From assembly GCA_023266115.1 (NCBI GenBank), contig JAHFRU010000003.1, positions 65,978 to 129,977 on the forward strand: DNA of 64,000 nucleotides. Direction: 5' to 3'. Below the pieces are notes generated by a model that did no database searches, was not told the DNA's origin, and saw only the letters and a list, made by a program, of their open reading frames with translations. This document shows, piece by piece, positions 1-64,000 of this stretch. The DNA is from Gammaproteobacteria bacterium. Lineage in GTDB: Bacteria; Pseudomonadota; Gammaproteobacteria; VBWC01. The translations under genes and the position numbers were made by a program. Within the stretch, counting starts at the first letter, position 1. Every line of letters starts with the position of its first letter.

Positions 1-1
1 G

Positions 2-430
2 TTGATCGGCGTCGTGCCTATCGTCAATCTGGAGTGGATCCAGAAGATCCATCGCGATACGTCGGCGCGTGGCTATTCTGCAGCGGCCGTGACCGACACG
101 ATCCTGCGACGCATGCCGGACTACGTGAAGACGATCACGCCGCAGTTCTCGCGCACCGATATCAATTTCCAGCGCGTGCCGATCGTCGATACGTCGAACC
201 CGTTCATCGCGCGTGATATCCCGACGCCGGACGAAAGCTTTGTCATCATCCGTTTCCGTTATCCGAAGAAGCATGACTTCCCGTATTACCAGCAGATGCT
301 GCACGGCTCATGGATGTCGCGCTATAACACGCTGGTCGTGCCGGGCGGCAAGATGGGCATGGCGATGGAGATCATTATCTACCCGGTCATTCACGACATG
401 ATGGAAAAGAAGCGCAAGGCCGCCGCCTGA
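2..430 (+). CDS. prk: Phosphoribulokinase, C-terminal part (5'-partial at window edge)
   Basis: Translation ...NTLVVPGGKMGMAMEIIIYPVIHDMMEKKRK matches the conserved PRK/CbbP C-terminus; the ORF runs off the 5' edge. Confidence 0.85.
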   Translation: MIGVVPIVNLEWIQKIHRDTSARGYSAAAVTDTILRRMPDYVKTITPQFSRTDINFQRVPIVDTSNPFIARDIPTPDESFVIIRFRYPKKHDFPYYQQMLHGSWMSRYNTLVVPGGKMGMAMEIIIYPVIHDMMEKKRKAAA

Positions 431-451
431 GCGGCCTTGCCAGCCACAATA

Positions 452-477
452 CGGGGGTCCCGGACTGCCGGCCCCCG
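452..477 (+). terminator. GC-rich hairpin after prk (possible terminator, no clear U-run)
   Basis: cgggggtcccggactgccggcccccg forms a perfect stem directly after the prk stop codon, but the T-tract is weak. Confidence 0.3.
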
Positions 478-576
478 TTGCTTGCTCACCGGTCTGCCGC
501 GGCGGTACTTCCCTGCACCGCACGGAACCCCTGAATAAATCTGGATGCTCGTGAACCAGCCGATAGCAGGCCGCTT

Positions 577-2670
577 ATGACCGACCATTTTCCCGCCAAC
601 CATCTCGCCAACGAAACTAGCCCGTATTTGCTGCAACACGCGCACAACCCGGTGCAATGGCGCCCGTGGGGCGCAGCGGCGCTGGCAACCGCGCGGCAGC
701 AAGACAAACCGATTCTGCTGTCCATTGGCTACTCGGCGTGTCACTGGTGTCACGTGATGGCGCACGAGTCGTTCGAGGATGAGGCCACCGCGGCGTTGAT
801 GAACGAGTTGTTCGTCAACATCAAGGTCGACCGCGAAGAGCGCCCCGATCTCGACAAGATCTATCAGCGCAGCCACAGCCTGCTGACGCGCCGCAACGGC
901 GGCTGGCCGCTGACCGTGTTTCTAAACCCCGGCGATCACGTGCCGTTCTTCGCCGGCACCTATTTCCCGCCGGAACCGCGTTACGGCATGCCGTCGTTCC
1001 AGGAGCTGCTGCGCCATATCGACCGCGTCTACCGCGAGCATCGTCCGGAGATCGACGAACAGAACACGATGTTTCTGAGCGCGCTGCAACAGGTGAGTAC
1101 CGCGCCGTCAGACGCTGACGCAGCGATCGGGCCGGCAGCACTCGACATGGCGCGCAACCAGCTTGAGCATAGTTACGACCCCGCGCATGGCGGCTTCGGC
1201 GGCGCGCCGAAATTCCCGCACCCGCCGAATCTGGAGCGGCTGTTGCGGCACTGGTCGGCAACGGCAATCGCCGGCAACCCGGACGGCAAGGCGCTCGACA
1301 TGGTGCTGAACACGCTGATGAAGATGGGCGACGGCGGCATCTTTGATCAGCTCGGCGGCGGCTTCTACCGCTATTCGGTCGATGAACGCTGGATGATCCC
1401 GCATTTCGAGAAAATGCTGTATGACAACGCGCTGCTGCTCGCCGTCTGCGCGCAGTCGCTGCAGATCAGCGGCAATCCGTTATTCGAACGCCTCATCACC
1501 GAGACGGCGGACTGGGTGATGCGAGAGATGCAATCGCCCGACGGCGGTTACTATGCGACGCTGGACGCCGATTCTGAAGGCGAGGAAGGCAAGTTCTATG
1601 CGTGGACGCGCGACGAGATCGCTGCGGTACTGTCCGGCAATGAACGCGCGCTGATCGAGCGCCGTTTCGGTTTCGACGGGCCGCCGAACTTCGAACACCG
1701 GTGGCATCTGCATATGCAGGCCGGCCTGAGCCAGCTGGCGGGTGAGTTCTCGCTGAGCCGCGAACAGGTGCTGGCGACGGTCGATGCCGCGCGGCGCAAG
1801 CTGTTCGCCAGGCGCGAACAGCGCGTGCGCCCGGGCCGTGACGAAAAAATCCTGCCGGCCTGGAACGGCCTGATGATCAAGGGCATGGCGCTGGCGGGGC
1901 GGGTGCTGAACCGTGCGGACATTATCGAGTCCGCGCAGCGCGCTGTCGATTTTATGTACCAAACGATGTGGCGGAACGGTCGCCTGCTGGCGACCTGCAA
2001 GGACGGTTACGCACATCTGATGGCCTATCTCGACGACCACGCGTTTCTGCTCGACGGCCTGCTCGAGTTGTTGCAAACGCGCTGGCGGCGCGCCGATCTC
2101 GATTTCGCGGTTGCGCTGGCCGAGGTGCTGCTGAGCCATTTTGAAGACAACGCCGACGGTGGTTTCTTTTTCACCGCCCATGATCACGAGCGACTGATCC
2201 AGCGGCCCAAACCGTACGCCGACGACGCGTTACCGGCCGGTAATGGCGTTGCGGCGCTGGCACTGCAACGGCTCGGACATCTGCTTGGCGAGACACGCTA
2301 TCTGGCGGCAGCCGAACGCGCGATTAAGGCGGCGTGGCCGGCGGTCATGCAGGCGCCGTATGCCCACAACGCGATGCTGGCAGCAGTCGAGGAATATTTG
2401 TATCCGCCGCAGGTGATCGTGTTGCGCGGCGCATGGCCGGATATGGCGCCATGGCTGACGCGCTGCAATACGCCTTATGCACCGCGGCGCAGCGCGATGG
2501 CGGTGCCGGACGATGCGAGCGGATTGCCCGGGTTGCTGCCCGGTGAGCGCCGCGCGGCTGACGGTCACGTCGTTGCCTACGTGTGCAGCGGCACGGTATG
2601 CGCGGCGCCGGTCACGTCATTGGCCGGACTCGATGCCGCGCTACGCGACGCCGAGGCCAGGGCGGACTGA
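577..2670 (+). CDS. Thioredoxin-domain protein, DUF255/YyaL family (N-acylglucosamine 2-epimerase-like C-terminal region)
   Basis: 697 aa; N-terminus has [16 protein letters not shown]...[18 protein letters not shown]..., typical of the thioredoxin-like DUF255 family. Confidence 0.85.
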
Positions 2671-3990
2671 GTGGCCGGTTTTATTCTCCGCTGCCTGCTC
2701 TTTAGCGCATGGCTGGCCGCGCCCGCTATCGCGGCGCCGGTATGGATACCCGGCTGGTTACCGGATGCACCGCTGACGACGCCGCGTGTCGGCGCGGCAG
2801 TGATCGCGGTACGCGGTGTGATCTACGCGATCGGCGGCATCGACGGCAGCGATTTTCTTTCATCGACAGAATACAGCCGGATACAAGCGGATCAATCGCT
2901 GGCGCCGTGGCGCGTCACCTCGCCACTGAACGAGCCGCGCGGTTTTTTTGCGGCGGCGAACTTTGGCAATTATCTGTATGTCGCTGGCGGCGGCAACGGA
3001 CCTGGCGGGCATAATCTGCTGCGCAGCGTCGAGCGTGTCCGTGTGCTCGCCGACGGCAGCCTCGGTGCGTGGGAGACCGAGCAGCACACGCTGAACCTGC
3101 CGCGCCGGTGCAGCAAACTGGTCGTCGGCGGGCGTTATGTCTACGCGTTCGGTGGCTTCGGCGGTACCTTGCTGGATTCGATCGAGCGCGCCGAGATCCT
3201 GGCCGACGGTCATCTGGGCCCATGGCGGATGCGGGAGGATCGCCTGACGGTGCCGCGTTATGTCAGCGCGATTGCCACCGCCGGCGATCAGGTGTTCATC
3301 GTCGGCGGTCATGACGAGCATGGCGGCGCCGGGATTGCCGGTGTCGAGTACGCGACGATCGCGGCCGGCGGCGATATATCAACGTGGCGCGCGGCGCCAC
3401 CGTTGCTCACCGGGCGTTATGGCTTGTCCGCCACCGCCTGGCGCGGCCACGTCTATGCGCTGGGCGGACTTGCAGGCGCGACCTATGTCGATGCGATAGA
3501 GCAGGCGTTAACGAGTGACGCGGGTGCCAGCGCATGGCGCGTGACGACGCCGCTGCCAATGCCGCTCGCCAATCTCGCCGCCGTCGTGTCCGGGGATGCC
3601 ATTTACGTCATCGGCGGCACCAATCGCGACGGCTATTACAACCGCGTTTATCGCGCGAGTTTCGACGCGCAGGGTGATATCGGTTATTACGGCAGCGCCG
3701 CAGACGCCAGACAGTTCGAGGAGCGCCGCCAGGCGCCATCGACGCAGGCGAGATCCGCGCTGCCGTATCACGGCCGGGTGCTGGAGGTGGTACAGACCGG
3801 CGCCTACACCTATCTGCGTATTGCCGGCGACGATGGCGAGCTGTGGCTGGCCGGTCCGCAGATCGATCTGGCGGTCGGTGATCGCGTGCAGTTCAGTCGC
3901 GGTGTCGAGATGGTAAATTTCTACAGCAGGACCCTGCAACGCGATTTTTCCGCGATCCGATTCGTCGAGCGTTTTGAAAAACTACCGTGA
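2671..3990 (+). CDS. Secreted Kelch-repeat protein with a C-terminal OB-like domain
   Basis: GTG start abuts the upstream stop. Signal peptide LLFSAWLAAPAIAAP; repeated Kelch-like motifs (YAIGG, YVAGG, YAFGG, FIVGG, YALGG, YVIGG). Confidence 0.7.
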   Translation: MAGFILRCLLFSAWLAAPAIAAPVWIPGWLPDAPLTTPRVGAAVIAVRGVIYAIGGIDGSDFLSSTEYSRIQADQSLAPWRVTSPLNEPRGFFAAANFGNYLYVAGGGNGPGGHNLLRSVERVRVLADGSLGAWETEQHTLNLPRRCSKLVVGGRYVYAFGGFGGTLLDSIERAEILADGHLGPWRMREDRLTVPRYVSAIATAGDQVFIVGGHDEHGGAGIAGVEYATIAAGGDISTWRAAPPLLTGRYGLSATAWRGHVYALGGLAGATYVDAIEQALTSDAGASAWRVTTPLPMPLANLAAVVSGDAIYVIGGTNRDGYYNRVYRASFDAQGDIGYYGSAADARQFEERRQAPSTQARSALPYHGRVLEVVQTGAYTYLRIAGDDGELWLAGPQIDLAVGDRVQFSRGVEMVNFYSRTLQRDFSAIRFVERFEKLP

Positions 3991-4005
3991 CGCCGGTTCG
4001 CGCCG

Positions 4006-4938
4006 CTACAGGCGATGGCCGAAGTTTTCCTCGAAGCGGTCGTCGAATTCGGCGCGCGTAAACCGGTGGTTTTGCGTGCCGGGGTTTTCAATCTTGATTG
4101 CGCCCATCATCGAGGCGATCCGGCCGCTGGTCTCCCAGTCCATCTTGTTCATCAGCCCGTACAGCAGCCCGGCGCGATAGGCATCGCCGCAGCCGGTCGG
4201 GTCGACCTGGGCGATCGGCGTCGCGGCGGGGATGTCGATACGATGGCCTTCCGCATAGATTTGCGAGCCCCTGGCGCCAAGCGTGACGATCAATGCGTCG
4301 ACCCGTTCGGCGAGTTCATGTGCGGACAGCCCGGTGCGCTGTTCAAGCACCTGCGCCTCGTAGTCATTGACGGCAACCCAGCTCGCTTTGTCGATGAAGT
4401 CCAGCAGATCATCGCCGTTAAACATCGGCAGGCCCTGGCCGGGGTCGAACATGAACGGAATACCGGCGTCGGCGAACTGCCGGGCGTGCTCGATCATGCC
4501 GTCGCGGCCGTCCGGCGCGATAACGCCGATGGTCACGCCGCGCGTATCGGTGATGCGGTTTTCGTGCGAGAAACTCATCGCACCCGGGTGAAACGCGGTG
4601 ATCTGGTTGTCATCCATATCGGTCGTGATATAGGCTTGGGCGGTGTAACTGTTCTTGATCGGCTTGAGGCGCGACATATCGATGCTGTGGGTTTCCATCC
4701 ATTGCGCATACGGCGCGAAGTCGGTGCCGACCGTGGCCATCGGGATGCCATCGCCGCCGAGCAGCGTCAGGTTATAGGCAATGTTGCCGGCGCAGCCGCC
4801 GAACTCGCGGCGCAGCTTCGGCACCAGAAACGATACATTCAGGATGTGGATACGCTCGGGCAGGATATGGCGGCTGAACTGGTCAGGGAACACCATGATG
4901 GTGTCGTAGGCAACCGAACCGCAGATAAGCGCTGACAT
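4006..4938 (-). CDS. PfkB-family carbohydrate/nucleoside kinase
   Basis: Protein from MSALICGSVAYDTIMVF... with GG and DTxGAGD-like motifs (DPTGCGDAYRAG). The internal ATG start at 4938 was chosen over the longer track ORF. Confidence 0.8.
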   Translation of the reverse strand: MSALICGSVAYDTIMVFPDQFSRHILPERIHILNVSFLVPKLRREFGGCAGNIAYNLTLLGGDGIPMATVGTDFAPYAQWMETHSIDMSRLKPIKNSYTAQAYITTDMDDNQITAFHPGAMSFSHENRITDTRGVTIGVIAPDGRDGMIEHARQFADAGIPFMFDPGQGLPMFNGDDLLDFIDKASWVAVNDYEAQVLEQRTGLSAHELAERVDALIVTLGARGSQIYAEGHRIDIPAATPIAQVDPTGCGDAYRAGLLYGLMNKMDWETSGRIASMMGAIKIENPGTQNHRFTRAEFDDRFEENFGHRL

Positions 4939-4975
4939 TGTGTGGGTCTCCAGCCGTTTTCGGGCAATCAGATTG

Positions 4976-5335
4976 TTATACCAGAACCAGCCACCAGATG
5001 GCGGCGGCATTGACCAGCGCGATAAATACCGCGGCCGATCCCATGTCCTTCGCGCGCCCCGACAGTTCGTGACGCTCGCTGCCGATCCGGTCGGCAATCG
5101 CCTCAATGGCCGAGTTGATCACCTCGACGATCAGCACCAGCAGCAGGCTGCCGATCAGCAGCGCACGCTCGATACCGCCGTCGCCCAGCCAGTAAGCGAG
5201 CGGCGCGAGTATCGTGAACAGCACCAGCTCCAGCCGGAACGCCTCTTCATGACGAAACGTGCTGACCAGACCTTGCCACGAATACACCGTCGCGTTGACC
5301 AGCCGCTTCAAGCCGCGATCGGGTGAGCCGGCCAT
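4976..5335 (-). CDS. dgkA: Diacylglycerol kinase
   Basis: 119 aa; ...NSAIEAIADRIGSERHELSGRAKDMGSAAVFIAL matches the DgkA signature. Confidence 0.85.
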   Translation of the reverse strand: MAGSPDRGLKRLVNATVYSWQGLVSTFRHEEAFRLELVLFTILAPLAYWLGDGGIERALLIGSLLLVLIVEVINSAIEAIADRIGSERHELSGRAKDMGSAAVFIALVNAAAIWWLVLV

Positions 5336-5338
5336 CGT

Positions 5339-6793
5339 TCAACCGGCCGCCGGCCGCCAGACCAGATCTAGCTCGCGGGCGGCGCGCACGTCATCGAGCC
5401 GCCGTACCGGTAACTTGTGGGGCGCACCTTTGAGCAGTGTGGCATCGGTCTGTGCCTCGGCGAGTATCTTGAGCATCGCGACGATGAAGGCGTCCAGCTC
5501 CTCCTTGGTCTCGGTCTCGGTCGGTTCGATCAGCAGACATTCCGGCACCAGCAACGGGAAATACGTCGTCGGTGCATGGAAACCGTAGTCGAGCAGGCGT
5601 TTGGCGAAATCCATGGCGGTGATACCGAGCGCCCTGGCCTGCCTTTTCAGCGTGACGATGAATTCGTGTGTTGCGCGCCGTTGCGGATAGGCGAGGTCAA
5701 AACCATTCTTCCGCAGCTGCGCCATCAGGTAGTTGGCGTTGAGCGTCGCGAACTCGGCGACGCGATGCATGCCGTCGCGTCCCAGCAGCCGCGCATAGAT
5801 ATACGCGCGTAACAGAATACCCACGTTACCGTTGGACGCGGCGAGGCGGCCCATGGTCTGCGGGCAGTCCTGTTCGGTCAGCCAGCGATAGCCCCCGTTG
5901 TCGCGCGCGACCATCGGCACGGGCAGGAACGGTATCAAACGCTCATTGACACCGACCGGCCCCGCGCCGGGTCCGCCGCCGCCGTGCGGCGTCGAGAAGG
6001 TCTTGTGCAGATTCATATGGATCACGTCGAATCCCATGTCGCCGGGTTTGACCTTGCCGAGGATCGCGTTCAGATTGGCGCCGTCGTAATAGAGCAGGCC
6101 GCCGGCCTGATGCACGATCCTTGCAATCTCCATGATACGCCGCTCGAATACGCCGAGCGTCGACGGATTGGTCAGCATGATGCCGGCCGTCTGCGGACCG
6201 ACCGCGCTGCGCAGCGCGTCCAGATCGACGTCGCCCTGATCGTTGGTCGGGATCTCGCGCACCTTGTAGCCGCACATCACCGCGGTCGCCGGGTTGGTGC
6301 CGTGCGCCGCATCCGGGACGAGTATTTCCGTGCGGGCGTGATCGTTGCGCGAATTATGATAGGCACGGATCATCGCCACACCGGCGAACTCGCCCTGCGC
6401 GCCGGCCATCGGCGCCATCGACACGGCACGCATGCCGGTGACGTCCTTGAGCATTTCCTGCAGTTCATACATACACGCGAGCAGACCCTGGCCGGTGTCG
6501 TCGGGGGCCGCCGGATGACGCGCCAGGAACTCCGGCAGCATCGCCAGCGAATTGCAGGCGCGCGGATTGTATTTCATCGTGCAGGAGCCGAGCGGATAGA
6601 AGTGCGTGTCGATCGAGAAATTTTTCTGCGAAAGCCGCGTGTAGTGACGCACTGCCTGCATCTCGGAGACCTCCGGCAGTAGCGGTCTGTCGCTGCGCAG
6701 GAACTGCGCCGGGATGTCGCTGCAGTCGACCTTGTGATGCGGCGCCTGTCCGGGATTGCGTCGCCCTGTCTGTGACTGTTCGAAAATCAGCAT
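5339..6793 (-). CDS. gcvPB: Glycine dehydrogenase (decarboxylating) subunit 2
   Basis: 484 aa; PLP-dependent C-terminal half of GcvP (split-P-protein type). Confidence 0.95.
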
Positions 6794-6799
6794 GTCGTG

Positions 6800-8164
6800 T
6801 TACCCGTGTGTGAGCAGCGCGCCGGTGGCGGCGACAAAGGCGTCGATATCCGTGGCGGTCTTGGTTTCCGTGGCGCAGACCAGCAGTGCGTTGCCGAGCT
6901 CGGGATAATCCCGGCCGAGGTCGTAGCCGCCAAGAATCCTCTGTTTGCGCAGCCCGTTTAGCAGCCCCGCGACCGGTTGATCGAATTGCAAGACGGTTTC
7001 ATGAAAACACGGCCGGTCGAACCGTTTCGCGACGCCGTTGAGCGCGGCGAGCTTGTCGGCCAGTGTTACTGTATTCGCGTGGCAGGCGCGCGCGACGCGT
7101 TCCAGCCCGTCAGGGCCGAGCAATGCCATGTGTATCGTGGCCGCGGTCACCAGCAGGCCTTGATTGGTGCAGATATTCGATGTCGCCTTGGAGCGGCGGA
7201 TATGTTGCTCGCGTGCCTGTAGCGTCAGCGTATAGCCCGGCTTGCCGTCGAGATCGACGGTGCGGCCGACGATACGCCCCGGCATTTGCCGTACGTGTTC
7301 CTGTTTGCAGGCAATGAAGCCGAACCACGGTCCGCCGGACGACAGCGGTATACCGAGTGGTTGGCCGTCACCGCAGGCGATGTCGGCGCCGTTCGCGCCC
7401 CACTGGCCGGGCGGCTTCAGCAGCGCCGCTGCCAGCGGATTGATCAGGCCGATGACCAGGGCGTTGTTGGCATGCGCCCAGTCGGTCAGCACGTCGACGT
7501 TCTCGAGCACACCGAAAAAGTTTGGCTGCGGGATCACCACGGCGGCGACATCGTCGCCCTTGAGCCGGTCGAGCGCATCGATCGTGACATGACCGCCTTG
7601 CGGGTCAAAATCAACGTCGATGATCTCGATGTTCTGGTTGCGCACGATCGTCGCCACGACCTTGCGGTAGTTCGGATGTACCGTGCGCGGCATCAGGATG
7701 CGTTTGGATTTCGATTGGCGATTGGCGCGCACCGCCATCAACACCGCCTCGGCAAGCGCCGAGCCGCCCTCGTAAAGCGATGCGTTCGACACGTCCATGC
7801 CGGTCAGGCTGGCCATCATGGTCTGGTATTCGTACAGCAGTTGCAGCGTGCCCTGGCTCGCTTCGGCCTGGTATGGCGTGTAGGCCGAGTAGAATTCGCC
7901 GCGCGTCGCGATCTGCCAGACCGCCGCCGGGATGTGATGGTCGTAGGCGCCGGCGCCGATGTAGCACTGGTAACGGCCGTCCTGTGTCGCGCGTTGCGCC
8001 ATCAGCTGGCTGATTTCCATTTCCGTCGCGCCGGGCGGGATCTTGGCGAGACTGCCCTTGCGCAGCTCGGCCGGGATCTCGTCAAACAGTTCTTCGATGC
8101 TGGACGCGCCGATGGCCGCCAGCATGGCGGCGATATCGGCCTGGGTATGGGGGATGAACGGCAC
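6800..8164 (-). CDS. gcvPA: Glycine dehydrogenase (decarboxylating) subunit 1
   Basis: 454 aa; N-terminal half of GcvP; in an operon with gcvH and gcvT. Confidence 0.95.
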
Positions 8165-8182
8165 GGCTAACCTCGGTCGCGA

Positions 8183-8578
8183 TCAGTGTGATTCGGATTC
8201 CGCCACCGCGGCATAGGCGTGCGCGTCCAGCAGCTTGTCGAGCTCGCCCGGATTCGACGGCGCAATTTCAAACAACCAGCCATCGCTGTAGGGCGCCTGA
8301 TTGACCGTTTCCGGCGCGTCGGCGACGGTACTGTTGGTCCCGGTGACGGTGCCGCTTACCGGGGCGTAGACGTCGGATGCCGCCTTGACGGATTCGACGA
8401 CCGCGCATTCTTCACCGGCGGCCACTTGACGACCCACCTCCGGCAGTTCGATGAACACCATGTCGCCCAACTGGCCCTGCGCGTGATCGGTGATACCGAC
8501 GCGCACATTACCGTTATCGAGGCGCTGTGCCCATTCGTGGCTCTTCGCGTATCTGAGATTTCCCGGGGTCTTGGTCAT
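8183..8578 (-). CDS. gcvH: Glycine cleavage system H protein
   Basis: 131 aa from MTKTPGNLRYAKSHEWA... with the lipoyl-lysine motif ESVKAASD; RBS GGAGCGA upstream. Confidence 0.95.
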   Translation of the reverse strand: MTKTPGNLRYAKSHEWAQRLDNGNVRVGITDHAQGQLGDMVFIELPEVGRQVAAGEECAVVESVKAASDVYAPVSGTVTGTNSTVADAPETVNQAPYSDGWLFEIAPSNPGELDKLLDAHAYAAVAESESH

Positions 8579-8642
8579 CGTTGTCGCTCCGTACGGCTGG
8601 TAAACAAAGTTTAATACTCTATTGCGGATGAATCTGTGCCCG

Positions 8643-9728
8643 CTACAAACAGGACTGGCCGGCGCGGACAAACGGCGGTTTGATGATGGTTGCGTCCAGC
8701 CGTTTGCCACGTATCTCGACCTCGCAGTCGCCTTTGACCTGCCCGGCGATGCGCGCCAAGGCAATCGATTTGCCCAGCGTAGGCGAAAACGTGCCGCTGG
8801 TGATCTCGCCGACGACCTCGCCATTGACGAATACCTGCTGGTGGCTGCGTAACACGCCCTTGTCATTCAACACCAGGCCGACGAACGTGCGCTGTGGCCC
8901 GCGTTGCCTGCTGATTTCAAGACTGCGGCGGCCGATGAACTCGCGGTCTGTCGGGTCCCAGGCGACGGTCCAGCCCAGCCCCGATTCCAGCGGATGTGTC
9001 GTTTCGTCCATATCGGTTCCATACAGGTTCATGCCGGCCTCCAGCCGCAGTGTATCGCGGGCGCCGAGACCGGCGGGCTTCACGCCGGCCTTCAGCAGTT
9101 TTCGCCAGAAGGCGCTGGCCTGTGTCGCCGGCAGCATGATTTCGTAACCGTCCTCGCCGGTATAGCCGGTGCGGGCGATGATCATGTCGCGTATGCGCGC
9201 GGCACTGAACGGTGTCAGCAACGCGGTCGCGGCGCGCTGCGCCTCGTCGAGAATACCGTGTACGCGTTCACGCGCCGTGGGGCCCTGTACCGCGATCATC
9301 GCGGTGTCGGCACGCTCGTTGACGATAACATCGCGATTTTTCGCCTGCCCGATGATCCACGCGAGGTCCTTGTCGCGTGTCGCGGCATTGACGACAAGCC
9401 GGTAGTGGCGGTCATCGAAGTAATACGTGATCAGGTCATCGATCACGCCGCCGTGATCGTTCAACATGCAACTGTAGAACGCCTTGCCGGACACTTTCAG
9501 CCGGTCGATATTGTTGGCCAGCAATCCGCGCAGGAAACTTTTAACGTCGGCCCCCTCGAGGTCGACGATGGTCATGTGCGATACATCGAACATGCCGGCG
9601 TCGCGGCGCACCTGATGGTGTTCGTCGATCTGCGAACCGTAATGCAGCGGCATTTCCCAGCCGCCGAAATCGACGATCCTGGCGCCGGCGTCCAGATGTT
9701 CCTGATAGAGCGGTGTGCGTTTTCCCAT
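8643..9728 (-). CDS. gcvT: Glycine cleavage system T protein (aminomethyltransferase)
   Basis: 361 aa from MGKRTPLYQEHLDAGARIVDFGGWEMPLHYGSQIDEHH...; the internal ATG at 9728 was chosen. Confidence 0.95.
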   Translation of the reverse strand: MGKRTPLYQEHLDAGARIVDFGGWEMPLHYGSQIDEHHQVRRDAGMFDVSHMTIVDLEGADVKSFLRGLLANNIDRLKVSGKAFYSCMLNDHGGVIDDLITYYFDDRHYRLVVNAATRDKDLAWIIGQAKNRDVIVNERADTAMIAVQGPTARERVHGILDEAQRAATALLTPFSAARIRDMIIARTGYTGEDGYEIMLPATQASAFWRKLLKAGVKPAGLGARDTLRLEAGMNLYGTDMDETTHPLESGLGWTVAWDPTDREFIGRRSLEISRQRGPQRTFVGLVLNDKGVLRSHQQVFVNGEVVGEITSGTFSPTLGKSIALARIAGQVKGDCEVEIRGKRLDATIIKPPFVRAGQSCL

Positions 9729-9794
9729 GGTTCCCGTACCGGTTGGCTCGCCTTTGGTTTCCGTTATTTTTTGCTTTGCTCCGGGGCCGCACAT

Positions 9795-9830
9795 AAAAAA
9801 AGCGACAGACCGGATGCCGTGTCTGTCGCT
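9795..9830 (-). terminator. Intrinsic terminator hairpin of the glycine riboswitch expression platform
   Basis: On the minus strand, GCGACAGACACGGCAUCCGGUCUGUCGC followed by UUUUUUU, between the aptamers and the gcvT start. Confidence 0.55.
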
Positions 9831-10017
9831 CCTCTGTCCGGATACCTGAGAGCTTGAGCCCCTTCGGTGAGCGTCGTCGTGAACCGCGGTTCCGCGAAAC
9901 CTCTCTCCAGAGTCAACATACCCGTGCGGTCCTTTTGCCTGAGCGATTCCGAGCGAGGTTGCGCCTTCGGCGCCCCTGAACACTTTAGCGTAAGCCGGAT
10001 CAGGGGTCTCTCCCACA
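9831..10017 (-). promoter_or_regulatory. Tandem glycine riboswitch (two aptamers) leader of gcvTHP
   Basis: The minus strand contains GGGAGAGACCCC...CGCCGAAGGCGCAA...CUCAGGCAAAAGGAC and CUCUGGAGAGAGG...CACCGAAGGGGCUCAAG...CUCAGGUAUCCGGACAG, the conserved glycine-aptamer core sequences in tandem. Confidence 0.85.
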
Positions 10018-10210
10018 GGGGGATAACGTTGAGCGGGTCACTATACCGGCGGCATCGGAAAAATCCAAGCTGTACGCGATCACGGCGGGTCGGGCGACGC
10101 CGTGGAGCGCAGCGCCTTATCGCGGTCGAATCGGCATAGGTTCCGCTGATTTTCAGACAGATTTCGCCGATAACCTGAATGACAGACACGTACGGTGCCG
10201 GGGGTCGTCG

Positions 10211-10600
10211 GTGACCGACCCGGTGCCCGATCGGAGGTGGCAAATGCGATCGCTGGAAGGCGGTGTTCTGTACCGGACAAGCGGGCCCCTGAAGTCAGGG
10301 TCCTGGCTGGAATCGCTGATTCTATCCGGTTGTCTGCTGACGTCGCTGTTCGCGCTGTCGGCGCCGGCATTCGCTGCGGAGCCTGCCGAGATTGATGACG
10401 TCCTCGAGCCGCGCAACCGGGAGTGGAAGGATGTGCGGCTGGACGGCAGTTTGCGTGTGCGCGGTGTCGAGTTTGGCGACCGGGCCTACATCGGGCAGAC
10501 GAAGGTCGGCGGTAAATGGGGCCTCGGCATCGTCGTGGATCGTGGCGACTACGCCTACGGCGCGGCCAATCAAGGCGTTCTTTTTCTGAAACGATTCTGA
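10211..10600 (+). CDS. Hypothetical small secreted protein
   Basis: ORF with a hydrophobic signal-like segment LILSGCLLTSLFALSAPAFA; no recognisable family; start is ambiguous (10211 or 10244). Confidence 0.35.
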   Translation: MTDPVPDRRWQMRSLEGGVLYRTSGPLKSGSWLESLILSGCLLTSLFALSAPAFAAEPAEIDDVLEPRNREWKDVRLDGSLRVRGVEFGDRAYIGQTKVGGKWGLGIVVDRGDYAYGAANQGVLFLKRF

Positions 10601-10699
10601 CGATTCGCTGTTTCTCGGCCGGCCTGGTGTTGGTGGCGGCGGTTGGACTTCCCGGGGTGCGTTATATACCATCGGCCGAACACTGTTTCTTGACTGCCG

Positions 10700-12346
10700 A
10701 TGACGTTATTCACTGCGATTATCTTCACCACGGGCGCGGTCACGCTGGCACTTGAGTTGCTCGCGTCGCGCATCATGACGCCGTATTTCGGCGTCAGTCT
10801 CTTTATCTGGACGGGAATTCTGTCGATTACGCTGCTGTCGCTGGCGCTCGGCTATTACCTGGGCGGCCGGCTTGCCGTGCGTGCGGCGCAGCGCCCGGAC
10901 TACACGGAGCGGTTACGGTATCTGTTTCTGGGCATGCCGGCGGTGTCCGCCATCAGCATCGGCGCAGCCTGCCTGGTCTATCCGGTGACCTTCCTGCATC
11001 TGGCGAGTTTCAGCCTGGTGTGGGGATCATTTGTTGCGTGCCTGATTCTGTTGTTTGTGCCCTTGGTCACGATATCGGCGATGAATCCCCTGTTGATCGC
11101 GTTGCGCTCGTCCGGGCAGGGCGACCGTGGCGTGGTTGGGGACAGCGGTTCCGGGCTGGTCTTTTTTATCAGCACGGTCGGATCGGTACTGGGCGTCTGG
11201 CTTACGGCGTTTCTGTTTATTCCCAACCTTGCCAACGCGACGTCGGTATTGATGCTCGGCGCTATGTTGTCGAGCATGTCACTGCTGGCCGGTTTGTTCG
11301 CGCCGCAGTTTGGCGGCGGGTTGAAAAAGCGCATGGTGATGATTGCCGTGGTCGGGCTGATGATCTGCGGCGGCATACTCGCGGGCCGGTCGTCGCTGTT
11401 GAAAAACGACCGGGAAATCGTATTCAACAATGCAACCTGGACCGTGGAGAAGGAATATTTGTCGTTATACGGCAATATCAAGGTGCTGGCGCGAACGCGG
11501 TTGATGCCGTCGGGTGCCGGCGCGTCTGGCCCGTATGACCGGCAGATTATTTATTACCAGGACGGCATGGTGCATGGCGTGATCAATCCGCAGGGCGAGT
11601 CACAGGTGGTATACAGCTATGCACTGGAAGGCCTGGCGAAGGCGTTTCTGTCGCCGGGTGATCATGCGCTGGTACTCGGGTTGGCGGGCGGCGTGGTGCC
11701 GATGCGTCTGGCGCGACAGGGCGTAGTCGTGGAGGCGGTTGATATCAATCCGGACTCGGTGCAGGCCGCCGAGGATTTTTTCGGCTACGACGCCGCCATC
11801 GTCAAGACGTACCGGCAGGATGCGCGCAGCTTTATCAATCAATGTACGCAACGCTACGATGCCGTCATCGTCGACCTGTTTACCGGTGATGGTATCCCGG
11901 ATTACCTGCTCACCCGGAATTTCTTCGCTGACATGCGCCAGTGTCTGCGGCACGACGGCGTTATCGTCATCAACGCCTTCACCGTCCCGGAACATTTTAA
12001 GGCGTCGTACCACATGTTCAAAACCTTGCGATCGGTGTTTCGTCACCTGGTGGTGTTTCATGACGACATCCGGGACCGGGATGAGCCGATGCATCTGTTC
12101 ATGGTCGCAACCGACCGCGAAGCCGTCGGGAATATTTCAATTTCGGTCGGCGGTGTCCCGCCGGGGTTGCTGAAGGATCTACAACGTATTTTTGCCGCGC
12201 CCCGGCCGCTAGACCCGGCCATCCTCGCGCAGGCGACGGTGGTGACGGATGAGTTGAATATTTTTCCGATACTTAATCAGGATATCTACATGGCCTACCG
12301 GCGCAAGCTCCTTGAGATCATTCCGCCGGCGTATCTGGTGAACTGA
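10700..12346 (+). CDS. Fused membrane domain / spermidine synthase-like aminopropyltransferase
   Basis: 548 aa; about 230 aa of N-terminal multi-TM region, then a spermidine-synthase-like SAM-dependent fold (VLGLAGGVVP...AVDINPDSV...DAVIVDLFTGDGIP). Confidence 0.8.
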   Translation: MTLFTAIIFTTGAVTLALELLASRIMTPYFGVSLFIWTGILSITLLSLALGYYLGGRLAVRAAQRPDYTERLRYLFLGMPAVSAISIGAACLVYPVTFLHLASFSLVWGSFVACLILLFVPLVTISAMNPLLIALRSSGQGDRGVVGDSGSGLVFFISTVGSVLGVWLTAFLFIPNLANATSVLMLGAMLSSMSLLAGLFAPQFGGGLKKRMVMIAVVGLMICGGILAGRSSLLKNDREIVFNNATWTVEKEYLSLYGNIKVLARTRLMPSGAGASGPYDRQIIYYQDGMVHGVINPQGESQVVYSYALEGLAKAFLSPGDHALVLGLAGGVVPMRLARQGVVVEAVDINPDSVQAAEDFFGYDAAIVKTYRQDARSFINQCTQRYDAVIVDLFTGDGIPDYLLTRNFFADMRQCLRHDGVIVINAFTVPEHFKASYHMFKTLRSVFRHLVVFHDDIRDRDEPMHLFMVATDREAVGNISISVGGVPPGLLKDLQRIFAAPRPLDPAILAQATVVTDELNIFPILNQDIYMAYRRKLLEIIPPAYLVN

Positions 12347-12411
12347 GCAGCACCCGAAACGCGACGGACCGCTCCATGGGCGGCCCGTCGAGTCAACCCC
12401 GCTGGTGAGCG

Positions 12412-12801
12412 CTAGTTGGCGATATTTTTGTTCAGACGGTCGGTCCAGTACTGGGCGTACACCATGTTCTGCGGCAACCCGAACCACCCTTCGGTGTAGG
12501 CGACGGCCAGGAATTGCTGCGCTTCCGGTACGCCGTTCTCCGCGGCGCGCTGGTACCAGGTCAGGGCCTTTTCCTCGTTCGCTTCGACGAACAGGCCGCC
12601 GTGGTACATCAACCCGAGGTTAAACTGCGCGCGAGGATCGCCGCTTTCCGCCAGCGACTGCCAGGTTGTGAATGCGGCGCCGTAGTCTCCCTGGAGTGCC
12701 GAGGCGGTGCCTTCTCCATAGGTAGTGCCGGCGACGGAAACCGACGCGGCGGCGAACAGGGAAGCTGCCAATAAGCACTTAATCGAACTGGTGAATTTCA
12801 T
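12412..12801 (-). CDS. Sel1/TPR-like repeat protein, secreted
   Basis: From MKFTSSIKCLLAASLFAAASVSVA (signal peptide) with Sel1-like repeats (AQFNLGLMYHGG..., AQQFLAVAYTEG); strong RBS GGAGAGGA. Confidence 0.75.
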   Translation of the reverse strand: MKFTSSIKCLLAASLFAAASVSVAGTTYGEGTASALQGDYGAAFTTWQSLAESGDPRAQFNLGLMYHGGLFVEANEEKALTWYQRAAENGVPEAQQFLAVAYTEGWFGLPQNMVYAQYWTDRLNKNIAN

Positions 12802-12899
12802 ACATCCTCTCCGGATTACAAGCCACAAATTCGGTAATGTGGTTATCGGACGGAGATCACGACGAATGTGTGATACCGATCACAAATCGGTAAGTTTTG

Positions 12900-13299
12900 C
12901 TGGCCAATCAAGAAGTCCGGGGGGCTTTCGCCAGCACAGAACCGGCCATCAGGCGGGAGTATCTCCGGACCGTGATCTGACCCGCCAGCCTAGCGATACC
13001 CTGCACGAGAATTGAGAACACTACGGCGGCACCACACAGGAACGTCCGCGGGGTTGACATGCAACGCGCCGGCGAACAGCAAAAAGCTCGGCATGCCCTG
13101 CATCAGCGTTTCGCTGAAATCGATTTCACGCAGCAATTGTCGCGTCTGATCTTCACTCGCAAACCCGAATTGGTCAAGGGCGATCAGGCTGAGCGAGAAG
13201 ACCGGGTGCGATCAGCGTCAGGCCGCTATAGCGGTGATTGACCCAGGTGAACAGCGCCGACAGCGTGATGAGGATGGCAACGATCTCGAACAGATTCAT
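12900..13299 (-). pseudogene. Remnant of a CPA1/NhaP-type Na+/H+ antiporter gene (frameshifted and 3'-truncated)
   Basis: Minus-strand frame 1 gives MNLFEIVAILITLSALFTWVNHRYSGLTL... then a stop. A second frame gives SLSLIALDQFGFASEDQTRQLLREIDFSETLMQGMPSFLLFAGALHVNP. A third frame gives GAAVVFSILVQGIARLAG. Together these align to the N-terminal roughly 130 aa of NhaP-type antiporters; only about 400 bp remain. Confidence 0.6.
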
Positions 13300-13309
13300 T
13301 CGCGGCGGA

Positions 13310-14527
13310 TCACCGCAACGGCTGTTGCGCGAGCCGTGGCAGATCGCCGTGCGTGCCCATGGCGTGCCGCGCGAGGAAATTTTTTACCGGTACGGCCTTG
13401 TCCGTGACCGTCAGGCCGACGTTGCGTAGCCATGCCACCGGCGCCAGCGATGTGCCGAACAACCGCTTGAAGCCATCCATCGTTACCATGGTCAGCAGGT
13501 TGTCGCCCTTGCGCCAGCGCTCGTAACGGCGCAGCACATGTATCGCGCCGAGCTCCTTGCCGGCCCGGTGCGCGTCGCACAACACCTCGGCCAGTGCTGC
13601 GGCGTCGAGCAAACCAAGATTGACGCCCTGACCCGCCAGCGGATGGATGGTGTGCGCCGCATCACCGACCAATGCGATACGCGGACGGACGTATTGCGTG
13701 GCGGTCTGCAGATGCAGGCCGAACGCGGCACGCGGCCCGACGCCGCTCACCACCCCGAGGCGCCGGTCGAAGGCACGGGTCAGGGCGTCGCGAAAATCGG
13801 CGTCATTCAGCGCGACAAGCTGGTCGGCATGGTCAGGCGATGTCGACCAGACGATGGAGCTCGCGCCGTTGGCGAGCGGGAGAAACGCCAGCGGCCCGGT
13901 TGGCAGAAACCGCTGCCAGGCTGTTTCGCGATGCGGCAGCCCGGTCGTTACTGTGGCGACCATGGCCTTCTGCCGGTATTCCCAGCCGCGTGTGCTGATG
14001 CCGGCCAGCTCGCGCACGCCCGATCGCGCGCCGTCGGCGCCGACGACCAGGCGCGTCTCGATACGACGGTTGTCATCGAGCGTGAGGACGGCGTGCGACT
14101 CGCTGACGGTGAGTGCGGTCAGCCTCGCCGGGTGGATCATGTCGATGTTATCGAACGCGCCGATGCGTTGCGTCAGTGCGCGCACGATCACACGGTTTTC
14201 GATGATATGGCCAAGCAACGGTTCGCCGATATCGGCACTGTTGAAATGAATCTCGCCGCTGCCGCCGGCATCCCAGACATGCATGTCTCGAAACGGGCTA
14301 ATACGCTCATCGGCCATGGCCTGCCATGCGCCCAGCGACTCGAAGATATTCTGCGACGCGCTTGTAATCGCCGACACGCGCAGATCGAATGCGTCGCCTT
14401 GCCAGGCGGGCGGCGGATTGGCGTCCACCAGCGCTACGCGCAAGCCGCTGCCGCCCAGTGCGCAACCGAGTGTCGCGCCGACCATGCTGCTGCCGATGAT
14501 AACGACGTCGTAGCGTGCCTGAGTCAT
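13310..14527 (-). CDS. ubiI: FAD-dependent ubiquinone biosynthesis hydroxylase (UbiH/UbiF/VisC family; UbiI-like by position)
   Basis: 405 aa; MTQARYDVVIIGSSMVGATLGCAL... Rossmann fold and GDAAHTIHPLAGQGVNLGLLDA motif; lies downstream of ubiH as in the E. coli pepP-ubiH-visC operon. Confidence 0.8.
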   Translation of the reverse strand: MTQARYDVVIIGSSMVGATLGCALGGSGLRVALVDANPPPAWQGDAFDLRVSAITSASQNIFESLGAWQAMADERISPFRDMHVWDAGGSGEIHFNSADIGEPLLGHIIENRVIVRALTQRIGAFDNIDMIHPARLTALTVSESHAVLTLDDNRRIETRLVVGADGARSGVRELAGISTRGWEYRQKAMVATVTTGLPHRETAWQRFLPTGPLAFLPLANGASSIVWSTSPDHADQLVALNDADFRDALTRAFDRRLGVVSGVGPRAAFGLHLQTATQYVRPRIALVGDAAHTIHPLAGQGVNLGLLDAAALAEVLCDAHRAGKELGAIHVLRRYERWRKGDNLLTMVTMDGFKRLFGTSLAPVAWLRNVGLTVTDKAVPVKNFLARHAMGTHGDLPRLAQQPLR

Positions 14528-15753
14528 AGCCGCAGGCCTCTGGCGAGCCGGGTCTGGCGGCCGGACAGTCCCATGGTATGGCGCGTCAGCAGATGTTTCG
14601 CGGCCGGCAATATGTCAACGGCGAGCAACCCGAGGTTACGTGCCCAGGCGATTGGCGGTAATGGATTGGAGAAAATGCGTACCAGGCTGTCGGTGAACGC
14701 GATGACCCGCTGATGATCGCCGCGCCGCCACTGCGCATAGCGTTGCAGCACCGCCTGAGCGCCCGGGTCACCGCCACTGGCTGTCGTCTGCGCGACAATT
14801 TCGGCGAGCACCGCGACATCGCGCAGACCGAGATTGAACCCCTGGCCCGCCACGGGGTGCAGTGTATGTGCCGCGTTACCGATCAAGGCAACGCGCGATC
14901 TGACGTGCGCGGCGACACGATTCAGCGACAGCGGATAGGCGTGACGGGTGCCGATGCGTTCGAACCGGCCGAGCCGGTAACCAAAGCGCTGTTGCAATGC
15001 ATCCAGGAACTCTACGTCGCCGAGGCCCATCAGCGTGTCGACGTCTTCATTGCGCGCCGTCCAGACCAGCGAGCAGCGGTTGTCCGTCATCGGCAGTAGT
15101 GCGAGCGGGCCGCTATCGGTGAAGCGTTCATAGGCGGTGCCAAGGTGCGGCCGACCGGGGGTGACGTTGCTGATAATCGCTGTCTGACCATAATCCCAGC
15201 GACGTGCGGGTATGTCGAGTAAGCGGCGCACTGCCGAGTTGGCGCCGTCGGCGCCGACCAGCAACAACGTGGTGACGGTGCGTTCGGCGCCATTGTCGTT
15301 GATAGTCACAGTGGCGGCCTCACGGTCAACCTGCAACCCGGCCAGTGTCGCCGGGCTGAGCAGGTCGATGTCCGGCCGGGCGGCGAGCATAGCGCCGAAC
15401 AACGCTCCCAGTATGCGGTTTTCGATCACGTAGCCCAATGCATCGACCCGTTCACGTGCCGCGTCGAGACGCGTGATGCCAAAGCGGCCGCGGTCGGAGA
15501 TATGGATGTTGCGTATCGGTGTCGCGTGGTCCGCAAGCGGCTGCCATAGCCCCATGGTTTCGAAGATACGCCGCGTGCCATAGGCAAGGGCGATCGAGCG
15601 GTCATCGTAGCCGGGTTGGGAGGCGGCGCCGAACGGTACCGCCTCGATAACGCCGATCCGTAACTGCCGGTCGCGCAGCGCGCACGCGAGACTGGCACCG
15701 ACCATGCCGCCGCCGACCACCAGGATGTCGTAGTCCGTCTTGCGCGGCGTCAT
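14524..15753 (-). CDS. ubiH: 2-octaprenyl-6-methoxyphenol hydroxylase
   Basis: 409 aa; DYDILVVGGGMVGASLACAL...GNAAHTLHPVAGQGFNLGLRD; operon position. Confidence 0.85.
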   Translation of the reverse strand: MTPRKTDYDILVVGGGMVGASLACALRDRQLRIGVIEAVPFGAASQPGYDDRSIALAYGTRRIFETMGLWQPLADHATPIRNIHISDRGRFGITRLDAARERVDALGYVIENRILGALFGAMLAARPDIDLLSPATLAGLQVDREAATVTINDNGAERTVTTLLLVGADGANSAVRRLLDIPARRWDYGQTAIISNVTPGRPHLGTAYERFTDSGPLALLPMTDNRCSLVWTARNEDVDTLMGLGDVEFLDALQQRFGYRLGRFERIGTRHAYPLSLNRVAAHVRSRVALIGNAAHTLHPVAGQGFNLGLRDVAVLAEIVAQTTASGGDPGAQAVLQRYAQWRRGDHQRVIAFTDSLVRIFSNPLPPIAWARNLGLLAVDILPAAKHLLTRHTMGLSGRQTRLARGLRL

Positions 15754-17169
15754 TCAGCGGCCGCCGGCGGCCATCAGCGCCTCGATATCATCGACTGTTT
15801 TCGGCGCCGCCTCGGTCAGTACCCGGTTGCCGGCACCGGTGACCAGTACGTCGTCCTCGATCCTGATGCCGATCTTCCACCACTTCTTCGCGACGCCGCG
15901 CGTGCCGGACGGTATATACAATCCGGGTTCCACCGTCAGCACCATGCCGGGTTTGAGCTGGCGCCATTTGTTTTCGGTCTTGTAATCGCCGACATCATGC
16001 ACATCCAGCCCCAGCCAGTGGCCGGTGCGATGCATATAGAATTTGCGGTAGGCGTCCTGCCTGATCAGCGTCGTCACGTCGCCTTTCAGCAGGCCGAGCT
16101 CAACCAGTCCCCGGGTCAGCGTGCGTACCGCTGCGTCGTGCGGGGCGTTCCACGGGCTGCCGGGCCGAACCTGCCGAATGGCGGCATGCTGCGCCGCAAG
16201 CACGATTTCATAGATCGCGCGCTGCTCCTTGCTGAAACGACCGCTCACCGGAAAGGTTCGGGTAACGTCGGCCGCATAACCTTCGTGCTCGGCACCCGCG
16301 TCGATCAGTAGCAGATCCCCGTCGCGCAGCTCGGCGTCGTTCGCGGTGTAGTGCAGTACGCAGCTGTTGTTGCCGCTGGCGACAATCGGCGGGTACGCCG
16401 TCTCGCGGCAGCCACCGTACATGAATTCGTGGCGCAGCTCCGCCTCGATCTGGAATTCGGTCATGCCGGGCCGGCACAGCCGCATCGCGCGCCGGTGCGC
16501 CGCCGCCGTCACACGTGCGGCATGACACATCACGCCGATCTCGGCGCGATTCTTGATCAGGCGCATTTCATTCAGCACATGATCGAGCGCGACGAAATCG
16601 ACCGGCGTATGAGCGCCGGTGCGATAGCGCTTGCGCACCTCGTTCAACCAGTCCGTCAACCGGGTGTCGAGATCGCTCTGGTAGCCCATCGCATGGAACA
16701 CCCGCTTCGCCTTTTCCAGCAGGCCAGGCATGATCTTGTCCACCTGATCGATGGCGAAGGCCTCGTCGGCGCCGTAGATCTGGCATGCGCCGTCCTGGCC
16801 GGCGTAGCGTCCGCACCAGCGCTCCACCTCCGGGTTATGTTTGCGGCAGAACAGAATATATTCGCCTTCGGGGCGACCGGCGACGAGCACAGCGATCGCG
16901 TGCGGCTCGGGAAAGCCGGTCAGGTAAAGAAAACTGCTGTCCTGGCGATACGGGTGTTCAACCTCGCGATTGCGCATCTTCACCGGGGCGGCCGCGATGA
17001 TCGCGACGCCACCCTTGCCCATTTTTTTCAGCAATTTCTGCCGGCGACGGGAGAATTCCTCCACGCCGATGGATGCGCTATCGCCGTGTGAACTTATACC
17101 CGGCGAGGCCGAGTGATCTACCGTCACCGCGTCGGGCCGGCGCTTTCTGTCAGTGGATGACCGGTTCAT
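15754..17169 (-). CDS. pepP: Xaa-Pro aminopeptidase
   Basis: Aligns along its full length to E. coli PepP (EFSRRRQKLL..., HWLGLDVHDVG, GIRIEDD). The N-terminus may be shorter, since the ATG at 17169 overlaps the ygfB end by 20 nt. Confidence 0.9.
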   Translation of the reverse strand: MNRSSTDRKRRPDAVTVDHSASPGISSHGDSASIGVEEFSRRRQKLLKKMGKGGVAIIAAAPVKMRNREVEHPYRQDSSFLYLTGFPEPHAIAVLVAGRPEGEYILFCRKHNPEVERWCGRYAGQDGACQIYGADEAFAIDQVDKIMPGLLEKAKRVFHAMGYQSDLDTRLTDWLNEVRKRYRTGAHTPVDFVALDHVLNEMRLIKNRAEIGVMCHAARVTAAAHRRAMRLCRPGMTEFQIEAELRHEFMYGGCRETAYPPIVASGNNSCVLHYTANDAELRDGDLLLIDAGAEHEGYAADVTRTFPVSGRFSKEQRAIYEIVLAAQHAAIRQVRPGSPWNAPHDAAVRTLTRGLVELGLLKGDVTTLIRQDAYRKFYMHRTGHWLGLDVHDVGDYKTENKWRQLKPGMVLTVEPGLYIPSGTRGVAKKWWKIGIRIEDDVLVTGAGNRVLTEAAPKTVDDIEALMAAGGR

Positions 17170-17761
17170 CGGGTGTCTGGTCGCTGTTCAGATGTTGTAA
17201 CTCCGCATGCAGCAGCAGCACGCCGATGCGCAGGTATTCGACGATTTCCACGTAGGCGTTTTCCTCTTCCTCATCCTCGACTACGGCCGCCGGATCGGTG
17301 CGGGTGAGATCGATCAGGTCCTGCATGAATTCGTTGATTTCGTCCGGCAGACGGTCGAAGTCCTCGAAGCCCGCAGTGCCCAGCCCGTAGAGGAATCCCT
17401 TGCACCAGTTCATCAGCGCTTCCATGCGGATATTCAGGGGCAGTTCGTCAGCGGGCAGTAACAGCCGGAAGCTTAGTTCCGGATCACGCAGCTGGCGCAA
17501 GGTCTCCTGGCGCAGCACATCCAGCAGCGGGTCGTGCCCGGGCGCTACGGTGGGTTCCGGGTCAGGCGGCATGTCTGTGGCGATGATACCGGAAATGTGC
17601 GGTGCCAACGCCGCCTCGTACTCGGCGCTGTTATCGACGCACAGCAGGCCGCAGAGCGTACCATGATGTTCGGCGGCATCTTCGTCGCTGCCGATTTGCT
17701 GAAGAGCCACTGATATTTCTGCATGATTCGCCATCGCAAACTTGGTCATGATGTTATACAA
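17150..17761 (-). CDS. ygfB: YgfB/UPF0149 family protein
   Basis: Acidic about 200 aa protein, ...AAEHHGTLCGLLCVD..., with a C-terminal DEPVIH tail like E. coli YgfB. The track start is TTG; an in-frame ATG lies 12 nt downstream. Confidence 0.8.
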   Translation of the reverse strand: MYNIMTKFAMANHAEISVALQQIGSDEDAAEHHGTLCGLLCVDNSAEYEAALAPHISGIIATDMPPDPEPTVAPGHDPLLDVLRQETLRQLRDPELSFRLLLPADELPLNIRMEALMNWCKGFLYGLGTAGFEDFDRLPDEINEFMQDLIDLTRTDPAAVVEDEEEENAYVEIVEYLRIGVLLLHAELQHLNSDQTPDEPVIH

Positions 17762-18016
17762 GGTTGGCGGAGAAAGTGATGGAGGGCGCCCGCTTCTTAT
17801 TTGAAATCAGTAAATTAAGATCGGCATAACATCGCTTTGCAGGCTGGCCCCGATGCGCCTGTGCCGACCATCCTACCACTTGTCGCCGCCGATACTCAAA
17901 GTATCGGCTGACGCGCAGCCGTTGACCAGTATTTGAGCGCCATCTATATTGAACGGATGAAACCAGTAAAAACCAGAGCCCGCGCGCCGAAGCACGCGTC
18001 ATCCGCAGAACAGGAA

Positions 18017-18208
18017 ATGACCAGGCTTGAGTACTGGGTCGATGAATTGCTCAAGACCTGCGAACGCCTTGGCAAGGAAAATCGTCTTTTGCGTGCACAG
18101 GAATCGGAGTTGTTATCCGACCGTGAACGCTTGACTGAAAGGAACGAGCGGGCACGTGATCGCGTTGAAGCGATGATCATGCGGCTTAAAGCATTGGAAA
18201 AGAATTGA
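18017..18208 (+). CDS. TIGR02449-like coiled-coil protein (ZapB-like) upstream of zapA
   Basis: 63 aa coiled coil, MTRLEYWVDELLKTCERLGKENRLLRAQESELL...; RBS AGGAA; a longer TTG-initiated ORF from 17933 is possible. Confidence 0.6.
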   Translation: MTRLEYWVDELLKTCERLGKENRLLRAQESELLSDRERLTERNERARDRVEAMIMRLKALEKN

Positions 18209-18516
18209 TGAGCAGCAAGCTGGTGCCGGTGTCGGTACAAATACTCGACAAGGAATACAGGGTCGCGTGTCCCGAAGAGGAGCGCGACGAATTGCTGGCG
18301 TCCGGACGACATCTAAACCAGAAGATGAAGGAAGTCCGTGATGCCGGCCGGGTTGTCGGGGTCGACCGGATTGCGGTGATGGTCGCACTCAATATGGCAC
18401 ATGATGTGCTGTACCGTGCGACAGATGACGACGCCGATGTGCCGAACAGAAGGGTACAGTTATTGCAGCAGAAAATTGAAAAGGTGCTGCACAAGCTCAA
18501 TCAAATCGAGCTATGA
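18205..18516 (+). CDS. zapA: Cell division protein ZapA
   Basis: 103 aa; VQILDKEYRVACPEEERDELLASGRHLNQKMKEVRD... matches ZapA. Confidence 0.9.
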   Translation: MMSSKLVPVSVQILDKEYRVACPEEERDELLASGRHLNQKMKEVRDAGRVVGVDRIAVMVALNMAHDVLYRATDDDADVPNRRVQLLQQKIEKVLHKLNQIEL

Positions 18517-18548
18517 ATGCCGGCGGTTGCCGATATAGAATGGGACAC

Positions 18549-18742
18549 AGGCGTCCCCTGCGACGTTCGAAAGCAGACTGGGTATTATCTTGAGCCTAAC
18601 TGCGTACCCTGGGAACGAAATGTCGATGTTGTTGTGCATGTCCGCCTTCGGTGGAAAGCCTGATACATCGCAATGAGTGCCCACTTGAACCCTTGGTTCA
18701 AGAGCGAAGGTCTGCAGCGGCGTAGGCGGGGGGCGCCTCTTT
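18549..18742 (+). ncRNA. ssrS: 6S RNA (SsrS)
   Basis: Conserved zapA-ssrS-ygfA position. The 3' arm CACUUGAACCCUUGGUUCAAG...GCAGCGGCGUAGGCGGGGGGCGCCU resembles the E. coli 6S 3' region, and the 5' end AGGCGUCCCCUGCGACG can pair with it to close the stem. Confidence 0.8.
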
Positions 18743-18813
18743 ATATCTGCGTAATCCCGATGCCGTTATCCACACGCCATTCGTTGAAACCCCGACGGTA
18801 GCAATCGCCACCC

Positions 18814-19431
18814 GTGTCGTCCAAGGCCGATCTCCGCAAACAGATGCGCCGCCAGCGGCGTGGTCTGTCGGCTCAGCAGCGCCGGGCGTCCGCCGAACAG
18901 ATGGCATATCACGTGGCGGGAAGCGCGCTGTTCCGTCGCAGTCGGCATATCGCCGGTTACGTCGCCAACGATGGTGAACTCGATCCGATGCCCCTCGTCG
19001 AGATCGCCTGGGCCATGCAAAAGATCTGCTATCTGCCGGTGCTGGACGCGTTGCACCCCAGCCGCCTGTGGTTTACCCCCTATTTCCCCGACAGCGAACT
19101 GGTGCCAAACCGGTTCGGTATACCCGAGCCGAAAATGTTGCGACGCCGGCGGGTACCGCCATGGCGACTGGATCTGATGTTAGTGCCGCTGGTAGGTTTT
19201 GACAGTGATGGTAACCGGCTCGGCATGGGCGGCGGTTTCTATGATCAAACACTGGCGTTTCTGCAGCGCCGCAGCTGTTGGAAGAAGCCCCGGCTGCTGG
19301 GTGTCGCCTACGATTTCCAGCAGGTGAACCGCCTGCCGGTGGAACCGTGGGATATCCCGCTCGATGGCATTGCGACCGCGTCATGCATTCACGTCATCGA
19401 TCGCGGTCGAACGGGGTACTCGGGAGTCTGA
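18814..19431 (+). CDS. ygfA: 5-formyltetrahydrofolate cyclo-ligase
   Basis: 205 aa; ...LGMGGGFYDQTL...EPWDIPLDGI matches 5-FCL. GTG start; alternative ATG at 18844. Confidence 0.85.
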   Translation: MSSKADLRKQMRRQRRGLSAQQRRASAEQMAYHVAGSALFRRSRHIAGYVANDGELDPMPLVEIAWAMQKICYLPVLDALHPSRLWFTPYFPDSELVPNRFGIPEPKMLRRRRVPPWRLDLMLVPLVGFDSDGNRLGMGGGFYDQTLAFLQRRSCWKKPRLLGVAYDFQQVNRLPVEPWDIPLDGIATASCIHVIDRGRTGYSGV

Positions 19432-19434
19432 TGG

Positions 19435-19893
19435 ATGCGCTATTGGCTGCTGAAATCCGAACCCGCGACATTCAGTATCGACGATCTCAAAGGCCGTTCG
19501 GATCGCACCGAACACTGGGACGGTGTGCGGAATTACCAGGCGAGAAACATGCTGCGCGACGGTCTGAAGAAAGGCGATCTTGCGTTCTTTTATCACTCGA
19601 ATTGTGATCAGCCCGGGATCGCCGGTGTCGTTGAAGTTGTCAGAGAAGGTTATCCCGACTTTACAGCGTTTGACCCGGACTACGACCACTTTGATCCCAA
19701 AAGCACACCTGATACGCCGCGTTGGTACATGGTGGATGTCCGGTTCAAGCGCACTTTGAAGCGCGTGATCACCCTGGCGGAACTCAAGCAACATCCGCTG
19801 TTGCACGAGATGCCGTTGCTTGCACGTGGTAATCGTCTGTCTGTAATGCCGGTTACCAAGGTGCAATGGAATTACATTCTGTCGCTCGTCTAG
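19435..19893 (+). CDS. EVE (PUA-like) domain protein
   Basis: 152 aa; MRYWLLKSEPATFSIDDLK...WDGVRNYQARNMLRD...GDLAFFYHSN... is the canonical EVE domain. Confidence 0.8.
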   Translation: MRYWLLKSEPATFSIDDLKGRSDRTEHWDGVRNYQARNMLRDGLKKGDLAFFYHSNCDQPGIAGVVEVVREGYPDFTAFDPDYDHFDPKSTPDTPRWYMVDVRFKRTLKRVITLAELKQHPLLHEMPLLARGNRLSVMPVTKVQWNYILSLV

Positions 19894-20391
19894 CGCTGAT
19901 CGAAGGTTGTTTCGTATCGCAACCGGTGATTGGTTTTTACGTTCGAGCCGCGGTTAACACAGTCGACGTGTTGACCGATTAATTGCGCAGGTCACCCGAA
20001 AATCGTAGCTACACGCATGTTTTTTGCCAAATTTCGTAAAAAAATCGATCATTCACCAAGTTTTTGTTGTGCCCATACAACATTTTTCTGTTTTTCTGAT
20101 TGGCGCAGTTCATGTCACATGATCATCGCGTGAAAGATTTTTTTGTGATTACGTTGTCATGCGCAAACGTTCGTGCAATCAAAAACTGGTTTGCCGAATA
20201 CGTTGTCTTGCATGCAGATGCGCAATCGCGAATTAAAAAAAATCCTAAACTCTTTTGTGATGTCGACGATATAGCGAACTAGACAATAAAAATGGAGTGA
20301 TGTTAAAAAGTAGATTGCTGGAAAAAAATACTAGCAATATATAAAAAGACGTTTATACTAATTTCCGGACCAACACCGTGGAGGAAAGAAG

Positions 20392-20589
20392 ATGGCAAAG
20401 AAACGAGCCACCTCTAAAAAGAAGACAGCAACAAAGAAGAAAGCAGTAAAGAGACGCACCGCCAAGAAGAAAGGTGGCGCAAAGAAGAAAACAGTAAAAC
20501 GTACCGCGAAGAAGAAAGCGGCCAAAAAGAAAACCGCTAAGAAGAAGGCAGCCAAGAAGAGAAAGACTGCCAAGAAAAAAGCCAAGTAG
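20392..20589 (+). CDS. Histone H1-like lysine/alanine-rich nucleoid-associated protein
   Basis: 65 aa made of KKKA/TAKKK repeats; strong RBS GGAGGAAAGAAG; sits in an AT-rich islet. Confidence 0.8.
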   Translation: MAKKRATSKKKTATKKKAVKRRTAKKKGGAKKKTVKRTAKKKAAKKKTAKKKAAKKRKTAKKKAK

Positions 20590-20604
20590 TCGTTTGGCTT
20601 ACTA

Positions 20605-20636
20605 ACCACAGGCCTCATCGGGGTCTGTGGTTTTTC
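20605..20636 (+). terminator. Intrinsic terminator of the H1-like gene
   Basis: ACCACAGGCC-loop-GGUCUGUGGU followed by UUUUUC. Confidence 0.65.
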
Positions 20637-20676
20637 AAAAAAAGGCGAAAAGGCACGAGCTTTTCGCCTTTTTTTC
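20637..20676 (-). terminator. Bidirectional intrinsic terminator downstream of ilvA
   Basis: AAAAAGGCGAAAAG-loop-CUUUUCGCCUUUUUUU; an A-tract on one side and a U-tract on the other. Confidence 0.65.
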
Positions 20677-20702
20677 GCCTCGCGATCCGGGGTCTGGTAT
20701 CG

Positions 20703-22223
20703 CTAACTACTGCTTAAAAACAGCTGATAGGCGGGGTTGCCGGTTTCATCGCGACAGGTGTAACCGAGCTTATTGAGGAACGCATCGAACTGCTTGCGAT
20801 CTGCCGGCGGTACCTGAACACCCATCAATACACGGCCGTAGGCCGCACCATGATTCCGGTAGTGAAACAGGCTGATGTTCCAGCGTTCGCTCATGCAGGT
20901 CAGAAATTGCAGCAGCGCGCCCGGTCGTTCGGGAAATTCAAACCGGTAGAGAATTTCGTTCTCTATCCCCGGGGCTGTGCCACCCACCATGTAACGGACG
21001 TGCAGCTTGGCCATTTCGTTGTCGGTCATGTCGACCACCTGGTACTTCAGGCGGCGCAGGTGTTTGACCAGTTCTTCCCGCTCGTTTTTGCCAGCGGCCA
21101 GCTCGATGCCAGCGAACACGTGCGCCTGACGGTTATCCATGTAACGATAATTGAATTCCGTAAAGGCGCGTTTGCCGATGGCCTTGCAGAACGTGTAGAA
21201 GCTGCCGGGCTGCTCCGGAATCGTCACGGCCAGCAGCGCTTCGCGCCGCTCGCCGAGTTCCGCGCGTTCGGCGACGTAGCGCAGCCGGTCGAAGTTGATG
21301 TTCGCCCCGCTGTCGATCGCCACCAGGTGCTGGTCCTTGACGCCGCTACGCTCGACGTATTTCTTGAGGCCAGCCACGGCCAGTGCGCCCGCCGGTTCCG
21401 CGATCGAGCGGGTATCCTCGAAAATATCCATTATGGCCGCGCAGATCTCGTCGCTGCTGACCAGGATGACTTCATCGACGCACTTGCGGGCAAGCCGGAA
21501 TGTCTCCTTGCCGACCTGCCGCACCGCGACGCCGTCGGCGAAGATGCCGACCTGATCCAGGACTACGCGTTTGCCGTGGCGCAAGGCCTGTTCCATGCTG
21601 GGCGCGTCGTCCGGCTCGACACCGATCACCTTGATATCCGGTCGCAGGTATTTCGCATAGGTGCCGACGCCGGCAATCAGGCCACCACCACCGACGGGCA
21701 CAAAGATGGCGTGTACGTTGCCGGTGTGCTGGTGGAATATCTCCCGGGCGATGGTGCCCTGGCCGGCAATGACATCCGGATCGTCATAGGGGTGGATAAA
21801 CGTCAGCTTCTTCTGCTTCGCGAGTTCCTGGGCGTGCTGGTACGCGTCGTCATAATAGTCGCCGAACAACACGATTTTTGCACCGAAATCGCGTACTGCG
21901 GACACCTTGATAGGCGGGGTCGTCGTCGGCATCACAATCAAGGCCTTGATGCCGAGCCGTTGTGCCGACATGGCGACGCCCTGGGCATGATTGCCCGCCG
22001 ACGCGGCGATGACCCCGCGGCCGCGCTCGGCCGGCGTCAGATTGACCAGCTTGTTATAGGCACCGCGCAGCTTGAACGAAAAGACCGGCTGCAGATCCTC
22101 GCGCTTCAGCAAAACGTGGTTGCCAAGATTTCGGGACAGCTTGGGCATCGGATCGAGCGGGGTCTCCACGGCAATGTCGTAAACCCGTGCGTCCAGTATT
22201 TTCTTGATGTATTGGTCAGTCAT
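20703..22223 (-). CDS. ilvA: Threonine dehydratase, biosynthetic
   Basis: 506 aa; PLP site FSFKLRGAYNK, with C-terminal ACT-like regulatory domains. Confidence 0.95.
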   Translation of the reverse strand: MTDQYIKKILDARVYDIAVETPLDPMPKLSRNLGNHVLLKREDLQPVFSFKLRGAYNKLVNLTPAERGRGVIAASAGNHAQGVAMSAQRLGIKALIVMPTTTPPIKVSAVRDFGAKIVLFGDYYDDAYQHAQELAKQKKLTFIHPYDDPDVIAGQGTIAREIFHQHTGNVHAIFVPVGGGGLIAGVGTYAKYLRPDIKVIGVEPDDAPSMEQALRHGKRVVLDQVGIFADGVAVRQVGKETFRLARKCVDEVILVSSDEICAAIMDIFEDTRSIAEPAGALAVAGLKKYVERSGVKDQHLVAIDSGANINFDRLRYVAERAELGERREALLAVTIPEQPGSFYTFCKAIGKRAFTEFNYRYMDNRQAHVFAGIELAAGKNEREELVKHLRRLKYQVVDMTDNEMAKLHVRYMVGGTAPGIENEILYRFEFPERPGALLQFLTCMSERWNISLFHYRNHGAAYGRVLMGVQVPPADRKQFDAFLNKLGYTCRDETGNPAYQLFLSSS

Positions 22224-22400
22224 GGCGCCAAATCTATCATCAGCATGACGCCGCTGTCAGTGTTTGCGAAGAATAATTGCGTTTTTCCGGCAGCGACATG
22301 CCATCGGTATCGGGCCAGGCAAACGATTGCCGGCTCTTTTCACGCGTCAGCGACGAAGGGTATGATTCGTTGAACGGGTACGGTGATTTCGGGGGAGCGA

Positions 22401-23057
22401 ATGACTAAGGACGAAATGAAACAGGCAGTCGCGGAAGCGGCGCTGACCTATGTCGAAGCGGGGACGATCATTGGCGTCGGGACCGGGTCCACGGCCAATT
22501 TCTTCATCGACGCGCTGGCGCGCATCAAGAACCGCATCGACGGCACGGTGGCCAGCTCGCTGGCGACGGAAAAGCGGCTCAAGTCGCACGGCATCCCGGT
22601 GCTTGAGCTCAACGAGGTCGACGGCCTGTCGGTCTACGTCGACGGCGCCGACGAGTCCAATCACTACCTGCAACTGATCAAGGGTGGCGGCGGGGCGCTG
22701 ACGCGCGAAAAGATCGTCGCCGCGGCGAGCCGCAAGTTCGTCTGCATCGCCGACGAATCCAAGCTGGTCGACATGCTCGGCGCGTTCCCGCTGCCGATCG
22801 AGGTCATCCCGATGGCGCGCAGCTTCGTCGCGCGCGAAATGGTCAAGCTCGGCGGCAAACCGGTGTACCGCGAAGGCTTCACGACCGACAACGGCAACGT
22901 GATTATCGACGTCCACAACCTCGAAATCATGGAACCCGCGAAGCTCGAGGCCGAACTCAACAACATTCCCGGCGTCGTCACCAACGGATTATTCGCCCTG
23001 CGTCCGGCCGATGTGTTGTTGCTGGGTACGCCGAACGGTGTCCGAACGGTTACCTGA
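22401..23057 (+). CDS. rpiA: Ribose-5-phosphate isomerase A
   Basis: From [39 protein letters not shown]...; RBS GGGGGAGCGA directly upstream of the ATG at 22401. Confidence 0.9.
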
Positions 23058-23067
23058 CCGGGCACAT

Positions 23068-23821
23068 CCGGCGCAATGCGCTGCGCTTATTGAGCCCTAC
23101 GCGGGCTTATTGCTCCTACGTGACCAGGTGACTGATTATGCCGTTGGATCGTAATACGTTTATTCCTCGACGGCTCGAAGACGTGGACACCCTGCCAGGA
23201 ATAACAGTCTTGTCCAGGACATATTTTCGCGTCGCTAACGAGCTATGCGAAAACTTAAATAAAGGAGATGGAAAACATCCTGGCCACTTTTATGTATTCC
23301 CAGCCGTCATGTTGTATAGCGCGTCCATCGAAGCGTATTTTCAGGAGCGGCTATCAATAGCTCGGTACCTTACTCATCTCCCGGAAGCTGATGCGAAGCT
23401 TGACGCGCTTCGTGACCGAACATCCCTCTATCGAGATTTTAAACCATGGCTTCAAGAGGTATACCGGTTCTTTGATAGGGGAGGCGAAGGATTTGATTTG
23501 AATTCGGAAGAGTATCGGAATGTTATTGCACTCCAAGAATTGCGAAATACTATTCTTCACTACAATCCCGCGTTCATAGAGCACGTTCATTGGCCTGTGA
23601 ATCTCCAGGAAGCGGTACGTAGGAGTAAGATCGAAATACTTAATGCCGGCTGGGTAACCAATTTGTCTTCTCCACCTGTCGCCAAATGGGCACACGACTC
23701 CGTGCGTACCGCTCTAGAGTTATTTGCTGGGCTGTCAGGCGTAGAGGATGTCTTTTCTTGTGCTGAACCATTCAAGTGGGAATAGTTGGTAGGGTGCAAT
23801 AAGCGCAGCGCATTGCACCGG
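23068..23821 (+). mobile_element. About 754-bp low-GC insertion bounded by 29-bp imperfect terminal inverted repeats (MITE/cassette-like) carrying one ORF
   Basis: Left end CGGCGCAATGCGCTGCGCTTATTGAGCCC and right end GGGTGCAATAAGCGCAGCGCATTGCACCG are reverse complements (27/29). GC is about 47%, against about 63% in the flanks. Confidence 0.5.
23138..23785 (+). CDS. Hypothetical all-alpha protein with HEPN-like R-x4-H motif
   Basis: 215 aa; ELRNTILHY motif; atypical codon usage and GC; no recognised family. Confidence 0.6.
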   Translation: MPLDRNTFIPRRLEDVDTLPGITVLSRTYFRVANELCENLNKGDGKHPGHFYVFPAVMLYSASIEAYFQERLSIARYLTHLPEADAKLDALRDRTSLYRDFKPWLQEVYRFFDRGGEGFDLNSEEYRNVIALQELRNTILHYNPAFIEHVHWPVNLQEAVRRSKIEILNAGWVTNLSSPPVAKWAHDSVRTALELFAGLSGVEDVFSCAEPFKWE

Positions 23822-23834
23822 ATTTTTTAGAATC

Positions 23835-24047
23835 ATGGCGATGAACATTCAACGCCTGCTAATCACAATCGGAGTTTTACTAATGATCCTCGGCCTGATC
23901 TGGCCGTGGCTGCAGAAGTTGGGCTTAGGCAGGTTACCGGGAGATGTCGCGGTCGAGCGGGACAATTTCCAGTTCTATTTTCCGGTCATGACGTCAATCA
24001 TCGTCAGCCTGGTGCTGACGCTGCTGTTCTGGTTGTTTCGCAAATAG
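23835..24047 (+). CDS. DUF2905-family small membrane protein
   Basis: 70 aa with two TM segments, LLITIGVLLMILGLIWPW...IIVSLVLTLLFWLF. Confidence 0.65.
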   Translation: MAMNIQRLLITIGVLLMILGLIWPWLQKLGLGRLPGDVAVERDNFQFYFPVMTSIIVSLVLTLLFWLFRK

Positions 24048-24094
24048 TCCGGCGGGGATCAGGGCGCGCCGATGCGGCGACGCGCCCTGATGAC

Positions 24095-26410
24095 TCAATT
24101 GCTGGCGGCCGCCGCTTCCCTGGCCTTTTGCACGGTAATGCGCGGCGAGGTGTCGTTGTCGTCGACCGACAATACGAAATGGCCGTCGGCTTCGAGGCTG
24201 CCGGCGAGTTTGCGTGCGGACTCCGGCGAGTCGACGATGAACTCGACGACATTGCCGACATCCAGCGTCTTCAGCGCGTTGCGGGCCTTGACGTAGTGCA
24301 GCGGGCAACCATAGGTCGACAGATCGATCTCGCGGACCTGCGAGGCATGCGCCGGCTGTGACGACGGCAGCGAGGCCGACAGGTCGAGTTGCTTGTCGAT
24401 GTTCTGGCAAAAGGCAGCTGCATCGCGCATCCACTGATCGGTATCGGCCGATAGCTTCAGATAGGCCGCGTTATCGAGTGATGCCTTCAATTTTTCGCTT
24501 TCGCCAATAATCGCGGCAAGCCGGCGGCCCATGTCGGCGCCGTTCGGCGCCGCGGTTTGCAGCGACGCGGCGACAGCTGCCGGCGTTTCTTCCTGCTTCA
24601 GGCCCGAAACGAATAGCAGCGATTGGCCGACCAGCCGGCCGATCTGCTCAATGCATTCGATGGCCTCGGGAAACTTGCGCTGGGCCGCAAACGAATTGCG
24701 GCAGTCGCGCTCATAGCTGGCCTCGGAGAAACGTGACGCCACCAGATCCTGCGCGGCACCGGCGCATTCGCCGCCACCGAGTTGCAACACCTTGAACGCC
24801 GCCTGGTCGCCGTGATCGTGCAGTACCGAGGGAACTTCTTCGGCTGCGACGGCGGTCAGGTCCTGCAACAGTTCGGTGAAATACTCCTTACCTTTGCGGC
24901 GTGTCCAGTTGAAGAACGTCTCGTCGTTGTTGCGGTCGTCGTCAAACGTATCCTCGACGCGCTGGATCGCGGCCTCCACGCGCGCCGTCGGCAAGGACGG
25001 GCCCTTGAAGCCGATGCCGCCGCCGTTACGGCCGTCGCCGCCGAAGTACATCTGATAGTGCGGGATCAGCTTGCCGTGCAGGCGCTTGCCTTCGCCGTAA
25101 ATGCCGATGTCGCCGGACTCCGGTTGTGCGCAGCCGTTGTGGCAGCCGCTCGCGCGGATGCGCAGGTCGTGTTTGCCGCCGCTAAGCTTGGGGCCGATGA
25201 TGGTCGACGATGTGATCCCGAGGCGGCAGGTCGATGTGCCGGGGCACGCGACCACGTCGTCACCGGTCCTGGGCTCTCCCAGACCGAGTTTGCCGAGAGC
25301 GTCGCGTATCGCTGTGACGCGATCGGTCGGTACGTTGCACAGCGCCAGGTTCTGGTCCTGCGTCGCGCGGATATCGTCCAACCGTTCCTTTTCCATCATG
25401 GCGGCAATGCCGCGCAGCTGCGCGATGGTGACATCGCCGATCGGCAGGCTGATCGGGAAGATACTCAGGCCGTTCTGTTTCTGGCCGAGCAGCTGGCGCG
25501 GCGCGCCCGCGACCACGCGCACGTTGCCGTCCGCGCCTTTCTTCCAGGCGCTCATCATATGCGGCTGGTTCGCATAGGCGAGCCGCGTGCGTGCGACTTC
25601 TTCCTGATACTTTTCAACAAATCCTTCCGGCCCGAAGCGGTCAACCAGGAACTTGATACGCGCCTTGGCGCGGCGTTTGCGATCCGAATAGCGGTGGTGC
25701 AGCGATATCACCGCCTCCATGACCGGCAGCAGATCTTTCTCTTCAATAAATTCCTCGACTGTAACCGCTTCGTGCGGCTTGTGGCCGAGGCCGCCGCCGG
25801 CCATGACCTTGAAGCCAAAACGGCCGTCTTTATGCCGCGCGACGACGGCGAGGTCATGAATCATGCCCTGCGCGCAATCGGACTCGCAGCCGGAGAAACT
25901 GATCTTGAACTTGCGCGGCAGATGCTGCGTCAGCGGATGGCGCAGAAAACGGTTGGCGGCGCCGTGCGCCAGCGGTGTGACGTCGGTATGTTCGTGCGGG
26001 CAGACGCCGGCGAGCGCGCAGGCGGATATGTTGCGCACGGTGTTGCCGCAGGCTTCGCGTGTCGTCAGGCCGGCTTCGCCGATGCGGCGCATCACGGCCG
26101 GCGTGTCTTTCAGCGGGATGTAATGAACCTGAAAATCCTGACGGGTCGTGACGTGCGCCGTGCCGTGCTGCGAATACGTCTCGACGACATCCGCCACCGC
26201 CCGCAGCTGGTCCGGTTTGAGGCCGCCGCCGGGCAGTTTGATGCGCACCATCTGTACGCCGTCCTGTCGCTGGCCGTAAATGCCGTGCTGCAGACGAAAT
26301 GCCATGAAACGTTCGCCGTCCATGCCACCGTCGAGGAACGAACGGACGTTATCCTCGTAACGATCGATCTCGTCGTAATTCACCAGGCTGACTACTTTTT
26401 CATCCATCAC
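24095..26410 (-). CDS. Sulfite/nitrite reductase hemoprotein (siroheme-[4Fe-4S]) fused to a C-terminal TusA-like sulfur-carrier domain
   Basis: 771 aa. Residues 1 to about 545 carry NirA/Sir ferredoxin-like half-domains and cluster cysteines (CGNTVRNISAC, SGCHNGC). After an about 150-aa helical linker, the C-terminus is YGCPLHYVKARNALKTLDVGNVVEFIVDSPESARKL..., a TusA/SirA CPxP fold. Confidence 0.85.
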   Translation of the reverse strand: MMDEKVVSLVNYDEIDRYEDNVRSFLDGGMDGERFMAFRLQHGIYGQRQDGVQMVRIKLPGGGLKPDQLRAVADVVETYSQHGTAHVTTRQDFQVHYIPLKDTPAVMRRIGEAGLTTREACGNTVRNISACALAGVCPHEHTDVTPLAHGAANRFLRHPLTQHLPRKFKISFSGCESDCAQGMIHDLAVVARHKDGRFGFKVMAGGGLGHKPHEAVTVEEFIEEKDLLPVMEAVISLHHRYSDRKRRAKARIKFLVDRFGPEGFVEKYQEEVARTRLAYANQPHMMSAWKKGADGNVRVVAGAPRQLLGQKQNGLSIFPISLPIGDVTIAQLRGIAAMMEKERLDDIRATQDQNLALCNVPTDRVTAIRDALGKLGLGEPRTGDDVVACPGTSTCRLGITSSTIIGPKLSGGKHDLRIRASGCHNGCAQPESGDIGIYGEGKRLHGKLIPHYQMYFGGDGRNGGGIGFKGPSLPTARVEAAIQRVEDTFDDDRNNDETFFNWTRRKGKEYFTELLQDLTAVAAEEVPSVLHDHGDQAAFKVLQLGGGECAGAAQDLVASRFSEASYERDCRNSFAAQRKFPEAIECIEQIGRLVGQSLLFVSGLKQEETPAAVAASLQTAAPNGADMGRRLAAIIGESEKLKASLDNAAYLKLSADTDQWMRDAAAFCQNIDKQLDLSASLPSSQPAHASQVREIDLSTYGCPLHYVKARNALKTLDVGNVVEFIVDSPESARKLAGSLEADGHFVLSVDDNDTSPRITVQKAREAAAASN

Positions 26411-26467
26411 TAATCTCCGGGGGACTGACGGGCGCGGAAAAGGCGCCGATTATACGTCAATTGCCGT

Positions 26468-27250
26468 CTACGCTAGAACAAATTTGAAGCCAATCAACAT
26501 CAAAACGCTGGCCAGTAACGGTCGGGTCACGCGCTCGGGTATCACTGCTCCCAGATGGCTGCCGAGGTAGATTCCCGGCAGGGAGCCCAGTAACAACGCG
26601 CCAAGTAATGAAAAATCCACATTGCCGAGGTGCAGGTGCCCGAGGCCGGCGACCAGCGTCAGCGGCACCGCATGGGCGATGTCCGTGCCTACAATATGGA
26701 TAACCGGTAGCCGCGGGTACAGGAAAAACAGCATCGCGACCCCCAGCGCCCCGGCGCCTACCGAGGATATCGGCACCAGTACACCTAATAAGACACCGGC
26801 GAGGACCGTGATCGCGGCGCGACGGGCGGCAAGCCGGGGGGCGCTCGCCGCGAGCCGAGTGCCGAGCTGTTGAATCCGCTGTTTGAACAGGATCGCGATC
26901 GCGGTCAGGATCAGCGCCACCCCCAGTCCGCTGGTGATCAGCGTGTCGACCTTCCAGCCCTTCGCGCCAATAACGCTAAGAAAATAAACGGTTGCCAGCG
27001 CGGTGGGCACACTGCCGCTGGCGAGCAGACGTACGATGCGCCAGTTTACGGTCGAACGACGCGCATGCGCCCAGATGCCGCCGGTCTTGGTGATTGCGGC
27101 AAACAGCAGGTCTGTGCCGACGGCAAGCGCGGGTTGGATGCCGAAAACGAAGATCAGCAGCGGCGTCATCAGCGAACCTCCGCCGACGCCGGTCAATCCG
27201 ATGAGCGCGCCGACCAGGAATCCCGACGCGGTATACCCCCAATCCATCAT
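26468..27250 (-). CDS. TauE/SafE (TSUP) family sulfite/sulfo-compound exporter
   Basis: 260 aa with 7-8 TM segments and the paired GxGGG motifs typical of TSUP. Confidence 0.85.
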   Translation of the reverse strand: MMDWGYTASGFLVGALIGLTGVGGGSLMTPLLIFVFGIQPALAVGTDLLFAAITKTGGIWAHARRSTVNWRIVRLLASGSVPTALATVYFLSVIGAKGWKVDTLITSGLGVALILTAIAILFKQRIQQLGTRLAASAPRLAARRAAITVLAGVLLGVLVPISSVGAGALGVAMLFFLYPRLPVIHIVGTDIAHAVPLTLVAGLGHLHLGNVDFSLLGALLLGSLPGIYLGSHLGAVIPERVTRPLLASVLMLIGFKFVLA

Positions 27251-27413
27251 AGGTCCAAGGCATCCATGAGTTTCAGTAATTCAGGAACAATGGGTGGCCG
27301 TTCATGTGATCGGACCCGTCAGGCCCGAAATATACCAAAGTGCCTATATCATAGGAACTGCCAATAACTGCTATATTAATCATCTTTACGTATATCGGTC
27401 AGGATCCGCGATT

Positions 27414-28334
27414 ATGAAACTGCAACAGCTGAGGTATGTCCGTGAGGTTGCCCGTTGCGGGTTGAGTGTATCTGCCGCTGCGGCCGCGTTGCATACGGCC
27501 CAGCCGGGCGTCAGCAACCAGATACGCCTGCTGGAGGAAGAACTCAACGTCCAGATCTTCGAGCGTAACGGCAAACGTTTTGTCGGCGTCACGCAGCCGG
27601 GGCGCGCGATACTTGCCAAGGCCGAGCGGATATTGAGCGAGGTCGACAATATCCGCCAGATCGGTTTCGAGTTCACCGACGAGGCACAGGGCAATCTGTC
27701 GATCGCGACGACACACACGCAGGCCCGTTATGCATTGCCGCCAGTGATCAAGAGATTCACGGAGCAATATCCCAACGTGCGGTTGAGTCTGCATCAAGGC
27801 AGTCCGACGCAGATTTCCGACATGGTGGTATCGGGCGTGGCGGACATCGCGATTGCGACCGAAGCGATCCATTTGTTCGCGGATTTGGTGATGCTGCCAT
27901 GTTACGAGTGGAACCGCTGTGTGGTCACGACGCCCGGTCACCCGCTGCTCGACGAACAGCCGTTGACGCTGGAAGCGATCGCGAAGTATCCCGTTGTGAC
28001 CTATGACTTTGCGTTTGCGGGCCGCTCGAAGATCAACCAGGCGTTCGAGGAACGCCATCTGAAACCCAATGTCGTGCTGACAGCGATCGATTCCGATGTG
28101 ATCAAGACGTATGTGGAACTGGGGTTGGGCGTCGGGCTGCTGGCGTCGATGGCGTTTAATCCGAAGAAGGATACCGATCTGCGCGCGATCGACGCGGGTC
28201 ATCTGTTTGAACCGAGCACGACGCGCATCGGTATACGCCGGGGCGGATTTTTGCGTGGCTATATGTATGCGTTTATCGAGCTGTTTGCGCCGCACCTGGA
28301 TCGCAGGACAGTCGACGCCGCCACGCATACCTGA
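27414..28334 (+). CDS. cysB: LysR-family transcriptional regulator CysB
   Basis: Near-colinear with E. coli CysB (MKLQQLRYVREV...IATTHTQARYALP...HQGSPTQI...); divergent from the tauE-sir operon. Confidence 0.9.
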   Translation: MKLQQLRYVREVARCGLSVSAAAAALHTAQPGVSNQIRLLEEELNVQIFERNGKRFVGVTQPGRAILAKAERILSEVDNIRQIGFEFTDEAQGNLSIATTHTQARYALPPVIKRFTEQYPNVRLSLHQGSPTQISDMVVSGVADIAIATEAIHLFADLVMLPCYEWNRCVVTTPGHPLLDEQPLTLEAIAKYPVVTYDFAFAGRSKINQAFEERHLKPNVVLTAIDSDVIKTYVELGLGVGLLASMAFNPKKDTDLRAIDAGHLFEPSTTRIGIRRGGFLRGYMYAFIELFAPHLDRRTVDAATHT

Positions 28335-28348
28335 CCGAAAACATCGCT

Positions 28349-30649
28349 TCAGCCGGTTTCGGATTCCTCTTCGGCGTCATGCGGCACGGCGTAGCCGCAT
28401 TCCTTTTGCGGGCAGACCTTCTCGCCCCCGCGGCGTTTTGTCGTCTTGATGGTCAGCATCGGCCAGCTGCATGACGGACAGACCTCATTGACCGGCTCAT
28501 TCCATACCGCATATTTGCATTTCGGATAGTTGGCGCACGAATAAAAGATCTTGCCGTTGCGCGATTTGCGTTTCAGCATCGTGCCCTTGTGGCATTCGGG
28601 GCATTCGACGCCGGTATCCGCCGGCTTCTCCAGCGGTTCCATGTGATTGCAGTTCGGATAGGCGCTGCAACCGATGAATTTCCCGTAACGGCCATGGCGC
28701 ACCACCAGTGCCGATGAGCACTTCGGACAGGTGCGTCCCTCTACGACCTCGGCCTCAGGGGTATCGGAGTCATCGCCCAGATTACGTGTGTAGTCGCATT
28801 CCGGGAACGCGGAACAGCCGACGAAGCGGCCCCGGCGGCCAAGCCGTATGGTCAGGGTCTTGCCGCACTTGGGACACAGCTCGTCGAGCGCTTCCTGTGT
28901 CACGTCCTTGCGTTGGACATTCTCCTCGGTCGTATCGACGAGCTTCTTGAAGGGCGCCCAGAATTTCTTGAGAAGAGGGACCCATTCCTTTTCGCCACGC
29001 GATACCGCGTCGAGCTCGTCCTCAAGCCGTGCGGTGAAGTCATAGTCGACATAATCGAAAAAATAGGCCGTCAGAAACCTGTTGACCACATAGCCGACGT
29101 CGGTGGGCTTGAAGCGCCGCTTGTCGAGCACCACGTACTCGCGCGCGAGCAGGGTCGAGATGATCGATGCATAGGTGGATGGCCGGCCGATGCCATACTC
29201 CTCGAGCGTCTTGACCAGTGTCGCCTCTGAAAAGCGCGGCGGCGGCTCGGTGAAATGCTGCTCCGCACGGATCGCCTGTAACTGCACCTGCTGCCCGGTT
29301 TGCAGCGGTGGCAGCAGGTTCTCCTCCTCGCCGCCCTTGCTGTCGTCGACGCCTTCCTGATACACGGCCATGAAACCGGGGTCGGTGATGGTCGAACCGG
29401 TGGCGCGGAAAATATTGTCCTTGCCGGCGCCCAGGTTGACGCCGACCGTATCAATCGTTGCGTGGATCATCTGGCACGCTACTGTGCGCTTCCAGATCAG
29501 CTCATAAAGTCTGTGCTGATCCTTGGACAGATGGTCCTTGATGTCGTCGGGCTGACGACGCTCTATCGACGTCGGACGGATCGCCTCATGGGCTTCCTGG
29601 GCGTTCTTGGATTTTGTCTTATAGAGATTCGCTTCCTTTGGAAGATTGCTGTTGCCGTAGCGTTTCGCGATGTAGCTGCGGATCTCGTCGAGCGCTTCAG
29701 TCGCGAGATTCAGCGAATCGGTACGCATATAGGTGATCAGACCTTCGGCGCCATTGCCGGTATCAATCCCTTCGTACAGTTGCTGTGCGGTGCGCATCGT
29801 GCGCTGGGCATTGAAGCCGAGTTTGCGCGAGGCCTCTTGTTGCAGCGTGGAGGTCGTGAACGGCGGCGCCGGCTTGCGCTTGCGCTGTTTCTTTTCGATG
29901 TCCAGGACCGTCAGCTTGCCGCCGGCCGCCTTCAGCAGCGCATCTCTGGCCTGATGTGCCTCATCGGTTGCGGTGATGCTGAACTGGGCGATCTTCTCGC
30001 CACGGTACTGGCTGAGCTTCGCGACGAACGCGCTGTCTTTCTCCTGCGCGTCGGCCTCTATCGTCCAGTATTCACGCGGCAGGAATTTGGTTATTTCCAG
30101 CTCGCGCTCGACGATCATCCGCAACGCCGGGCTTTGCACGCGGCCAGCCGACAGCCCCGTGCGGATTTTTTTCCACAGCAGCGGCGACAGGTTGAAACCG
30201 ACCAGATAATCCAGTGCGCGCCGCGCCTGCTGGGCGTCGATCAAATCCACTGACAGCTCGCGCGGATGCTCGATTGCCTCGCGGATCGCCCGCTCGGTGA
30301 TCTCGTTGAACACTACGCGGTAGACCGTCTTTTTATTAAGCGCCTTCCGGTTCTTCAAAATCTCGTAAACATGCCACGAGATCGCTTCTCCCTCGCGGTC
30401 GGGGTCGGTTGCCAGGTAAAGTACATCGGCGCTCTTCATCGCCTTGATGATCGCATCGACATGTTTCGCGTTTTTTTCGATCAACTGATACTTCATCGCG
30501 AAGTCATGTTCGGTATCAATGGCGCCTTCCTTGGGCACCAGATCGCGGACGTGGCCGTACGACGCCAGAACCTGGAAGTCATTGCCAAGATACTTCTTCA
30601 GCGTCTTGGTCTTGGCCGGCGATTCGACGATGACGAGATTCTTACTCAT
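28349..30649 (-). CDS. topA: DNA topoisomerase I
   Basis: 766 aa; Toprim N-terminus MSKNLVIVESPAKTKTL..., with C-terminal C4 zinc ribbons. Confidence 0.95.
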   Translation of the reverse strand: MSKNLVIVESPAKTKTLKKYLGNDFQVLASYGHVRDLVPKEGAIDTEHDFAMKYQLIEKNAKHVDAIIKAMKSADVLYLATDPDREGEAISWHVYEILKNRKALNKKTVYRVVFNEITERAIREAIEHPRELSVDLIDAQQARRALDYLVGFNLSPLLWKKIRTGLSAGRVQSPALRMIVERELEITKFLPREYWTIEADAQEKDSAFVAKLSQYRGEKIAQFSITATDEAHQARDALLKAAGGKLTVLDIEKKQRKRKPAPPFTTSTLQQEASRKLGFNAQRTMRTAQQLYEGIDTGNGAEGLITYMRTDSLNLATEALDEIRSYIAKRYGNSNLPKEANLYKTKSKNAQEAHEAIRPTSIERRQPDDIKDHLSKDQHRLYELIWKRTVACQMIHATIDTVGVNLGAGKDNIFRATGSTITDPGFMAVYQEGVDDSKGGEEENLLPPLQTGQQVQLQAIRAEQHFTEPPPRFSEATLVKTLEEYGIGRPSTYASIISTLLAREYVVLDKRRFKPTDVGYVVNRFLTAYFFDYVDYDFTARLEDELDAVSRGEKEWVPLLKKFWAPFKKLVDTTEENVQRKDVTQEALDELCPKCGKTLTIRLGRRGRFVGCSAFPECDYTRNLGDDSDTPEAEVVEGRTCPKCSSALVVRHGRYGKFIGCSAYPNCNHMEPLEKPADTGVECPECHKGTMLKRKSRNGKIFYSCANYPKCKYAVWNEPVNEVCPSCSWPMLTIKTTKRRGGEKVCPQKECGYAVPHDAEEESETG

Positions 30650-30689
30650 AAGAAGTCTACGAGTGGGTTTACCAACGGTTTACGAGCGG

Positions 30690-31169
30690 CTAGTGAATGC
30701 TGACGACGGACTCTTCGAAGAAGAGATCCTCCATCCAGGCGATGGCGGCTTCCTGGCCGGGCTGGTTGAACAGCACCATCAGGACGATCCACTTGAGTTG
30801 GTCGAGACTGATCTCCAGCGATTCGAGGGCCATGACGCGATCGATAATAAGTTCACGGGTAGTGGTATCAACGATGCCGTTCTGTTCCAGGTACAACATG
30901 AAACCGCGGCATTCCAGATTGAGCTTGCGCATTTCGTGCAGCGTATAGATGCGGGTGGAGTGGGCCGCAGGTTCCGGTTTTTTCAGAATACCGTCGTGCA
31001 CGATCGACAGGCCTTCGAGCCAGTTGAAGGCCTTGGCGATCTCCGCGTGCGGGAAACCGGCCGCCGTCAACTCGACCTTGAGGGTCTCGCGGTCCGAGCC
31101 GATCTCGAGGTCGCCATCGATATAGTTCTGGAACAAATACATCAGTACATCTATGACGGTTTCTTTCAT
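30690..31169 (-). CDS. smg: Smg protein (DUF494)
   Basis: From MKETVIDVLMYLFQNYIDGD...; conserved smg downstream of dprA. Confidence 0.85.
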   Translation of the reverse strand: MKETVIDVLMYLFQNYIDGDLEIGSDRETLKVELTAAGFPHAEIAKAFNWLEGLSIVHDGILKKPEPAAHSTRIYTLHEMRKLNLECRGFMLYLEQNGIVDTTTRELIIDRVMALESLEISLDQLKWIVLMVLFNQPGQEAAIAWMEDLFFEESVVSIH

Positions 31170-31170
31170 C

Positions 31171-32340
31171 TCACCTGCTCTTATGCACGCGACAATATCT
31201 GCCGCCTGCCGCGGATGATACCTGACCCAGCAATTCCAATGCCACCAGCGAGGCCGAAACGATTTCCGGCGCCATGCCGCTCTTTGCCACCAGTGTATCG
31301 ATGGATACGGCCTCAAAACCCAAGTGTTTCAACACTATATTTTCCGGACCAGAAAATTCCGGCGTGGGGTCAACCGCATCCGGCGGCTGCGGCAGACTCG
31401 CTGCCGCCACGCCCGCAAGCGGCCCCAGTTCCTCGAGGACATCGCCCGCATTTTCAACGAGTTTCGCGCCCTGGCGTATCAGCAGATGGCAGCCCTTGGC
31501 GAGCGGATTGTGGATTGAACCTGGAATCGCGAACACTTCGCGCCCCTGTTCGGCGGCCAGACGCGCTGTTACCAGCGAACCGCTGGATATGCCGGCTTCA
31601 ATGACCAGTGTGCCGAGGCTCAACCCGCTAATTAGACGGTTACGGCGCGGAAAGTTCTCCGGGCGTGGCGCCGTGCCGAGCCTGAATTCGGATACCAGCG
31701 CGCCGTTATTGGCAATCTGATGGGCCAAGTCCCGGTGACGAGCAGGGTAGACGCGGTCGAGACCGGTACCCATCACCGCGATCGTCATGCCGCCGCCGGC
31801 AAGCGCGCCGCGGTGACTGGCGGCATCCACCCCCAACGCGAGGCCGCTGCAGATGGCGAGACCGGCACCTGCCAGAAAGCGCGCGAAATCGTGCGCGGTG
31901 TCGGCGCCGCCCGGTGTCGGGTTGCGGCTGCCGACGATGGCGAGTTGCAGCGCGCTGAGTGCAGCGGGATTGCCGTGCAGATAAAGCAGCGGTGGCGGAT
32001 CGGCGATCTCGCGCAGCAGCGCCGGGTAGCGTGGATCATGAAACGTAATGACATGGTTGTCTGGTTGCCGGGCCCAGGCGAGTTCCGCGTCGACCGCCTG
32101 CCAGTCGGGGGCGGCCAGGTAGTCCAGTGTCTGGCGCCGCCAGCGGCCCTTGGGAAATGCACCGGCGCCGGACTCGAATGCTGCCTGAGGCCTGCCGAAT
32201 TGCTGCAGCAACTGATGGAATGCCGCCACGCCGACGCCGGGCGCGTGATGCAGCGCGAGCCAGTAGCGTAGATCGCCGGGGGCGGTTGGCGATATCTGGC
32301 GTTCGTTTCGGGCTGTCTGTTGACCGGTGGGGTCAGTCAA
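31171..32340 (-). CDS. dprA: DNA-processing protein DprA (Smf)
   Basis: 389 aa; Rossmann-like DprA core ...LAIVGSRNPTPGG...GIDAASHRGAL...; the track start is TTG; the true start is uncertain. Confidence 0.85.
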   Translation of the reverse strand: MTDPTGQQTARNERQISPTAPGDLRYWLALHHAPGVGVAAFHQLLQQFGRPQAAFESGAGAFPKGRWRRQTLDYLAAPDWQAVDAELAWARQPDNHVITFHDPRYPALLREIADPPPLLYLHGNPAALSALQLAIVGSRNPTPGGADTAHDFARFLAGAGLAICSGLALGVDAASHRGALAGGGMTIAVMGTGLDRVYPARHRDLAHQIANNGALVSEFRLGTAPRPENFPRRNRLISGLSLGTLVIEAGISSGSLVTARLAAEQGREVFAIPGSIHNPLAKGCHLLIRQGAKLVENAGDVLEELGPLAGVAAASLPQPPDAVDPTPEFSGPENIVLKHLGFEAVSIDTLVAKSGMAPEIVSASLVALELLGQVSSAAGGRYCRVHKSR

Positions 32341-32382
32341 CCTGGGGTTCCTTGCGTGGCCAAGGCTGATCGATGGCTGCGT

Positions 32383-33417
32383 TCAGGGATTTTTAACCGC
32401 GTCGCTCAGCCGGATATCGTACGCGGCCTCCATCACCAACGCATAGCTGATACGCTCAAAGGTACGGAACACCATTAACTCACCGGCACGCCGTTCCGGC
32501 AACGTCACCTGTTTGCCGCCGGAAACCACGTCCCGGATAGTATCGCCCTTCTGGAAAATCGCCAGCACATGACCACTTTCGAGGCCATCGTTGGCACCGA
32601 GATCGATTACGACAACCTGATACCGTCCGACGCGAGACACGGCGTCACGTACCGCAATGATGTTGCCGTTGACAATGCGGCCCGGCGCGCGCGGCATGAA
32701 ATAGGCCTCGAACGGCTTGGTATCGACCGGAACCAGACGGTCGCCGATCAGTACCTCGCGCTTCGCATCCACGATCCGCAGGGTCGCCGGATCGCCGAAC
32801 GCCTCGACCACGGCATCACCCGCGTGGATCGCCTCATAGCCGAGTACTTCCTTTTTGCCCGGTTGACGCAACGCTTCGCCGATGTGCACGATGCTGTAAC
32901 GGCTGTCGGCCGCCTCATTGAGGCCGCGCACATAGATCTTGTTGGAGGTGCCGCTGATCAACCGGCTTTCTTCGCCGGCGACGACATACGGGGCCTTTTC
33001 ATATTCCTTTTTGGACAGCACCTGCGGCTGCTCAAGAAACGGCTTGATGAGTCCCGGCGTGATGGTTGGAATCGCCTGGGCGGTATCTTCCGTTCTGATC
33101 TGCGGTGACAGCTTGACCGTCGTCGCCTGGCCGCGCTCGACGGATAACACCGGTGTGCCGTCTTCACGGAAACTCAGCGCGATAACGTCACCGGGATAGA
33201 TCAGATGGGGATTGGCGATTTCGGGGTTGATATGCCAGATTTCCGGCCACAGCCATGGCTCGCGCAAAAAACGCCCCGCAATATCCCACAGCGTGTCGCC
33301 CGCGACGACGACATAACGATCCGGATGATCAGGATTGAGTTTCACCGTGTCGGCGAACGCAACACCGGTGAAGATTACGCCGAATAACAGGCTCAATAAT
33401 GTTCTTTTTGTTAACAT
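32383..33417 (-). CDS. LysM-domain periplasmic protein (TsaP-like)
   Basis: Signal peptide plus LysM (YVVVAGDTLWDIAGRF); sits between dprA and def as TsaP does in Pseudomonas. Confidence 0.7.
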   Translation of the reverse strand: MLTKRTLLSLLFGVIFTGVAFADTVKLNPDHPDRYVVVAGDTLWDIAGRFLREPWLWPEIWHINPEIANPHLIYPGDVIALSFREDGTPVLSVERGQATTVKLSPQIRTEDTAQAIPTITPGLIKPFLEQPQVLSKKEYEKAPYVVAGEESRLISGTSNKIYVRGLNEAADSRYSIVHIGEALRQPGKKEVLGYEAIHAGDAVVEAFGDPATLRIVDAKREVLIGDRLVPVDTKPFEAYFMPRAPGRIVNGNIIAVRDAVSRVGRYQVVVIDLGANDGLESGHVLAIFQKGDTIRDVVSGGKQVTLPERRAGELMVFRTFERISYALVMEAAYDIRLSDAVKNP

Positions 33418-33553
33418 GGCCGCTCCCCAAGGTCACGTGTGCGCGAGTTTAGCCAAATTGCCGTCCTGGCTCCATCCGTCTGGTGCAGGACGCCGGTAAT
33501 CATTAATATCATGCTATCAGTCCATGCGCTATATATTAGGTGAAACGGGTCAC

Positions 33554-34057
33554 ATGTCGATACTTCACGTCTTGCATTATCCGGATCCGCAGTTGCGGAT
33601 AATCGCCGAGCCTGTTCCGGAGGTCTCCCGGGACATCCGTACGCTGATCGACGACATGCTGGAGACGATGTATGACGCGCCTGGCGTCGGGCTTGCCGCC
33701 CCGCAGGTCGACGTCGCCAAACGGGTTATCGTGGTCGATATTACGGAAGATAAGAGCAAACCTTTAGCACTGGTCAATCCTGAAATCATGCGGCGCCAGG
33801 GCACAGTGCAGATGGAAGAGGGCTGTTTGTCAGTGCCGGGAATCTACGAACCGGTCGAGCGTGCCGAGTGGATCAAGGTGCGGGCGCTGGATCGCGGCGG
33901 CCATGTACTGGATATTGAGACCGACGGCGTGCTGGCGGTGTGTATTCAGCACGAAATCGATCATCTGGACGGCAAGTTGTTCGTCGACTATCTGTCGGAA
34001 CTCAAGCGCGCGCGGATACGCAAGAAGATGGAAAAACTGCGGCGTCAAACGATGTGA
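33554..34057 (+). CDS. def: Peptide deformylase
   Basis: [13 protein letters not shown] and HEIDH motifs; start at [12 protein letters not shown]. Confidence 0.9.
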
Positions 34058-34147
34058 GCGGTGCGGGCCGTATTTCCTCGTGGGTCGGCCCGACGGGCTG
34101 AGTGGAATGACAGCGGCGCGGACCGCGATGCAGTGGTATGAAACGCC

Positions 34148-35095
34148 ATGAAGGTGATTTTCGCCGGCACCCCGGAATTTGCCGCAACCGCTCTAAAGAG
34201 TCTGTTGTCTTCGTCGCATCACGTGTGTGCGGTGCTGACGCAGCCCGACCGGCCGGCCGGCCGGGGCCGCAAGCTGGCGCCGTCGCCGGTCAAGCAACTG
34301 GCGACTGTCGGGCGTATCCCGGTATTGCAACCGGACACGCTAAGGAGCCCGCAAATCCAGCAAACCTTGCGCGACCTGAACGCGGACATCATGGTGGTGG
34401 TCGCTTACGGGCTGATATTACCGGCGGCTGTGCTGGGCATGCCGCGCCACGGTTGCATCAACGTCCATGCCTCGTTGTTGCCGCGCTGGCGCGGTGCGGC
34501 GCCGATCCAGCACGCGATCCTGTCCGGCGATGCGATGACCGGCGTGACGATCATGCAGATGGATAAAGGTCTGGATACCGGCGACGTGCTGGTCGGCGCA
34601 GCCTGTCCGGTGCTGCCTGACGATACCGCGCAAACCCTGCATGACCGGTTGGCGCTGCTCGGTGGGAGTGTTTTGTTGCAGGCGCTGACGGACATCGAAA
34701 ACGGTCGCGCGAGGGCGATTCCTCAGCCTGCGGCAGGTGTTTGCCATGCCCCGAAAATCATCAAATCGGACGCGATGCTGGACTGGACCGCGACTGCCGT
34801 CCATCTTGAGCGCCGCGTGCGCGCGTATAACCCGTGGCCGGTCGCGTACACCCGCGCGGGCGACTTAATATTGCGGGTGTGGCAGGCGGTGGCGATAGAA
34901 TGCGATCTCGCCGCGCCGCCCGGTACCGTGACCGGGCTGACGCGGGAGGGCATCGATATCGCCACCGGCCACGGTATGCTGAGAATAGTGGAGCTACAGC
35001 TGCCCGGCGGCAAGCGTATGCCGGCCGCCGATTTCCTGAACGCGAACCGCGATCGCATCCGGCCTGGCATGCGTCTGGCGCCGTCGTCTCCATAG
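34148..35095 (+). CDS. fmt: Methionyl-tRNA formyltransferase
   Basis: MKVIFAGTPEFAA...NVHASLLPRWRGAAPIQ; 315 aa. Confidence 0.95.
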   Translation: MKVIFAGTPEFAATALKSLLSSSHHVCAVLTQPDRPAGRGRKLAPSPVKQLATVGRIPVLQPDTLRSPQIQQTLRDLNADIMVVVAYGLILPAAVLGMPRHGCINVHASLLPRWRGAAPIQHAILSGDAMTGVTIMQMDKGLDTGDVLVGAACPVLPDDTAQTLHDRLALLGGSVLLQALTDIENGRARAIPQPAAGVCHAPKIIKSDAMLDWTATAVHLERRVRAYNPWPVAYTRAGDLILRVWQAVAIECDLAAPPGTVTGLTREGIDIATGHGMLRIVELQLPGGKRMPAADFLNANRDRIRPGMRLAPSSP

Positions 35096-35130
35096 CGGGA
35101 CGATGCAGTTCTTCCGGCGCATAGAAACCG

Positions 35131-36429
35131 ATGGATGCCCGCACCCTTGCCGCCACTGTACTGACCGATGTTATTGCCGCGCGCCGCAGTCTCGGCGCGA
35201 CACTGACCGCGCACCTGGAACTGGCGGGGTCGCCGCGCGATCGCGCCCTGGTACAGGAACTCTGTTACGGCGTGATGCGCTGGCACCTGCGGCTCGCCGC
35301 CGTGATCGGTCGTTTGCTGGACCGCCCGCTCAAACCGGGCAACGATGACATTCATTGCCTGCTGTTACTCGGTCTCTACCAGTTGATCTATATGCGTGTG
35401 CCGCCGCACGCGGCCATTTCGGCAACGGTGGATTCCTGCAAGGTTCTGAAGAAGTCCTGGGCGACCGGTCTGGTCAACGGGTCGCTGCGCGCGTTCCAGC
35501 GCACCGCGGCGGTGCTGCTCGCAGAGGTCGACCGCGATATAACCGCGCGCACCGCGCATCCGGCCTGGTTGCTCGATCGTCTGCAACAGGCCTGGCCGGA
35601 CCACTGGCAGGCGTTGCTCGACGCCAACAACCGGCACGCGCCGATGACGCTGCGCGTCAACCGTTGCCGGATCGGCCGCGACGATTATCTCGCACGTTTG
35701 CGGCAGGCCGGATACGAGGCGCGGGTCGCCATTCACGGCAGCACCGGTGTCATTCTTGAGAAACCCGTTGACGTTGTCCGGCTGCCCGGTTTTGCCGATG
35801 GCCTGGTCTCGGTGCAGGACGCCGCCGCGCAGCTCGCCGCGCCGCTGCTGGCGGCGCAGGCCGGCCAGCGCGTGCTGGACGCGTGCGCGGCGCCCGGCGG
35901 CAAGACCGCGCATCTGCTCGAGACGCAACCGGAGCTGACGGAGCTGGTGGCCGTTGACAACGACGCCGACCGCGCGAAGCGTATCGACGACAACCTGCGG
36001 CGGCTCGGTTTACGCGCCAGCATCGTTGTTGCCGATGCCGCGCAGCCTGATGGCTGGTGGGATGGCCGGCCGTTCGACCGGATACTGCTCGATGCGCCGT
36101 GTTCGGCGACCGGCGTGATCCGCCGCCATCCGGACATTAAATACCTGCGGCGGCCGGCGGATATCAACGCCGTCCGCGATGAACAGCAACGCCTGCTGGA
36201 CTCCCTGTGGCCCTTGCTGGGTTCCGGGGGTATGCTGTTGTACGCGACGTGCTCGGTGCTTCCCGAGGAAAACGTTGCCCAGACAGCATGGTTTCTGCGC
36301 ACTCACGGCGATGCCGTTGAGCGGCCGCTCGATGTTTCCTGGGGGCATGAATGTGACGCAGGGCGTCAGATCCTGCCGGGGGAAGACGATATGGACGGAT
36401 TCTATTATGCATGCCTGCAGAAGGCCTGA
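35131..36429 (+). CDS. rsmB: 16S rRNA (cytosine967-C5)-methyltransferase
   Basis: NusB-like N-terminus plus SAM MTase core (DACAAPGGKT, ...PCSATGV). Confidence 0.9.
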   Translation: MDARTLAATVLTDVIAARRSLGATLTAHLELAGSPRDRALVQELCYGVMRWHLRLAAVIGRLLDRPLKPGNDDIHCLLLLGLYQLIYMRVPPHAAISATVDSCKVLKKSWATGLVNGSLRAFQRTAAVLLAEVDRDITARTAHPAWLLDRLQQAWPDHWQALLDANNRHAPMTLRVNRCRIGRDDYLARLRQAGYEARVAIHGSTGVILEKPVDVVRLPGFADGLVSVQDAAAQLAAPLLAAQAGQRVLDACAAPGGKTAHLLETQPELTELVAVDNDADRAKRIDDNLRRLGLRASIVVADAAQPDGWWDGRPFDRILLDAPCSATGVIRRHPDIKYLRRPADINAVRDEQQRLLDSLWPLLGSGGMLLYATCSVLPEENVAQTAWFLRTHGDAVERPLDVSWGHECDAGRQILPGEDDMDGFYYACLQKA

Positions 36430-36468
36430 TTAAGCGACTACCCGCATGGCGTCCGCGCCTGACACGAT

Positions 36469-37044
36469 ATGCAGCGACTGCGTCATAACCTTCGATGGAT
36501 GTTGCTACTCGGCGGCCTGCTGCCGCTGGCCGTCATGCCCGGTTTCGCCGGCGCGGCCGGTTTCAAGATCAAGCACGCCGAAACCACGCTGGTGGACTCG
36601 GTCTACTGGCTCGATACAACGATAGATTACGACCTGAGCGAGCAGGCGCTGGAGGCGCTGGATAACGGTGTGCCACTGACGTTTCTGCTGGAAATCGACG
36701 TCCTGCGTATCCGTGACTATGTCTGGGACGAAGATGTCGCCAGCCTGCAGCAGCGTTACCAGCTGCAATACCACGCGCTGACCGACCAATATCTGGTCAA
36801 GAACCTCAACAGCGGCGCCCAGCACGCGCTGCCGACGCTGGGTGTCGCCCTGTCGGTGCTGGGGGCCGTCCTCGATCTGCCGATACTCGATCGAAAGCTG
36901 CTGGTGCCGGGCGAGCGCTATATGGTGAGCATGGGCGTCTCGCTGGATATCGAGGCACTGCCGGTGCCGATGCGCGTCATCGCCTACTTCAGTGCTGACT
37001 GGCGTCTCGCCAGCGCAAGGTATACATGGCCGCTCCCATTTTAA
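36469..37044 (+). CDS. DUF4390-domain periplasmic protein
   Basis: 191 aa with signal peptide; occupies the DUF4390 position between rsmB and ntrY. Confidence 0.75.
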   Translation: MQRLRHNLRWMLLLGGLLPLAVMPGFAGAAGFKIKHAETTLVDSVYWLDTTIDYDLSEQALEALDNGVPLTFLLEIDVLRIRDYVWDEDVASLQQRYQLQYHALTDQYLVKNLNSGAQHALPTLGVALSVLGAVLDLPILDRKLLVPGERYMVSMGVSLDIEALPVPMRVIAYFSADWRLASARYTWPLPF

Positions 37045-39290
37045 AGCGCTTCGGCAGCGAGGCCGCTCCGGTCATTGTGATCGTCGCGCTGCTGCTCGGG
37101 TCGCTATACCTGATGAGCGTCGCGACCGAGAACTCGGAGAAGTTCGGCCGCCTGTATTCGCTGTTGTTCATTTTCAATCTGGCGGGGCTGATCCTTCTCG
37201 TCTGGCTGATCGTCGTCAACATGCAGCGCCTGGTGCGCCAGTATCGTCTCAGGGCGATGGGTTCACGCCTGACGGTGCGCCTGGTGGTTATCTTCGTGCT
37301 GCTCGCGCTCGCGCCGGTAACGGTCGTGTATTACTTTTCGCTCCAGTTTCTGCATCGCGGCATCGACAGCTGGTTCGACGTGCGCGTTGAGCAGGGTCTG
37401 CATGATGCGCTCGAGTTGAGTCGCGCCGCGCTGGATACGCGTATCCGCGAATCGCTGCGGCAGACGCAACAGATGGCTGAATCACTTTCCGGTCTGCCGG
37501 AACGCCAGCTGGCGCCGCGGCTCAACGATTTGCGCGATCAGCGCGAGGCGAATGAGTTGACGTTGCTGACGCCGAGCGGCCATATCATCGCGTCCAGCAG
37601 TGTCGATGCCACCCGGATCGTGCCTGACCGGCCGAGCAGCGCGATACTGTCGCAGCTGAAGCAGGGCCATCCGTTTGCCGGACTGGATCCGGTCAGCGAT
37701 ACCGGCCTGGCGATCCGTGTCGTCGTGACCGCCGACCAATCCGACCCGCTCGCTGAACAGATCATCCTGCAGGCGCTGTACCCGGTGGCGCAGCGGCTGA
37801 ATATACTGGCCGAAAGTGCGCAGGCGGCGTTCGCCGACTACGAACGGCTGTCCTATATGCGCGGTCCGTTGAAGGTCAGTTTTACGGTGACCTTGTCGCT
37901 GGTGTTGTTGTTGAGCCTGCTCGCGGCGGTCTGGACCGCATTCTACGCGGCGCGGCGTCTGGTGGCGCCGATCCGTGTGCTGGCGGTCGGTACCCGCGCG
38001 GTAGCCGCCGGCGACTACGACCGGCGCCTGCCGCTCACCAGCAATGACGAACTCGGGTTTCTTGTCGAATCGTTCAACGACATGACGCGCAAGATCGCGA
38101 TCGCACGCGATGACGCGGAGCGCAGCCAGGCGCAGGCGGAGCGCCAGCGCGCCTACCTGGAGGCGGTGGTCGGACGACTGTCGTCGGGCGTGCTGACGCT
38201 CGGCGCGGACGGGACGTTGCGCACCGCCAATGCGGCGGCCAGCCTGATCCTCGGTGTCGACATGGAAGACTGCGTCGGCGGGCCGTTGCACGGCTTGCTC
38301 GACGCCAATCATTATCTCGGTCATTTCGTCGATTCGATCGAGAATCATCTGACAGGCCGGGCGCAGGAGTGGCGCGAGGAGATCACGTTTTTCGGTCCGG
38401 GCGGGCGCCAGGTGCTGATGACCCGCGGCGCGCCGCTGCCGAATGTCGGCGACATGACGGCCGGTCACGTGATCGTATTCGATGACGTCACGACGCTGGT
38501 GCAGGCGCAGCGCGATGCCGCCTGGGGCGAAGTGGCGCGGCGTCTCGCGCACGAGATCAAGAATCCGTTGACGCCTATCCAGCTGGCCGCCGAACGTCTG
38601 CGGCACAAGTATCTGGGTACGATGAGCCCGGCGGATGCCGACGTGCTGGACCGCGCCACGCATACCATTGTCCAGCAGGTCGAGGTGATGAAGGAAATGG
38701 TCAAGGCGTTCAGCGACTACGCCCGGGCGCCCCATCTGAAGCTGCAGTCGCTGAATCTGAACCGCGTTATCAATGAAGTGCTGGAGCTGTATCGCGGCGC
38801 CGAACCGCATATTACGATTGAGGCGCGCCTCGACGGGCAGCTGGCGGATATCCAGGCCGATCCGGGGCGCATCAATCAGTTACTCCACAATCTGGTCAAG
38901 AATGCGATCGAAGCGGTCGGCGAGGTCACCGACGGCAGGATCATCGTCACGACGCGGGCCATCGATGAGGATGGATTCCGCATCGCGGAACTGCGCGTTG
39001 AGGATAATGGCCCGGGATTTTCGAGCGGACTCGAGGGCAAGATGTTCGAACCGTACGTCACCACCAAGCCCAAGGGCAGCGGGCTCGGGCTCGCGATCGT
39101 GAAAAAGATCGTCGAGGAGCACGGCGGCGTGGTGCTTGCCGAGAGTATCGCCGCCGGCGGCGCGCGTATCACGGTGCAGCTGCCGCATGCCGCCACTGGT
39201 GTTGAGGGGGCCGATTCGGATTACAATGACGAATCACAGCCAGGTGATTGGACTCATGATGACCCGCGAAAGAAACAGTCGCATCGTTAG
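37026..39290 (+). CDS. ntrY: Sensor histidine kinase NtrY
   Basis: 754 aa; N-terminal TM region, HAMP, PAS, HisKA (LAHEIKNPLTPI) and HATPase (GSGLGLAIV). Confidence 0.85.
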   Translation: MAAPILKRFGSEAAPVIVIVALLLGSLYLMSVATENSEKFGRLYSLLFIFNLAGLILLVWLIVVNMQRLVRQYRLRAMGSRLTVRLVVIFVLLALAPVTVVYYFSLQFLHRGIDSWFDVRVEQGLHDALELSRAALDTRIRESLRQTQQMAESLSGLPERQLAPRLNDLRDQREANELTLLTPSGHIIASSSVDATRIVPDRPSSAILSQLKQGHPFAGLDPVSDTGLAIRVVVTADQSDPLAEQIILQALYPVAQRLNILAESAQAAFADYERLSYMRGPLKVSFTVTLSLVLLLSLLAAVWTAFYAARRLVAPIRVLAVGTRAVAAGDYDRRLPLTSNDELGFLVESFNDMTRKIAIARDDAERSQAQAERQRAYLEAVVGRLSSGVLTLGADGTLRTANAAASLILGVDMEDCVGGPLHGLLDANHYLGHFVDSIENHLTGRAQEWREEITFFGPGGRQVLMTRGAPLPNVGDMTAGHVIVFDDVTTLVQAQRDAAWGEVARRLAHEIKNPLTPIQLAAERLRHKYLGTMSPADADVLDRATHTIVQQVEVMKEMVKAFSDYARAPHLKLQSLNLNRVINEVLELYRGAEPHITIEARLDGQLADIQADPGRINQLLHNLVKNAIEAVGEVTDGRIIVTTRAIDEDGFRIAELRVEDNGPGFSSGLEGKMFEPYVTTKPKGSGLGLAIVKKIVEEHGGVVLAESIAAGGARITVQLPHAATGVEGADSDYNDESQPGDWTHDDPRKKQSHR

Positions 39291-39302
39291 GGAGTGATCG
39301 TT

Positions 39303-40670
39303 ATGAGTGCGCCTCATATTCTCGTCGTCGACGATGAACCCGATATCCGGCGCCTGATGCGCGAGATACTCGAGGACGAAGGGTATGTCGTCAGCATTGC
39401 CGAGAACGGCGAGACCGCGCGCGAGGCGCGCCGCACCCGCCGTCCCGATCTGGTGCTGCTCGATATCTGGATGCCGGACATCGACGGCATCAGTCTGCTG
39501 AAGGAGTGGGCGCCCGAAGGCAAGCCGGAGCCGCCGGTTATCATGATATCCGGTCATGGCACGGTCGAAACCGCGGTCGAGGCTACCCGCTACGGCGCCT
39601 ATGATTATCTTGAAAAGCCGCTGTCACTGGCGAAGCTGCTGATTACCGTCAAGCACGCGCTGGAGGCCGACAAGCTGCGGCGTGAAAACGTTGGTCTGCG
39701 CAAGACCACGCAGCCGCTGATTGAGCCGGTCGGCCGTAGTCTGGTCATGAAAGATCTGCGCGATCAGGTCGAGCGCATTGCGCAGACCGAGGCATGGGTG
39801 CTGGTCTCCGGCGAGGCGGGTTCCGGCAAGGAACTGTTCGCGCGCTATCTGCACAGCAGGAGTGCACGTGCCGATGGCCCGTTCGTCGATGTCGTCGTCG
39901 CATCGATCGCCAGGGAAAACGCCGCGATCGAACTGTTCGGCAACGAGGATGGCGCAAACGTCCGCTACGGGTTGCTGGAACAGGCCAACGGCGGCATCCT
40001 GTTTCTGAGCGAAGTCGGCGACATGGATGCGGCGCTACAGGCCAAGCTGCACGCCGCGCTGCAAAATCGCTCCTTCCTGCGCGTCGGCGGTCGTGAGGCG
40101 GTTGCCTTCGACGTGCGCATCGTTTCCGCCAGTCACCGCGACCTCGATCAGGGTATCCAGTCCGGCCGATTCCGCGAAGACCTGTTCTACCAGCTCAACG
40201 TTGTACCGGTAAAGATCCCGCCGTTGCGCCATCACGGCGAGGACGTGTCGGACCTGCTCAGCTACTACGTCGACTATTTCGTGATGCACGAGCGCCTGCC
40301 ATACCGCGAGTTCTCCGTCGCCGCGCAGAACCGGTTACGGAATTACGGCTGGCCGGGCAACGTGCGCGAACTGAAGAATCTGGTGCAGCGGTTGCTGATA
40401 CTCGGCAGCGGTGACGAGATCGGCGTCGATGAAGTGGATGTCGCGCTGGGCACCGCCACCCAGCACTCGCCGGGCGTGGCATCGGATTTCGATCTGCCGT
40501 TGCGCGACGCGCGCGAGCGTTTCGAGCGCGCCTATCTGGAACACCAGTTGCGTGCGACCGGCGGCAGTGTCGGTCAGGTGGCCAAGCTGGCCGGCATGGA
40601 GCGCACCCACCTCTATCGGAAAATGCGCGCGCTGGGCATCAACCCGAAGGGTGAATGGCAGGAAAAGTAA
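39303..40670 (+). CDS. ntrX: Sigma-54-dependent response regulator NtrX
   Basis: REC (ILVVDDEPDIRRL) plus AAA+ sigma-54 activator domain plus HTH; RBS GGGAG upstream of the ATG at 39303. Confidence 0.85.
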   Translation: MSAPHILVVDDEPDIRRLMREILEDEGYVVSIAENGETAREARRTRRPDLVLLDIWMPDIDGISLLKEWAPEGKPEPPVIMISGHGTVETAVEATRYGAYDYLEKPLSLAKLLITVKHALEADKLRRENVGLRKTTQPLIEPVGRSLVMKDLRDQVERIAQTEAWVLVSGEAGSGKELFARYLHSRSARADGPFVDVVVASIARENAAIELFGNEDGANVRYGLLEQANGGILFLSEVGDMDAALQAKLHAALQNRSFLRVGGREAVAFDVRIVSASHRDLDQGIQSGRFREDLFYQLNVVPVKIPPLRHHGEDVSDLLSYYVDYFVMHERLPYREFSVAAQNRLRNYGWPGNVRELKNLVQRLLILGSGDEIGVDEVDVALGTATQHSPGVASDFDLPLRDARERFERAYLEHQLRATGGSVGQVAKLAGMERTHLYRKMRALGINPKGEWQEK

Positions 40671-40826
40671 CCCCGAAAAGACATATAATCGGCACCGCGC
40701 TGCAAACGTTGCGGCGCACGCAGGCGGGGAGAGGGTCGTATTATTGGTTTACTCAGTCGTACCAGGCATGGGTGGCTCCGTGGTACCCGGTGATCGCACG
40801 GTGTCGCCGGAGTCCCGGCCGCCGTT

Positions 40827-42200
40827 ATGAAAATCATTATTCTCGGCGCCGGCCAGGTGGGTGGTTCAATGGCGGGTCATCTCGCCAGTGAAGCCAACGA
40901 TATCACCGTGGTCGATCACGACGTCGACCGGCTGCGCGAGTTACAGGACCGGCTGGACCTGCGTGTCGTGCACGGCCAGGCCTCCCACCCCGAGGTGCTG
41001 AAGCGCGCCGGCGCCGAGGACGCCGACATGATTCTCGCTGTGACCAGCAGCGATGAAACCAACATGATCGCCTGCCAGGTCGCCTACACGCTGTTTCATA
41101 CCCCGACCAAAATCGCCCGGGTGCGCGGCAGCGAGTATCTTTCTTTTCCGCAGCTGTTTACGCAGGAGGCGCTGCCGATCGACGTGCTGATCAGTCCGGA
41201 GCAGGTCGTCACCGACTACATCACCAAGCTGATCCAGAATCCGGGTGCGCTGCAGGTGCTCGACTTTGCCGGCGGCAAGGCGCAGCTCGTGGCGGTGCGC
41301 GCCTATCACGGCGGGCCGCTGGTCGGCAACAAACTGCGCACTTTACGCGAGCACATGCCGCTCGTTGATACGCGCGTCGCCGCCATCTTCCGCCGTGGTG
41401 AGCCGATCTACCCGACCGGGGACACCGTCATTGAGGTGGACGACGAGGTGTTCTTTATCGCCGCCGCCGAGCATATCCGCGCCGTGATGAGCGAGTTGCG
41501 CCACCTTGATCGCCCGTACAAGCGCGTCATGATCGCCGGCGGCGGACGCATCGGCCTGCGTCTGGCGCGCCGGCTGGAAAACGACTATCAGGTGAAACTG
41601 ATCGACCGCAACCGCGAGCGGGCGCGCACCATCTGCCAGACACTGGACAAGGCCATCGTGCTGGCCGGCGACGCGGCGGATGGCGAGTTGCTGCGCGAGG
41701 AGAACATCGAGAACACCGATGTATTCTGCGCGGTAACCAACGATGACGAGGCGAACATCCTGTCATCGCTGCTGGCCAAGAAACTTGGCGCGCGCAAGGT
41801 GATCGCGCTGATCAACCGCGCCGCGTACGTCGATCTGGTCGAAAGCGGCTCCATCGATATCGCGGTGTCGCCGCAGCAGGCGACCATCGGCAGTCTGCTG
41901 GCGCACGTACGCCGCGGTGACGTCGCTGTGGTACATTCGCTGCGGCGCGGCGCCGCGGAGGCGATCGAGGCGATTGCGCACGGCGACCGCAATTCCTCCA
42001 AGGTCGTCGGGCGCACCGTCGAGGAGATCAAGCTGCCCAAAGGCACCAGCATCGGCGCTGTCGTGCGCAAGGACCAGGTCATCATCGCCCACCACGACAC
42101 GATGATCGAGGCCGAGGATCACGTGATCCTGTTTCTGACGGACAAGAAGCGCATCGTCGAGGTCGAACAGTTATTCCAGGTCGGCATCACGTTCGTCTGA
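40827..42200 (+). CDS. trkA: Trk K+ uptake NAD-binding protein TrkA
   Basis: Two RCK_N/RCK_C repeats; [13 protein letters not shown]... Confidence 0.9.
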
Positions 42201-42250
42201 TGCGTTATCGTGTAGCGCCTTTGGCAGACGACAACATCTGACGCACGACC

Positions 42251-43702
42251 ATGCAACTCTTCGTCATCCAGCGCATCGTCGGCATTCTGTTAATGTTATT
42301 CAGTGTTACGCTGCTGCCGCCGATGGCCGTTTCGTTGTTATATGACGACGGTGCGATAGCGCCGTTCGTTGTCGCCTTCGGTGTCGTGCTGCTGACCGGC
42401 GTCAGTTTCTGGATTCCGGTGCAGGCGCGCCGCGAGGAACTCAAGCTGCGTCATGGGTTTGTCGTCGTTGTGTTGTTCTGGACGGTGCTGGCGCTGTCAG
42501 GTGCACTGCCGCTGCTGCTTGGCACACATCCGCACATGTCGTTCACCGACGCCGTGTTCGAATCGATGTCCGCGCTGACGACGACCGGTGCCACTACCAT
42601 TGTCGGCCTCGACGGGCTGGCGGCGTCGTTGCTGTTCTATCGCCAGGAACTGCAATGGCTGGGCGGCATGGGCATCATCGTGCTGGCCGTCGCCGTGCTG
42701 CCGATGCTCGGTATTGGTGGCATGCAACTGTATCGCGCCGAGACACCCGGGCCGATGAAGGACAACAAGCTGACGCCGCGCATCACTGAAACCGCGAAGG
42801 CGCTCTGGTATATCTATCTCGGCCTGACAGTCGCCTGCGCGATCGGCTATTTCTTCGCCGGCATGAGCGTGTTCGACGCGATCGCGCACAGTTTCGCAAC
42901 ACTGTCGACCGGGGGGCTGTCGACACATGATCTCAGTTTCGCGTACTTCGACAGCCCGGCGATCGAGGCAGTCGCGGTAGTGTTCATGCTGCTCGGGGGC
43001 GTCAACTTCGCGTTGCACTTCATCGCGTTTAGCTCGCTGAGCATACGTCCCTACTTCGGCGATTCGGAATTCAGGGCCTATCTATGGGTACTGGCGGTGA
43101 CCGCTACGATTACCACTGCCTATCTCTACTATACCGCCACGTTCAGCAGTGTCGGCGGCGCACTGCGTCACGGCATATTCCAGGTGGTGTCTATTATTAC
43201 ATCGACTGGATTCACAACGACCGGATACGCCGACTGGCCAGGTTTTTTGCCCGCGATGCTGTTGCTGGCAAGCTTTATCGGCGGTTGCGCCGGTTCGACA
43301 AGCGGTGGCCTGAAAGTAATCCGCGTGATGTTGCTGATCAAGCAGGCGATGCGCGAGATCATGCGCCTGATCCATCCGAATGCCGAGATACCGGTGAAGA
43401 TCGGCGGCAAGACGCTGCCTTATCGGGTCGTCGACGCTATTTGGGGTTTTTTTTCGCTGTACGTGATCTGTTTCTGCGTGATGTCGCTGATACTGATGGC
43501 GACCGGCCTGGATTTGGTGACATCGTTTTCCGCGGTCGCGGCCTGCATGAATAATGTTGGCCCGGGCCTCGGTGATGTCAGTGCGAATTTCACCAGCGTG
43601 TCCCCGGTGGGAAAATGGGTGCTCTCTTTCGCGATGCTGCTCGGGCGCCTCGAGGTTTTCACGTTGCTGGTATTGCTGACCCCCGCTTTCTGGCGTCGTT
43701 GA
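42251..43702 (+). CDS. trkH: Trk K+ uptake transmembrane protein TrkH
   Basis: 483 aa; polytopic with TrkH family motifs ([26 protein letters not shown]). Confidence 0.9.
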
Positions 43703-43723
43703 TCAATTTGTGGAGTCCGGATT

Positions 43724-44314
43724 ATGAATGATATCGCCACGCAGGAGAAATGGGACCGCATCTACGCCGCGGCCGACAAACCGCCGCAGACAGTTTGTCG
43801 CGTGCTGGAAGAGAATGCGCATCTGCTGCCGGCGAAAGGCACTGCGCTGGATCTGGCGTGCGGCCTTGGCGCGAACGCTTTTTTCCTCGCGGAGAATGGA
43901 TTGAAGACCCTGGGCTGGGACATCTCGCCGGTGGCAGTGCGGCGCGTCGAGGAATGGGCGCAACAACGCAAGCTGCCAGTGCAGGCCGAGGTACGCGACG
44001 TGCTGGTCGATCCATTGTTGCAAGAGGAATTTGACGTCATCGTCGTGGCGCATTTTCTCGACCGCTCGCTGGTACCGCATCTGATCAACGCGCTTCGGCC
44101 CGGCGGCCTGCTGTTCTACCAGACCTTTACCCGGAACAAGCTCACCGCATCCGGACCGAGCAACGCCGAGTTTCTGCTCAGCGAAAACGAACTGCTGCGG
44201 CTGTTCGCGCCGCTGAGTGCGCTGGTCTATCGCGACGAAGGGCGTGTCGGCGATATCACGCGCGGCATGCGCAGCGAGGCGATGCTGGTGGCGCAGAAGG
44301 CCGTGCGGCGCTGA
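43724..44314 (+). CDS. Class I SAM-dependent methyltransferase (TehB/TPMT-like)
   Basis: DLACGLGANAFFLAENG SAM motif; 196 aa. Confidence 0.75.
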   Translation: MNDIATQEKWDRIYAAADKPPQTVCRVLEENAHLLPAKGTALDLACGLGANAFFLAENGLKTLGWDISPVAVRRVEEWAQQRKLPVQAEVRDVLVDPLLQEEFDVIVVAHFLDRSLVPHLINALRPGGLLFYQTFTRNKLTASGPSNAEFLLSENELLRLFAPLSALVYRDEGRVGDITRGMRSEAMLVAQKAVRR

Positions 44315-44340
44315 CACACCGGAATTGTTCTGGCCTGAAT

Positions 44341-44630
44341 AAATATTTGTAGGGTGGGTTAGCGAAGCGTAACCCACCAGGCTGTCGCCGCAGGCGACAA
44401 CAAAAACATTTAAGGAAGCTCTGATCAAGTGGCTTCTTGTCATTTCGACCGCAGGGAGAAATCCTGATGTGATGGAATCGCCTCGTATCGCTTGCCGCGA
44501 AGATTTCTCGCCAGCCCCTCGCTGTGCTCGGGGCAAGGCTCGAAATGACATTGAATAGGATCTTGAGTCGCCCGCGGCGACAGATTGGTGGGTTACGACG
44601 CAAGCGTCTAACCCACCCTACAAATATTTT
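44341..44630. repeat. REP-doublet palindromic element (REPIN-like): two inverted REP hairpins with 5' GTAG heads around a palindromic core
   Basis: Left AAATATTTGTAGGGTGGGTTAGCGAAGCGTAACCCACC and right GGTGGGTTACGACGCAAGCGTCTAACCCACCCTACAAATATTT are inverted copies. Inner inverted repeats include CTGTCGCCGCAGGCGACA / GTCGCCCGCGGCGACAG and GTCATTTCGAC / CTCGAAATGAC. Confidence 0.6.
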
Positions 44631-44680
44631 TTTAAGAGCAAGAGAAAGGCGAGACGGGAAGCGTGTAGAAAGGGCTAAAT

Positions 44681-45001
44681 CTAATCCCGCGGCTTCCTCA
44701 ACCGCTTCAAAAACACCTCCATCTCCTTCACTGCCTGACGATCCCCGCGTGTTTCAGCGACGCGTATACCCTCCTCATATACCGTGATCGCCTTGTCGGC
44801 TTCACCCAGCTCGGTCAGTACACGACCGTGGAGTTTCCATGCAGCGGAATAGCCGCGATCGAGCTGGATCGCGCGTTCGATATGCGCAAGCGCCTTTTTC
44901 GCTTCGCCGTTTTTGAACAGTGCATCCGCCAGGCCATAGCGCAACGGCGCGGTATCGGCGCCGGCGGCGAGCATTTTTTCCAGGTTGGCGATCAGGCTCA
45001 T
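44681..45001 (-). CDS. Tetratricopeptide-repeat protein
   Basis: 106 aa with two or three TPR units (ALAHIERAIQLDRGYSAAWKLHGRVL...). Confidence 0.7.
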   Translation of the reverse strand: MSLIANLEKMLAAGADTAPLRYGLADALFKNGEAKKALAHIERAIQLDRGYSAAWKLHGRVLTELGEADKAITVYEEGIRVAETRGDRQAVKEMEVFLKRLRKPRD

Positions 45002-45004
45002 GGC

Positions 45005-45907
45005 TCAGGTCGTGGGCAGATCGCTCTTGTTGTAGTGAAAAAGCTGACCGCCGGGGCGCATGTAGAAACGACGGTAGGACCATTGATATTGCTCCGGCAG
45101 TGAACGCACGCACTGTTCGACGCCGCGGTTGAGCGCGGCGACTGCCTTGAGTGGATCAGGATCGCCTATCCCGGTATCGGCCTTGACGAAGTGCAGATGA
45201 AAGCCGTGCCCGCGCGGCAGCCGTTCGGCATAGGTGAAGAACACCGCTGCGCGCGTCTTTTGCACCAGCCGTGACAGCAGCACCATCGTATACGCGTCGT
45301 TGCCAAAGAACGGCGCGAACAGGCCGTTGCCGGTATTCGGTATCTGGTCGGGCAGTATGCCGATCAGTTCGCCGGCCCCCAGCGCCTTGTACAACGCGCG
45401 CACTCCGCTCGCGTCTGTTGGCACCAGCCTGGCGCCGCAACGTTCGCGCGCGTTGCGGATCATCTTGTCGAGTTCGGCCATGCGTGGCGGCCGGTAAAGA
45501 CTGGTCATGGGATATTGCGCCGAGCAATACAGGCCGACCATTTCCCATGCGCCGAGATGCGGTGCGGCGATAATCGCGCCGTTGCCGTGCGCCAGTGCTT
45601 CCTTCAGTGCTTCTTCACCGCTGACTTTTTTAACGAGCGACAGCACCTGCGGCCTGGGCCAAAGCCATAACGCGCCGACCTCAAGCGCAGTTTTTCCGGT
45701 CTCGATGAGGCTGCGCCGGACCAGCTGCCGGCGCACGGGTTCATCCAGATCAGGAAAACACCGGCGAATATTGATTGTCGAAATCAGGCGTTGGCGGTTC
45801 GGAAACAACGCAAGCAGCCAGCCGGTCATCGCGCCGACCGGATGGGCGACGGGCAGCGGTAACAACGCGGAAATCCGCAGGACTAATCGGGCGATTCGGG
45901 CACGCAT
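45005..45907 (-). CDS. Lipid A biosynthesis lauroyl/myristoyl acyltransferase (LpxL/HtrB family)
   Basis: 300 aa; HLGAWE (HX4E-like) acyltransferase motif and an N-terminal membrane anchor. Confidence 0.8.
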   Translation of the reverse strand: MRARIARLVLRISALLPLPVAHPVGAMTGWLLALFPNRQRLISTINIRRCFPDLDEPVRRQLVRRSLIETGKTALEVGALWLWPRPQVLSLVKKVSGEEALKEALAHGNGAIIAAPHLGAWEMVGLYCSAQYPMTSLYRPPRMAELDKMIRNARERCGARLVPTDASGVRALYKALGAGELIGILPDQIPNTGNGLFAPFFGNDAYTMVLLSRLVQKTRAAVFFTYAERLPRGHGFHLHFVKADTGIGDPDPLKAVAALNRGVEQCVRSLPEQYQWSYRRFYMRPGGQLFHYNKSDLPTT

Positions 45908-46053
45908 GGCTCATGCAGCTGTTATGGTTGGTCAACTATAAGGAGTAACGATGGTAGAATACCACGGCCCGCGCGCACCGCGCCGGGTGAACCTTTTCGC
46001 CAGGCAGGGTCTATAATCACCCGGCAATGAATTGGCTGAGCTCCGATTAGTTC

Positions 46054-46187
46054 GTCATTCCGGGCGACGCGAAGCGTACGAGTCCATGGATGGGCGAGGA
46101 GACCGTGTCGTGAACCGGTGGTCGAGACCCGGAATCCAGTGCTTTCTACAAAGTTCGTGACTGGATTCCCGCGTTCGCGGGAATGAC
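46054..46187. repeat. MITE copy A (TIRs GTCATTCCGGGCG / CGCGGGAATGAC) in the metH leader
   Basis: Shares its ends and a core (CCATGGATGGGCGAGG..GACC...GTGGTCGAGACCCGGAATCCAG...CTGGATTCC) with the copy at 63179-63361. Confidence 0.55.
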
Positions 46188-46250
46188 ACAAGGCCGTTGA
46201 TCATAGACTTTTGCACAGCACGGCGCTTGCGCCGGGAGAAGAGCATTACC

Positions 46251-49991
<3,741 letters not shown>

Positions 49992-50427
49992 CAATTCCTT
50001 CTACCCTCCGGGCATAAATCCCAGTGGGAGAGGGAGCAAAAGCCGAAAATACTTTCACAGTTTCGAAGCGTATTGCGCCGAATGTCGATGTAAAATCCCC
50101 TTCCACGTTGTTGACTGTTTGTCGACAGGCTTGACGATCGTCAGGTTGTTAATCTGCATGGCGATACTGGTCGATCCGGTTTTGGCCTTCGGTATGCGCA
50201 AATCAGCAGCGTGCGGGGTGACTGCGTTTGCCGCTTCGTTTGCGCGTTTTCCGGTCATTCTTGCCGGTCCCGCGTTTTGATATGATGGCTATCTTGCATT
50301 TGTCCAGGCGTTCACCCGGTGGGAAAGGCTAGCGGCCGTTGATGATGACCCCGGGTTGCCATGACCGGCGCGTCACATGGCCGGAATTGCAACGCCAATA
50401 CTGTCCTGTGGTTCGGCGTGTAATTAA

Positions 50428-51804
50428 ATGTCCGCGCCTTCACTGCCGCATTTACGGATAGCGAATGATATGGTCGTTGAAATAATCGTTGTATTACTGC
50501 TGACCTCGATAAACGCGGTGTTCGCGATGTCCGAACTCGCGGTGGTTTCGTCGCGCAGGGCCCGTCTGGTTCATATGGCGGATCGGGGGAATCGCGGTGC
50601 CCGGGTGGCTCTCAAACTTGTCGACGATCCGGGCAGATTCCTGTCGACAGTCCAGATCGGCATTACGCTGGTCGGAATTATCGCCGGCGCCTACAGCGGC
50701 GCCACGCTGGGGGATCGTCTGGGTGATTGGCTGGAAGGTTTTCCTTCGATGTCACACTATGGCGACACCATCGGTGTCACCGTGGTTGTTATCGCGATGA
50801 CTTATCTCTCGCTCGTTGTCGGCGAGCTGGTCCCGAAACGGATCGCACTGACCAATCCCGAACGCATCGCTGCTTTCATCGCGATTCCCATGCAGCTTGT
50901 TTCCCGCGCGGCGGCGCCGGCCGTATGGGTGCTGAAGGTTTCCATAGAAGCCACAATGAATGTGTTACGGATCTCCGGGACACGCGATGCGACCGTCAAC
51001 GAGGAAGAAATAAAGACTTTGATCGCCGAAGGAACCCTGGCCGGCGTTTTCGCGCCGCAGGAGCGCGTGATGATCGAAGGTGTGCTGCGGATGGCCGACA
51101 GGCCGGTGCGGGCGATCATGACGCCGCGCACGGATATTGTGTGGGTTGATGTCAATGCGAGCCGGCAGGAGTTGCTCGCGGCTATCGAAGCAAACTGCTT
51201 TTCACGACTGCTCGTCTGCGATGGCGAGGTGGATCGGGCCGTCGGATTCGTCCATACCAAGGACATGCTTCCGATAGCGCTGCGCGGTGAGCAGCCGGAT
51301 CTAAAGGTATTGATGATCCCGGTGCTTCATGTGCCGGAACATACAACGGTGCTGAAGATGCTCGATGTGTTTAAACGCGAGAGGATGCACATGGCGGTCG
51401 TCATTGACGAGTACGGGACAACGGAAGGACTGACGACCGTTACGGACGTACTTGAGTCGATCGCCGGCGAGTTGCCGCGGCGCGGCGAGGAAGCCGAGCC
51501 GCTGATCGTGCAACGAGATGATGGATCATGGCTGGTTGACGGGATGTTGCCGATCGATGAGTTCGGGAACCGTACCGGTCTGCGTGGGCTGCGCGAGGGT
51601 GGTGATTTTCACACTATTGCGGGATTCATGCTGCAGAAATTTGGTGATTTACCGCATTCTGGCGCAAGCTTCCGCCATGGAAACGCGCGCTTCGAGGTCG
51701 TCGACATGGATGGGCGCCGCATCGACAAGGTGCTGGTCGAAATCAAACCGCCATCGGCCGATCAGCAGCCCGTGGACGACAAGGATCAACAGAACCAGCA
51801 ATAA
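50428..51804 (+). CDS. DUF21/CBS-pair/CorC_HlyC family (CNNM/TlyC-like) membrane protein
   Basis: N-terminal four-TM DUF21 domain, two CBS domains and a CorC_HlyC C-terminus; 458 aa. Confidence 0.85.
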   Translation: MSAPSLPHLRIANDMVVEIIVVLLLTSINAVFAMSELAVVSSRRARLVHMADRGNRGARVALKLVDDPGRFLSTVQIGITLVGIIAGAYSGATLGDRLGDWLEGFPSMSHYGDTIGVTVVVIAMTYLSLVVGELVPKRIALTNPERIAAFIAIPMQLVSRAAAPAVWVLKVSIEATMNVLRISGTRDATVNEEEIKTLIAEGTLAGVFAPQERVMIEGVLRMADRPVRAIMTPRTDIVWVDVNASRQELLAAIEANCFSRLLVCDGEVDRAVGFVHTKDMLPIALRGEQPDLKVLMIPVLHVPEHTTVLKMLDVFKRERMHMAVVIDEYGTTEGLTTVTDVLESIAGELPRRGEEAEPLIVQRDDGSWLVDGMLPIDEFGNRTGLRGLREGGDFHTIAGFMLQKFGDLPHSGASFRHGNARFEVVDMDGRRIDKVLVEIKPPSADQQPVDDKDQQNQQ

Positions 51805-51895
51805 TATCCGCGCGGCCCGCGGCCCGGCCGTTGTTGTCGTATTGTGCGCTTTTATATATGCTTGCGGCTCGTCTGATGTGCCGGGGATTTGTTTG

Positions 51896-52165
51896 ATGCA
51901 GCGGTTTCGCGTTACAGCACTCATTATTTGCCTGTTGCTGGCACAGTCGGCGTTGCTTGCGCATCAGCTCGATCTGTCTGCGCACAGCGATGGTCAGACG
52001 TGCGAGTACTGCGCGCTGACGGGGTCGCTCGACAAACCTGTCGCCGATATTGCAATTTCCTTTCGTTTGACTTCCGATGCCGTTGAGGCCCAGCCACTGA
52101 TCAGCCCGGTGGTTCTGGTCCGGACGCTAACGTTCAACGCCCGCGCTCCACCTCTCTTTTCCTGA
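51896..52165 (+). CDS. DUF2946-like small secreted protein (His/Cys motif)
   Basis: Signal peptide MQRFRVTALIICLLLAQSALLA, then HQLDLSAHSDGQTCEYCAL. Confidence 0.55.
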   Translation: MQRFRVTALIICLLLAQSALLAHQLDLSAHSDGQTCEYCALTGSLDKPVADIAISFRLTSDAVEAQPLISPVVLVRTLTFNARAPPLFS

Positions 52166-52248
52166 CACGTATTTGATCCCGTAACAGCAGGCGCATCCCG
52201 CGGGATTGCCTGCGATGTCTGTTCGGACAATTCGAGGAAACAGCAGAG

Positions 52249-53427
52249 ATGAAGCGCAAATTTCGTTCGTGGTATTTCGGCCGTGCGATTCTTGCGACGG
52301 CGGCAACGGTGCTTGGCTCGACGGCGCAGGCCCAGGAGCCCGGGGCGCAGGCGGCGTCCAGCGCATTCAATCCGGCCTTGAGTCTGATTATGGACGCGAC
52401 GTTCGCGAGTTTCGATCAGAAACCGGCGACGTATGCAATTCCCGGCGTGGCGCTCGCCGACGACACCGGGCCTGGCGAGGAGGGTTTCAGTCTTGGCGAG
52501 TCCGAGTTGGTCGTCAGCAGTAACGTCGATGACAAATTCTACGGGTTGTTGACCGCCGCGTTGAAGCCGGAGAATGCCGTCGAGGTCGAGGAGGCATTCA
52601 TCGAAACCACCGGTCTGGGTTATGGCGCGACCATCAAGGCCGGGCGCTTCTTTTCCGGTATTGGCTATTTGAACGACCAGCATGCCCATGTCCGGGATTT
52701 TGTCGACACTGCGTTGCCGTATCGCGCGATGCTCGGGAATCAGTATCGCGACGACGGTGTGCAATTGCGAGTGGTCGCGCCGACCGATCTGTTCATCGAG
52801 GTCGGCGCGGAGATGTTCCGCGGCGATGGTTACCCTGCCGGTGGCGCGGCGAACGACGGCAAAGGCACGAAATCGGTATTCGTGCATGCCGGTGACGACG
52901 TCGGCGCCAGCCACAGCTGGCGCGCCGGGATTTCACGGCTGAATACCCGGGCGATCGATCGCGAAACCGGGACCACGCCCGATCTGTTCACCGGCGACAG
53001 TAACGTGACGATCGTCGATCTCCTGTGGAAATGGGCGCCGAACCGTAATCCGTCGGAACATTACCTCAAGTTGCAGGCCGAGTACCTGCGGCGCGACGAG
53101 GACGGCGCGTTCAATACCATCGCCTGCGACACCCGACAGCGCGGCTGGTACACGCAGGCAGTCTACCAGTTCATGCCACGCTGGCGCGTTGGCCTGAGGC
53201 ACGACGCGGTAGCGGCCGACGATGTGCCGGTGGCGCTCGCTGCAACGGCGCTGGACAACCAGCAACACAAACCGGAACGCAGCTCGTTGATGGTCGATTT
53301 CTCGAACAGTGAGTTCAGCCGGTTGCGCCTGCAGTACAACAATGACAACTCCCGGCCAGTGAGCGATACGCAGTGGTATGTGCAGTATCTGATGAGTCTG
53401 GGCGCGCACGGCGCGCACAAATACTAG
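52249..53427 (+). CDS. Outer-membrane beta-barrel protein (porin-like; metal-uptake associated?)
   Basis: Signal peptide, alternating amphipathic strands and a C-terminal aromatic ...GAHGAHKY; RBS GAGGAAA. Confidence 0.65.
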   Translation: MKRKFRSWYFGRAILATAATVLGSTAQAQEPGAQAASSAFNPALSLIMDATFASFDQKPATYAIPGVALADDTGPGEEGFSLGESELVVSSNVDDKFYGLLTAALKPENAVEVEEAFIETTGLGYGATIKAGRFFSGIGYLNDQHAHVRDFVDTALPYRAMLGNQYRDDGVQLRVVAPTDLFIEVGAEMFRGDGYPAGGAANDGKGTKSVFVHAGDDVGASHSWRAGISRLNTRAIDRETGTTPDLFTGDSNVTIVDLLWKWAPNRNPSEHYLKLQAEYLRRDEDGAFNTIACDTRQRGWYTQAVYQFMPRWRVGLRHDAVAADDVPVALAATALDNQQHKPERSSLMVDFSNSEFSRLRLQYNNDNSRPVSDTQWYVQYLMSLGAHGAHKY

Positions 53428-53438
53428 GAGCGTGGATC

Positions 53439-54344
53439 ATGCGATACATAATGAATGGTTGTCTGGTATTGCTGTTGACGTCGGCCATCTCGTGCGCGCA
53501 GGCGGCAGTGAAAGTTTTCACCTGTGAGCCGGAATGGGCGGCTTTGGTGATGGAGCTGGGTGGTGCGCAAGTCGATGTGTATGCGGCGACGAATGGTCTG
53601 CAGGATCCGCATCGCGTCGAGGCGCGCCCGAGCCTGATTGCAAAACTGCGGAACGCCGATCTGCTGGTGTGTACCGGCGGCGGGCTGGAGGCTGGCTGGC
53701 TGCCGGTGTTGTTGCGTCAGTCCGGTAACGCACATGTACAGCCGGGAACCCCCGGATATTTCGAGGCCGCGAGCCACGTGACCATGCTTGAGGTGCCGGC
53801 GACGGTGGATCGCGCGATGGGGGATGTGCATCCGGAAGGCAATCCGCATATTCATGTCGATCCACGCCGGATCGCGCGGGTTGCCGAAGCGCTTGCCGGG
53901 CAGCTGGCGGAGATCGACCGTGACCACGCGTCGCTGTATCGCCAGCGTTATGCGGATTTCTCGTCGCGCTGGCAGGCGGCCATGGTGCGTTGGGAAAAAA
54001 TTGCCGCGCCGTTGCGCGGCGCGGCCATCATCGCGCATCACAAGGACTGGGTCTATTTTGCCGACTGGCTTGGGCTGCGCGAGGTGGCGATGCTGGAACC
54101 GCTGCCGGGGTTGCCGCCGACCGTTCTGCATCTCGCAGAGCTGAAAGACCGCTACAAGGCGGGTGACGTGCTGGCGATTATTCGTACGCCCTATCAGGAC
54201 GCGAAGGGCTCCGAATGGCTGAACCGGCAGACCGGTATTCCGGCCGTTGTGCTGCCGTACAGCGTCGGCGGCACGCCGGCCGCCACCGATCTGTTCGCGT
54301 TGTTCGATGAATCGTTACGCATGTTGCTCGAGCTGAAACGGTGA
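53439..54344 (+). CDS. Metal (Zn/Mn) ABC transporter substrate-binding protein, ZnuA/TroA-like
   Basis: Signal peptide plus TroA fold with metal-ligand His (GDVHPEGNPHIHVDP); RBS AGGAG. Confidence 0.85.
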   Translation: MRYIMNGCLVLLLTSAISCAQAAVKVFTCEPEWAALVMELGGAQVDVYAATNGLQDPHRVEARPSLIAKLRNADLLVCTGGGLEAGWLPVLLRQSGNAHVQPGTPGYFEAASHVTMLEVPATVDRAMGDVHPEGNPHIHVDPRRIARVAEALAGQLAEIDRDHASLYRQRYADFSSRWQAAMVRWEKIAAPLRGAAIIAHHKDWVYFADWLGLREVAMLEPLPGLPPTVLHLAELKDRYKAGDVLAIIRTPYQDAKGSEWLNRQTGIPAVVLPYSVGGTPAATDLFALFDESLRMLLELKR

Positions 54345-55093
54345 ACGCCGCAGCGCTGGATATCGGCGTACTCGGTCCGGCATTGCTCGCCGGCTTGCTG
54401 GTGACCGCAACGCACGTGCCGCTTGGCCAGCAGGTGCTCAAACGCGGCATTATTTTCATCGACCTTGCAATTGCGCAGATCGCCGGTCTCGGTCTGATGG
54501 CAGCGTACACATTCGGCTGGGAGATCGGCGGCTGGCACATGCAGGCCACGGCATTTATCGCGGCGCTCGGCGGTGCATTGTTACTCGCCTGGACCGAGCG
54601 GCGCTGGCCACAACTGCAGGAGGCATTGATCGGCACGCTGTTCGTGCTGGCGGCAACCGGTGCCATCCTGTTGCTCAGCGCGAATCCGCACGGCGGCGAG
54701 CACTTGCGGGATCTGATGGTCGGTCAGATACTCTGGGTCAGCTATGAGCAACTCTGGCCGGTCGCGATCCTCTATGCGGTGTTGCTGGCGCTGTGGTTCG
54801 GCGGGCGCTGTTACCAGCGCACCTTGCCGTTTTACCTGATCTTCGCGCTGGCCATCACCGCGTCCGTGCAGCTGGTCGGCGTGTTTCTGGTGTTTGCCAC
54901 ACTGATTGTTCCGGCGATGTTTACCAGCCGTCTCACGAGCCAACGGTTGCTGGCGGGATACCTGTTGAGTTCGTTCGCCTATGGCGCGGGGTTGGTCGCG
55001 TCCGCGTTATCAGACCTGCCGAGCGGCGCGCTCATCGTCTGGAGCCTGGCGGTGTTGGCGGTTGCCGGCGGAATGGTGATCAGACGGACGTAG
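54341..55093 (+). CDS. Metal ABC transporter permease, ZnuB-like (ABC-3)
   Basis: 250 aa polytopic; GTG start overlapping the SBP stop codon; no cognate ATPase gene is adjacent. Confidence 0.85.
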   Translation: MNAAALDIGVLGPALLAGLLVTATHVPLGQQVLKRGIIFIDLAIAQIAGLGLMAAYTFGWEIGGWHMQATAFIAALGGALLLAWTERRWPQLQEALIGTLFVLAATGAILLLSANPHGGEHLRDLMVGQILWVSYEQLWPVAILYAVLLALWFGGRCYQRTLPFYLIFALAITASVQLVGVFLVFATLIVPAMFTSRLTSQRLLAGYLLSSFAYGAGLVASALSDLPSGALIVWSLAVLAVAGGMVIRRT

Positions 55094-55430
55094 CTGCGGC
55101 GCGGCGAAAACGGGTCATCGGATGAAACACGCGGCGACAGTGCCGGTAGCGCGGTCGGGCGGATTATCGGATCGATGCGCGCCGATGCCCGGGGTGTAAC
55201 TGTTGCGGTGATCGACGGCTGGCATCTGAACGCGTATTGTCGCTCGTCGGGGTGAACCGCGGCGGTTGACCGGGCATTGTTACCCGATGGCGCCTGTCGT
55301 TCGGTTATCCTGCGAATGTATCGGCTCCCCGGAGCCATTGAATTCCCGCCTCTTAATACTCCCTTAATGATGATCCGGTAATCTACACGGTCTCACCCAC
55401 CGCCGTGGCGTGAGGCGCCGCCGCACGGAT

Positions 55431-55458
55431 GGAACCTTTTCGAACCGGGGATCGTGTA
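55431..55458 (+). promoter_or_regulatory. Putative ECF-type promoter (GGAAC-N17-CGT) upstream of the ECF sigma gene
   Basis: GGAACCttttcgaaccggggatCGTGTAA lies 6-10 nt before the sigma ATG, implying a very short or leaderless transcript. This is a motif match only. Confidence 0.3.
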
Positions 55459-55463
55459 ATTGA

Positions 55464-56036
55464 GTGATGGGGAATATTCTGAAATTTAGTGATCGAGCGA
55501 CGGAGCGCGTGCGCTTTGAGGCGTTGTTACGTCCGCACATGGCCCGGCTGTTTAAACTGGCCTGCCGGTTCACCGGTAATGTCCCGGATGCCGAGGATCT
55601 GGTACAGGATCTGCTGATCAAGCTTTATCCGCGCTGTGTCGAGCTCGAGAAGCTCGAGCAGCCGGCGCCATGGCTGGCGCGGGTGATGTACCGGATGTGG
55701 GTCGACCAGCGGCGACGTTACCACCGGTCGCCGGTCATCTTTGCAGAGGACCTGGTTCAATTCGCGCAAGCCGATGCCGCAGTCAACCACGTTGGTGCTG
55801 TTTCGGCCGACTGTCCCGCCCAGCGCTATGAGCGCGAATATTCCCGGCGGCGGTTACAGCAGGCCCTGTACGACTTGTCAGACGATCACCGGACGGTGGT
55901 ATTGATGCACGATGTTGAAGGTTACTCGCTGAACGAAATCGGCGATATTCTGGATTGTGCCGTGGGTACGGTGAAATCGCGGCTGCACCGCGCCCGCGCC
56001 TGTCTGCGGCAATGCCTCGACGATGGAACCTTTTGA
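55464..56036 (+). CDS. ECF (sigma-70 family) RNA polymerase sigma factor
   Basis: Region 2 (DAEDLVQDLLIKLY) and region 4 (LNEIGDILDCAVGTVKSRLHRAR). Confidence 0.9.
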   Translation: MMGNILKFSDRATERVRFEALLRPHMARLFKLACRFTGNVPDAEDLVQDLLIKLYPRCVELEKLEQPAPWLARVMYRMWVDQRRRYHRSPVIFAEDLVQFAQADAAVNHVGAVSADCPAQRYEREYSRRRLQQALYDLSDDHRTVVLMHDVEGYSLNEIGDILDCAVGTVKSRLHRARACLRQCLDDGTF

Positions 56037-56073
56037 CCGGTCTGCTCGTGTTAACAGGCAGGAGGATGCAACG

Positions 56074-56751
56074 ATGAACTGTGATGCGACAATCCGCGAT
56101 CTGGACGAATTTCTGGACGGTACGCTGCACCGGGAAAGCAGTGCTTCCATTCAGCTACATGCCAACAGCTGCATGGCCTGTCGCGGTCTTCTGGAGCGCG
56201 GGCGGGCGCTGCGCGACGCGCTGCGCGATCTGCCTGTCCCGGCCGTCGATCCGGGATTCATGGAGCGTGCCTTCACGCAGGCCAGGCAGCGGCATCAGCA
56301 AAAAAGAACGCTGGCGCGCCGCTGGACCTATGGCGCTGGCGGCGCGCTGGCGGCGGGGTTGGCGCTGTTCGTGGCGACCACCATTATGTTCCCGGGCCCG
56401 GCCGACAACAGCCGCGACCTGTCGGTGATCACCGTCGCACTGGCAGACCGGGCGGATGTCCGTGTTGTGGTGCACTCGACGGCCGATCTTCAGGACGCGA
56501 CGTTTACGGTGAGCCTGCCGGATAACCTCGAGCTGAAGGGCTTTCCCGGGGCACGCGTGATCCGCTGGGATGGACGTCTCAACAAGGGCAAGAACCTGCT
56601 GGTATTGCCGGTGATTGCGCACGGACCGGTGGCAGGAGAGTTAACGACACTGGTTGAACATGAGCACAGGAGCAAGGCGTTTCGTATGAACGTGACGACT
56701 GATGGCTATATCAAATCCATCAGTACGGAACGTATCAAGGTAATGATGTAG
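56074..56751 (+). CDS. Anti-sigma factor, zf-HC2 type, single-pass membrane
   Basis: HANSCMACRGLL zinc-finger motif, TM segment GGALAAGLALFVATTIMF and a periplasmic domain; RBS AGGAGGA; overlaps the sigma gene end. Confidence 0.8.
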   Translation: MNCDATIRDLDEFLDGTLHRESSASIQLHANSCMACRGLLERGRALRDALRDLPVPAVDPGFMERAFTQARQRHQQKRTLARRWTYGAGGALAAGLALFVATTIMFPGPADNSRDLSVITVALADRADVRVVVHSTADLQDATFTVSLPDNLELKGFPGARVIRWDGRLNKGKNLLVLPVIAHGPVAGELTTLVEHEHRSKAFRMNVTTDGYIKSISTERIKVMM

Positions 56752-56770
56752 CGAGCAACAGGAGAAAGCG

Positions 56771-57238
56771 ATGAAGATTTCAAGAGCGATGTGTGTGTTG
56801 GCGACGTCCCTGGCATTTGTTGTCCCGGCGGCAAACGCCGTCGACCGGGATGATCTCGATGTAACCATGGAGGTCATGGATCACGACATGAATGCGGATG
56901 ATTTCATGAACACGATCGAGCTGCCGGAGGCAGCATCGGAACGTGCCCGCGACAGCTCGCAGAGCGGCCTGTCGACCGCCAACGAAGCGCGTGATCGCGA
57001 ACATGGTGGCGATGGTGCACGTGACGGCGACCGCGCTGATAGTCGTGACGACCACGCGTCGGGTGACGTTCGGGACGGCTCCGAAGACCGGTCTGACGAT
57101 ATTCGCAGTGCGTCAGGCGACAGGCGTGATGACTCGGCTGACCATGCCGATGGCGTCCGGGACGAGTCGGCGATCCGGGCGGACGAGATCCGGAGTAATC
57201 TCAAGGACAGCTCCGCTGATGCGCACGCTGACGACTGA
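56771..57238 (+). CDS. Secreted acidic low-complexity (D/R/S-rich) protein
   Basis: Signal peptide MKISRAMCVLATSLAFVVPAANA, then repeated RDxSxD / DGxRD units; predicted to be disordered. Confidence 0.55.
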   Translation: MKISRAMCVLATSLAFVVPAANAVDRDDLDVTMEVMDHDMNADDFMNTIELPEAASERARDSSQSGLSTANEARDREHGGDGARDGDRADSRDDHASGDVRDGSEDRSDDIRSASGDRRDDSADHADGVRDESAIRADEIRSNLKDSSADAHADD

Positions 57239-57435
57239 TTCGTGAATGTTGGTTCGTTAGCGACGTATGTCAGAGCACGTCAGCCACGACGCACAAGGCC
57301 TTTCCTCAATCGGGAAGGGCCTTGCCTGTGCCGGCCGCGGCAGTACGCCCGTTCGGAGAATGCGATCTCATAATCACCAGGGAGGAGGGCTATGCAATGC
57401 AGGCAGTCACGATATGTATTGCCCGGCCATAAAGG

Positions 57436-58761
57436 ATGTTTCAGTACACCAGTCGATTGCCACGTGTTTTCCCGGTTTTGTTGTTAGTCTTCGCGATTCA
57501 GCTCCCGCTCTGCGGAGAGGCCGCTCCGAGTAGCCTTGAGCAGGGGGTGTCCGCGCTGCGGGCGGCGGATTATCACGCCGCTGTCCGCTACCTCGAGCAG
57601 GCGCGCGCCGCCGGGATCGATACCGCCGGCCTTCATTACAATCTGGGAGTCGCCTATTACCGGCTGGAGCGCTATCGCGACGCGGAAGCGGCCTTTGCCA
57701 AAGTGGCGCGGACGCCAGAAATGGCGGCACTGGCACACTATAACCTTGGCCTGGTGGCGGCCGCACAACAGGACACGCGCAAGGCCGAACGGCTGTTTGA
57801 TCAGGCGCTGAAGGAATCGGATTCTGCAAAGCTCTCCGCGTTGGCAGCGAGTCAGCTGAAACGGATACGTCGGGAAGATCCGGTCCGCCGTAACGGTTTT
57901 CTGGAATCGTTGAGCGGTATCGTCAGCGGCGAGGTCGGATACGACGACAACGTTACGCTCGATGCCAACGACTTAAGCCTGGCGACAGGAAAAGACGATA
58001 CCTATCTGTCGCTGTTCTTGTACGGCGACGGAGTGATCGCGAAGAACCTCGATAGCACGGTGCGCGCCGACGCCAGTCTCTACTCCGTCCGATACAACGA
58101 CCTCGGCAGCTATAATCAGGATGATCTTGAGGCAGGTATCGGATTCGAGACGGCGAAATCCGGCTGGAATCTGGATGCAGGGGTCCGTCTCGGAGTGACA
58201 TATCTGGACGGCAACAACTTCACTCGCGCGGAAATAATTCGCCTGCAGGGCAGCCGCAAGCTGTCCGAACAACAGACGCTGCGACTTCGCTACGAGGTCA
58301 GAAGAATAGACGATATGGATGCGGCCTACGCCTATCTCGCCGGCTGGCGCCAACAGCTCGGTGCGGACTCCATCTGGAAGGACGGCGGCAAGCGGTTGCG
58401 TGTTGGCTATCGGCTGGAATTAAATGACCGCGAAGACCTGTTGTCGCCGCGTTTCACCAGTTACTCGCCCACCCGCCACAACCTGCGGGCGCAGGGCGTG
58501 CTTCCGGTTTCAGAGAAGCTTGATGCGGTGCTTGAACTTCAGTATCGATACAGTCGATACAACGATGCCAACGCACTGCCGGACGGAAGTTTTGTTACCC
58601 GCGAGGAGCATCGTTATCGCGCCATCGCCAAAGCCGTTTATGCGTTTAACCGCAACACGGATATGGCGTTGGAATATATCTACACGAAGAACGATGCGAA
58701 TCTTGCTGACAAGAATTACACCGATAACCAGTATTCATTGAACATATCGTATCTTTGGTGA
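57436..58761 (+). CDS. Outer-membrane protein with N-terminal TPR domain and C-terminal beta-barrel (Slam/DUF560-like architecture)
   Basis: Signal peptide; TPRs (AAVRYLEQARAAG..., HYNLGVAYYRLERYRDAEAAF..., HYNLGLVAAAQQD...); then about 290 aa of alternating beta-strands ending ...YSLNISYLW. Confidence 0.7.
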   Translation: MFQYTSRLPRVFPVLLLVFAIQLPLCGEAAPSSLEQGVSALRAADYHAAVRYLEQARAAGIDTAGLHYNLGVAYYRLERYRDAEAAFAKVARTPEMAALAHYNLGLVAAAQQDTRKAERLFDQALKESDSAKLSALAASQLKRIRREDPVRRNGFLESLSGIVSGEVGYDDNVTLDANDLSLATGKDDTYLSLFLYGDGVIAKNLDSTVRADASLYSVRYNDLGSYNQDDLEAGIGFETAKSGWNLDAGVRLGVTYLDGNNFTRAEIIRLQGSRKLSEQQTLRLRYEVRRIDDMDAAYAYLAGWRQQLGADSIWKDGGKRLRVGYRLELNDREDLLSPRFTSYSPTRHNLRAQGVLPVSEKLDAVLELQYRYSRYNDANALPDGSFVTREEHRYRAIAKAVYAFNRNTDMALEYIYTKNDANLADKNYTDNQYSLNISYLW

Positions 58762-58958
58762 TGACTGTCCGGCCAGAAACCGCTATCGAGTTCAAATGGC
58801 CCCTTTGTTGATTTTGGCCGTTTCAGCAAGATAATTTTCCGGGCGATCAAATGAAAACAGGAAGGAGAGGCTCCTTCCTGTTTCAAGGGATGGCTTCTTA
58901 ACGGCTTCGATGACACGTGTCGCGGAAATGCGGTCATCGCGCTATCGATGCCGGCTCG

Positions 58959-59253
58959 TTATCGGTGGCGGCCGCGACGATTGCGGTCGTTGGTTGTGCC
59001 ATGATGATCCGGGCCGACATCCGGACCGGTACTCGGGCCTGTGCCCGGACCAACATCCGGGCCGACATCCACACCATTGTTAGCCTTAGGAACGTTCTGA
59101 CCGTTGGCGAAGCTAAACGCGTGGCCAGTGGCGCGTGCCGGGTTCCGTCGCCTGGCCGGGCGCGCCGGCCTGCGAACCGAACGCATTACCGGCATTCGCC
59201 GTACCTACGGCAAACATCGCACAAACGCCCGCTGCAATTAACGACTTCTTCAT
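58959..59253 (-). pseudogene. Small secreted DVGP-repeat protein gene, apparently frameshifted
   Basis: Strong RBS GGAGATGA then MKKSLIAAGVCAMFAVGTANA signal peptide. The frame stops after 46 aa; the +1 frame continues ...GHAFSFANGQNVPKANNGVDVGPDVGPGTGPSTGPDVGPDHHG.... Confidence 0.4.
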
Positions 59254-60076
59254 TATCATCTCCTGATGTTTCAAAACAGTACCGCCCATCATACGGCCCC
59301 GACCCACTGACGCGGATATCCCCGTCAGAGGAACGGCGCATGTGAGCACCTGACAAGCATAACGGGGCGATCGAGACAGAATTCTTTCACCCTCCCCGTG
59401 GAATCACGGGAACCGACGCGTTAATACACCCGCTAGTGCACCGCGCAAACTCATGATCCGCGCTTGGACAAGCAATAACCACGCCCAATTACAGGTCGGT
59501 TGTCCGGTCAGTGGGTTAGTGGCTAATCGTGTCGACGCAGTGGTTGTTGTGCGCCAAAAGTGTCAAGTCTATCGACGTTTTTAGAGATACCGGTCGCGAG
59601 TATCGGCGGCGTGATTCGGATCGCAGCCGGCTGCGCCTGCTCATAAACGGCGTAGAGAGCGCAGAAATGCAATGAACACCCGGACAAAACGATTGCGGCC
59701 GCTTCAGAACGACAAAAAGGTCGCGATGTTTGCGGCGTTTGGATCGATGGCGATTATCCTGCCGGAGGCATGACGACGTTGTTCGCCATGCCTCCGGCCG
59801 ATCCGGACGGCAATCTTGCCGGACTTGATTTGATGATGTTTCGGTTCATGCCATAGAGATATCTGATATTCGCCTGTCCGTGCATCGTTGCACGATATTT
59901 CACCGACGATTCGCGTAGCGGCGCGACTGGCGTTTTCGAGTTCGCTCCGGAACACCCGCTGTAACCGTTACTCCCCCGAATAAAGCCCTGGTCCAGCGAC
60001 CCGAAACGTTGCAGAATACACCCAGGTCCGGATCACTATTCGCTGAGCCGATTGAACTCGCCGCGCCATCACGGAC

Positions 60077-60943
60077 GTGCTTTTTTTGAGACGCAACACA
60101 CAATCCGATCATCGTTCATTTGCGCTGGTGCTGGCCGGCGGCGGCGTGCGCGGCATGGCCCATGCCGGCGTGTTGCGCGCGCTGGAGTATTACGGCTGGC
60201 ACCCGAGCGCCATTGTCGGCGTATCCATGGGGGCGATCGTCGGTGCCACCTACACGCTGAATCCCCACTGGTACGAGGCGCTGGTAAACATGGACACTGA
60301 TTTTTTTCCGGAATCGACGAACGCCGGAAACGGCGACCTGCGCGAACGTGTGCGCGCGTTGCTGGCCTCCGAGCGCGCATTGCGCGAGATGATACTTGGC
60401 TGGGGCGCTGGCAGCCGCAGTGTTAAACAGGGGCAGGCGCTGCTGTCGGGCCTGACGCTGGGAAAAAATCTCGAAAGCGGCCGTGTTCCGGTTGCTGCGG
60501 TCGCGACCGACCTTTACTCCGGCGAGCGCGTGGTTTTCGAACAAGGCAACGCGGCGGAAGCGGTCTATGCGAGTGCGGCTTTGCCCGGCATATTGCCACC
60601 GCTGGTGCGCGACGGGCATATGCTGGTGGATGGCAGCTTCGTCGACAATGCGCCGATCGATATCGCGCGCGACTACGATGTCGATTTTGTCATTGCGGTC
60701 GATAGCAGCCAGATTAATGTGAACAACGGCGTTCGCAACGGGTTGCAGGCCATGCTCCGCGCGTTCGAGGTCGGTCACCGCGCGTATACCAGGTTACGGT
60801 TCAAACAGGCGGACTACGTGCTGGCGCCGGTGTTTCCGGTGACGATGGATATTCTGAGTTTCCAGCACAAACGACTCTGTATCGCGTCCGGCGTGCGTGC
60901 GGTCAGGTGTCAACACGAACAATTGCAGACGCTATTAACGTAG
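60077..60943 (+). CDS. Patatin-like phospholipase
   Basis: GGGVRG oxyanion motif, GVSMG (GxSxG) and DGS(F) catalytic Asp; GTG start. Confidence 0.85.
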   Translation: MLFLRRNTQSDHRSFALVLAGGGVRGMAHAGVLRALEYYGWHPSAIVGVSMGAIVGATYTLNPHWYEALVNMDTDFFPESTNAGNGDLRERVRALLASERALREMILGWGAGSRSVKQGQALLSGLTLGKNLESGRVPVAAVATDLYSGERVVFEQGNAAEAVYASAALPGILPPLVRDGHMLVDGSFVDNAPIDIARDYDVDFVIAVDSSQINVNNGVRNGLQAMLRAFEVGHRAYTRLRFKQADYVLAPVFPVTMDILSFQHKRLCIASGVRAVRCQHEQLQTLLT

Positions 60944-61251
60944 CGGTTTGTTCATATTTACCCTGATCCTGTTTCTATGGAGAAGCCGTGTATGGACAGG
61001 CGGCGACAACTGGTAGCCGTCGTTCGGCACGTACCGCTGTGGCGGGATTGTCGATTCCGCGGTTGATGAAATCCTGGCGGCCGCTGTGGCGCCGGGAATT
61101 GAGGTCACCAGGATATTCCTGCTCGACCCGGGCAGTCACCCCGCCGATCAGAACCGCAGTACCGGCAGCCGGCTTCTGCGGCTGACAGGTGGCAACGCGC
61201 AACAGTCCGCGTCAGTGGCTGCTTGCCCGGTGGTGATCCGGGTGGGATTAT

Positions 61252-62523
61252 TTACAGCCGCTGCGCCACGCGCTGACCTTCCCGTTCGTCGACAAAATAC
61301 AGGATCACCGCGCCGGCGACGAAAAACGCGATCAGGGACAGGATCGAGTAACGCGGGTTACCCGTGACGAGGCTGACGGAACCCATGACCGCCGGACCGA
61401 GGAAAGTGGCAAACTTTCCGATCATATTGTAAAAGCCGAAGAACTCCGCAGACTTGTCCGTCGGAATCAGGCGCGAATACAACGAGCGACTCAGCGACTG
61501 TACGCCACCCTGTACCAGGCCAATAATTGCTGCGAGTACATAAAATTCCTCTGCGGTGTTCATCTGATAGGCCCAGACGACCACGCCTATGTAGACCGCG
61601 ATACCGGCGAAGATACCCGATTTCGCGCCATAGCGTTCGCCGATGACGCCGAACGCGATGGCGGCGGGAAAGCCAACCAGCTGCGTGATCAGTAAGGCGA
61701 CGATCAGCGTGCCGGAATCAAAGCCGATCGACAGCCCGTAATCGACCGCCATGCTGATAATCGTTCCGACGCCGTCGATATACAGCCAGTATCCCGCGAG
61801 AAACAACGCGACGACCCGCAACGAACGGATATGCCGGAACGTCGCGGCCATCTGGCGCAACCCGCCGGCGATGGCATCGCGGCCCGGCGCGCCCGTGGCG
61901 GCCGGTTCCCGGACAAATACGAACAGCGGTATCGCGAATACCGCCCACCAGACAGCGACCATGAGGAACGACCATCGCACTGCCTCGCCGGCATCGCTCA
62001 GGCCGAAAAACTGCGGCGACTGTGTCATCGCAACGTTGAGCGCGAATAATATTCCGCCGCCGAGATAGCCGAGCGCGTAGCCGAACGCGGAGACAAAATC
62101 CGCTCGCGACGGTCGCGTTACGCACAGGATCAGGGAATCGTAAAAGGTGTTCGCGCCGGAAAAGCCAATGATAGCGATGACAAACAACGCCGCCGCGAAC
62201 GGCCAGTCACCCTGCGCAACGAGAGACAGCGCGCCGGTCATCACGATGCCCATCATCGTAAAAAACAGCAGAAACTTCCGGCGGTTTCCGCCGGTATCGG
62301 CAATGGCGCCGAGCAGCGGACTGGCCGCCGCGACCACGATGCCGGCAACGGAGTTTGCCAGCCCGAGATAGAACGTACTGGTCGTCACGTCAGTGCCGAG
62401 GCTCCAGTACTGTTTGAAAAATATCGGGAAAAACCCGGCCATCACGGTGGTGGCAAACGCCGAGTTCGCGAAGTCGTACATCGACCAGGCGATTACACCA
62501 CTGTTCAGAACTCTGTCGCGCAT
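61252..62523 (-). CDS. MFS transporter
   Basis: 423 aa with 12 TM segments. Confidence 0.85.
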   Translation of the reverse strand: MRDRVLNSGVIAWSMYDFANSAFATTVMAGFFPIFFKQYWSLGTDVTTSTFYLGLANSVAGIVVAAASPLLGAIADTGGNRRKFLLFFTMMGIVMTGALSLVAQGDWPFAAALFVIAIIGFSGANTFYDSLILCVTRPSRADFVSAFGYALGYLGGGILFALNVAMTQSPQFFGLSDAGEAVRWSFLMVAVWWAVFAIPLFVFVREPAATGAPGRDAIAGGLRQMAATFRHIRSLRVVALFLAGYWLYIDGVGTIISMAVDYGLSIGFDSGTLIVALLITQLVGFPAAIAFGVIGERYGAKSGIFAGIAVYIGVVVWAYQMNTAEEFYVLAAIIGLVQGGVQSLSRSLYSRLIPTDKSAEFFGFYNMIGKFATFLGPAVMGSVSLVTGNPRYSILSLIAFFVAGAVILYFVDEREGQRVAQRL

Positions 62524-62678
62524 TCAGAAGGGCCGCGACGCCCGCTGGCTTAAAAACGTTGCGTTATAATGATCCACAGTGTTTTGTCGGGTGCGTGTGC
62601 CGTTACCGTTTCGCCTGCATCGCAAGCCACTTTATCTGGCGGCTATTCTACGCGTAAAACCACAGCGAGGTGATTCTC

Positions 62679-63008
62679 ATGGGTCTGGATCAGAATACAT
62701 GCGTGCCGTGTCGCGGTGGAGTCCCGCCGCTGACGGCGGACGAAGCCGGGAAATTGCTGCAACAGACTCCCGGCTGGGAATTGCTCGACAACGTCACCAG
62801 GATTCGCCGCACGTTCCGGTTCGACAAGTTCATGTCGGCGATGGCGTTCGCACGCAAGGTCGGTGAACTGGCCGAGAAAGAAGGTCACCATCCGGATATT
62901 ACGTTTGGTTGGGGATATTGCACTGTGCTGTTCTACACGCACAAGATAAAAGGTCTGCATCAAAACGATTTTGTGATGGCAGCCAAGGTCAATGCGCTGG
63001 CGGGCTGA
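62679..63008 (+). CDS. phhB: Pterin-4a-carbinolamine dehydratase
   Basis: EGHHPD motif; RBS GAGGTGA; 109 aa. Confidence 0.9.
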   Translation: MGLDQNTCVPCRGGVPPLTADEAGKLLQQTPGWELLDNVTRIRRTFRFDKFMSAMAFARKVGELAEKEGHHPDITFGWGYCTVLFYTHKIKGLHQNDFVMAAKVNALAG

Positions 63009-63030
63009 CAGGTCGTTGCCGTATAGCCTG

Positions 63031-63058
63031 TCGGCGGTGGAACGCGCCGCCGTTTTTT
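63031..63058 (+). terminator. Intrinsic terminator after phhB
   Basis: CGGCGGUGGAACGCGCCGCCG followed by UUUUUUU. Confidence 0.65.
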
Positions 63059-63178
63059 TACGGGCCGGGTTGCACCGCGGGAAAATTGTGGCAGAACACA
63101 GCACCTGCCGGTGTTGTGTGCCGGAGCAGACCAGGGGCGACGCGTTGCAACATCCGGTTAGGGAACCTCTGATGTGTC

Positions 63179-63361
63179 GTCATTCCGGGCGGAGCGTAGC
63201 GGACGAGCCCATGGATGGGCGAGGTAGACCACGTCCGGAACCAGTGGTCGAGACCCGAAATCCAGCGCTTTCGAAACAGTGTGTTGCTGGATTCCTCGGC
63301 GGCTGTTCCCGACGCCGCCCTACCTCCTGCATCCATGCAGTCGCGCTTTCGCGGGAATGAC
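63179..63361. repeat. MITE copy B (same family as 46054-46187) inserted in the loop of a palindrome
   Basis: GTCATTCCGGGCG...CGCGGGAATGAC ends. It is flanked by AGGGAACCTCTGAT (63160-63173) and ATCAGAGGTTCCT (63375-63387), which are inverted repeats of each other. Confidence 0.55.
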
Positions 63362-63450
63362 GAATAGGTGATTAATCAGAGGTTCCTTAGTAGCTTTGCC
63401 GGTGTTGTTATATAATCCCGTTCCGCATCAAACAGACCAGGACAGCAATC

Positions 63451-64000
63451 ATGATACCGCGCAGTTATATCTACCGGTTGTTCGGTGCGTCACCGGTCAG
63501 GCCGTTGCAAAAGCATATGGCCAAGGTGTTTGCCTGCGTATCCGAACTGGCGCCGCTTTTTGAAAGCGTGTTTGCCCGTGATTTCGACAAGGTCGCGCAA
63601 TGTCAGCAAAACATCTTGACGATGGAGCACGAAGCGGATGCCATGAAAAAGGCGTTGCGCCAGAAACTGCCGACAGGATTATTTCTGCCGGTATCCCGGC
63701 GTGACCTGCTCGAGGTGCTGACGATGCAGGATCGTATCGCGAATACCGCAAAGGATATCGCCGGGCTGATACTGGGCCGGAAGATGATGATACCGGCCAT
63801 CATGGAAGAGCGCTTCATGGCATTCGTCAGGCGCAATATTGATGCGACCGCGCAGGCGCAGAAGGCGATCGACGAATTCGATGAGCTGATCGAAACCGGT
63901 TTTCGCGGCGGCGAGGTAGCGCTGGTCGAGGGGATGATCCGGACGCTGGATGAGATCGAATCCGAGACCGACGCGCTGCAGGTCGAGGTTCGCCACATCC
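63451..64000 (+). CDS. DUF47 / PhoU-like phosphate-transport regulator-related protein (3'-partial)
   Basis: MIPRSYIYRLFGASPVRPLQKHMAKVFACVSELAPLFESVFARDFDKV... matches the TIGR00153/DUF47 family. It runs off the window end, so it is absent from the ORF track. Confidence 0.75.
   Translation, partial: MIPRSYIYRLFGASPVRPLQKHMAKVFACVSELAPLFESVFARDFDKVAQCQQNILTMEHEADAMKKALRQKLPTGLFLPVSRRDLLEVLTMQDRIANTAKDIAGLILGRKMMIPAIMEERFMAFVRRNIDATAQAQKAIDEFDELIETGFRGGEVALVEGMIRTLDEIESETDALQVEVRHI

Follow-up and report, generated by a model that had tools for sequence, protein, structure and literature searches.

The window, i.e., the 64 kb stretch of DNA analysed here, carries an operon in which a gene for a TSUP membrane transporter precedes a gene for a sulfite reductase hemoprotein fused to a TusA domain, with cysB lying divergent to both (Table 1). 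The reductase ORF has the 771 codons given in the preliminary description; its likely start, ATG 26407 with GGAG 7 nt upstream, yields a product of 770 aa, which is identical to the database protein P0001. The divergent regulator is a bona fide CysB, as proposed before, scoring 512 bits against the NCBIfam family PRK12684 (cut-off 402) and 469 bits against the equivalog PRK12681 (cut-off 436). Since homology to CysB begins only at M41 of the listed ORF, ATG 27414 was taken as the start of cysB. The intergenic region between cysB and the transporter gene (44.8% GC versus ~60% in the flanks) gave no match in a scan for the sigma-70 consensus; its position suggests a control function.

The transporter matched Pfam TauE with 153.6 bits (cut-off 32.6). 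The spacing to the reductase gene on the same strand is 57–60 nt, and a scan of this gap found no terminator-like site. A hairpin read from the sequence, with the arms TCAGGGCGCG...CGCGCCCTGA, lies 4 nt past the reductase stop, where the reductase gene and a DUF2905 gene converge. It was not among the calls of the consensus terminator scan. The PRK reported earlier is present as a fragment at positions 2–430 (+) of the window, and the other genes are housekeeping genes.

Table 1. Features of the locus, with positions counted from the first nucleotide of the window.
Feature	Position	Strand	Remarks
cysB, LysR-type regulator of the cysteine regulon	27414..28334	(+)	Divergent to operon; NCBIfam matches
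Divergent intergenic (putative control) region, cysB/TauE	27251..27413	.	AT-rich; 163 nt
TauE/SafE (TSUP) membrane transporter, operon gene 1	26468..27250	(-)	Pfam TauE
Fusion reductase ORF, 771 aa	24095..26410	(-)	Sulfite reductase hemoprotein - helical Cys domain - TusA
Cys set of the N-terminal half: C121, C131-x5-C137, C175-x3-C179	25874..26050	(-)	Second cluster-type motif; alignment
Canonical siroheme-[4Fe-4S] ligand motif: C389-x5-C395 ... C423-x3-C427	25130..25246	(-)	Alignment
Invariant, predicted flexible loop D532-H-G...F-K-V-L-Q-L-G-G-G-E-C549-A-G-A-A-Q554	24749..24817	(-)	Block of invariant columns
Family-specific five-helix bundle, residues 549-671, with C586 and C668	24398..24766	(-)	AF2 prediction
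Variable junction, residues 672-692, ...SLPSSQPAHASQVRE	24335..24397	(-)	Low conservation
TusA-like domain, residues 693-762	24125..24334	(-)	Pfam TusA; Cys702 codon 24305-24307
10-bp GC-rich hairpin	24059..24090	(-)	Terminator-like, without T-tract; read from sequence

Domain architecture of the fusion protein

Pfam annotation recovered NIR_SIR (167 bits) and NIR_SIR_ferr (107 bits), each in two stretches, together with TusA, and the union of a reductase and a TusA domain in one ORF, as originally described, is real. The closest solved structures were plant ferredoxin–nitrite reductase 3b0h (E 2e-49) and M. tuberculosis NirA 1zj8 (E 5e-38). The canonical ligands C389, C395, C423, and C427 were each conserved in 60 of 60 aligned sequences and align with the cluster motifs ‘vactgnqfc’ and ‘gcpnscaq’ of plant NiR. 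A second C-x5-C...C-x3-C motif in the N-terminal half looks ancestral (C121, C137, and C175, each 60/60; C179, 59/60; C131, 55/60). Tobacco NiR and M. tuberculosis NirA have residues other than Cys at these positions, with the exception of C121, which aligns with the Cys of ‘eaCgd’ in NirA. The protein furthermore reads ‘PRK-F-K169’, the SiR-type form, where the sulfite reductase NirA of M. tuberculosis has ‘PRKYK’ and plant NiR has ‘PRKWN’. K is also the residue in the tobacco 3vlx sequence, and it is reportedly the work on tobacco NiR N226K that allows this position to be read as a specificity marker. Scores against the NCBIfam CysI, Sir, and NirA equivalogs (114–212 bits) were far from the cut-offs (523–756), so that the substrate has to be read from context. 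We consider it well supported that the 770-aa product is a sulfite reductase, monomeric and of the ferredoxin-type siroheme–[4Fe-4S] class, with cofactor content and substrate inferred.

The region behind the core had been regarded as a helical linker of about 150 aa, which proved incorrect: it forms a domain that is conserved and contains invariant residues, and nothing in the extension is more strongly conserved than the GGGEC549AG loop. C549 is found in 60/60 sequences, and the E-C-[AG] core of the loop in all distant members read, including those without TusA. As confidence in two otherwise confident models drops to its lowest in the loop (pLDDT <50), C549 may sit on a mobile arm. The AF2 helices of the bundle span residues 549–576, 580–601, 610–618, 622–643, and 647–671. 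A Pfam scan of the domain gave no match at E ≤ 10, fold matches were weak and HEPN-like only, and the domain occurs in only 72 representatives among 1.84e9 proteins. C586 (60/60) and C668 (58/60) are likewise conserved, and C668 co-varies with the Cys/His of the TusA domain (108/112 versus 0/5).

Four conserved Cys and one His within ~155 residues, in an operon without an electron-donor gene, could mean that C549, C586, C668, and C702, possibly joined by H705, are ligands of a metal or an additional Fe-S cluster, which would give the reductase a built-in ferredoxin-like electron entry without a CysJ partner. The C549 loop would fit, since metal-binding loops are often disordered in an apo model. 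However, only C549 is universal, with C586, C668, and C702 each absent in some members, the Cys spacing fits no known cluster motif, and we know of no TusA fold that binds a cluster. We therefore regard an extra cluster as very unlikely.

The TusA-like domain scored 38.2 bits in the full-length protein (gathering score 28.6) and 43.7 bits (E 2.5e-11) when scanned by itself. Its predicted AF2 fold is beta-alpha-beta-alpha-beta-beta and matched E. coli TusA 3lvj_C, taken from the IscS–TusA complex, in Foldseek (rmsd 1.4 Å, TM 0.83); the top structural matches of the C-terminal model were YeeE–YeeD complexes. In the alignment with solved TusA-family proteins, C702 falls on the catalytic Cys; C702, P703, and H705 were each found in 60/60 sequences. 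The motif had been named CPxP; it is in fact G-C702-P-L-H705-Y, i.e., C-P-x-H, with an invariant histidine in place of the second proline of canonical TusA, throughout the window clade and all recoded lineages (see below).

Five distant members (P0142, P0145, P0148, P0157, and P0163) retain the domain with Gly, Pro, Ser, Thr, or Ala at the Cys position, and the domain must therefore also have a Cys-independent role. It might even serve mainly for docking or regulation, tethering the TSUP transporter, CysH, or ferredoxin, with its Cys used for binding or redox sensing rather than for sulfur chemistry of its own. This would agree with the TusA-family protein YeeD, which binds the membrane transporter YeeE, and with the reported importance of the YeeD and TusA cysteines for partner binding (PMC11073785). 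On the other hand, the invariance of C-P-x-H speaks against it, and co-occurrence gives no signal: many TusA loci lack an adjacent TauE or cysH gene, while the TusA-less relatives L070 and L083 have both. A mainly docking role is thus improbable.

Junction and reading frame in relatives

In the closest relatives of the window the fusion is in frame throughout, including P0002 (87% identity), P0003 (81%), and L011 (85%, C-terminal part), all from independent assemblies. A stop between the two parts is literally present in relatives at 54–64% identity; yet these are conserved -1 recoding sites and not separate genes. At least 18 lineages have a conserved A9–A10 run at the junction, a place where the window itself has no A-run, and encode TusA 3' of it in the -1 frame. 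Among the 20 A/T runs of nine or more in 822 kb from relatives, 17 sit at the junction. The TusA segment 3' of the shift lacks its own start codon and shows a dN/dS of 0.10–0.21, and the frameshifts are all -1, never +1. The conserved run and the purifying selection on the -1-frame TusA indicate, on sequence grounds, programmed recoding, and some relatives could attach TusA only via a slip of the reading frame on the A run.

Homopolymers are error-prone and all sequences are metagenomic; moreover, an in-frame locus with A11 (L095) and a shifted one with A10 (L093) differ by one A. Sequencing or assembly artefacts are nonetheless hardly credible as the source of the fusion or the frameshifts, given the homopolymer-free junction of the window, the independent in-frame assemblies, the uniform direction of the shifts, the low dN/dS, the recurrence of the same products on independent contigs (at least 18 and at least 24), and the retention of the shift across lineages just 54–88% identical. 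Because relatives drop the TusA domain, lose its Cys, or produce it conditionally through -1 recoding, the domain is, judged by the sequences, accessory and outside the core chemistry.

Distribution and operon context

The search for orthologues with the same fusion returned more than 100 protein clusters and 103 GTDB species, with the fusion in frame in 70 loci; together with the invariant C702, P703, and H705, this argues for a genuine fusion maintained by selection. The hosts of all listed loci are uncultured Gammaproteobacteria, including Chromatiales, Thiotrichaceae, Thiohalomonadaceae, and Acidiferrobacterales. The fusion, previously called unusual, is rare overall but common within this one uncultured group. 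A literature search found no paper on the fusion family, which is conserved, distinct, and uncharacterised; databases already carry automatic names such as ‘sulfite reductase beta subunit-like hemoprotein/TusA-related sulfurtransferase’. Its hallmarks are the second N-terminal Cys motif, the private helical domain with the Cys549 loop, and, in the majority of members, a terminal TusA-like domain with Cys702.

The suggested link to a CysB-dependent sulfur-assimilation module was borne out by gene order: a divergent cysB(-) next to TauE, reductase, and a CysH-type PAPS_reduct gene, in this order, occurs in 46 of 90 related loci, many of the others being truncated contigs. Most loci have a LysR gene in the same divergent position and TauE immediately 5' of the reductase. 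No cysH adjoins the reductase in L011, L091, or the window, nor is one found anywhere in the 64 kb. The usual operon nevertheless places the enzyme in the CysB regulon as an assimilatory sulfite reductase, and the conserved linkage to cysB and the CysH-type gene, together with the SiR-type K169 motif, argues for sulfite over nitrite as the substrate. It is well supported that the locus serves assimilatory sulfite reduction under CysB control in an autotrophic, uncultured gammaproteobacterium.

The host lineages and the PRK fragment might also suit a sulfur-oxidising autotroph in which the siroheme enzyme runs in reverse, oxidising TusA-bound sulfane sulfur to sulfite for export by TauE. TusA feeds rDsr in sulfur oxidisers, and the TauE name denotes a sulfite exporter. 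Against this, the enzyme belongs to the assimilatory monomeric type, the locus is tied to CysB and a CysH-type (P)APS reductase rather than to dsr, apr, soe, or hdr genes, and the rest of the window is housekeeping, which makes oxidative use highly improbable. As for the proposed exporter, membership in the TSUP family holds, while export follows from the family name only; in a cys operon, the protein may be an importer as readily as an exporter, as exemplified by the TSUP sulfate transporter CysZ of C. glutamicum (PMC5840216).

Possible sulfur transfer by the C-terminal module

Direct channelling of a sulfur intermediate by the tethered TusA, as first suggested, is plausible. We propose that the C-terminal module works as a cysteine relay added to the reductase, in which the flexible Cys549 loop beside the catalytic core would form the inner station and Cys702, together with Cys668 and His705, the outer one. 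The ubiquity of C549 and its loop core and the co-variation of C668 with the TusA Cys/His support such a relay. Both the transfer of sulfur and its direction are deduced, and no data favour inward over outward.

In the outward direction, the Cys549 arm would enter the substrate channel and attack partly reduced siroheme-bound sulfur, passing S(0) on to Cys702 as a persulfide, similar to DsrC. Part of the assimilated sulfur would then enter a persulfide relay (thio-cofactors, Fe-S, tRNA thiolation), bypassing free sulfide and cysteine desulfurase. Known TusA proteins are persulfide carriers, and the domain superposes closely on E. coli TusA; the Gly-rich loop is invariant and predicted to be flexible; and if recoding lineages make their TusA isoforms in sub-stoichiometric amounts, this would fit the diversion of a minor flux. 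In DsrAB–DsrC, the DsrC chemistry uses two cysteines, which the pairing of C668 with C702/H705 recalls. However, there is no homology to DsrC, which carries a C-terminal two-Cys arm instead of one internal loop Cys. Assimilatory reductases are known not to release intermediates, TusA-less and Cys-less relatives exist, and no acceptor (TusBCD, DsrE, or MoaD-type) is encoded in the window or the conserved neighbourhood. We consider outward off-loading unlikely.

In the preferred inward relay, Cys702 would react with oxidised donors such as thiosulfate or protein and low-molecular S-sulfonates and retain the sulfane sulfur as a persulfide, while the sulfite moiety would be passed to the adjoining siroheme site without being set free. 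The sulfite that CysH forms from (P)APS would use the same site, and the TSUP protein might contribute to anion supply or balance. The identity of the enzyme and the inward relay, taken together, remain tentative and have, in our view, slightly less than an even chance. Thiosulfate handling alone leaves the universal loop Cys of TusA-less enzymes unexplained, and the missing second proline of CPxP likewise counts against this explanation. The chemistry would be YeeD-like. The acceptors of ‘S or SO3’ from YeeD are unknown according to its authors, and the YeeD Cys bears -S-S2O3-, -S-SO3-, and -S-S-, with sulfide and sulfite as products (PMC11073785).

Reductase core and operon context

Pfam annotation placed all three domains named in the preliminary description above their gathering scores, i.e., NIR_SIR (167.1 bits; gathering score 27) and NIR_SIR_ferr (107 bits; gathering score 24) with two stretches each, followed by a C-terminal TusA domain. 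The ligands of the siroheme–[4Fe-4S] center in the C-terminal half, C389-x5-C395...C423-x3-C427 (residue numbers follow the 771-residue listed ORF), were present in 60 of 60 sequences and aligned with the cluster motifs of nitrite reductases (NiR). As a Shine–Dalgarno sequence (GGAG) lies 7 nt ahead of an ATG at 26407, the product most likely comprises 770 aa and is then identical to database protein P0001. NCBIfam scores were far below every curated equivalog cut-off, which applies to the 'NirA family' PRK09567 (212 vs. 523), NirA PRK09566 (210 vs. 594), CysI PRK13504 (173 vs. 457) and TIGR02041 (114 vs. 756), and Sir TIGR02042 (114 vs. 731). It thus belongs to the superfamily without falling into any characterized family. 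Like NirA (1zj8), plant NiR (3b0h, 2akj), maize SiR (5h8v) and E. coli CysI (1aop), it carries two NIR_SIR_ferr/NIR_SIR pseudo-repeats in a single chain, and it shares with the ferredoxin-dependent reductases the canonical C-x5-C...C-x3-C motif in the C-terminal half and the PRK-x-K anion-binding motif. In contrast, the ferredoxin-dependent enzymes lack the C-terminal extension of about 250 residues (helical Cys domain and TusA), and those with solved structures lack the full Cys motif that the window reductase keeps in its N-terminal half.

The anion-binding motif reads PRKFK169 in the window, PRKYK in M. tuberculosis NirA and PRKWN in plant NiR. Lys or Asn at the second basic position reportedly marks sulfite or nitrite specificity, as is said to follow from a study of the N226K variant of tobacco NiR. 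Because of the PRKFK169 motif and the linkage to cys genes (cysB and cysH), sulfite is the likely substrate, and by motif and context we assign the enzyme as an assimilatory sulfite reductase of a CysB regulon. Genes for CysJ, DUF934 or a ferredoxin were not found near the reductase.

The upstream TauE/SafE protein matched PF01925 far above the gathering score of 32.6, with residues 7–256 of 260 covered. Its gene lies on the same strand, 57–60 nt from the reductase gene, and the terminator scan revealed no terminator-like site between them; a sigma-70 promoter and terminator scan of positions 23700–27500 yielded nothing useful. The divergent neighbor was confirmed as CysB by the NCBIfam equivalog PRK12681 (469 bits; cut-off 436) and by PRK12684 (512 bits; cut-off 402), and both HTH_1 and LysR_substrate were found by Pfam. 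Homology supports a cysB start at ATG 27414. The mechanical ORF opens at a GTG 120 nt upstream (27294–27413), within the AT-rich divergent control region, and these extra 40 codons are probably untranslated.

In 46 of 90 related loci, the order was cysB (minus strand), then TauE, reductase and PAPS_reduct (CysH type), and many of the others were cut by contig ends. The locus L008 from a Thiotrichales MAG shares the wider synteny of the window (dprA–DUF494–topA–cysB / TauE–reductase–cysH–rpiA–ilvA), and the mycobacterial sirA–cysH pair likewise places a reductase of the superfamily in an operon with cysH. A CysH-type (P)APS reductase gene was neither found beside the reductase in the window, in L091 or in the close relative L011, nor anywhere within the 64 kb of the window. 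The slot where most relatives have cysH is occupied by an orphan ORF (ORF215) and a DUF2905 gene. ORF215 had no match in Pfam, NCBIfam, PADLOC or PHROGs. As L011 has three unrelated genes in its place, this slot is a variable insertion site. The hairpin downstream of the reductase sits between the stop codons of the convergent reductase and DUF2905 genes.

The preliminary observation was confirmed and its interpretation supported in part, with direct channelling a mere hypothesis. The idea of a sulfur module with a carrier domain was borne out by the cysB/cysH-linked operon order, by a TusA score above the cut-off and by the alignment of Cys702 with the catalytic Cys of TusA proteins. The term exporter, on the other hand, is inaccurate for the TauE protein, as TauE is a family name and CysZ of C. 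glutamicum, a member of the TSUP family encoded with cys genes, is a sulfate transporter (PMC5840216). By analogy with this precedent, an importing role would be at least as likely as export. The C. glutamicum cluster also combines a TSUP/DUF81 protein with genes for assimilatory sulfite and APS/PAPS reductases, but has another regulator and gene order, and its ferredoxin-type CysI lacks both the TusA and the helical domain.

Features of the reductase locus and of the recoding sites in related loci
Feature	Sequence	Position	Strand	Remarks
PRK fragment	window	2-430		rest of window, housekeeping
gcvP/T, pepP, zapA, ilvA, rpiA, topA, dprA, def, fmt, rsmB, trkAH, metH	window			rest of window, housekeeping
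ORF215, orphan	window	23138-23785	+	215 aa; 47% GC (GC3 45%) vs. about 62% in flanks
DUF2905 small membrane-protein gene	window	23835-24047	+	70 aa; 95 bits; convergent with reductase
Hairpin	window	24059-24090		3' of reductase stop; perfect 10-bp GC stem without T-tract
Reductase ORF	window	24095-26410	-	listed ORF 771 residues; likely product 770 aa
Invariant loop	window	24749-24817	-	residues 532-554; most conserved part of extension
Second Cys motif	window	25874-26050	-	residues 121-179
TauE/SafE (TSUP) gene	window	26468-27250	-	upstream of reductase; Pfam 153.6 bits
cysB-TauE divergent region	window	27251-27413		163 nt; 44.8% GC
Loci with shifted TusA	L008-L010, L072, L073, L075-L082, L084-L086, L091-L094
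Example recoding site	L008	10027-10040
Example recoding site	L077	near 6511
Example recoding site	L084	near 6509

The C-terminal extension and a second Cys motif

The fusion to TusA proved to be real, as a single ORF spans it, the same three-Pfam architecture recurs in other proteins and the junction is in frame in the nearest relatives; an artefact is a minor alternative. Among 5.8 billion proteins searched, this architecture occurred in more than 100 clusters (56–87% identity), and 103 loci were confirmed in GTDB species genomes by means of a C-terminal profile specific to the family. The 80 loci listed all belong to uncultured or unnamed Gammaproteobacteria, with labels including Chromatiales/Chromatiaceae, Thiotrichaceae, Thiohalomonadaceae, Acidiferrobacterales and Ca. 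Muproteobacteria. P0002 (87% identical), P0003 (81%) and L011 show the in-frame junction of the window. Automatic database names exist, e.g., 'sulfite reductase beta subunit-like hemoprotein/TusA-related sulfurtransferase', and full-text searches, judged by titles, abstracts and term look-ups, retrieved no paper that seems to deal with this fusion, its family or the frameshifts reported below. The fusion is thus recognizable by domain annotation and automatically named, yet uncharacterized. An odd family member, P0004 (1002 aa), is 50% identical over 88% of the query and ends in 'EHPCPINFLKAK' followed by an Arg/Pro-rich tail; it may represent a frameshifted or mis-called gene.

The segment between core and TusA had been taken for a helical linker, which is inaccurate. 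It forms a five-helix bundle (residues 549–671), preceded by the invariant sequence D532-H-G...F-K-V-L-Q-L-G-G-G-E-C549-A-G-A-A-Q. In both the full-length model (mean pLDDT 82.5, pTM 0.70) and the C-terminal model (mean pLDDT 84.0), the interior of the extension fell below a pLDDT of 50 in this loop alone, which is therefore invariant and at the same time predicted to be mobile. Pfam returned no match for the middle domain at E ≤ 10, and a Foldseek search against the PDB returned only weak, non-significant matches to HEPN-like and four-helix-bundle folds. Among 1.84 billion proteins, 72 representatives of the domain were found; in full-length proteins it lies at about residues 500–680 of a reductase of 676–777 aa. 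Every distant member read contains the E-C-[AG] core, TusA-less ones included, which on these sequences is a hallmark of the wider family.

The C-terminal domain (residues 693–762) matched TusA PF01206 with 38.2 bits as part of the full protein and with 43.7 bits (E 2.5e-11) when searched alone (gathering score 28.6). AF2 predicted a two-layer alpha/beta sandwich of the order beta-alpha-beta-alpha-beta-beta with pLDDT values of 80–90 (strands E693–696, E721–725, E745–750 and E757–761; helices H704–714 and H729–741), which Foldseek superposed on E. coli TusA (3lvj_C) with an rmsd of 1.4 Å and a TM-score of 0.83. The Cys and the first Pro of the expected CPxP motif are present and invariant, the Cys being aligned to the catalytic residue in 1jdq, 1je3 and 3hz7, but the second Pro is replaced by the invariant His705 (C702-P-L-H). 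Compared to the TusA family (3lvj, YedF 1je3 and TM0983 1jdq), the domain thus shares the fold and the Cys-Pro that opens helix 1, but differs by C-P-x-H instead of C-P-x-P. Its best E-value to a solved member was only 1e-3, and the NCBIfam score for YedF was 25 against a cut-off of 79 bits.

Within sequences with the TusA Cys, C668 was a Cys in 108 of 112. Five distant members (P0142, P0145, P0148, P0157 and P0163), which may represent a single lineage, carry Gly, Pro, Ser, Thr or Ala instead of the TusA Cys; all five have lost both C668 and H705 and kept the GGGECAG loop. As these members retain the domain, it must also have a Cys-independent role. A docking or regulatory function of TusA, which at least the Cys-less domains require, would account for them; as an explanation for the family we regard it as improbable. 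The domain can also be absent. In L070 and L083, the reductase ends after the helical domain with cysH directly next, and a distant group of 676–701 aa has no TusA. In a large group of relatives, its presence would depend on the recoding described below. From this distribution, TusA is an accessory domain. Across loci, its presence showed no pattern of co-occurrence with an adjacent TauE or cysH gene.

Apart from the extension, the reductase carries a second Cys motif in its N-terminal half. The motif C131-x5-C137...C175-x3-C179 is complete, with its residues conserved in 55–60 of 60 sequences, and C121 was invariant. Neither tobacco NiR nor M. tuberculosis NirA has Cys at these positions, with the exception of C121, which aligns with the Cys of 'eaCgd' near the active site of M. 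tuberculosis NirA. In NirA, a Tyr69–Cys161 pair adjoins the siroheme; the alignment ends short of the Tyr69 region, and the invariant Y45 is only a candidate for the Tyr. HMMER matched the N-half sequence 'SGCESDCAQG' to the genuine NiR cluster motif as a weak second domain, and the F420-dependent sulfite reductase 7np8 aligned to the region with an E-value of 1e-7. The motif may represent an additional site for a cluster or siroheme, kept from a two-site ancestor; if so, it bears on the evolution of monomeric enzymes from such an ancestor. From the studied reductases used for comparison, this family is set apart by the second Cys motif, a private Cys-loop domain and a tethered TusA.

An A run at the TusA junction of relatives

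Several relatives of 679–699 aa seemingly lack TusA and end in ...EKKK* or ...EKK-x(5-7)-SI*. Their DNA, however, encodes a complete TusA domain in the −1 frame, right after a run of nine or ten A (A9 or A10) at the junction. The shifted set comprises 13 GTDB species loci and five lineages of a 679-aa clade, i.e., 18 distinct sequences. All 18 have an A9–A10 run, and the shift is −1 every time and +1 never. The 0-frame stop follows 1–17 nt past the run. In six loci, a stop codon that overlaps the first bases of the run closes the −1 frame, so the shift must take place within the A stretch itself. Ahead of the TusA domain, the shifted segment contained no in-frame ATG, GTG or TTG.

The shifted domains are under purifying selection, with dN/dS values of 0.10–0.21 in five unsaturated pairs. 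Shifted proteins are 54–88% identical to each other and 71–87% to their nearest in-frame relatives, and identical shifted products were encoded by at least 18 and at least 24 contigs from independent assemblies. Given the direction bias, divergence depth, dN/dS and reproducibility, we reject phase variation and homopolymer error as the explanation. Furthermore, the species-level loci (822 kb, 57% GC) contain 20 A/T runs of at least 9 nt, compared to about 1.5 expected, and 17 of the 20 are located at the junction. The only three off-junction runs are L028:7082, which lies about 20 nt inside a tblastn match to cysH, L030:9354 and L037:620. The sequences thus point to the conserved A9–A10 run as a programmed −1 recoding site in relatives.

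In the five lineages of the 679-aa clade, A10 is directly followed by TAA or TAG, and in-frame relatives have A11 or A9. The two states can differ by a single A, as in L095 (A11 at 3528, in frame, 759 aa) and L093 (A10 at 3528, shifted, 679 aa), which share 87% protein identity. Lineages may accordingly switch between a constitutive and a recoded state. In-frame loci with A9 (L029, L036, L040 and L044) would be expected to give both isoforms as well. The junction of the window reductase (SLPSSQPAHASQVREIDLS) contains no A run, and its TusA fusion is therefore constitutive.

Regarding the mechanism of the shift, L008 contains a 13-bp hairpin (10037–10085; −21.8 kcal/mol, z −5.7) about 7 nt past A_AAA_AAG-UAA, which corresponds to the layout of a classical −1 frameshift cassette. 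The hairpin was not a conserved feature in the four sister lineages L091–L094, and the recoding sites of the other clade showed no significant 3' RNA structure. For this reason, no dnaX-like cassette is claimed here. Only the run is common to all sites. The parsimonious mechanism would be slippage, either during transcription or by the ribosome, in the latter case as an unstimulated −1 shift on A_AAA_AAG or A_AAA_AAA.

In dnaX, E. coli uses a −1 ribosomal frameshift on A_AAA_AAG and Thermus uses transcriptional slippage on an A run. The relatives resemble dnaX in the A_AAA_AAG or A_AAA_AAA within an A9–A10 run at a domain boundary, and two products differing by the C-terminal domain would be expected here as well. 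They differ from E. coli dnaX by the opposite polarity, as the shift lengthens the protein, and by the lack of a conserved 3' stimulator. The A-run frameshift would represent a new case of recoding and an unexpected find, which documents at the genetic level that the TusA domain serves as a tunable accessory.

A proposed cysteine relay and known systems

From the composition, conservation, context and distribution of the family we infer a chemistry in which the C-terminal extension would act as a cysteine relay. Its inner station would be the mobile C549 loop adjoining the core, and its outer station C702 of TusA, with C668 and H705. An extra Fe-S site or an oxidative role are minor alternatives.

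In YeeD, a TusA-like protein, the conserved Cys and thiosulfate give rise to -S-S2O3-, -S-SO3- and -S-S- forms, yielding sulfide and sulfite (PMC11073785). The authors describe the acceptors of 'S or SO3' as unknown (PMC11073785). By analogy, such chemistry, from thiosulfate via persulfide and S-sulfonate to sulfide and sulfite, would feed a sulfite reductase, an enzyme clearly suited to accept the SO3 part. We therefore tentatively favor an inward direction, in which C702 would pass a sulfite moiety to the siroheme, as a possible rather than a probable reading: YeeD chemistry leaves the SO3 acceptor missing, and an extension of the substrate range fits a dispensable, tunable TusA. The outward direction, i.e., DsrC-like off-loading via C549 to C702, would fit the universal loop Cys better, but no precedent is known from assimilatory enzymes, and we consider it unlikely.

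The findings can also be combined into one speculative reading, to which we give rather little credence. The Cys549 arm would serve as a built-in co-substrate at the siroheme, TusA would carry persulfide or S-sulfonate traffic, recoding would set its dose, and the core would hold two cofactor sites. Sulfate and thiosulfate assimilation would then be tied directly to a sulfur relay without free sulfite or sulfide, and some lineages would tune the share of TusA-bearing enzyme by −1 recoding, the efficiency of which could depend on the sulfur-dependent thiolation of tRNA-Lys. The second Cys motif might mean that this is the first monomeric reductase to keep both ancestral cofactor sites.

Assimilatory sulfite reductases are thought to take up free sulfite and to release free sulfide. 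A Cys arm combined with a covalently attached sulfur carrier, in a widespread environmental family whose members among the loci listed all come from uncultured sulfur-cycling Gammaproteobacteria, suggests a route on which a toxic intermediate would remain protein-bound and protected. The family would also be a natural candidate for the missing YeeD/TusA 'acceptor of S or SO3'.

Regarding known systems, natural fusion of a TusA-like domain to its partner also occurs in YeeE–YeeD, a system for the uptake of thiosulfate (8k1r, 8j4c; YeeD/TsuB). TusA and YeeD are otherwise free-standing or located on a transporter, whereas the domain described here is fused to a soluble redox enzyme. The dissimilatory Dsr system offers a second comparison. 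DsrC has a C-terminal arm with two conserved cysteines about 10 residues apart, and TusA is linked to Dsr in sulfur oxidizers. No DsrC match was found in the window reductase with Pfam or NCBIfam, and its NCBIfam scores for DsrA/DsrB (29–44 bits) reflect residual superfamily similarity. Compared to the two-Cys arm of DsrC, the window reductase has one internal loop Cys on the same polypeptide without homology to DsrC, and enzyme and context are of the assimilatory type. Cluster-type Cys motifs, however, are present in both DsrA and DsrB, as they are in both halves of the window reductase. By analogy only, the likeness to DsrAB–DsrC would thus lie in a siroheme reductase combined with a flexible, conserved Cys segment able to reach the active site.

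Follow-up and report, generated by a model that had tools for sequence, protein, structure and literature searches.

A widespread four-gene module joining an ECF sigma/anti-sigma pair to a small secreted protein and a TPR-barrel outer-membrane protein

Among the signalling systems of bacteria, those built on ECF sigma factors form a major class, and most groups have neither a known signal nor known sensing parts. In the rpoE-rseA-rseB(-rseC) and algU-mucA-mucB operons the genes encoding an ECF sigma factor, a single-pass anti-sigma factor and a periplasmic protein follow one another in this order, and the sigma factor is autoregulated. In the RcsF-OmpA/BamA-IgaA system a small secreted sensor with a disordered segment is engaged or threaded by an outer-membrane barrel, and failed engagement is signalled to an inner-membrane regulator. 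RcsF is a lipoprotein, it uses general porins, and it feeds a phosphorelay. The TPR-plus-barrel proteins of known function are, to our knowledge, exporters (Slam, BcsC, and PgaA), and a hypervariable repeat tail typically marks a secreted or surface protein. In Slam a TPR domain of about 120-140 aa, N-terminal and periplasmic, precedes a 14-strand barrel (bioRxiv 10.1101/2020.01.20.912956). In Dma1 of Bacteroides a single polypeptide carries an anti-sigma domain, a disordered stretch in the periplasm and a barrel in the outer membrane; the Dma barrel has eight strands, the sigma factor belongs to ECF21, and the system has been reported only in Bacteroidota (PMC10927553).

The window analysed here is a 64-kb stretch of DNA from a gammaproteobacterium. 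It contains four consecutive genes on the plus strand encoding an ECF sigma factor, an anti-sigma factor, a small secreted protein (here called the partner) and an outer-membrane protein with TPRs and a barrel. The initial annotation had proposed that these genes, together with a fifth encoding a DVGP-repeat peptide, form an envelope system that has not been described, and had suggested a comparison of gene neighbourhoods as a check. The first four genes are co-conserved in about 50 independent loci with unrelated flanks, and their grouping is therefore far beyond chance; the fifth gene falls outside the system. No description of this gene combination was found in a literature search. The four genes thus constitute a conserved envelope system as proposed, a widespread bacterial module that is so far undescribed.

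Sigma homologues are found in the same position in 22 of 25 BLAST-clustered loci, and the sigma and anti-sigma genes adjoin the barrel gene in 23 of the 25 loci that could be assessed, the window included (L014 was left out, as a contig end cuts the locus). The partner gene adjoins the barrel gene in all 26 loci examined in detail, including one with a permuted gene order (L023, the only exception to the constant order) and those without a sigma gene. Two loci, L017 and L018, contain the partner and barrel genes with no adjacent sigma/anti-sigma pair, so the partner-barrel pair can stand alone. When it comes to the flanks, any other neighbour gene is common to five loci at most. Besides the window, the module is found in other Gammaproteobacteria, among them cultured Marinobacter and Alcanivorax species, and in two Desulfobacterales MAGs.

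The sigma gene (55467..56036, plus strand) matches the Pfam families Sigma70_r2, r4_2, and Sigma70_ECF, and scores 85.9 bits against NCBIfam sigma70-ECF (cut-off 42.9). The ORF spans 55464-56036, and the likely start is ATG 55467 or GTG 55509, the latter giving a protein of 175 aa. Among solved structures, SigH, SigW, and SigE are the closest. The anti-sigma gene (56074..56751, plus strand) encodes a single-pass zinc-finger protein of 225 aa with a zf-HC2 match, starting at a conserved ATG (56074) with an AGGAGG ribosome-binding site; a 242-aa ORF from 56023 was rejected as too long. These matches bear out the original assignment of the pair. The anti-sigma factor contains an HxxxCxxC zinc-finger motif, one membrane helix and a periplasmic domain. 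In the family alignment C3, H29, C33, and C36 are invariant, as is the periplasmic motif W...L..GxNxLxLP. The N-terminal profile matches RsiW at 7e-9, and because this domain is RsiW-like, anti-sigma release probably occurs by regulated proteolysis. The AF2 model of the protein is of low confidence overall (pLDDT 61), with a helical N-domain at pLDDT 80-90 and, at residues 119-209, a predicted β-sandwich of about seven strands (pLDDT 64-78). This periplasmic sandwich is specific to the family, and Foldseek returns only weak Ig/MG-like matches. In their domains, single transmembrane helix and adjacent genes the two proteins correspond to an ECF sigma/class I zinc-binding anti-sigma pair, and the autoregulation characteristic of such pairs is predicted from two promoters with a GGAAC -35 and a CGT -10 element.

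The first of these, P1 (55431..55462, plus strand), lies 5' of the sigma gene, with GGAAC at 55432-55436 and CGTGTAA at 55454-55460. It scores 25.8 bits with a weight matrix built from other sites, P1 itself being outside the training set, and has equivalents upstream of sigma in L005, L007, L021, L027, L028, and L056. The second, P2 (56025..56056, plus strand), is located between the sigma stop (56036) and the anti-sigma start. Its -35 element, GGAAC at 56026-56030, overlaps the last sigma codons, the -10 element is CGTGTTA at 56048-56054, and the conserved form is GGAACCTTTT-N12-CGTGTTA. P2 scores 36.1 bits with the weight matrix, and P1 and P2 are the only matches of at least 12 bits on either strand of the window. 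No matches to the motif were found in 10 unrelated control loci. The P2 motif occupies the same position in 19 of 22 loci, where it is either intergenic or coding in different frames; the predicted promoter is conserved as DNA, whether or not the site is translated and in whichever frame. When metagenomes were scanned with the pattern only, 42 loci were returned, 40 of them in the module (36 at P2-type and four at P1-type positions), and nearly all promoter-scan loci contain sigma homologues.

The promoter-proximal unit is made up of the anti-sigma and partner genes, which are predicted to be co-transcribed from P2. In none of 51 loci does the barrel gene possess its own ECF promoter. The proposed functional link between the sigma/anti-sigma pair and its neighbours is strengthened by the conserved promoter ahead of the anti-sigma and secreted-protein genes; induction by an envelope signal, which had been suggested for the secreted protein and the barrel alike, would apply to the unit behind P2, and is not supported for the barrel. 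In Alcanivorax the same promoter is found ahead of two FilA/DUF6160 operons, and in three soil loci ahead of a REC-HD-GYP gene, so outputs beyond the module are predicted. The order of the first three genes, and the predicted autoregulation, are as in the rpoE and algU operons. Unlike these, the module has its strongest promoter ahead of the anti-sigma gene rather than the sigma gene, it has a dedicated barrel gene, and the partner shows no homology to RseB/MucB in Pfam or NCBIfam at E≤0.1.

The partner (56771..57238, plus strand; 155 aa) consists of a signal peptide, a conserved core and an acidic, low-complexity tail rich in D, R and S. The core, in the window DLDVTMEVMD...TIELPEAAS...GLSTANEAR, comprises about 75 aa that are conserved across the family; in the alignment of the motif (DLDVTMxV...IELP...) the T is invariant and L-P nearly so. 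The mature window protein has 39 D+E and 16 K+R residues and a pI of 4.2, in agreement with its first description as an acidic secreted protein. As a family trait the acidic, disordered character does not hold. The tail charge varies with clade, the acidic repeat tail is confined to a single clade, and the soil-clade partners are only about 80 mature residues long, slightly basic and conserved over their whole length. The lack of an acidic tail in the latter speaks against a general role in bulk polyanion export, and a simple two-ended tether is unlikely since there is no conserved C-terminal docking motif. An HMM built from the first 26 loci examined in detail finds the partner directly after the anti-sigma gene in 29 independent loci. 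It has no lipobox, no match in Pfam or NCBIfam at E≤0.1, and none in the PDB. In a mirror-tree comparison, which is confounded by common evolutionary rates among periplasmic proteins, distances in the partner motif follow those in the anti-sigma periplasmic domain best, although the signal is weak (partial r 0.35, permutation p 0.0005). The values for the TPR domain (0.26) and the barrel (0.23) are lower, and that for the cytoplasmic anti-sigma domain (0.14) is not significant. Partner and barrel genes are separated by a 197-nt spacer with a GC-rich stem-loop of 13 bp (57294..57324, plus strand), which in the window has no U tract. A stable hairpin is predicted at this position in most loci, many of them with a U tract like that of an intrinsic terminator.

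The outer-membrane protein (57436..58761, plus strand; 441 aa) has a signal peptide and ends in YLW. Pfam TPR matches and the AF2 model agree with the architecture first assigned to it: three TPRs and a capping helix at about residues 29-146, followed by 14 strands at residues 159-440 (AF2 with DSSP; model pLDDT 91.4). Two of the TPRs have an invariant asparagine at equivalent positions (N69 and N103), and these residues may be compatible with the binding of an extended peptide. A word-index search found about 86 full-length homologues, and a profile search of the barrel protein returned 1281 clusters (50% identity) at E≤1e-30, the top 150 of which are all full length.

The resemblance to Slam/DUF560 noted originally extends to the architecture, a TPR domain of about 120 aa with 14 modelled strands, and not to membership of PF04575. 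The window protein does not match this family, either as the full-length sequence at E≤0.1 or as the barrel alone at E≤10. Matches at E≤10 are found in 13 of 25 relatives (best 1.1e-5), one of which, P0021, scores 16.2 bits (cut-off 22) over profile positions 211-285 only. These PF04575 matches are under the cut-off. The relatives match BBP2_2 and OMP_b-brl just as well, in all cases weakly and over the last strands only, and some have weak TPR_Slam matches. BBP2_2 is the most frequent weak Pfam match (16 of 25 members); the window barrel alone scores 24.4 bits against it (PF10082, cut-off 23.7), at positions 324-374 of 378. An identity as a BBP2_2 putative porin or EpsL was rejected, as the match is C-terminal and partial and there are no EPS genes nearby. 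Scores against TIGR03014 and TIGR03016 in NCBIfam are far under the cut-offs. The top Foldseek hits are BcsC and general porins, with BcsC first by E-value (4e-12, TM-score 0.38).

The closest systems can now be compared with the module. As in Slam/T11SS (DUF560; PF04575 SlipAM and PF24575 TPR_Slam), a predicted TPR and 14-strand layout goes together with an adjoining gene for a signal-peptide protein. Unlike Slam cargo, this neighbour lacks a C-terminal 8-strand barrel domain of the TbpBBD/hemophilin type, there is no TonB-dependent receptor nearby, and the link is instead with an ECF sigma/anti-sigma pair. An N-terminal TPR region and a C-terminal barrel are also found in BcsC, PgaA, PelB and the BBP2_2/EpsL porins. 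However, barrels of the BcsC/PgaA/PelB type have 16-18 strands and long TPR arrays, and the module has no synthase or glycosyltransferase neighbours. The BBP2_2 match covers only the last 50-100 residues or so. The neighbourhood comparison found no polysaccharide synthase, glycosyltransferase or TonB-related gene conserved in the flanks. FecI/FecR/FecA-type cell-surface signalling was rejected: the anti-sigma factor is of the zf-HC2 type, the barrel is a 14-strand TPR-barrel, and no Pfam matches to FecR or TonB receptors were found. With Dma the module has in common an anti-sigma domain, an inner-membrane helix, a disordered stretch, a barrel and a cognate ECF sigma factor, a likeness of the parts list for which homology is not expected. 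Here the parts are encoded by three separate genes with their own starts, two with their own signal peptides, the barrel has 14 strands and TPRs, the zinc-finger anti-sigma factor has a folded periplasmic domain, and the hosts are mainly Gammaproteobacteria. The likeness to RcsF-OmpA/BamA-IgaA is conceptual only, in that a sensor may be engaged by an outer-membrane barrel; in contrast to RcsF the partner lacks a lipobox, the barrel is a dedicated one rather than a general porin, and an ECF sigma factor takes the place of the phosphorelay.

We read the four genes as a self-contained and self-regulated ECF signalling module with an envelope-spanning sensor, a reading to which we assign a probability of roughly 0.4. 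The zinc-finger domain of the anti-sigma factor would keep sigma at the inner membrane, while the partner would control the periplasmic β-sandwich, its conserved N-terminal core docking there through two amphipathic strand-like segments. The partner might also be engaged by the periplasmic TPR domain or by the barrel lumen. An alteration at the outer membrane would then relocate the partner and open the anti-sigma factor to proteolysis, and the freed sigma factor would direct transcription of more anti-sigma factor and partner, resetting the system, as well as of lineage-specific outputs. The acidic repeat tail of the window clade could be an addition to the core, serving as a spacer, a cation-sensitive element or a surface-exposed part. 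Whether anti-sigma factor, partly disordered relay protein and TPR-barrel link the cell surface to the sigma factor independently of TonB, with the marine-clade tail threaded through the barrel as a surface sensor, is a more doubtful proposition.

The sensor reading is favoured by the co-conservation of four genes with no other neighbour common to more than five loci, and by a conserved P2 whose matches in the window and, for 40 of 42 loci, in the pattern-only scan are confined to the module. The arrangement of a promoter-proximal anti-sigma/partner unit followed by a hairpin and a barrel gene without an ECF promoter also points in this direction, as do the tracking of the anti-sigma periplasmic domain by the partner motif, the presence of the same promoter ahead of other genes in some lineages, and the precedent given by Dma1 (PMC10927553). 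It is weakened by the pair in L017 and L018 that lacks sigma and anti-sigma, by the low-confidence anti-sigma model, by the export function of the known TPR-barrel proteins, and by the hypervariable repeat tails, which suit secreted or surface proteins.

The main rival explanation, a somewhat less likely one, is that the module is an export system and an output of the sigma factor. The TPR-barrel would be a Slam/T11SS-like or curli-like translocon that secretes or displays the partner by way of its N-terminal motif; in the window clade the cargo would be a disordered polyanion, and the sigma/anti-sigma pair would merely regulate production. Such a role would suit the Slam architecture, the weak SlipAM and TPR_Slam matches of some relatives, the two invariant TPR asparagines, and a neighbour whose signal peptide and conserved N-terminal motif are followed by a variable tail of low hydrophobicity, often with tandem repeats. 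With a hairpin 3' of its gene, the cargo would be made in excess of the channel, and in L017 and L018 partner and barrel are encoded with no sigma/anti-sigma pair beside them. Yet the barrel is outside PF04575, the neighbour has no Slam-type cargo domain, TonB-receptor neighbours are missing, and the soil-clade partners are short, fully conserved and non-acidic. The barrel lacks the ECF promoter that precedes its proposed cargo, and the partner motif tracks the TPRs and barrel less closely than it does the anti-sigma domain. It is improbable that the genes are coupled only loosely, the partner being an RseB/CpxP/Spy-like stress protein or anti-sigma co-regulator and the barrel a co-inherited porin or polysaccharide channel: the rpoE-rseA-rseB-like order, the predicted co-transcription of partner and anti-sigma, the weak BBP2_2/EpsL and OMP_b-brl matches and the Foldseek hits would fit, but partner and barrel genes that adjoin in 26 of 26 loci would be difficult to account for unless they were directly linked in function, the flanks contain no conserved polysaccharide synthase or glycosyltransferase, and the partner shows no homology to RseB, CpxP, or Spy in Pfam, NCBIfam and PDB searches.

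The module locks a sigma/anti-sigma pair to two unannotated envelope families, a TPR protein with a 14-strand barrel and a secreted protein without a Pfam family. If the barrel and partner form a sensor, this would be a TonB-independent signalling route from the outer membrane to the cytoplasm in Proteobacteria, with Dma as the closest parallel; if the barrel exports the partner, it would represent a new group within the Slam-like translocons, with a cargo signal of a new type. The module promoter is a ready-made reporter, and the question is directly testable in the cultured Marinobacter and Alcanivorax.

As for the DVGP peptide, both a signal-peptide ORF and the repeats described initially exist in the window, but in different reading frames. 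The ORF (59252-59113, minus strand) runs for 46 aa to a stop, and the repeats derive from a 12-bp tandem repeat of 5.3 copies at 59007-59070. The gene was rejected as a module member: it is frameshifted in the window, occurs elsewhere in the closest relative (L041) alone, and is not preceded by an ECF promoter. Relative to L041 the window gene has a 2-nt deletion; in L041 the gene is intact and encodes a secreted protein of 102 aa.

The region 55431-59260 holds four consecutive genes on the plus strand, encoding an ECF sigma factor, an anti-sigma factor, a small secreted protein (the partner) and a TPR-barrel protein, as well as one small convergent ORF. The product of the first gene matches the Pfam entries Sigma70_r2, r4_2 and Sigma70_ECF; with the NCBIfam sigma70-ECF model it reaches 85.9 bits (cut-off 42.9), and its closest solved structures are SigH, SigW and SigE. 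The second gene encodes a single-pass anti-sigma factor bearing a zinc-finger HxxxCxxC motif, whose N-terminal part matches the anti-sigma domain of RsiW in a profile comparison (7e-9). The 242-aa ORF assigned to it in the initial annotation is too long; homologues and gene predictions put the start codon at ATG 56074, downstream of an AGGAGG site, and the length at 225 aa. No family matches its periplasmic part, but this contains an invariant W...L..GxNxLxLP motif and is predicted with modest confidence to form a β-sandwich of about seven strands. The structure model was built from an alignment of six sequences and is of low confidence overall, and the Ig/MG-like matches that it gives in Foldseek are all weak.

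Loci from other genomes and metagenomes (designated by L numbers), each bearing a full-length barrel homologue, were compared with the window. Four are on metagenome or genome contigs, while 21, retrieved with an 11-sequence alignment, are on contigs of a collection with one genome per species. Homologues of the sigma and anti-sigma genes are found directly upstream, in the same orientation, in 23 of the 25 assessable loci, which do not include L014 since it ends at a contig edge. The pair is absent from L017 and L018, while L023 contains all four genes in a permuted order. A partner homologue adjoins the barrel gene in every case (26/26), and L005 has two tandem copies of it. When all flanking ORFs were clustered no other family was common to more than five loci, and the module therefore consists of these four genes and nothing else. 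Most hosts belong to the Gammaproteobacteria and include cultured as well as uncultured members (Marinobacter, Alcanivorax, Thiohalorhabdus, Thiohalophilus, Ectothiorhodospiraceae, Acidiferrobacterales and Thiohalomonadales), but two Desulfobacterales MAGs are also found among them. On the metagenome contig L056 (4901-10566) a partner-barrel pair lies immediately upstream of a complete module, as though the envelope pair had been duplicated in tandem. In L018 an ORF (3930-4777) resembling group II intron-type reverse transcriptases/maturases, as judged by eye, is found upstream of the partner-barrel pair, and in L071 and L075 the partner and barrel genes are spaced by about 1 kb, leaving room for an inserted gene.

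Full-text searches found no account of this gene set, which agrees with the earlier proposal that the combination is an undescribed system, and no group with such a gene context is mentioned in the main text of the paper that re-classified ECF sigma factors. The ECF sigma/anti-sigma pair and the TPR-barrel are of known kinds; what is new is their combination, together with the two accessory families and the layout of the internal promoter.

The surroundings of the sigma and anti-sigma genes share a motif with the form of an ECF promoter, GGAACCTTTT-N12-CGTGTTA. In 19 of 22 loci it precedes the anti-sigma start by 20-30 nt, lying either over the last sigma codons, in differing reading frames, or between the genes, and this argues that it is conserved as DNA and not as peptide. 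In the window this promoter (P2, plus strand) has its -35 element at 56026-56030 and its -10 element at 56048-56054. A weight matrix was built from these sites. Across the two strands of the 64-kb window, only P2 and one further site, P1, match it with at least 12 bits; P1 lies just upstream of the sigma gene (55431-55462, plus strand) and comes from outside the training set. Ten unrelated control loci gave zero matches, and about 380 kb of related loci gave two away from the sigma and anti-sigma positions, both in Alcanivorax. As an independent test a metagenome collection was scanned by DNA pattern alone (19 specified bases), returning 42 loci. The match is at the P2 position in 36 of them, followed by anti-sigma, partner and barrel homologues in that order as far as the contig reaches; in four it lies upstream of the sigma gene or of the gene preceding it, and two are unrelated.

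An ECF promoter before the barrel gene was looked for in 51 loci and was never present, while in most loci a stable hairpin, often with a U tract like that of an intrinsic terminator, separates it from the partner gene. This suggests that the sigma-dependent unit comprises the anti-sigma and partner genes, and that the barrel is expressed either through read-through or from another promoter. An Rfam search over 55000-60000 found nothing. In L007, from Alcanivorax, the motif is also found at 5095 (minus strand) and 8364 (plus strand), preceding two flanking paralogous operons (genes 1-4942 and 8479-14894). The products of both have DUF6160/FilA-like N-termini (a putative pilus system), and the operons are likely to be extra regulon members in this lineage. 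In three soil metagenome loci (L074 518-1638, L058 95-1246 and L062 1280-2431) the motif precedes a gene just upstream of the sigma gene, whose receiver and HD-GYP domains, read by eye, resemble those of c-di-GMP phosphodiesterases; this hints at a possible link to c-di-GMP signalling.

The partner (gene at 56771-57238, plus strand) is 155 aa long, bears a signal peptide and an acidic tail (net charge -23, pI 4.2), and has no match in Pfam, NCBIfam or PDB. The conserved portion is an N-terminal core, DLDVTMxV(I/M)(D/E) followed after 8-12 residues by h-x-x-IELP, where the T is invariant and the L-P nearly so. Next comes GLxxANxAR, joined in many members by GRDFGQSVSE. The partners of the window's clade and of other marine or halophilic lineages have a low-complexity tail after the core, often of tandem repeats and usually strongly acidic (net charge -20 to -66). 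In contrast, the partners of Marinobacter, L019 and a soil clade recovered via the promoter-pattern scan have about 80 mature residues, conserved end to end and neutral to basic. The acidic, disordered character by which this protein was first described thus holds for the window's clade, but is a clade-specific elaboration and does not define the family. No conserved C-terminal motif was found in the partner sequences. Long perfect or near-perfect peptide repeats are found in the tails of four loci (L016 5201-5827, L012 4888-5646, L010 1718-2230 and L077 6730-7356; units DSRDDAN, EEALEEAQSAK, SDNASEAAAAA and MDRETERDNESE), one of them crossing an assembly gap, and they suggest that the tails change length rapidly.

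The fourth gene (57436-58761, plus strand) encodes a 441-aa protein, for which N-terminal TPRs and a C-terminal barrel had been proposed. Both are seen in a high-confidence AlphaFold2 model (pLDDT 91.4): three TPRs and a capping helix come first, then a barrel of 14 strands whose turns are short on the periplasmic side and whose outer loops are longer. This architecture agrees with that described for Slam/T11SS outer-membrane proteins, which combine a TPR domain of about 140 aa with a 14-strand DUF560 barrel (bioRxiv 10.1101/2020.01.20.912956). The suggested Slam resemblance does not, however, extend to membership of that family. The window protein has no match to PF04575 even at E<=10, its relatives match only sub-threshold and over the last few strands, fitting BBP2_2, OMP_b-brl and Porin_4 about as well, and the neighbouring partner lacks a Slam-type cargo domain. 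Foldseek searches against PDB returned generic barrels; BcsC had the best E-value, yet a TM-score of 0.38, while the 14-strand OmpG and CymA gave 0.55-0.67. A strongly basic lumen suited to a polyanion was considered and rejected, as the window protein has 19 K+R and 19 D+E facing the lumen. A profile search found 1281 clusters (50% identity) at E<=1e-30, and the best 150 of these are all full length with 408-463 aa, except for one relative of 723 aa (P0140). The latter repeats the entire TPR module three times in tandem before a single barrel, and was discarded as an informative fusion since the extra length is TPR modules only. Source names for the homologues are confined to 'tetratricopeptide repeat protein', 'hypothetical' and 'putative clumping factor A-like'.

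Two readings fit these results. The preferred one, with a probability of roughly 0.4, is that the anti-sigma factor, the partner and the barrel form a trans-envelope sensor. It is favored because the partner would be co-transcribed with the anti-sigma factor from P2, because what is conserved in it is a small core, no long polymer, and because the sigma factor has further predicted targets in some lineages (the two FilA/DUF6160 operons and the REC-HD-GYP gene). The partner motif distances also track the anti-sigma periplasmic domain best, being closer to it than to the TPR, the barrel or the cytoplasmic anti-sigma domain, although the correlation is weak and confounded (partial r 0.35, permutation p 0.0005). 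A precedent is given by the Bacteroides Dma anti-sigma factors, in which a single polypeptide contains an anti-sigma domain, a disordered stretch in the periplasm and an outer-membrane barrel, and whose discoverers reported nothing similar beyond Bacteroidota (PMC10927553). The second reading, that the barrel exports the partner as cargo in a Slam-like manner, is somewhat less probable than the first; it rests on the shared architecture, the variable repeat tails, the hairpin 3' of the gene for the putative cargo, and the two loci where partner and barrel occur but the sigma pair does not. A periplasmic co-regulator next to an unrelated porin is improbable, since partner and barrel genes are adjacent in all loci examined.

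The initial annotation also included a fifth gene, a small secreted repeat peptide on the opposite strand. A signal-peptide ORF (59252-59113, minus strand) and a DVGP repeat do exist there, but not as one ORF: the former stops after 46 aa, and the latter is a true 12-bp tandem repeat (5.3 copies, 59007-59070) out of frame with it. The closest relative, L041 (about 88% protein identity), has an intact copy, which encodes a 102-aa secreted Gly/Asn/Pro-rich protein (8839-9147). Compared with this copy, the window gene (58959-59252, minus strand) has a 2-nt deletion and is either a pseudogene or an assembly error, and the C-terminal halves are completely unlike. The weight-matrix scan of the window found no ECF promoter for it. 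Of the proposed five-gene set, four are co-conserved when gene neighbourhoods are compared, but the fifth is absent from all loci besides L041 and is outside the system.

Upstream of the module (52249-55093) lie an unannotated gene for a 392-aa signal-peptide protein, which has only a weak BBP2 porin-like match (E 0.005), then ZnuA-like and ABC-3 permease genes, with no adjoining ATPase gene seen in the gene predictions. A functional link of the ZnuA/ABC-3 genes to the module was rejected because this neighbourhood is retained solely in the closest relative.
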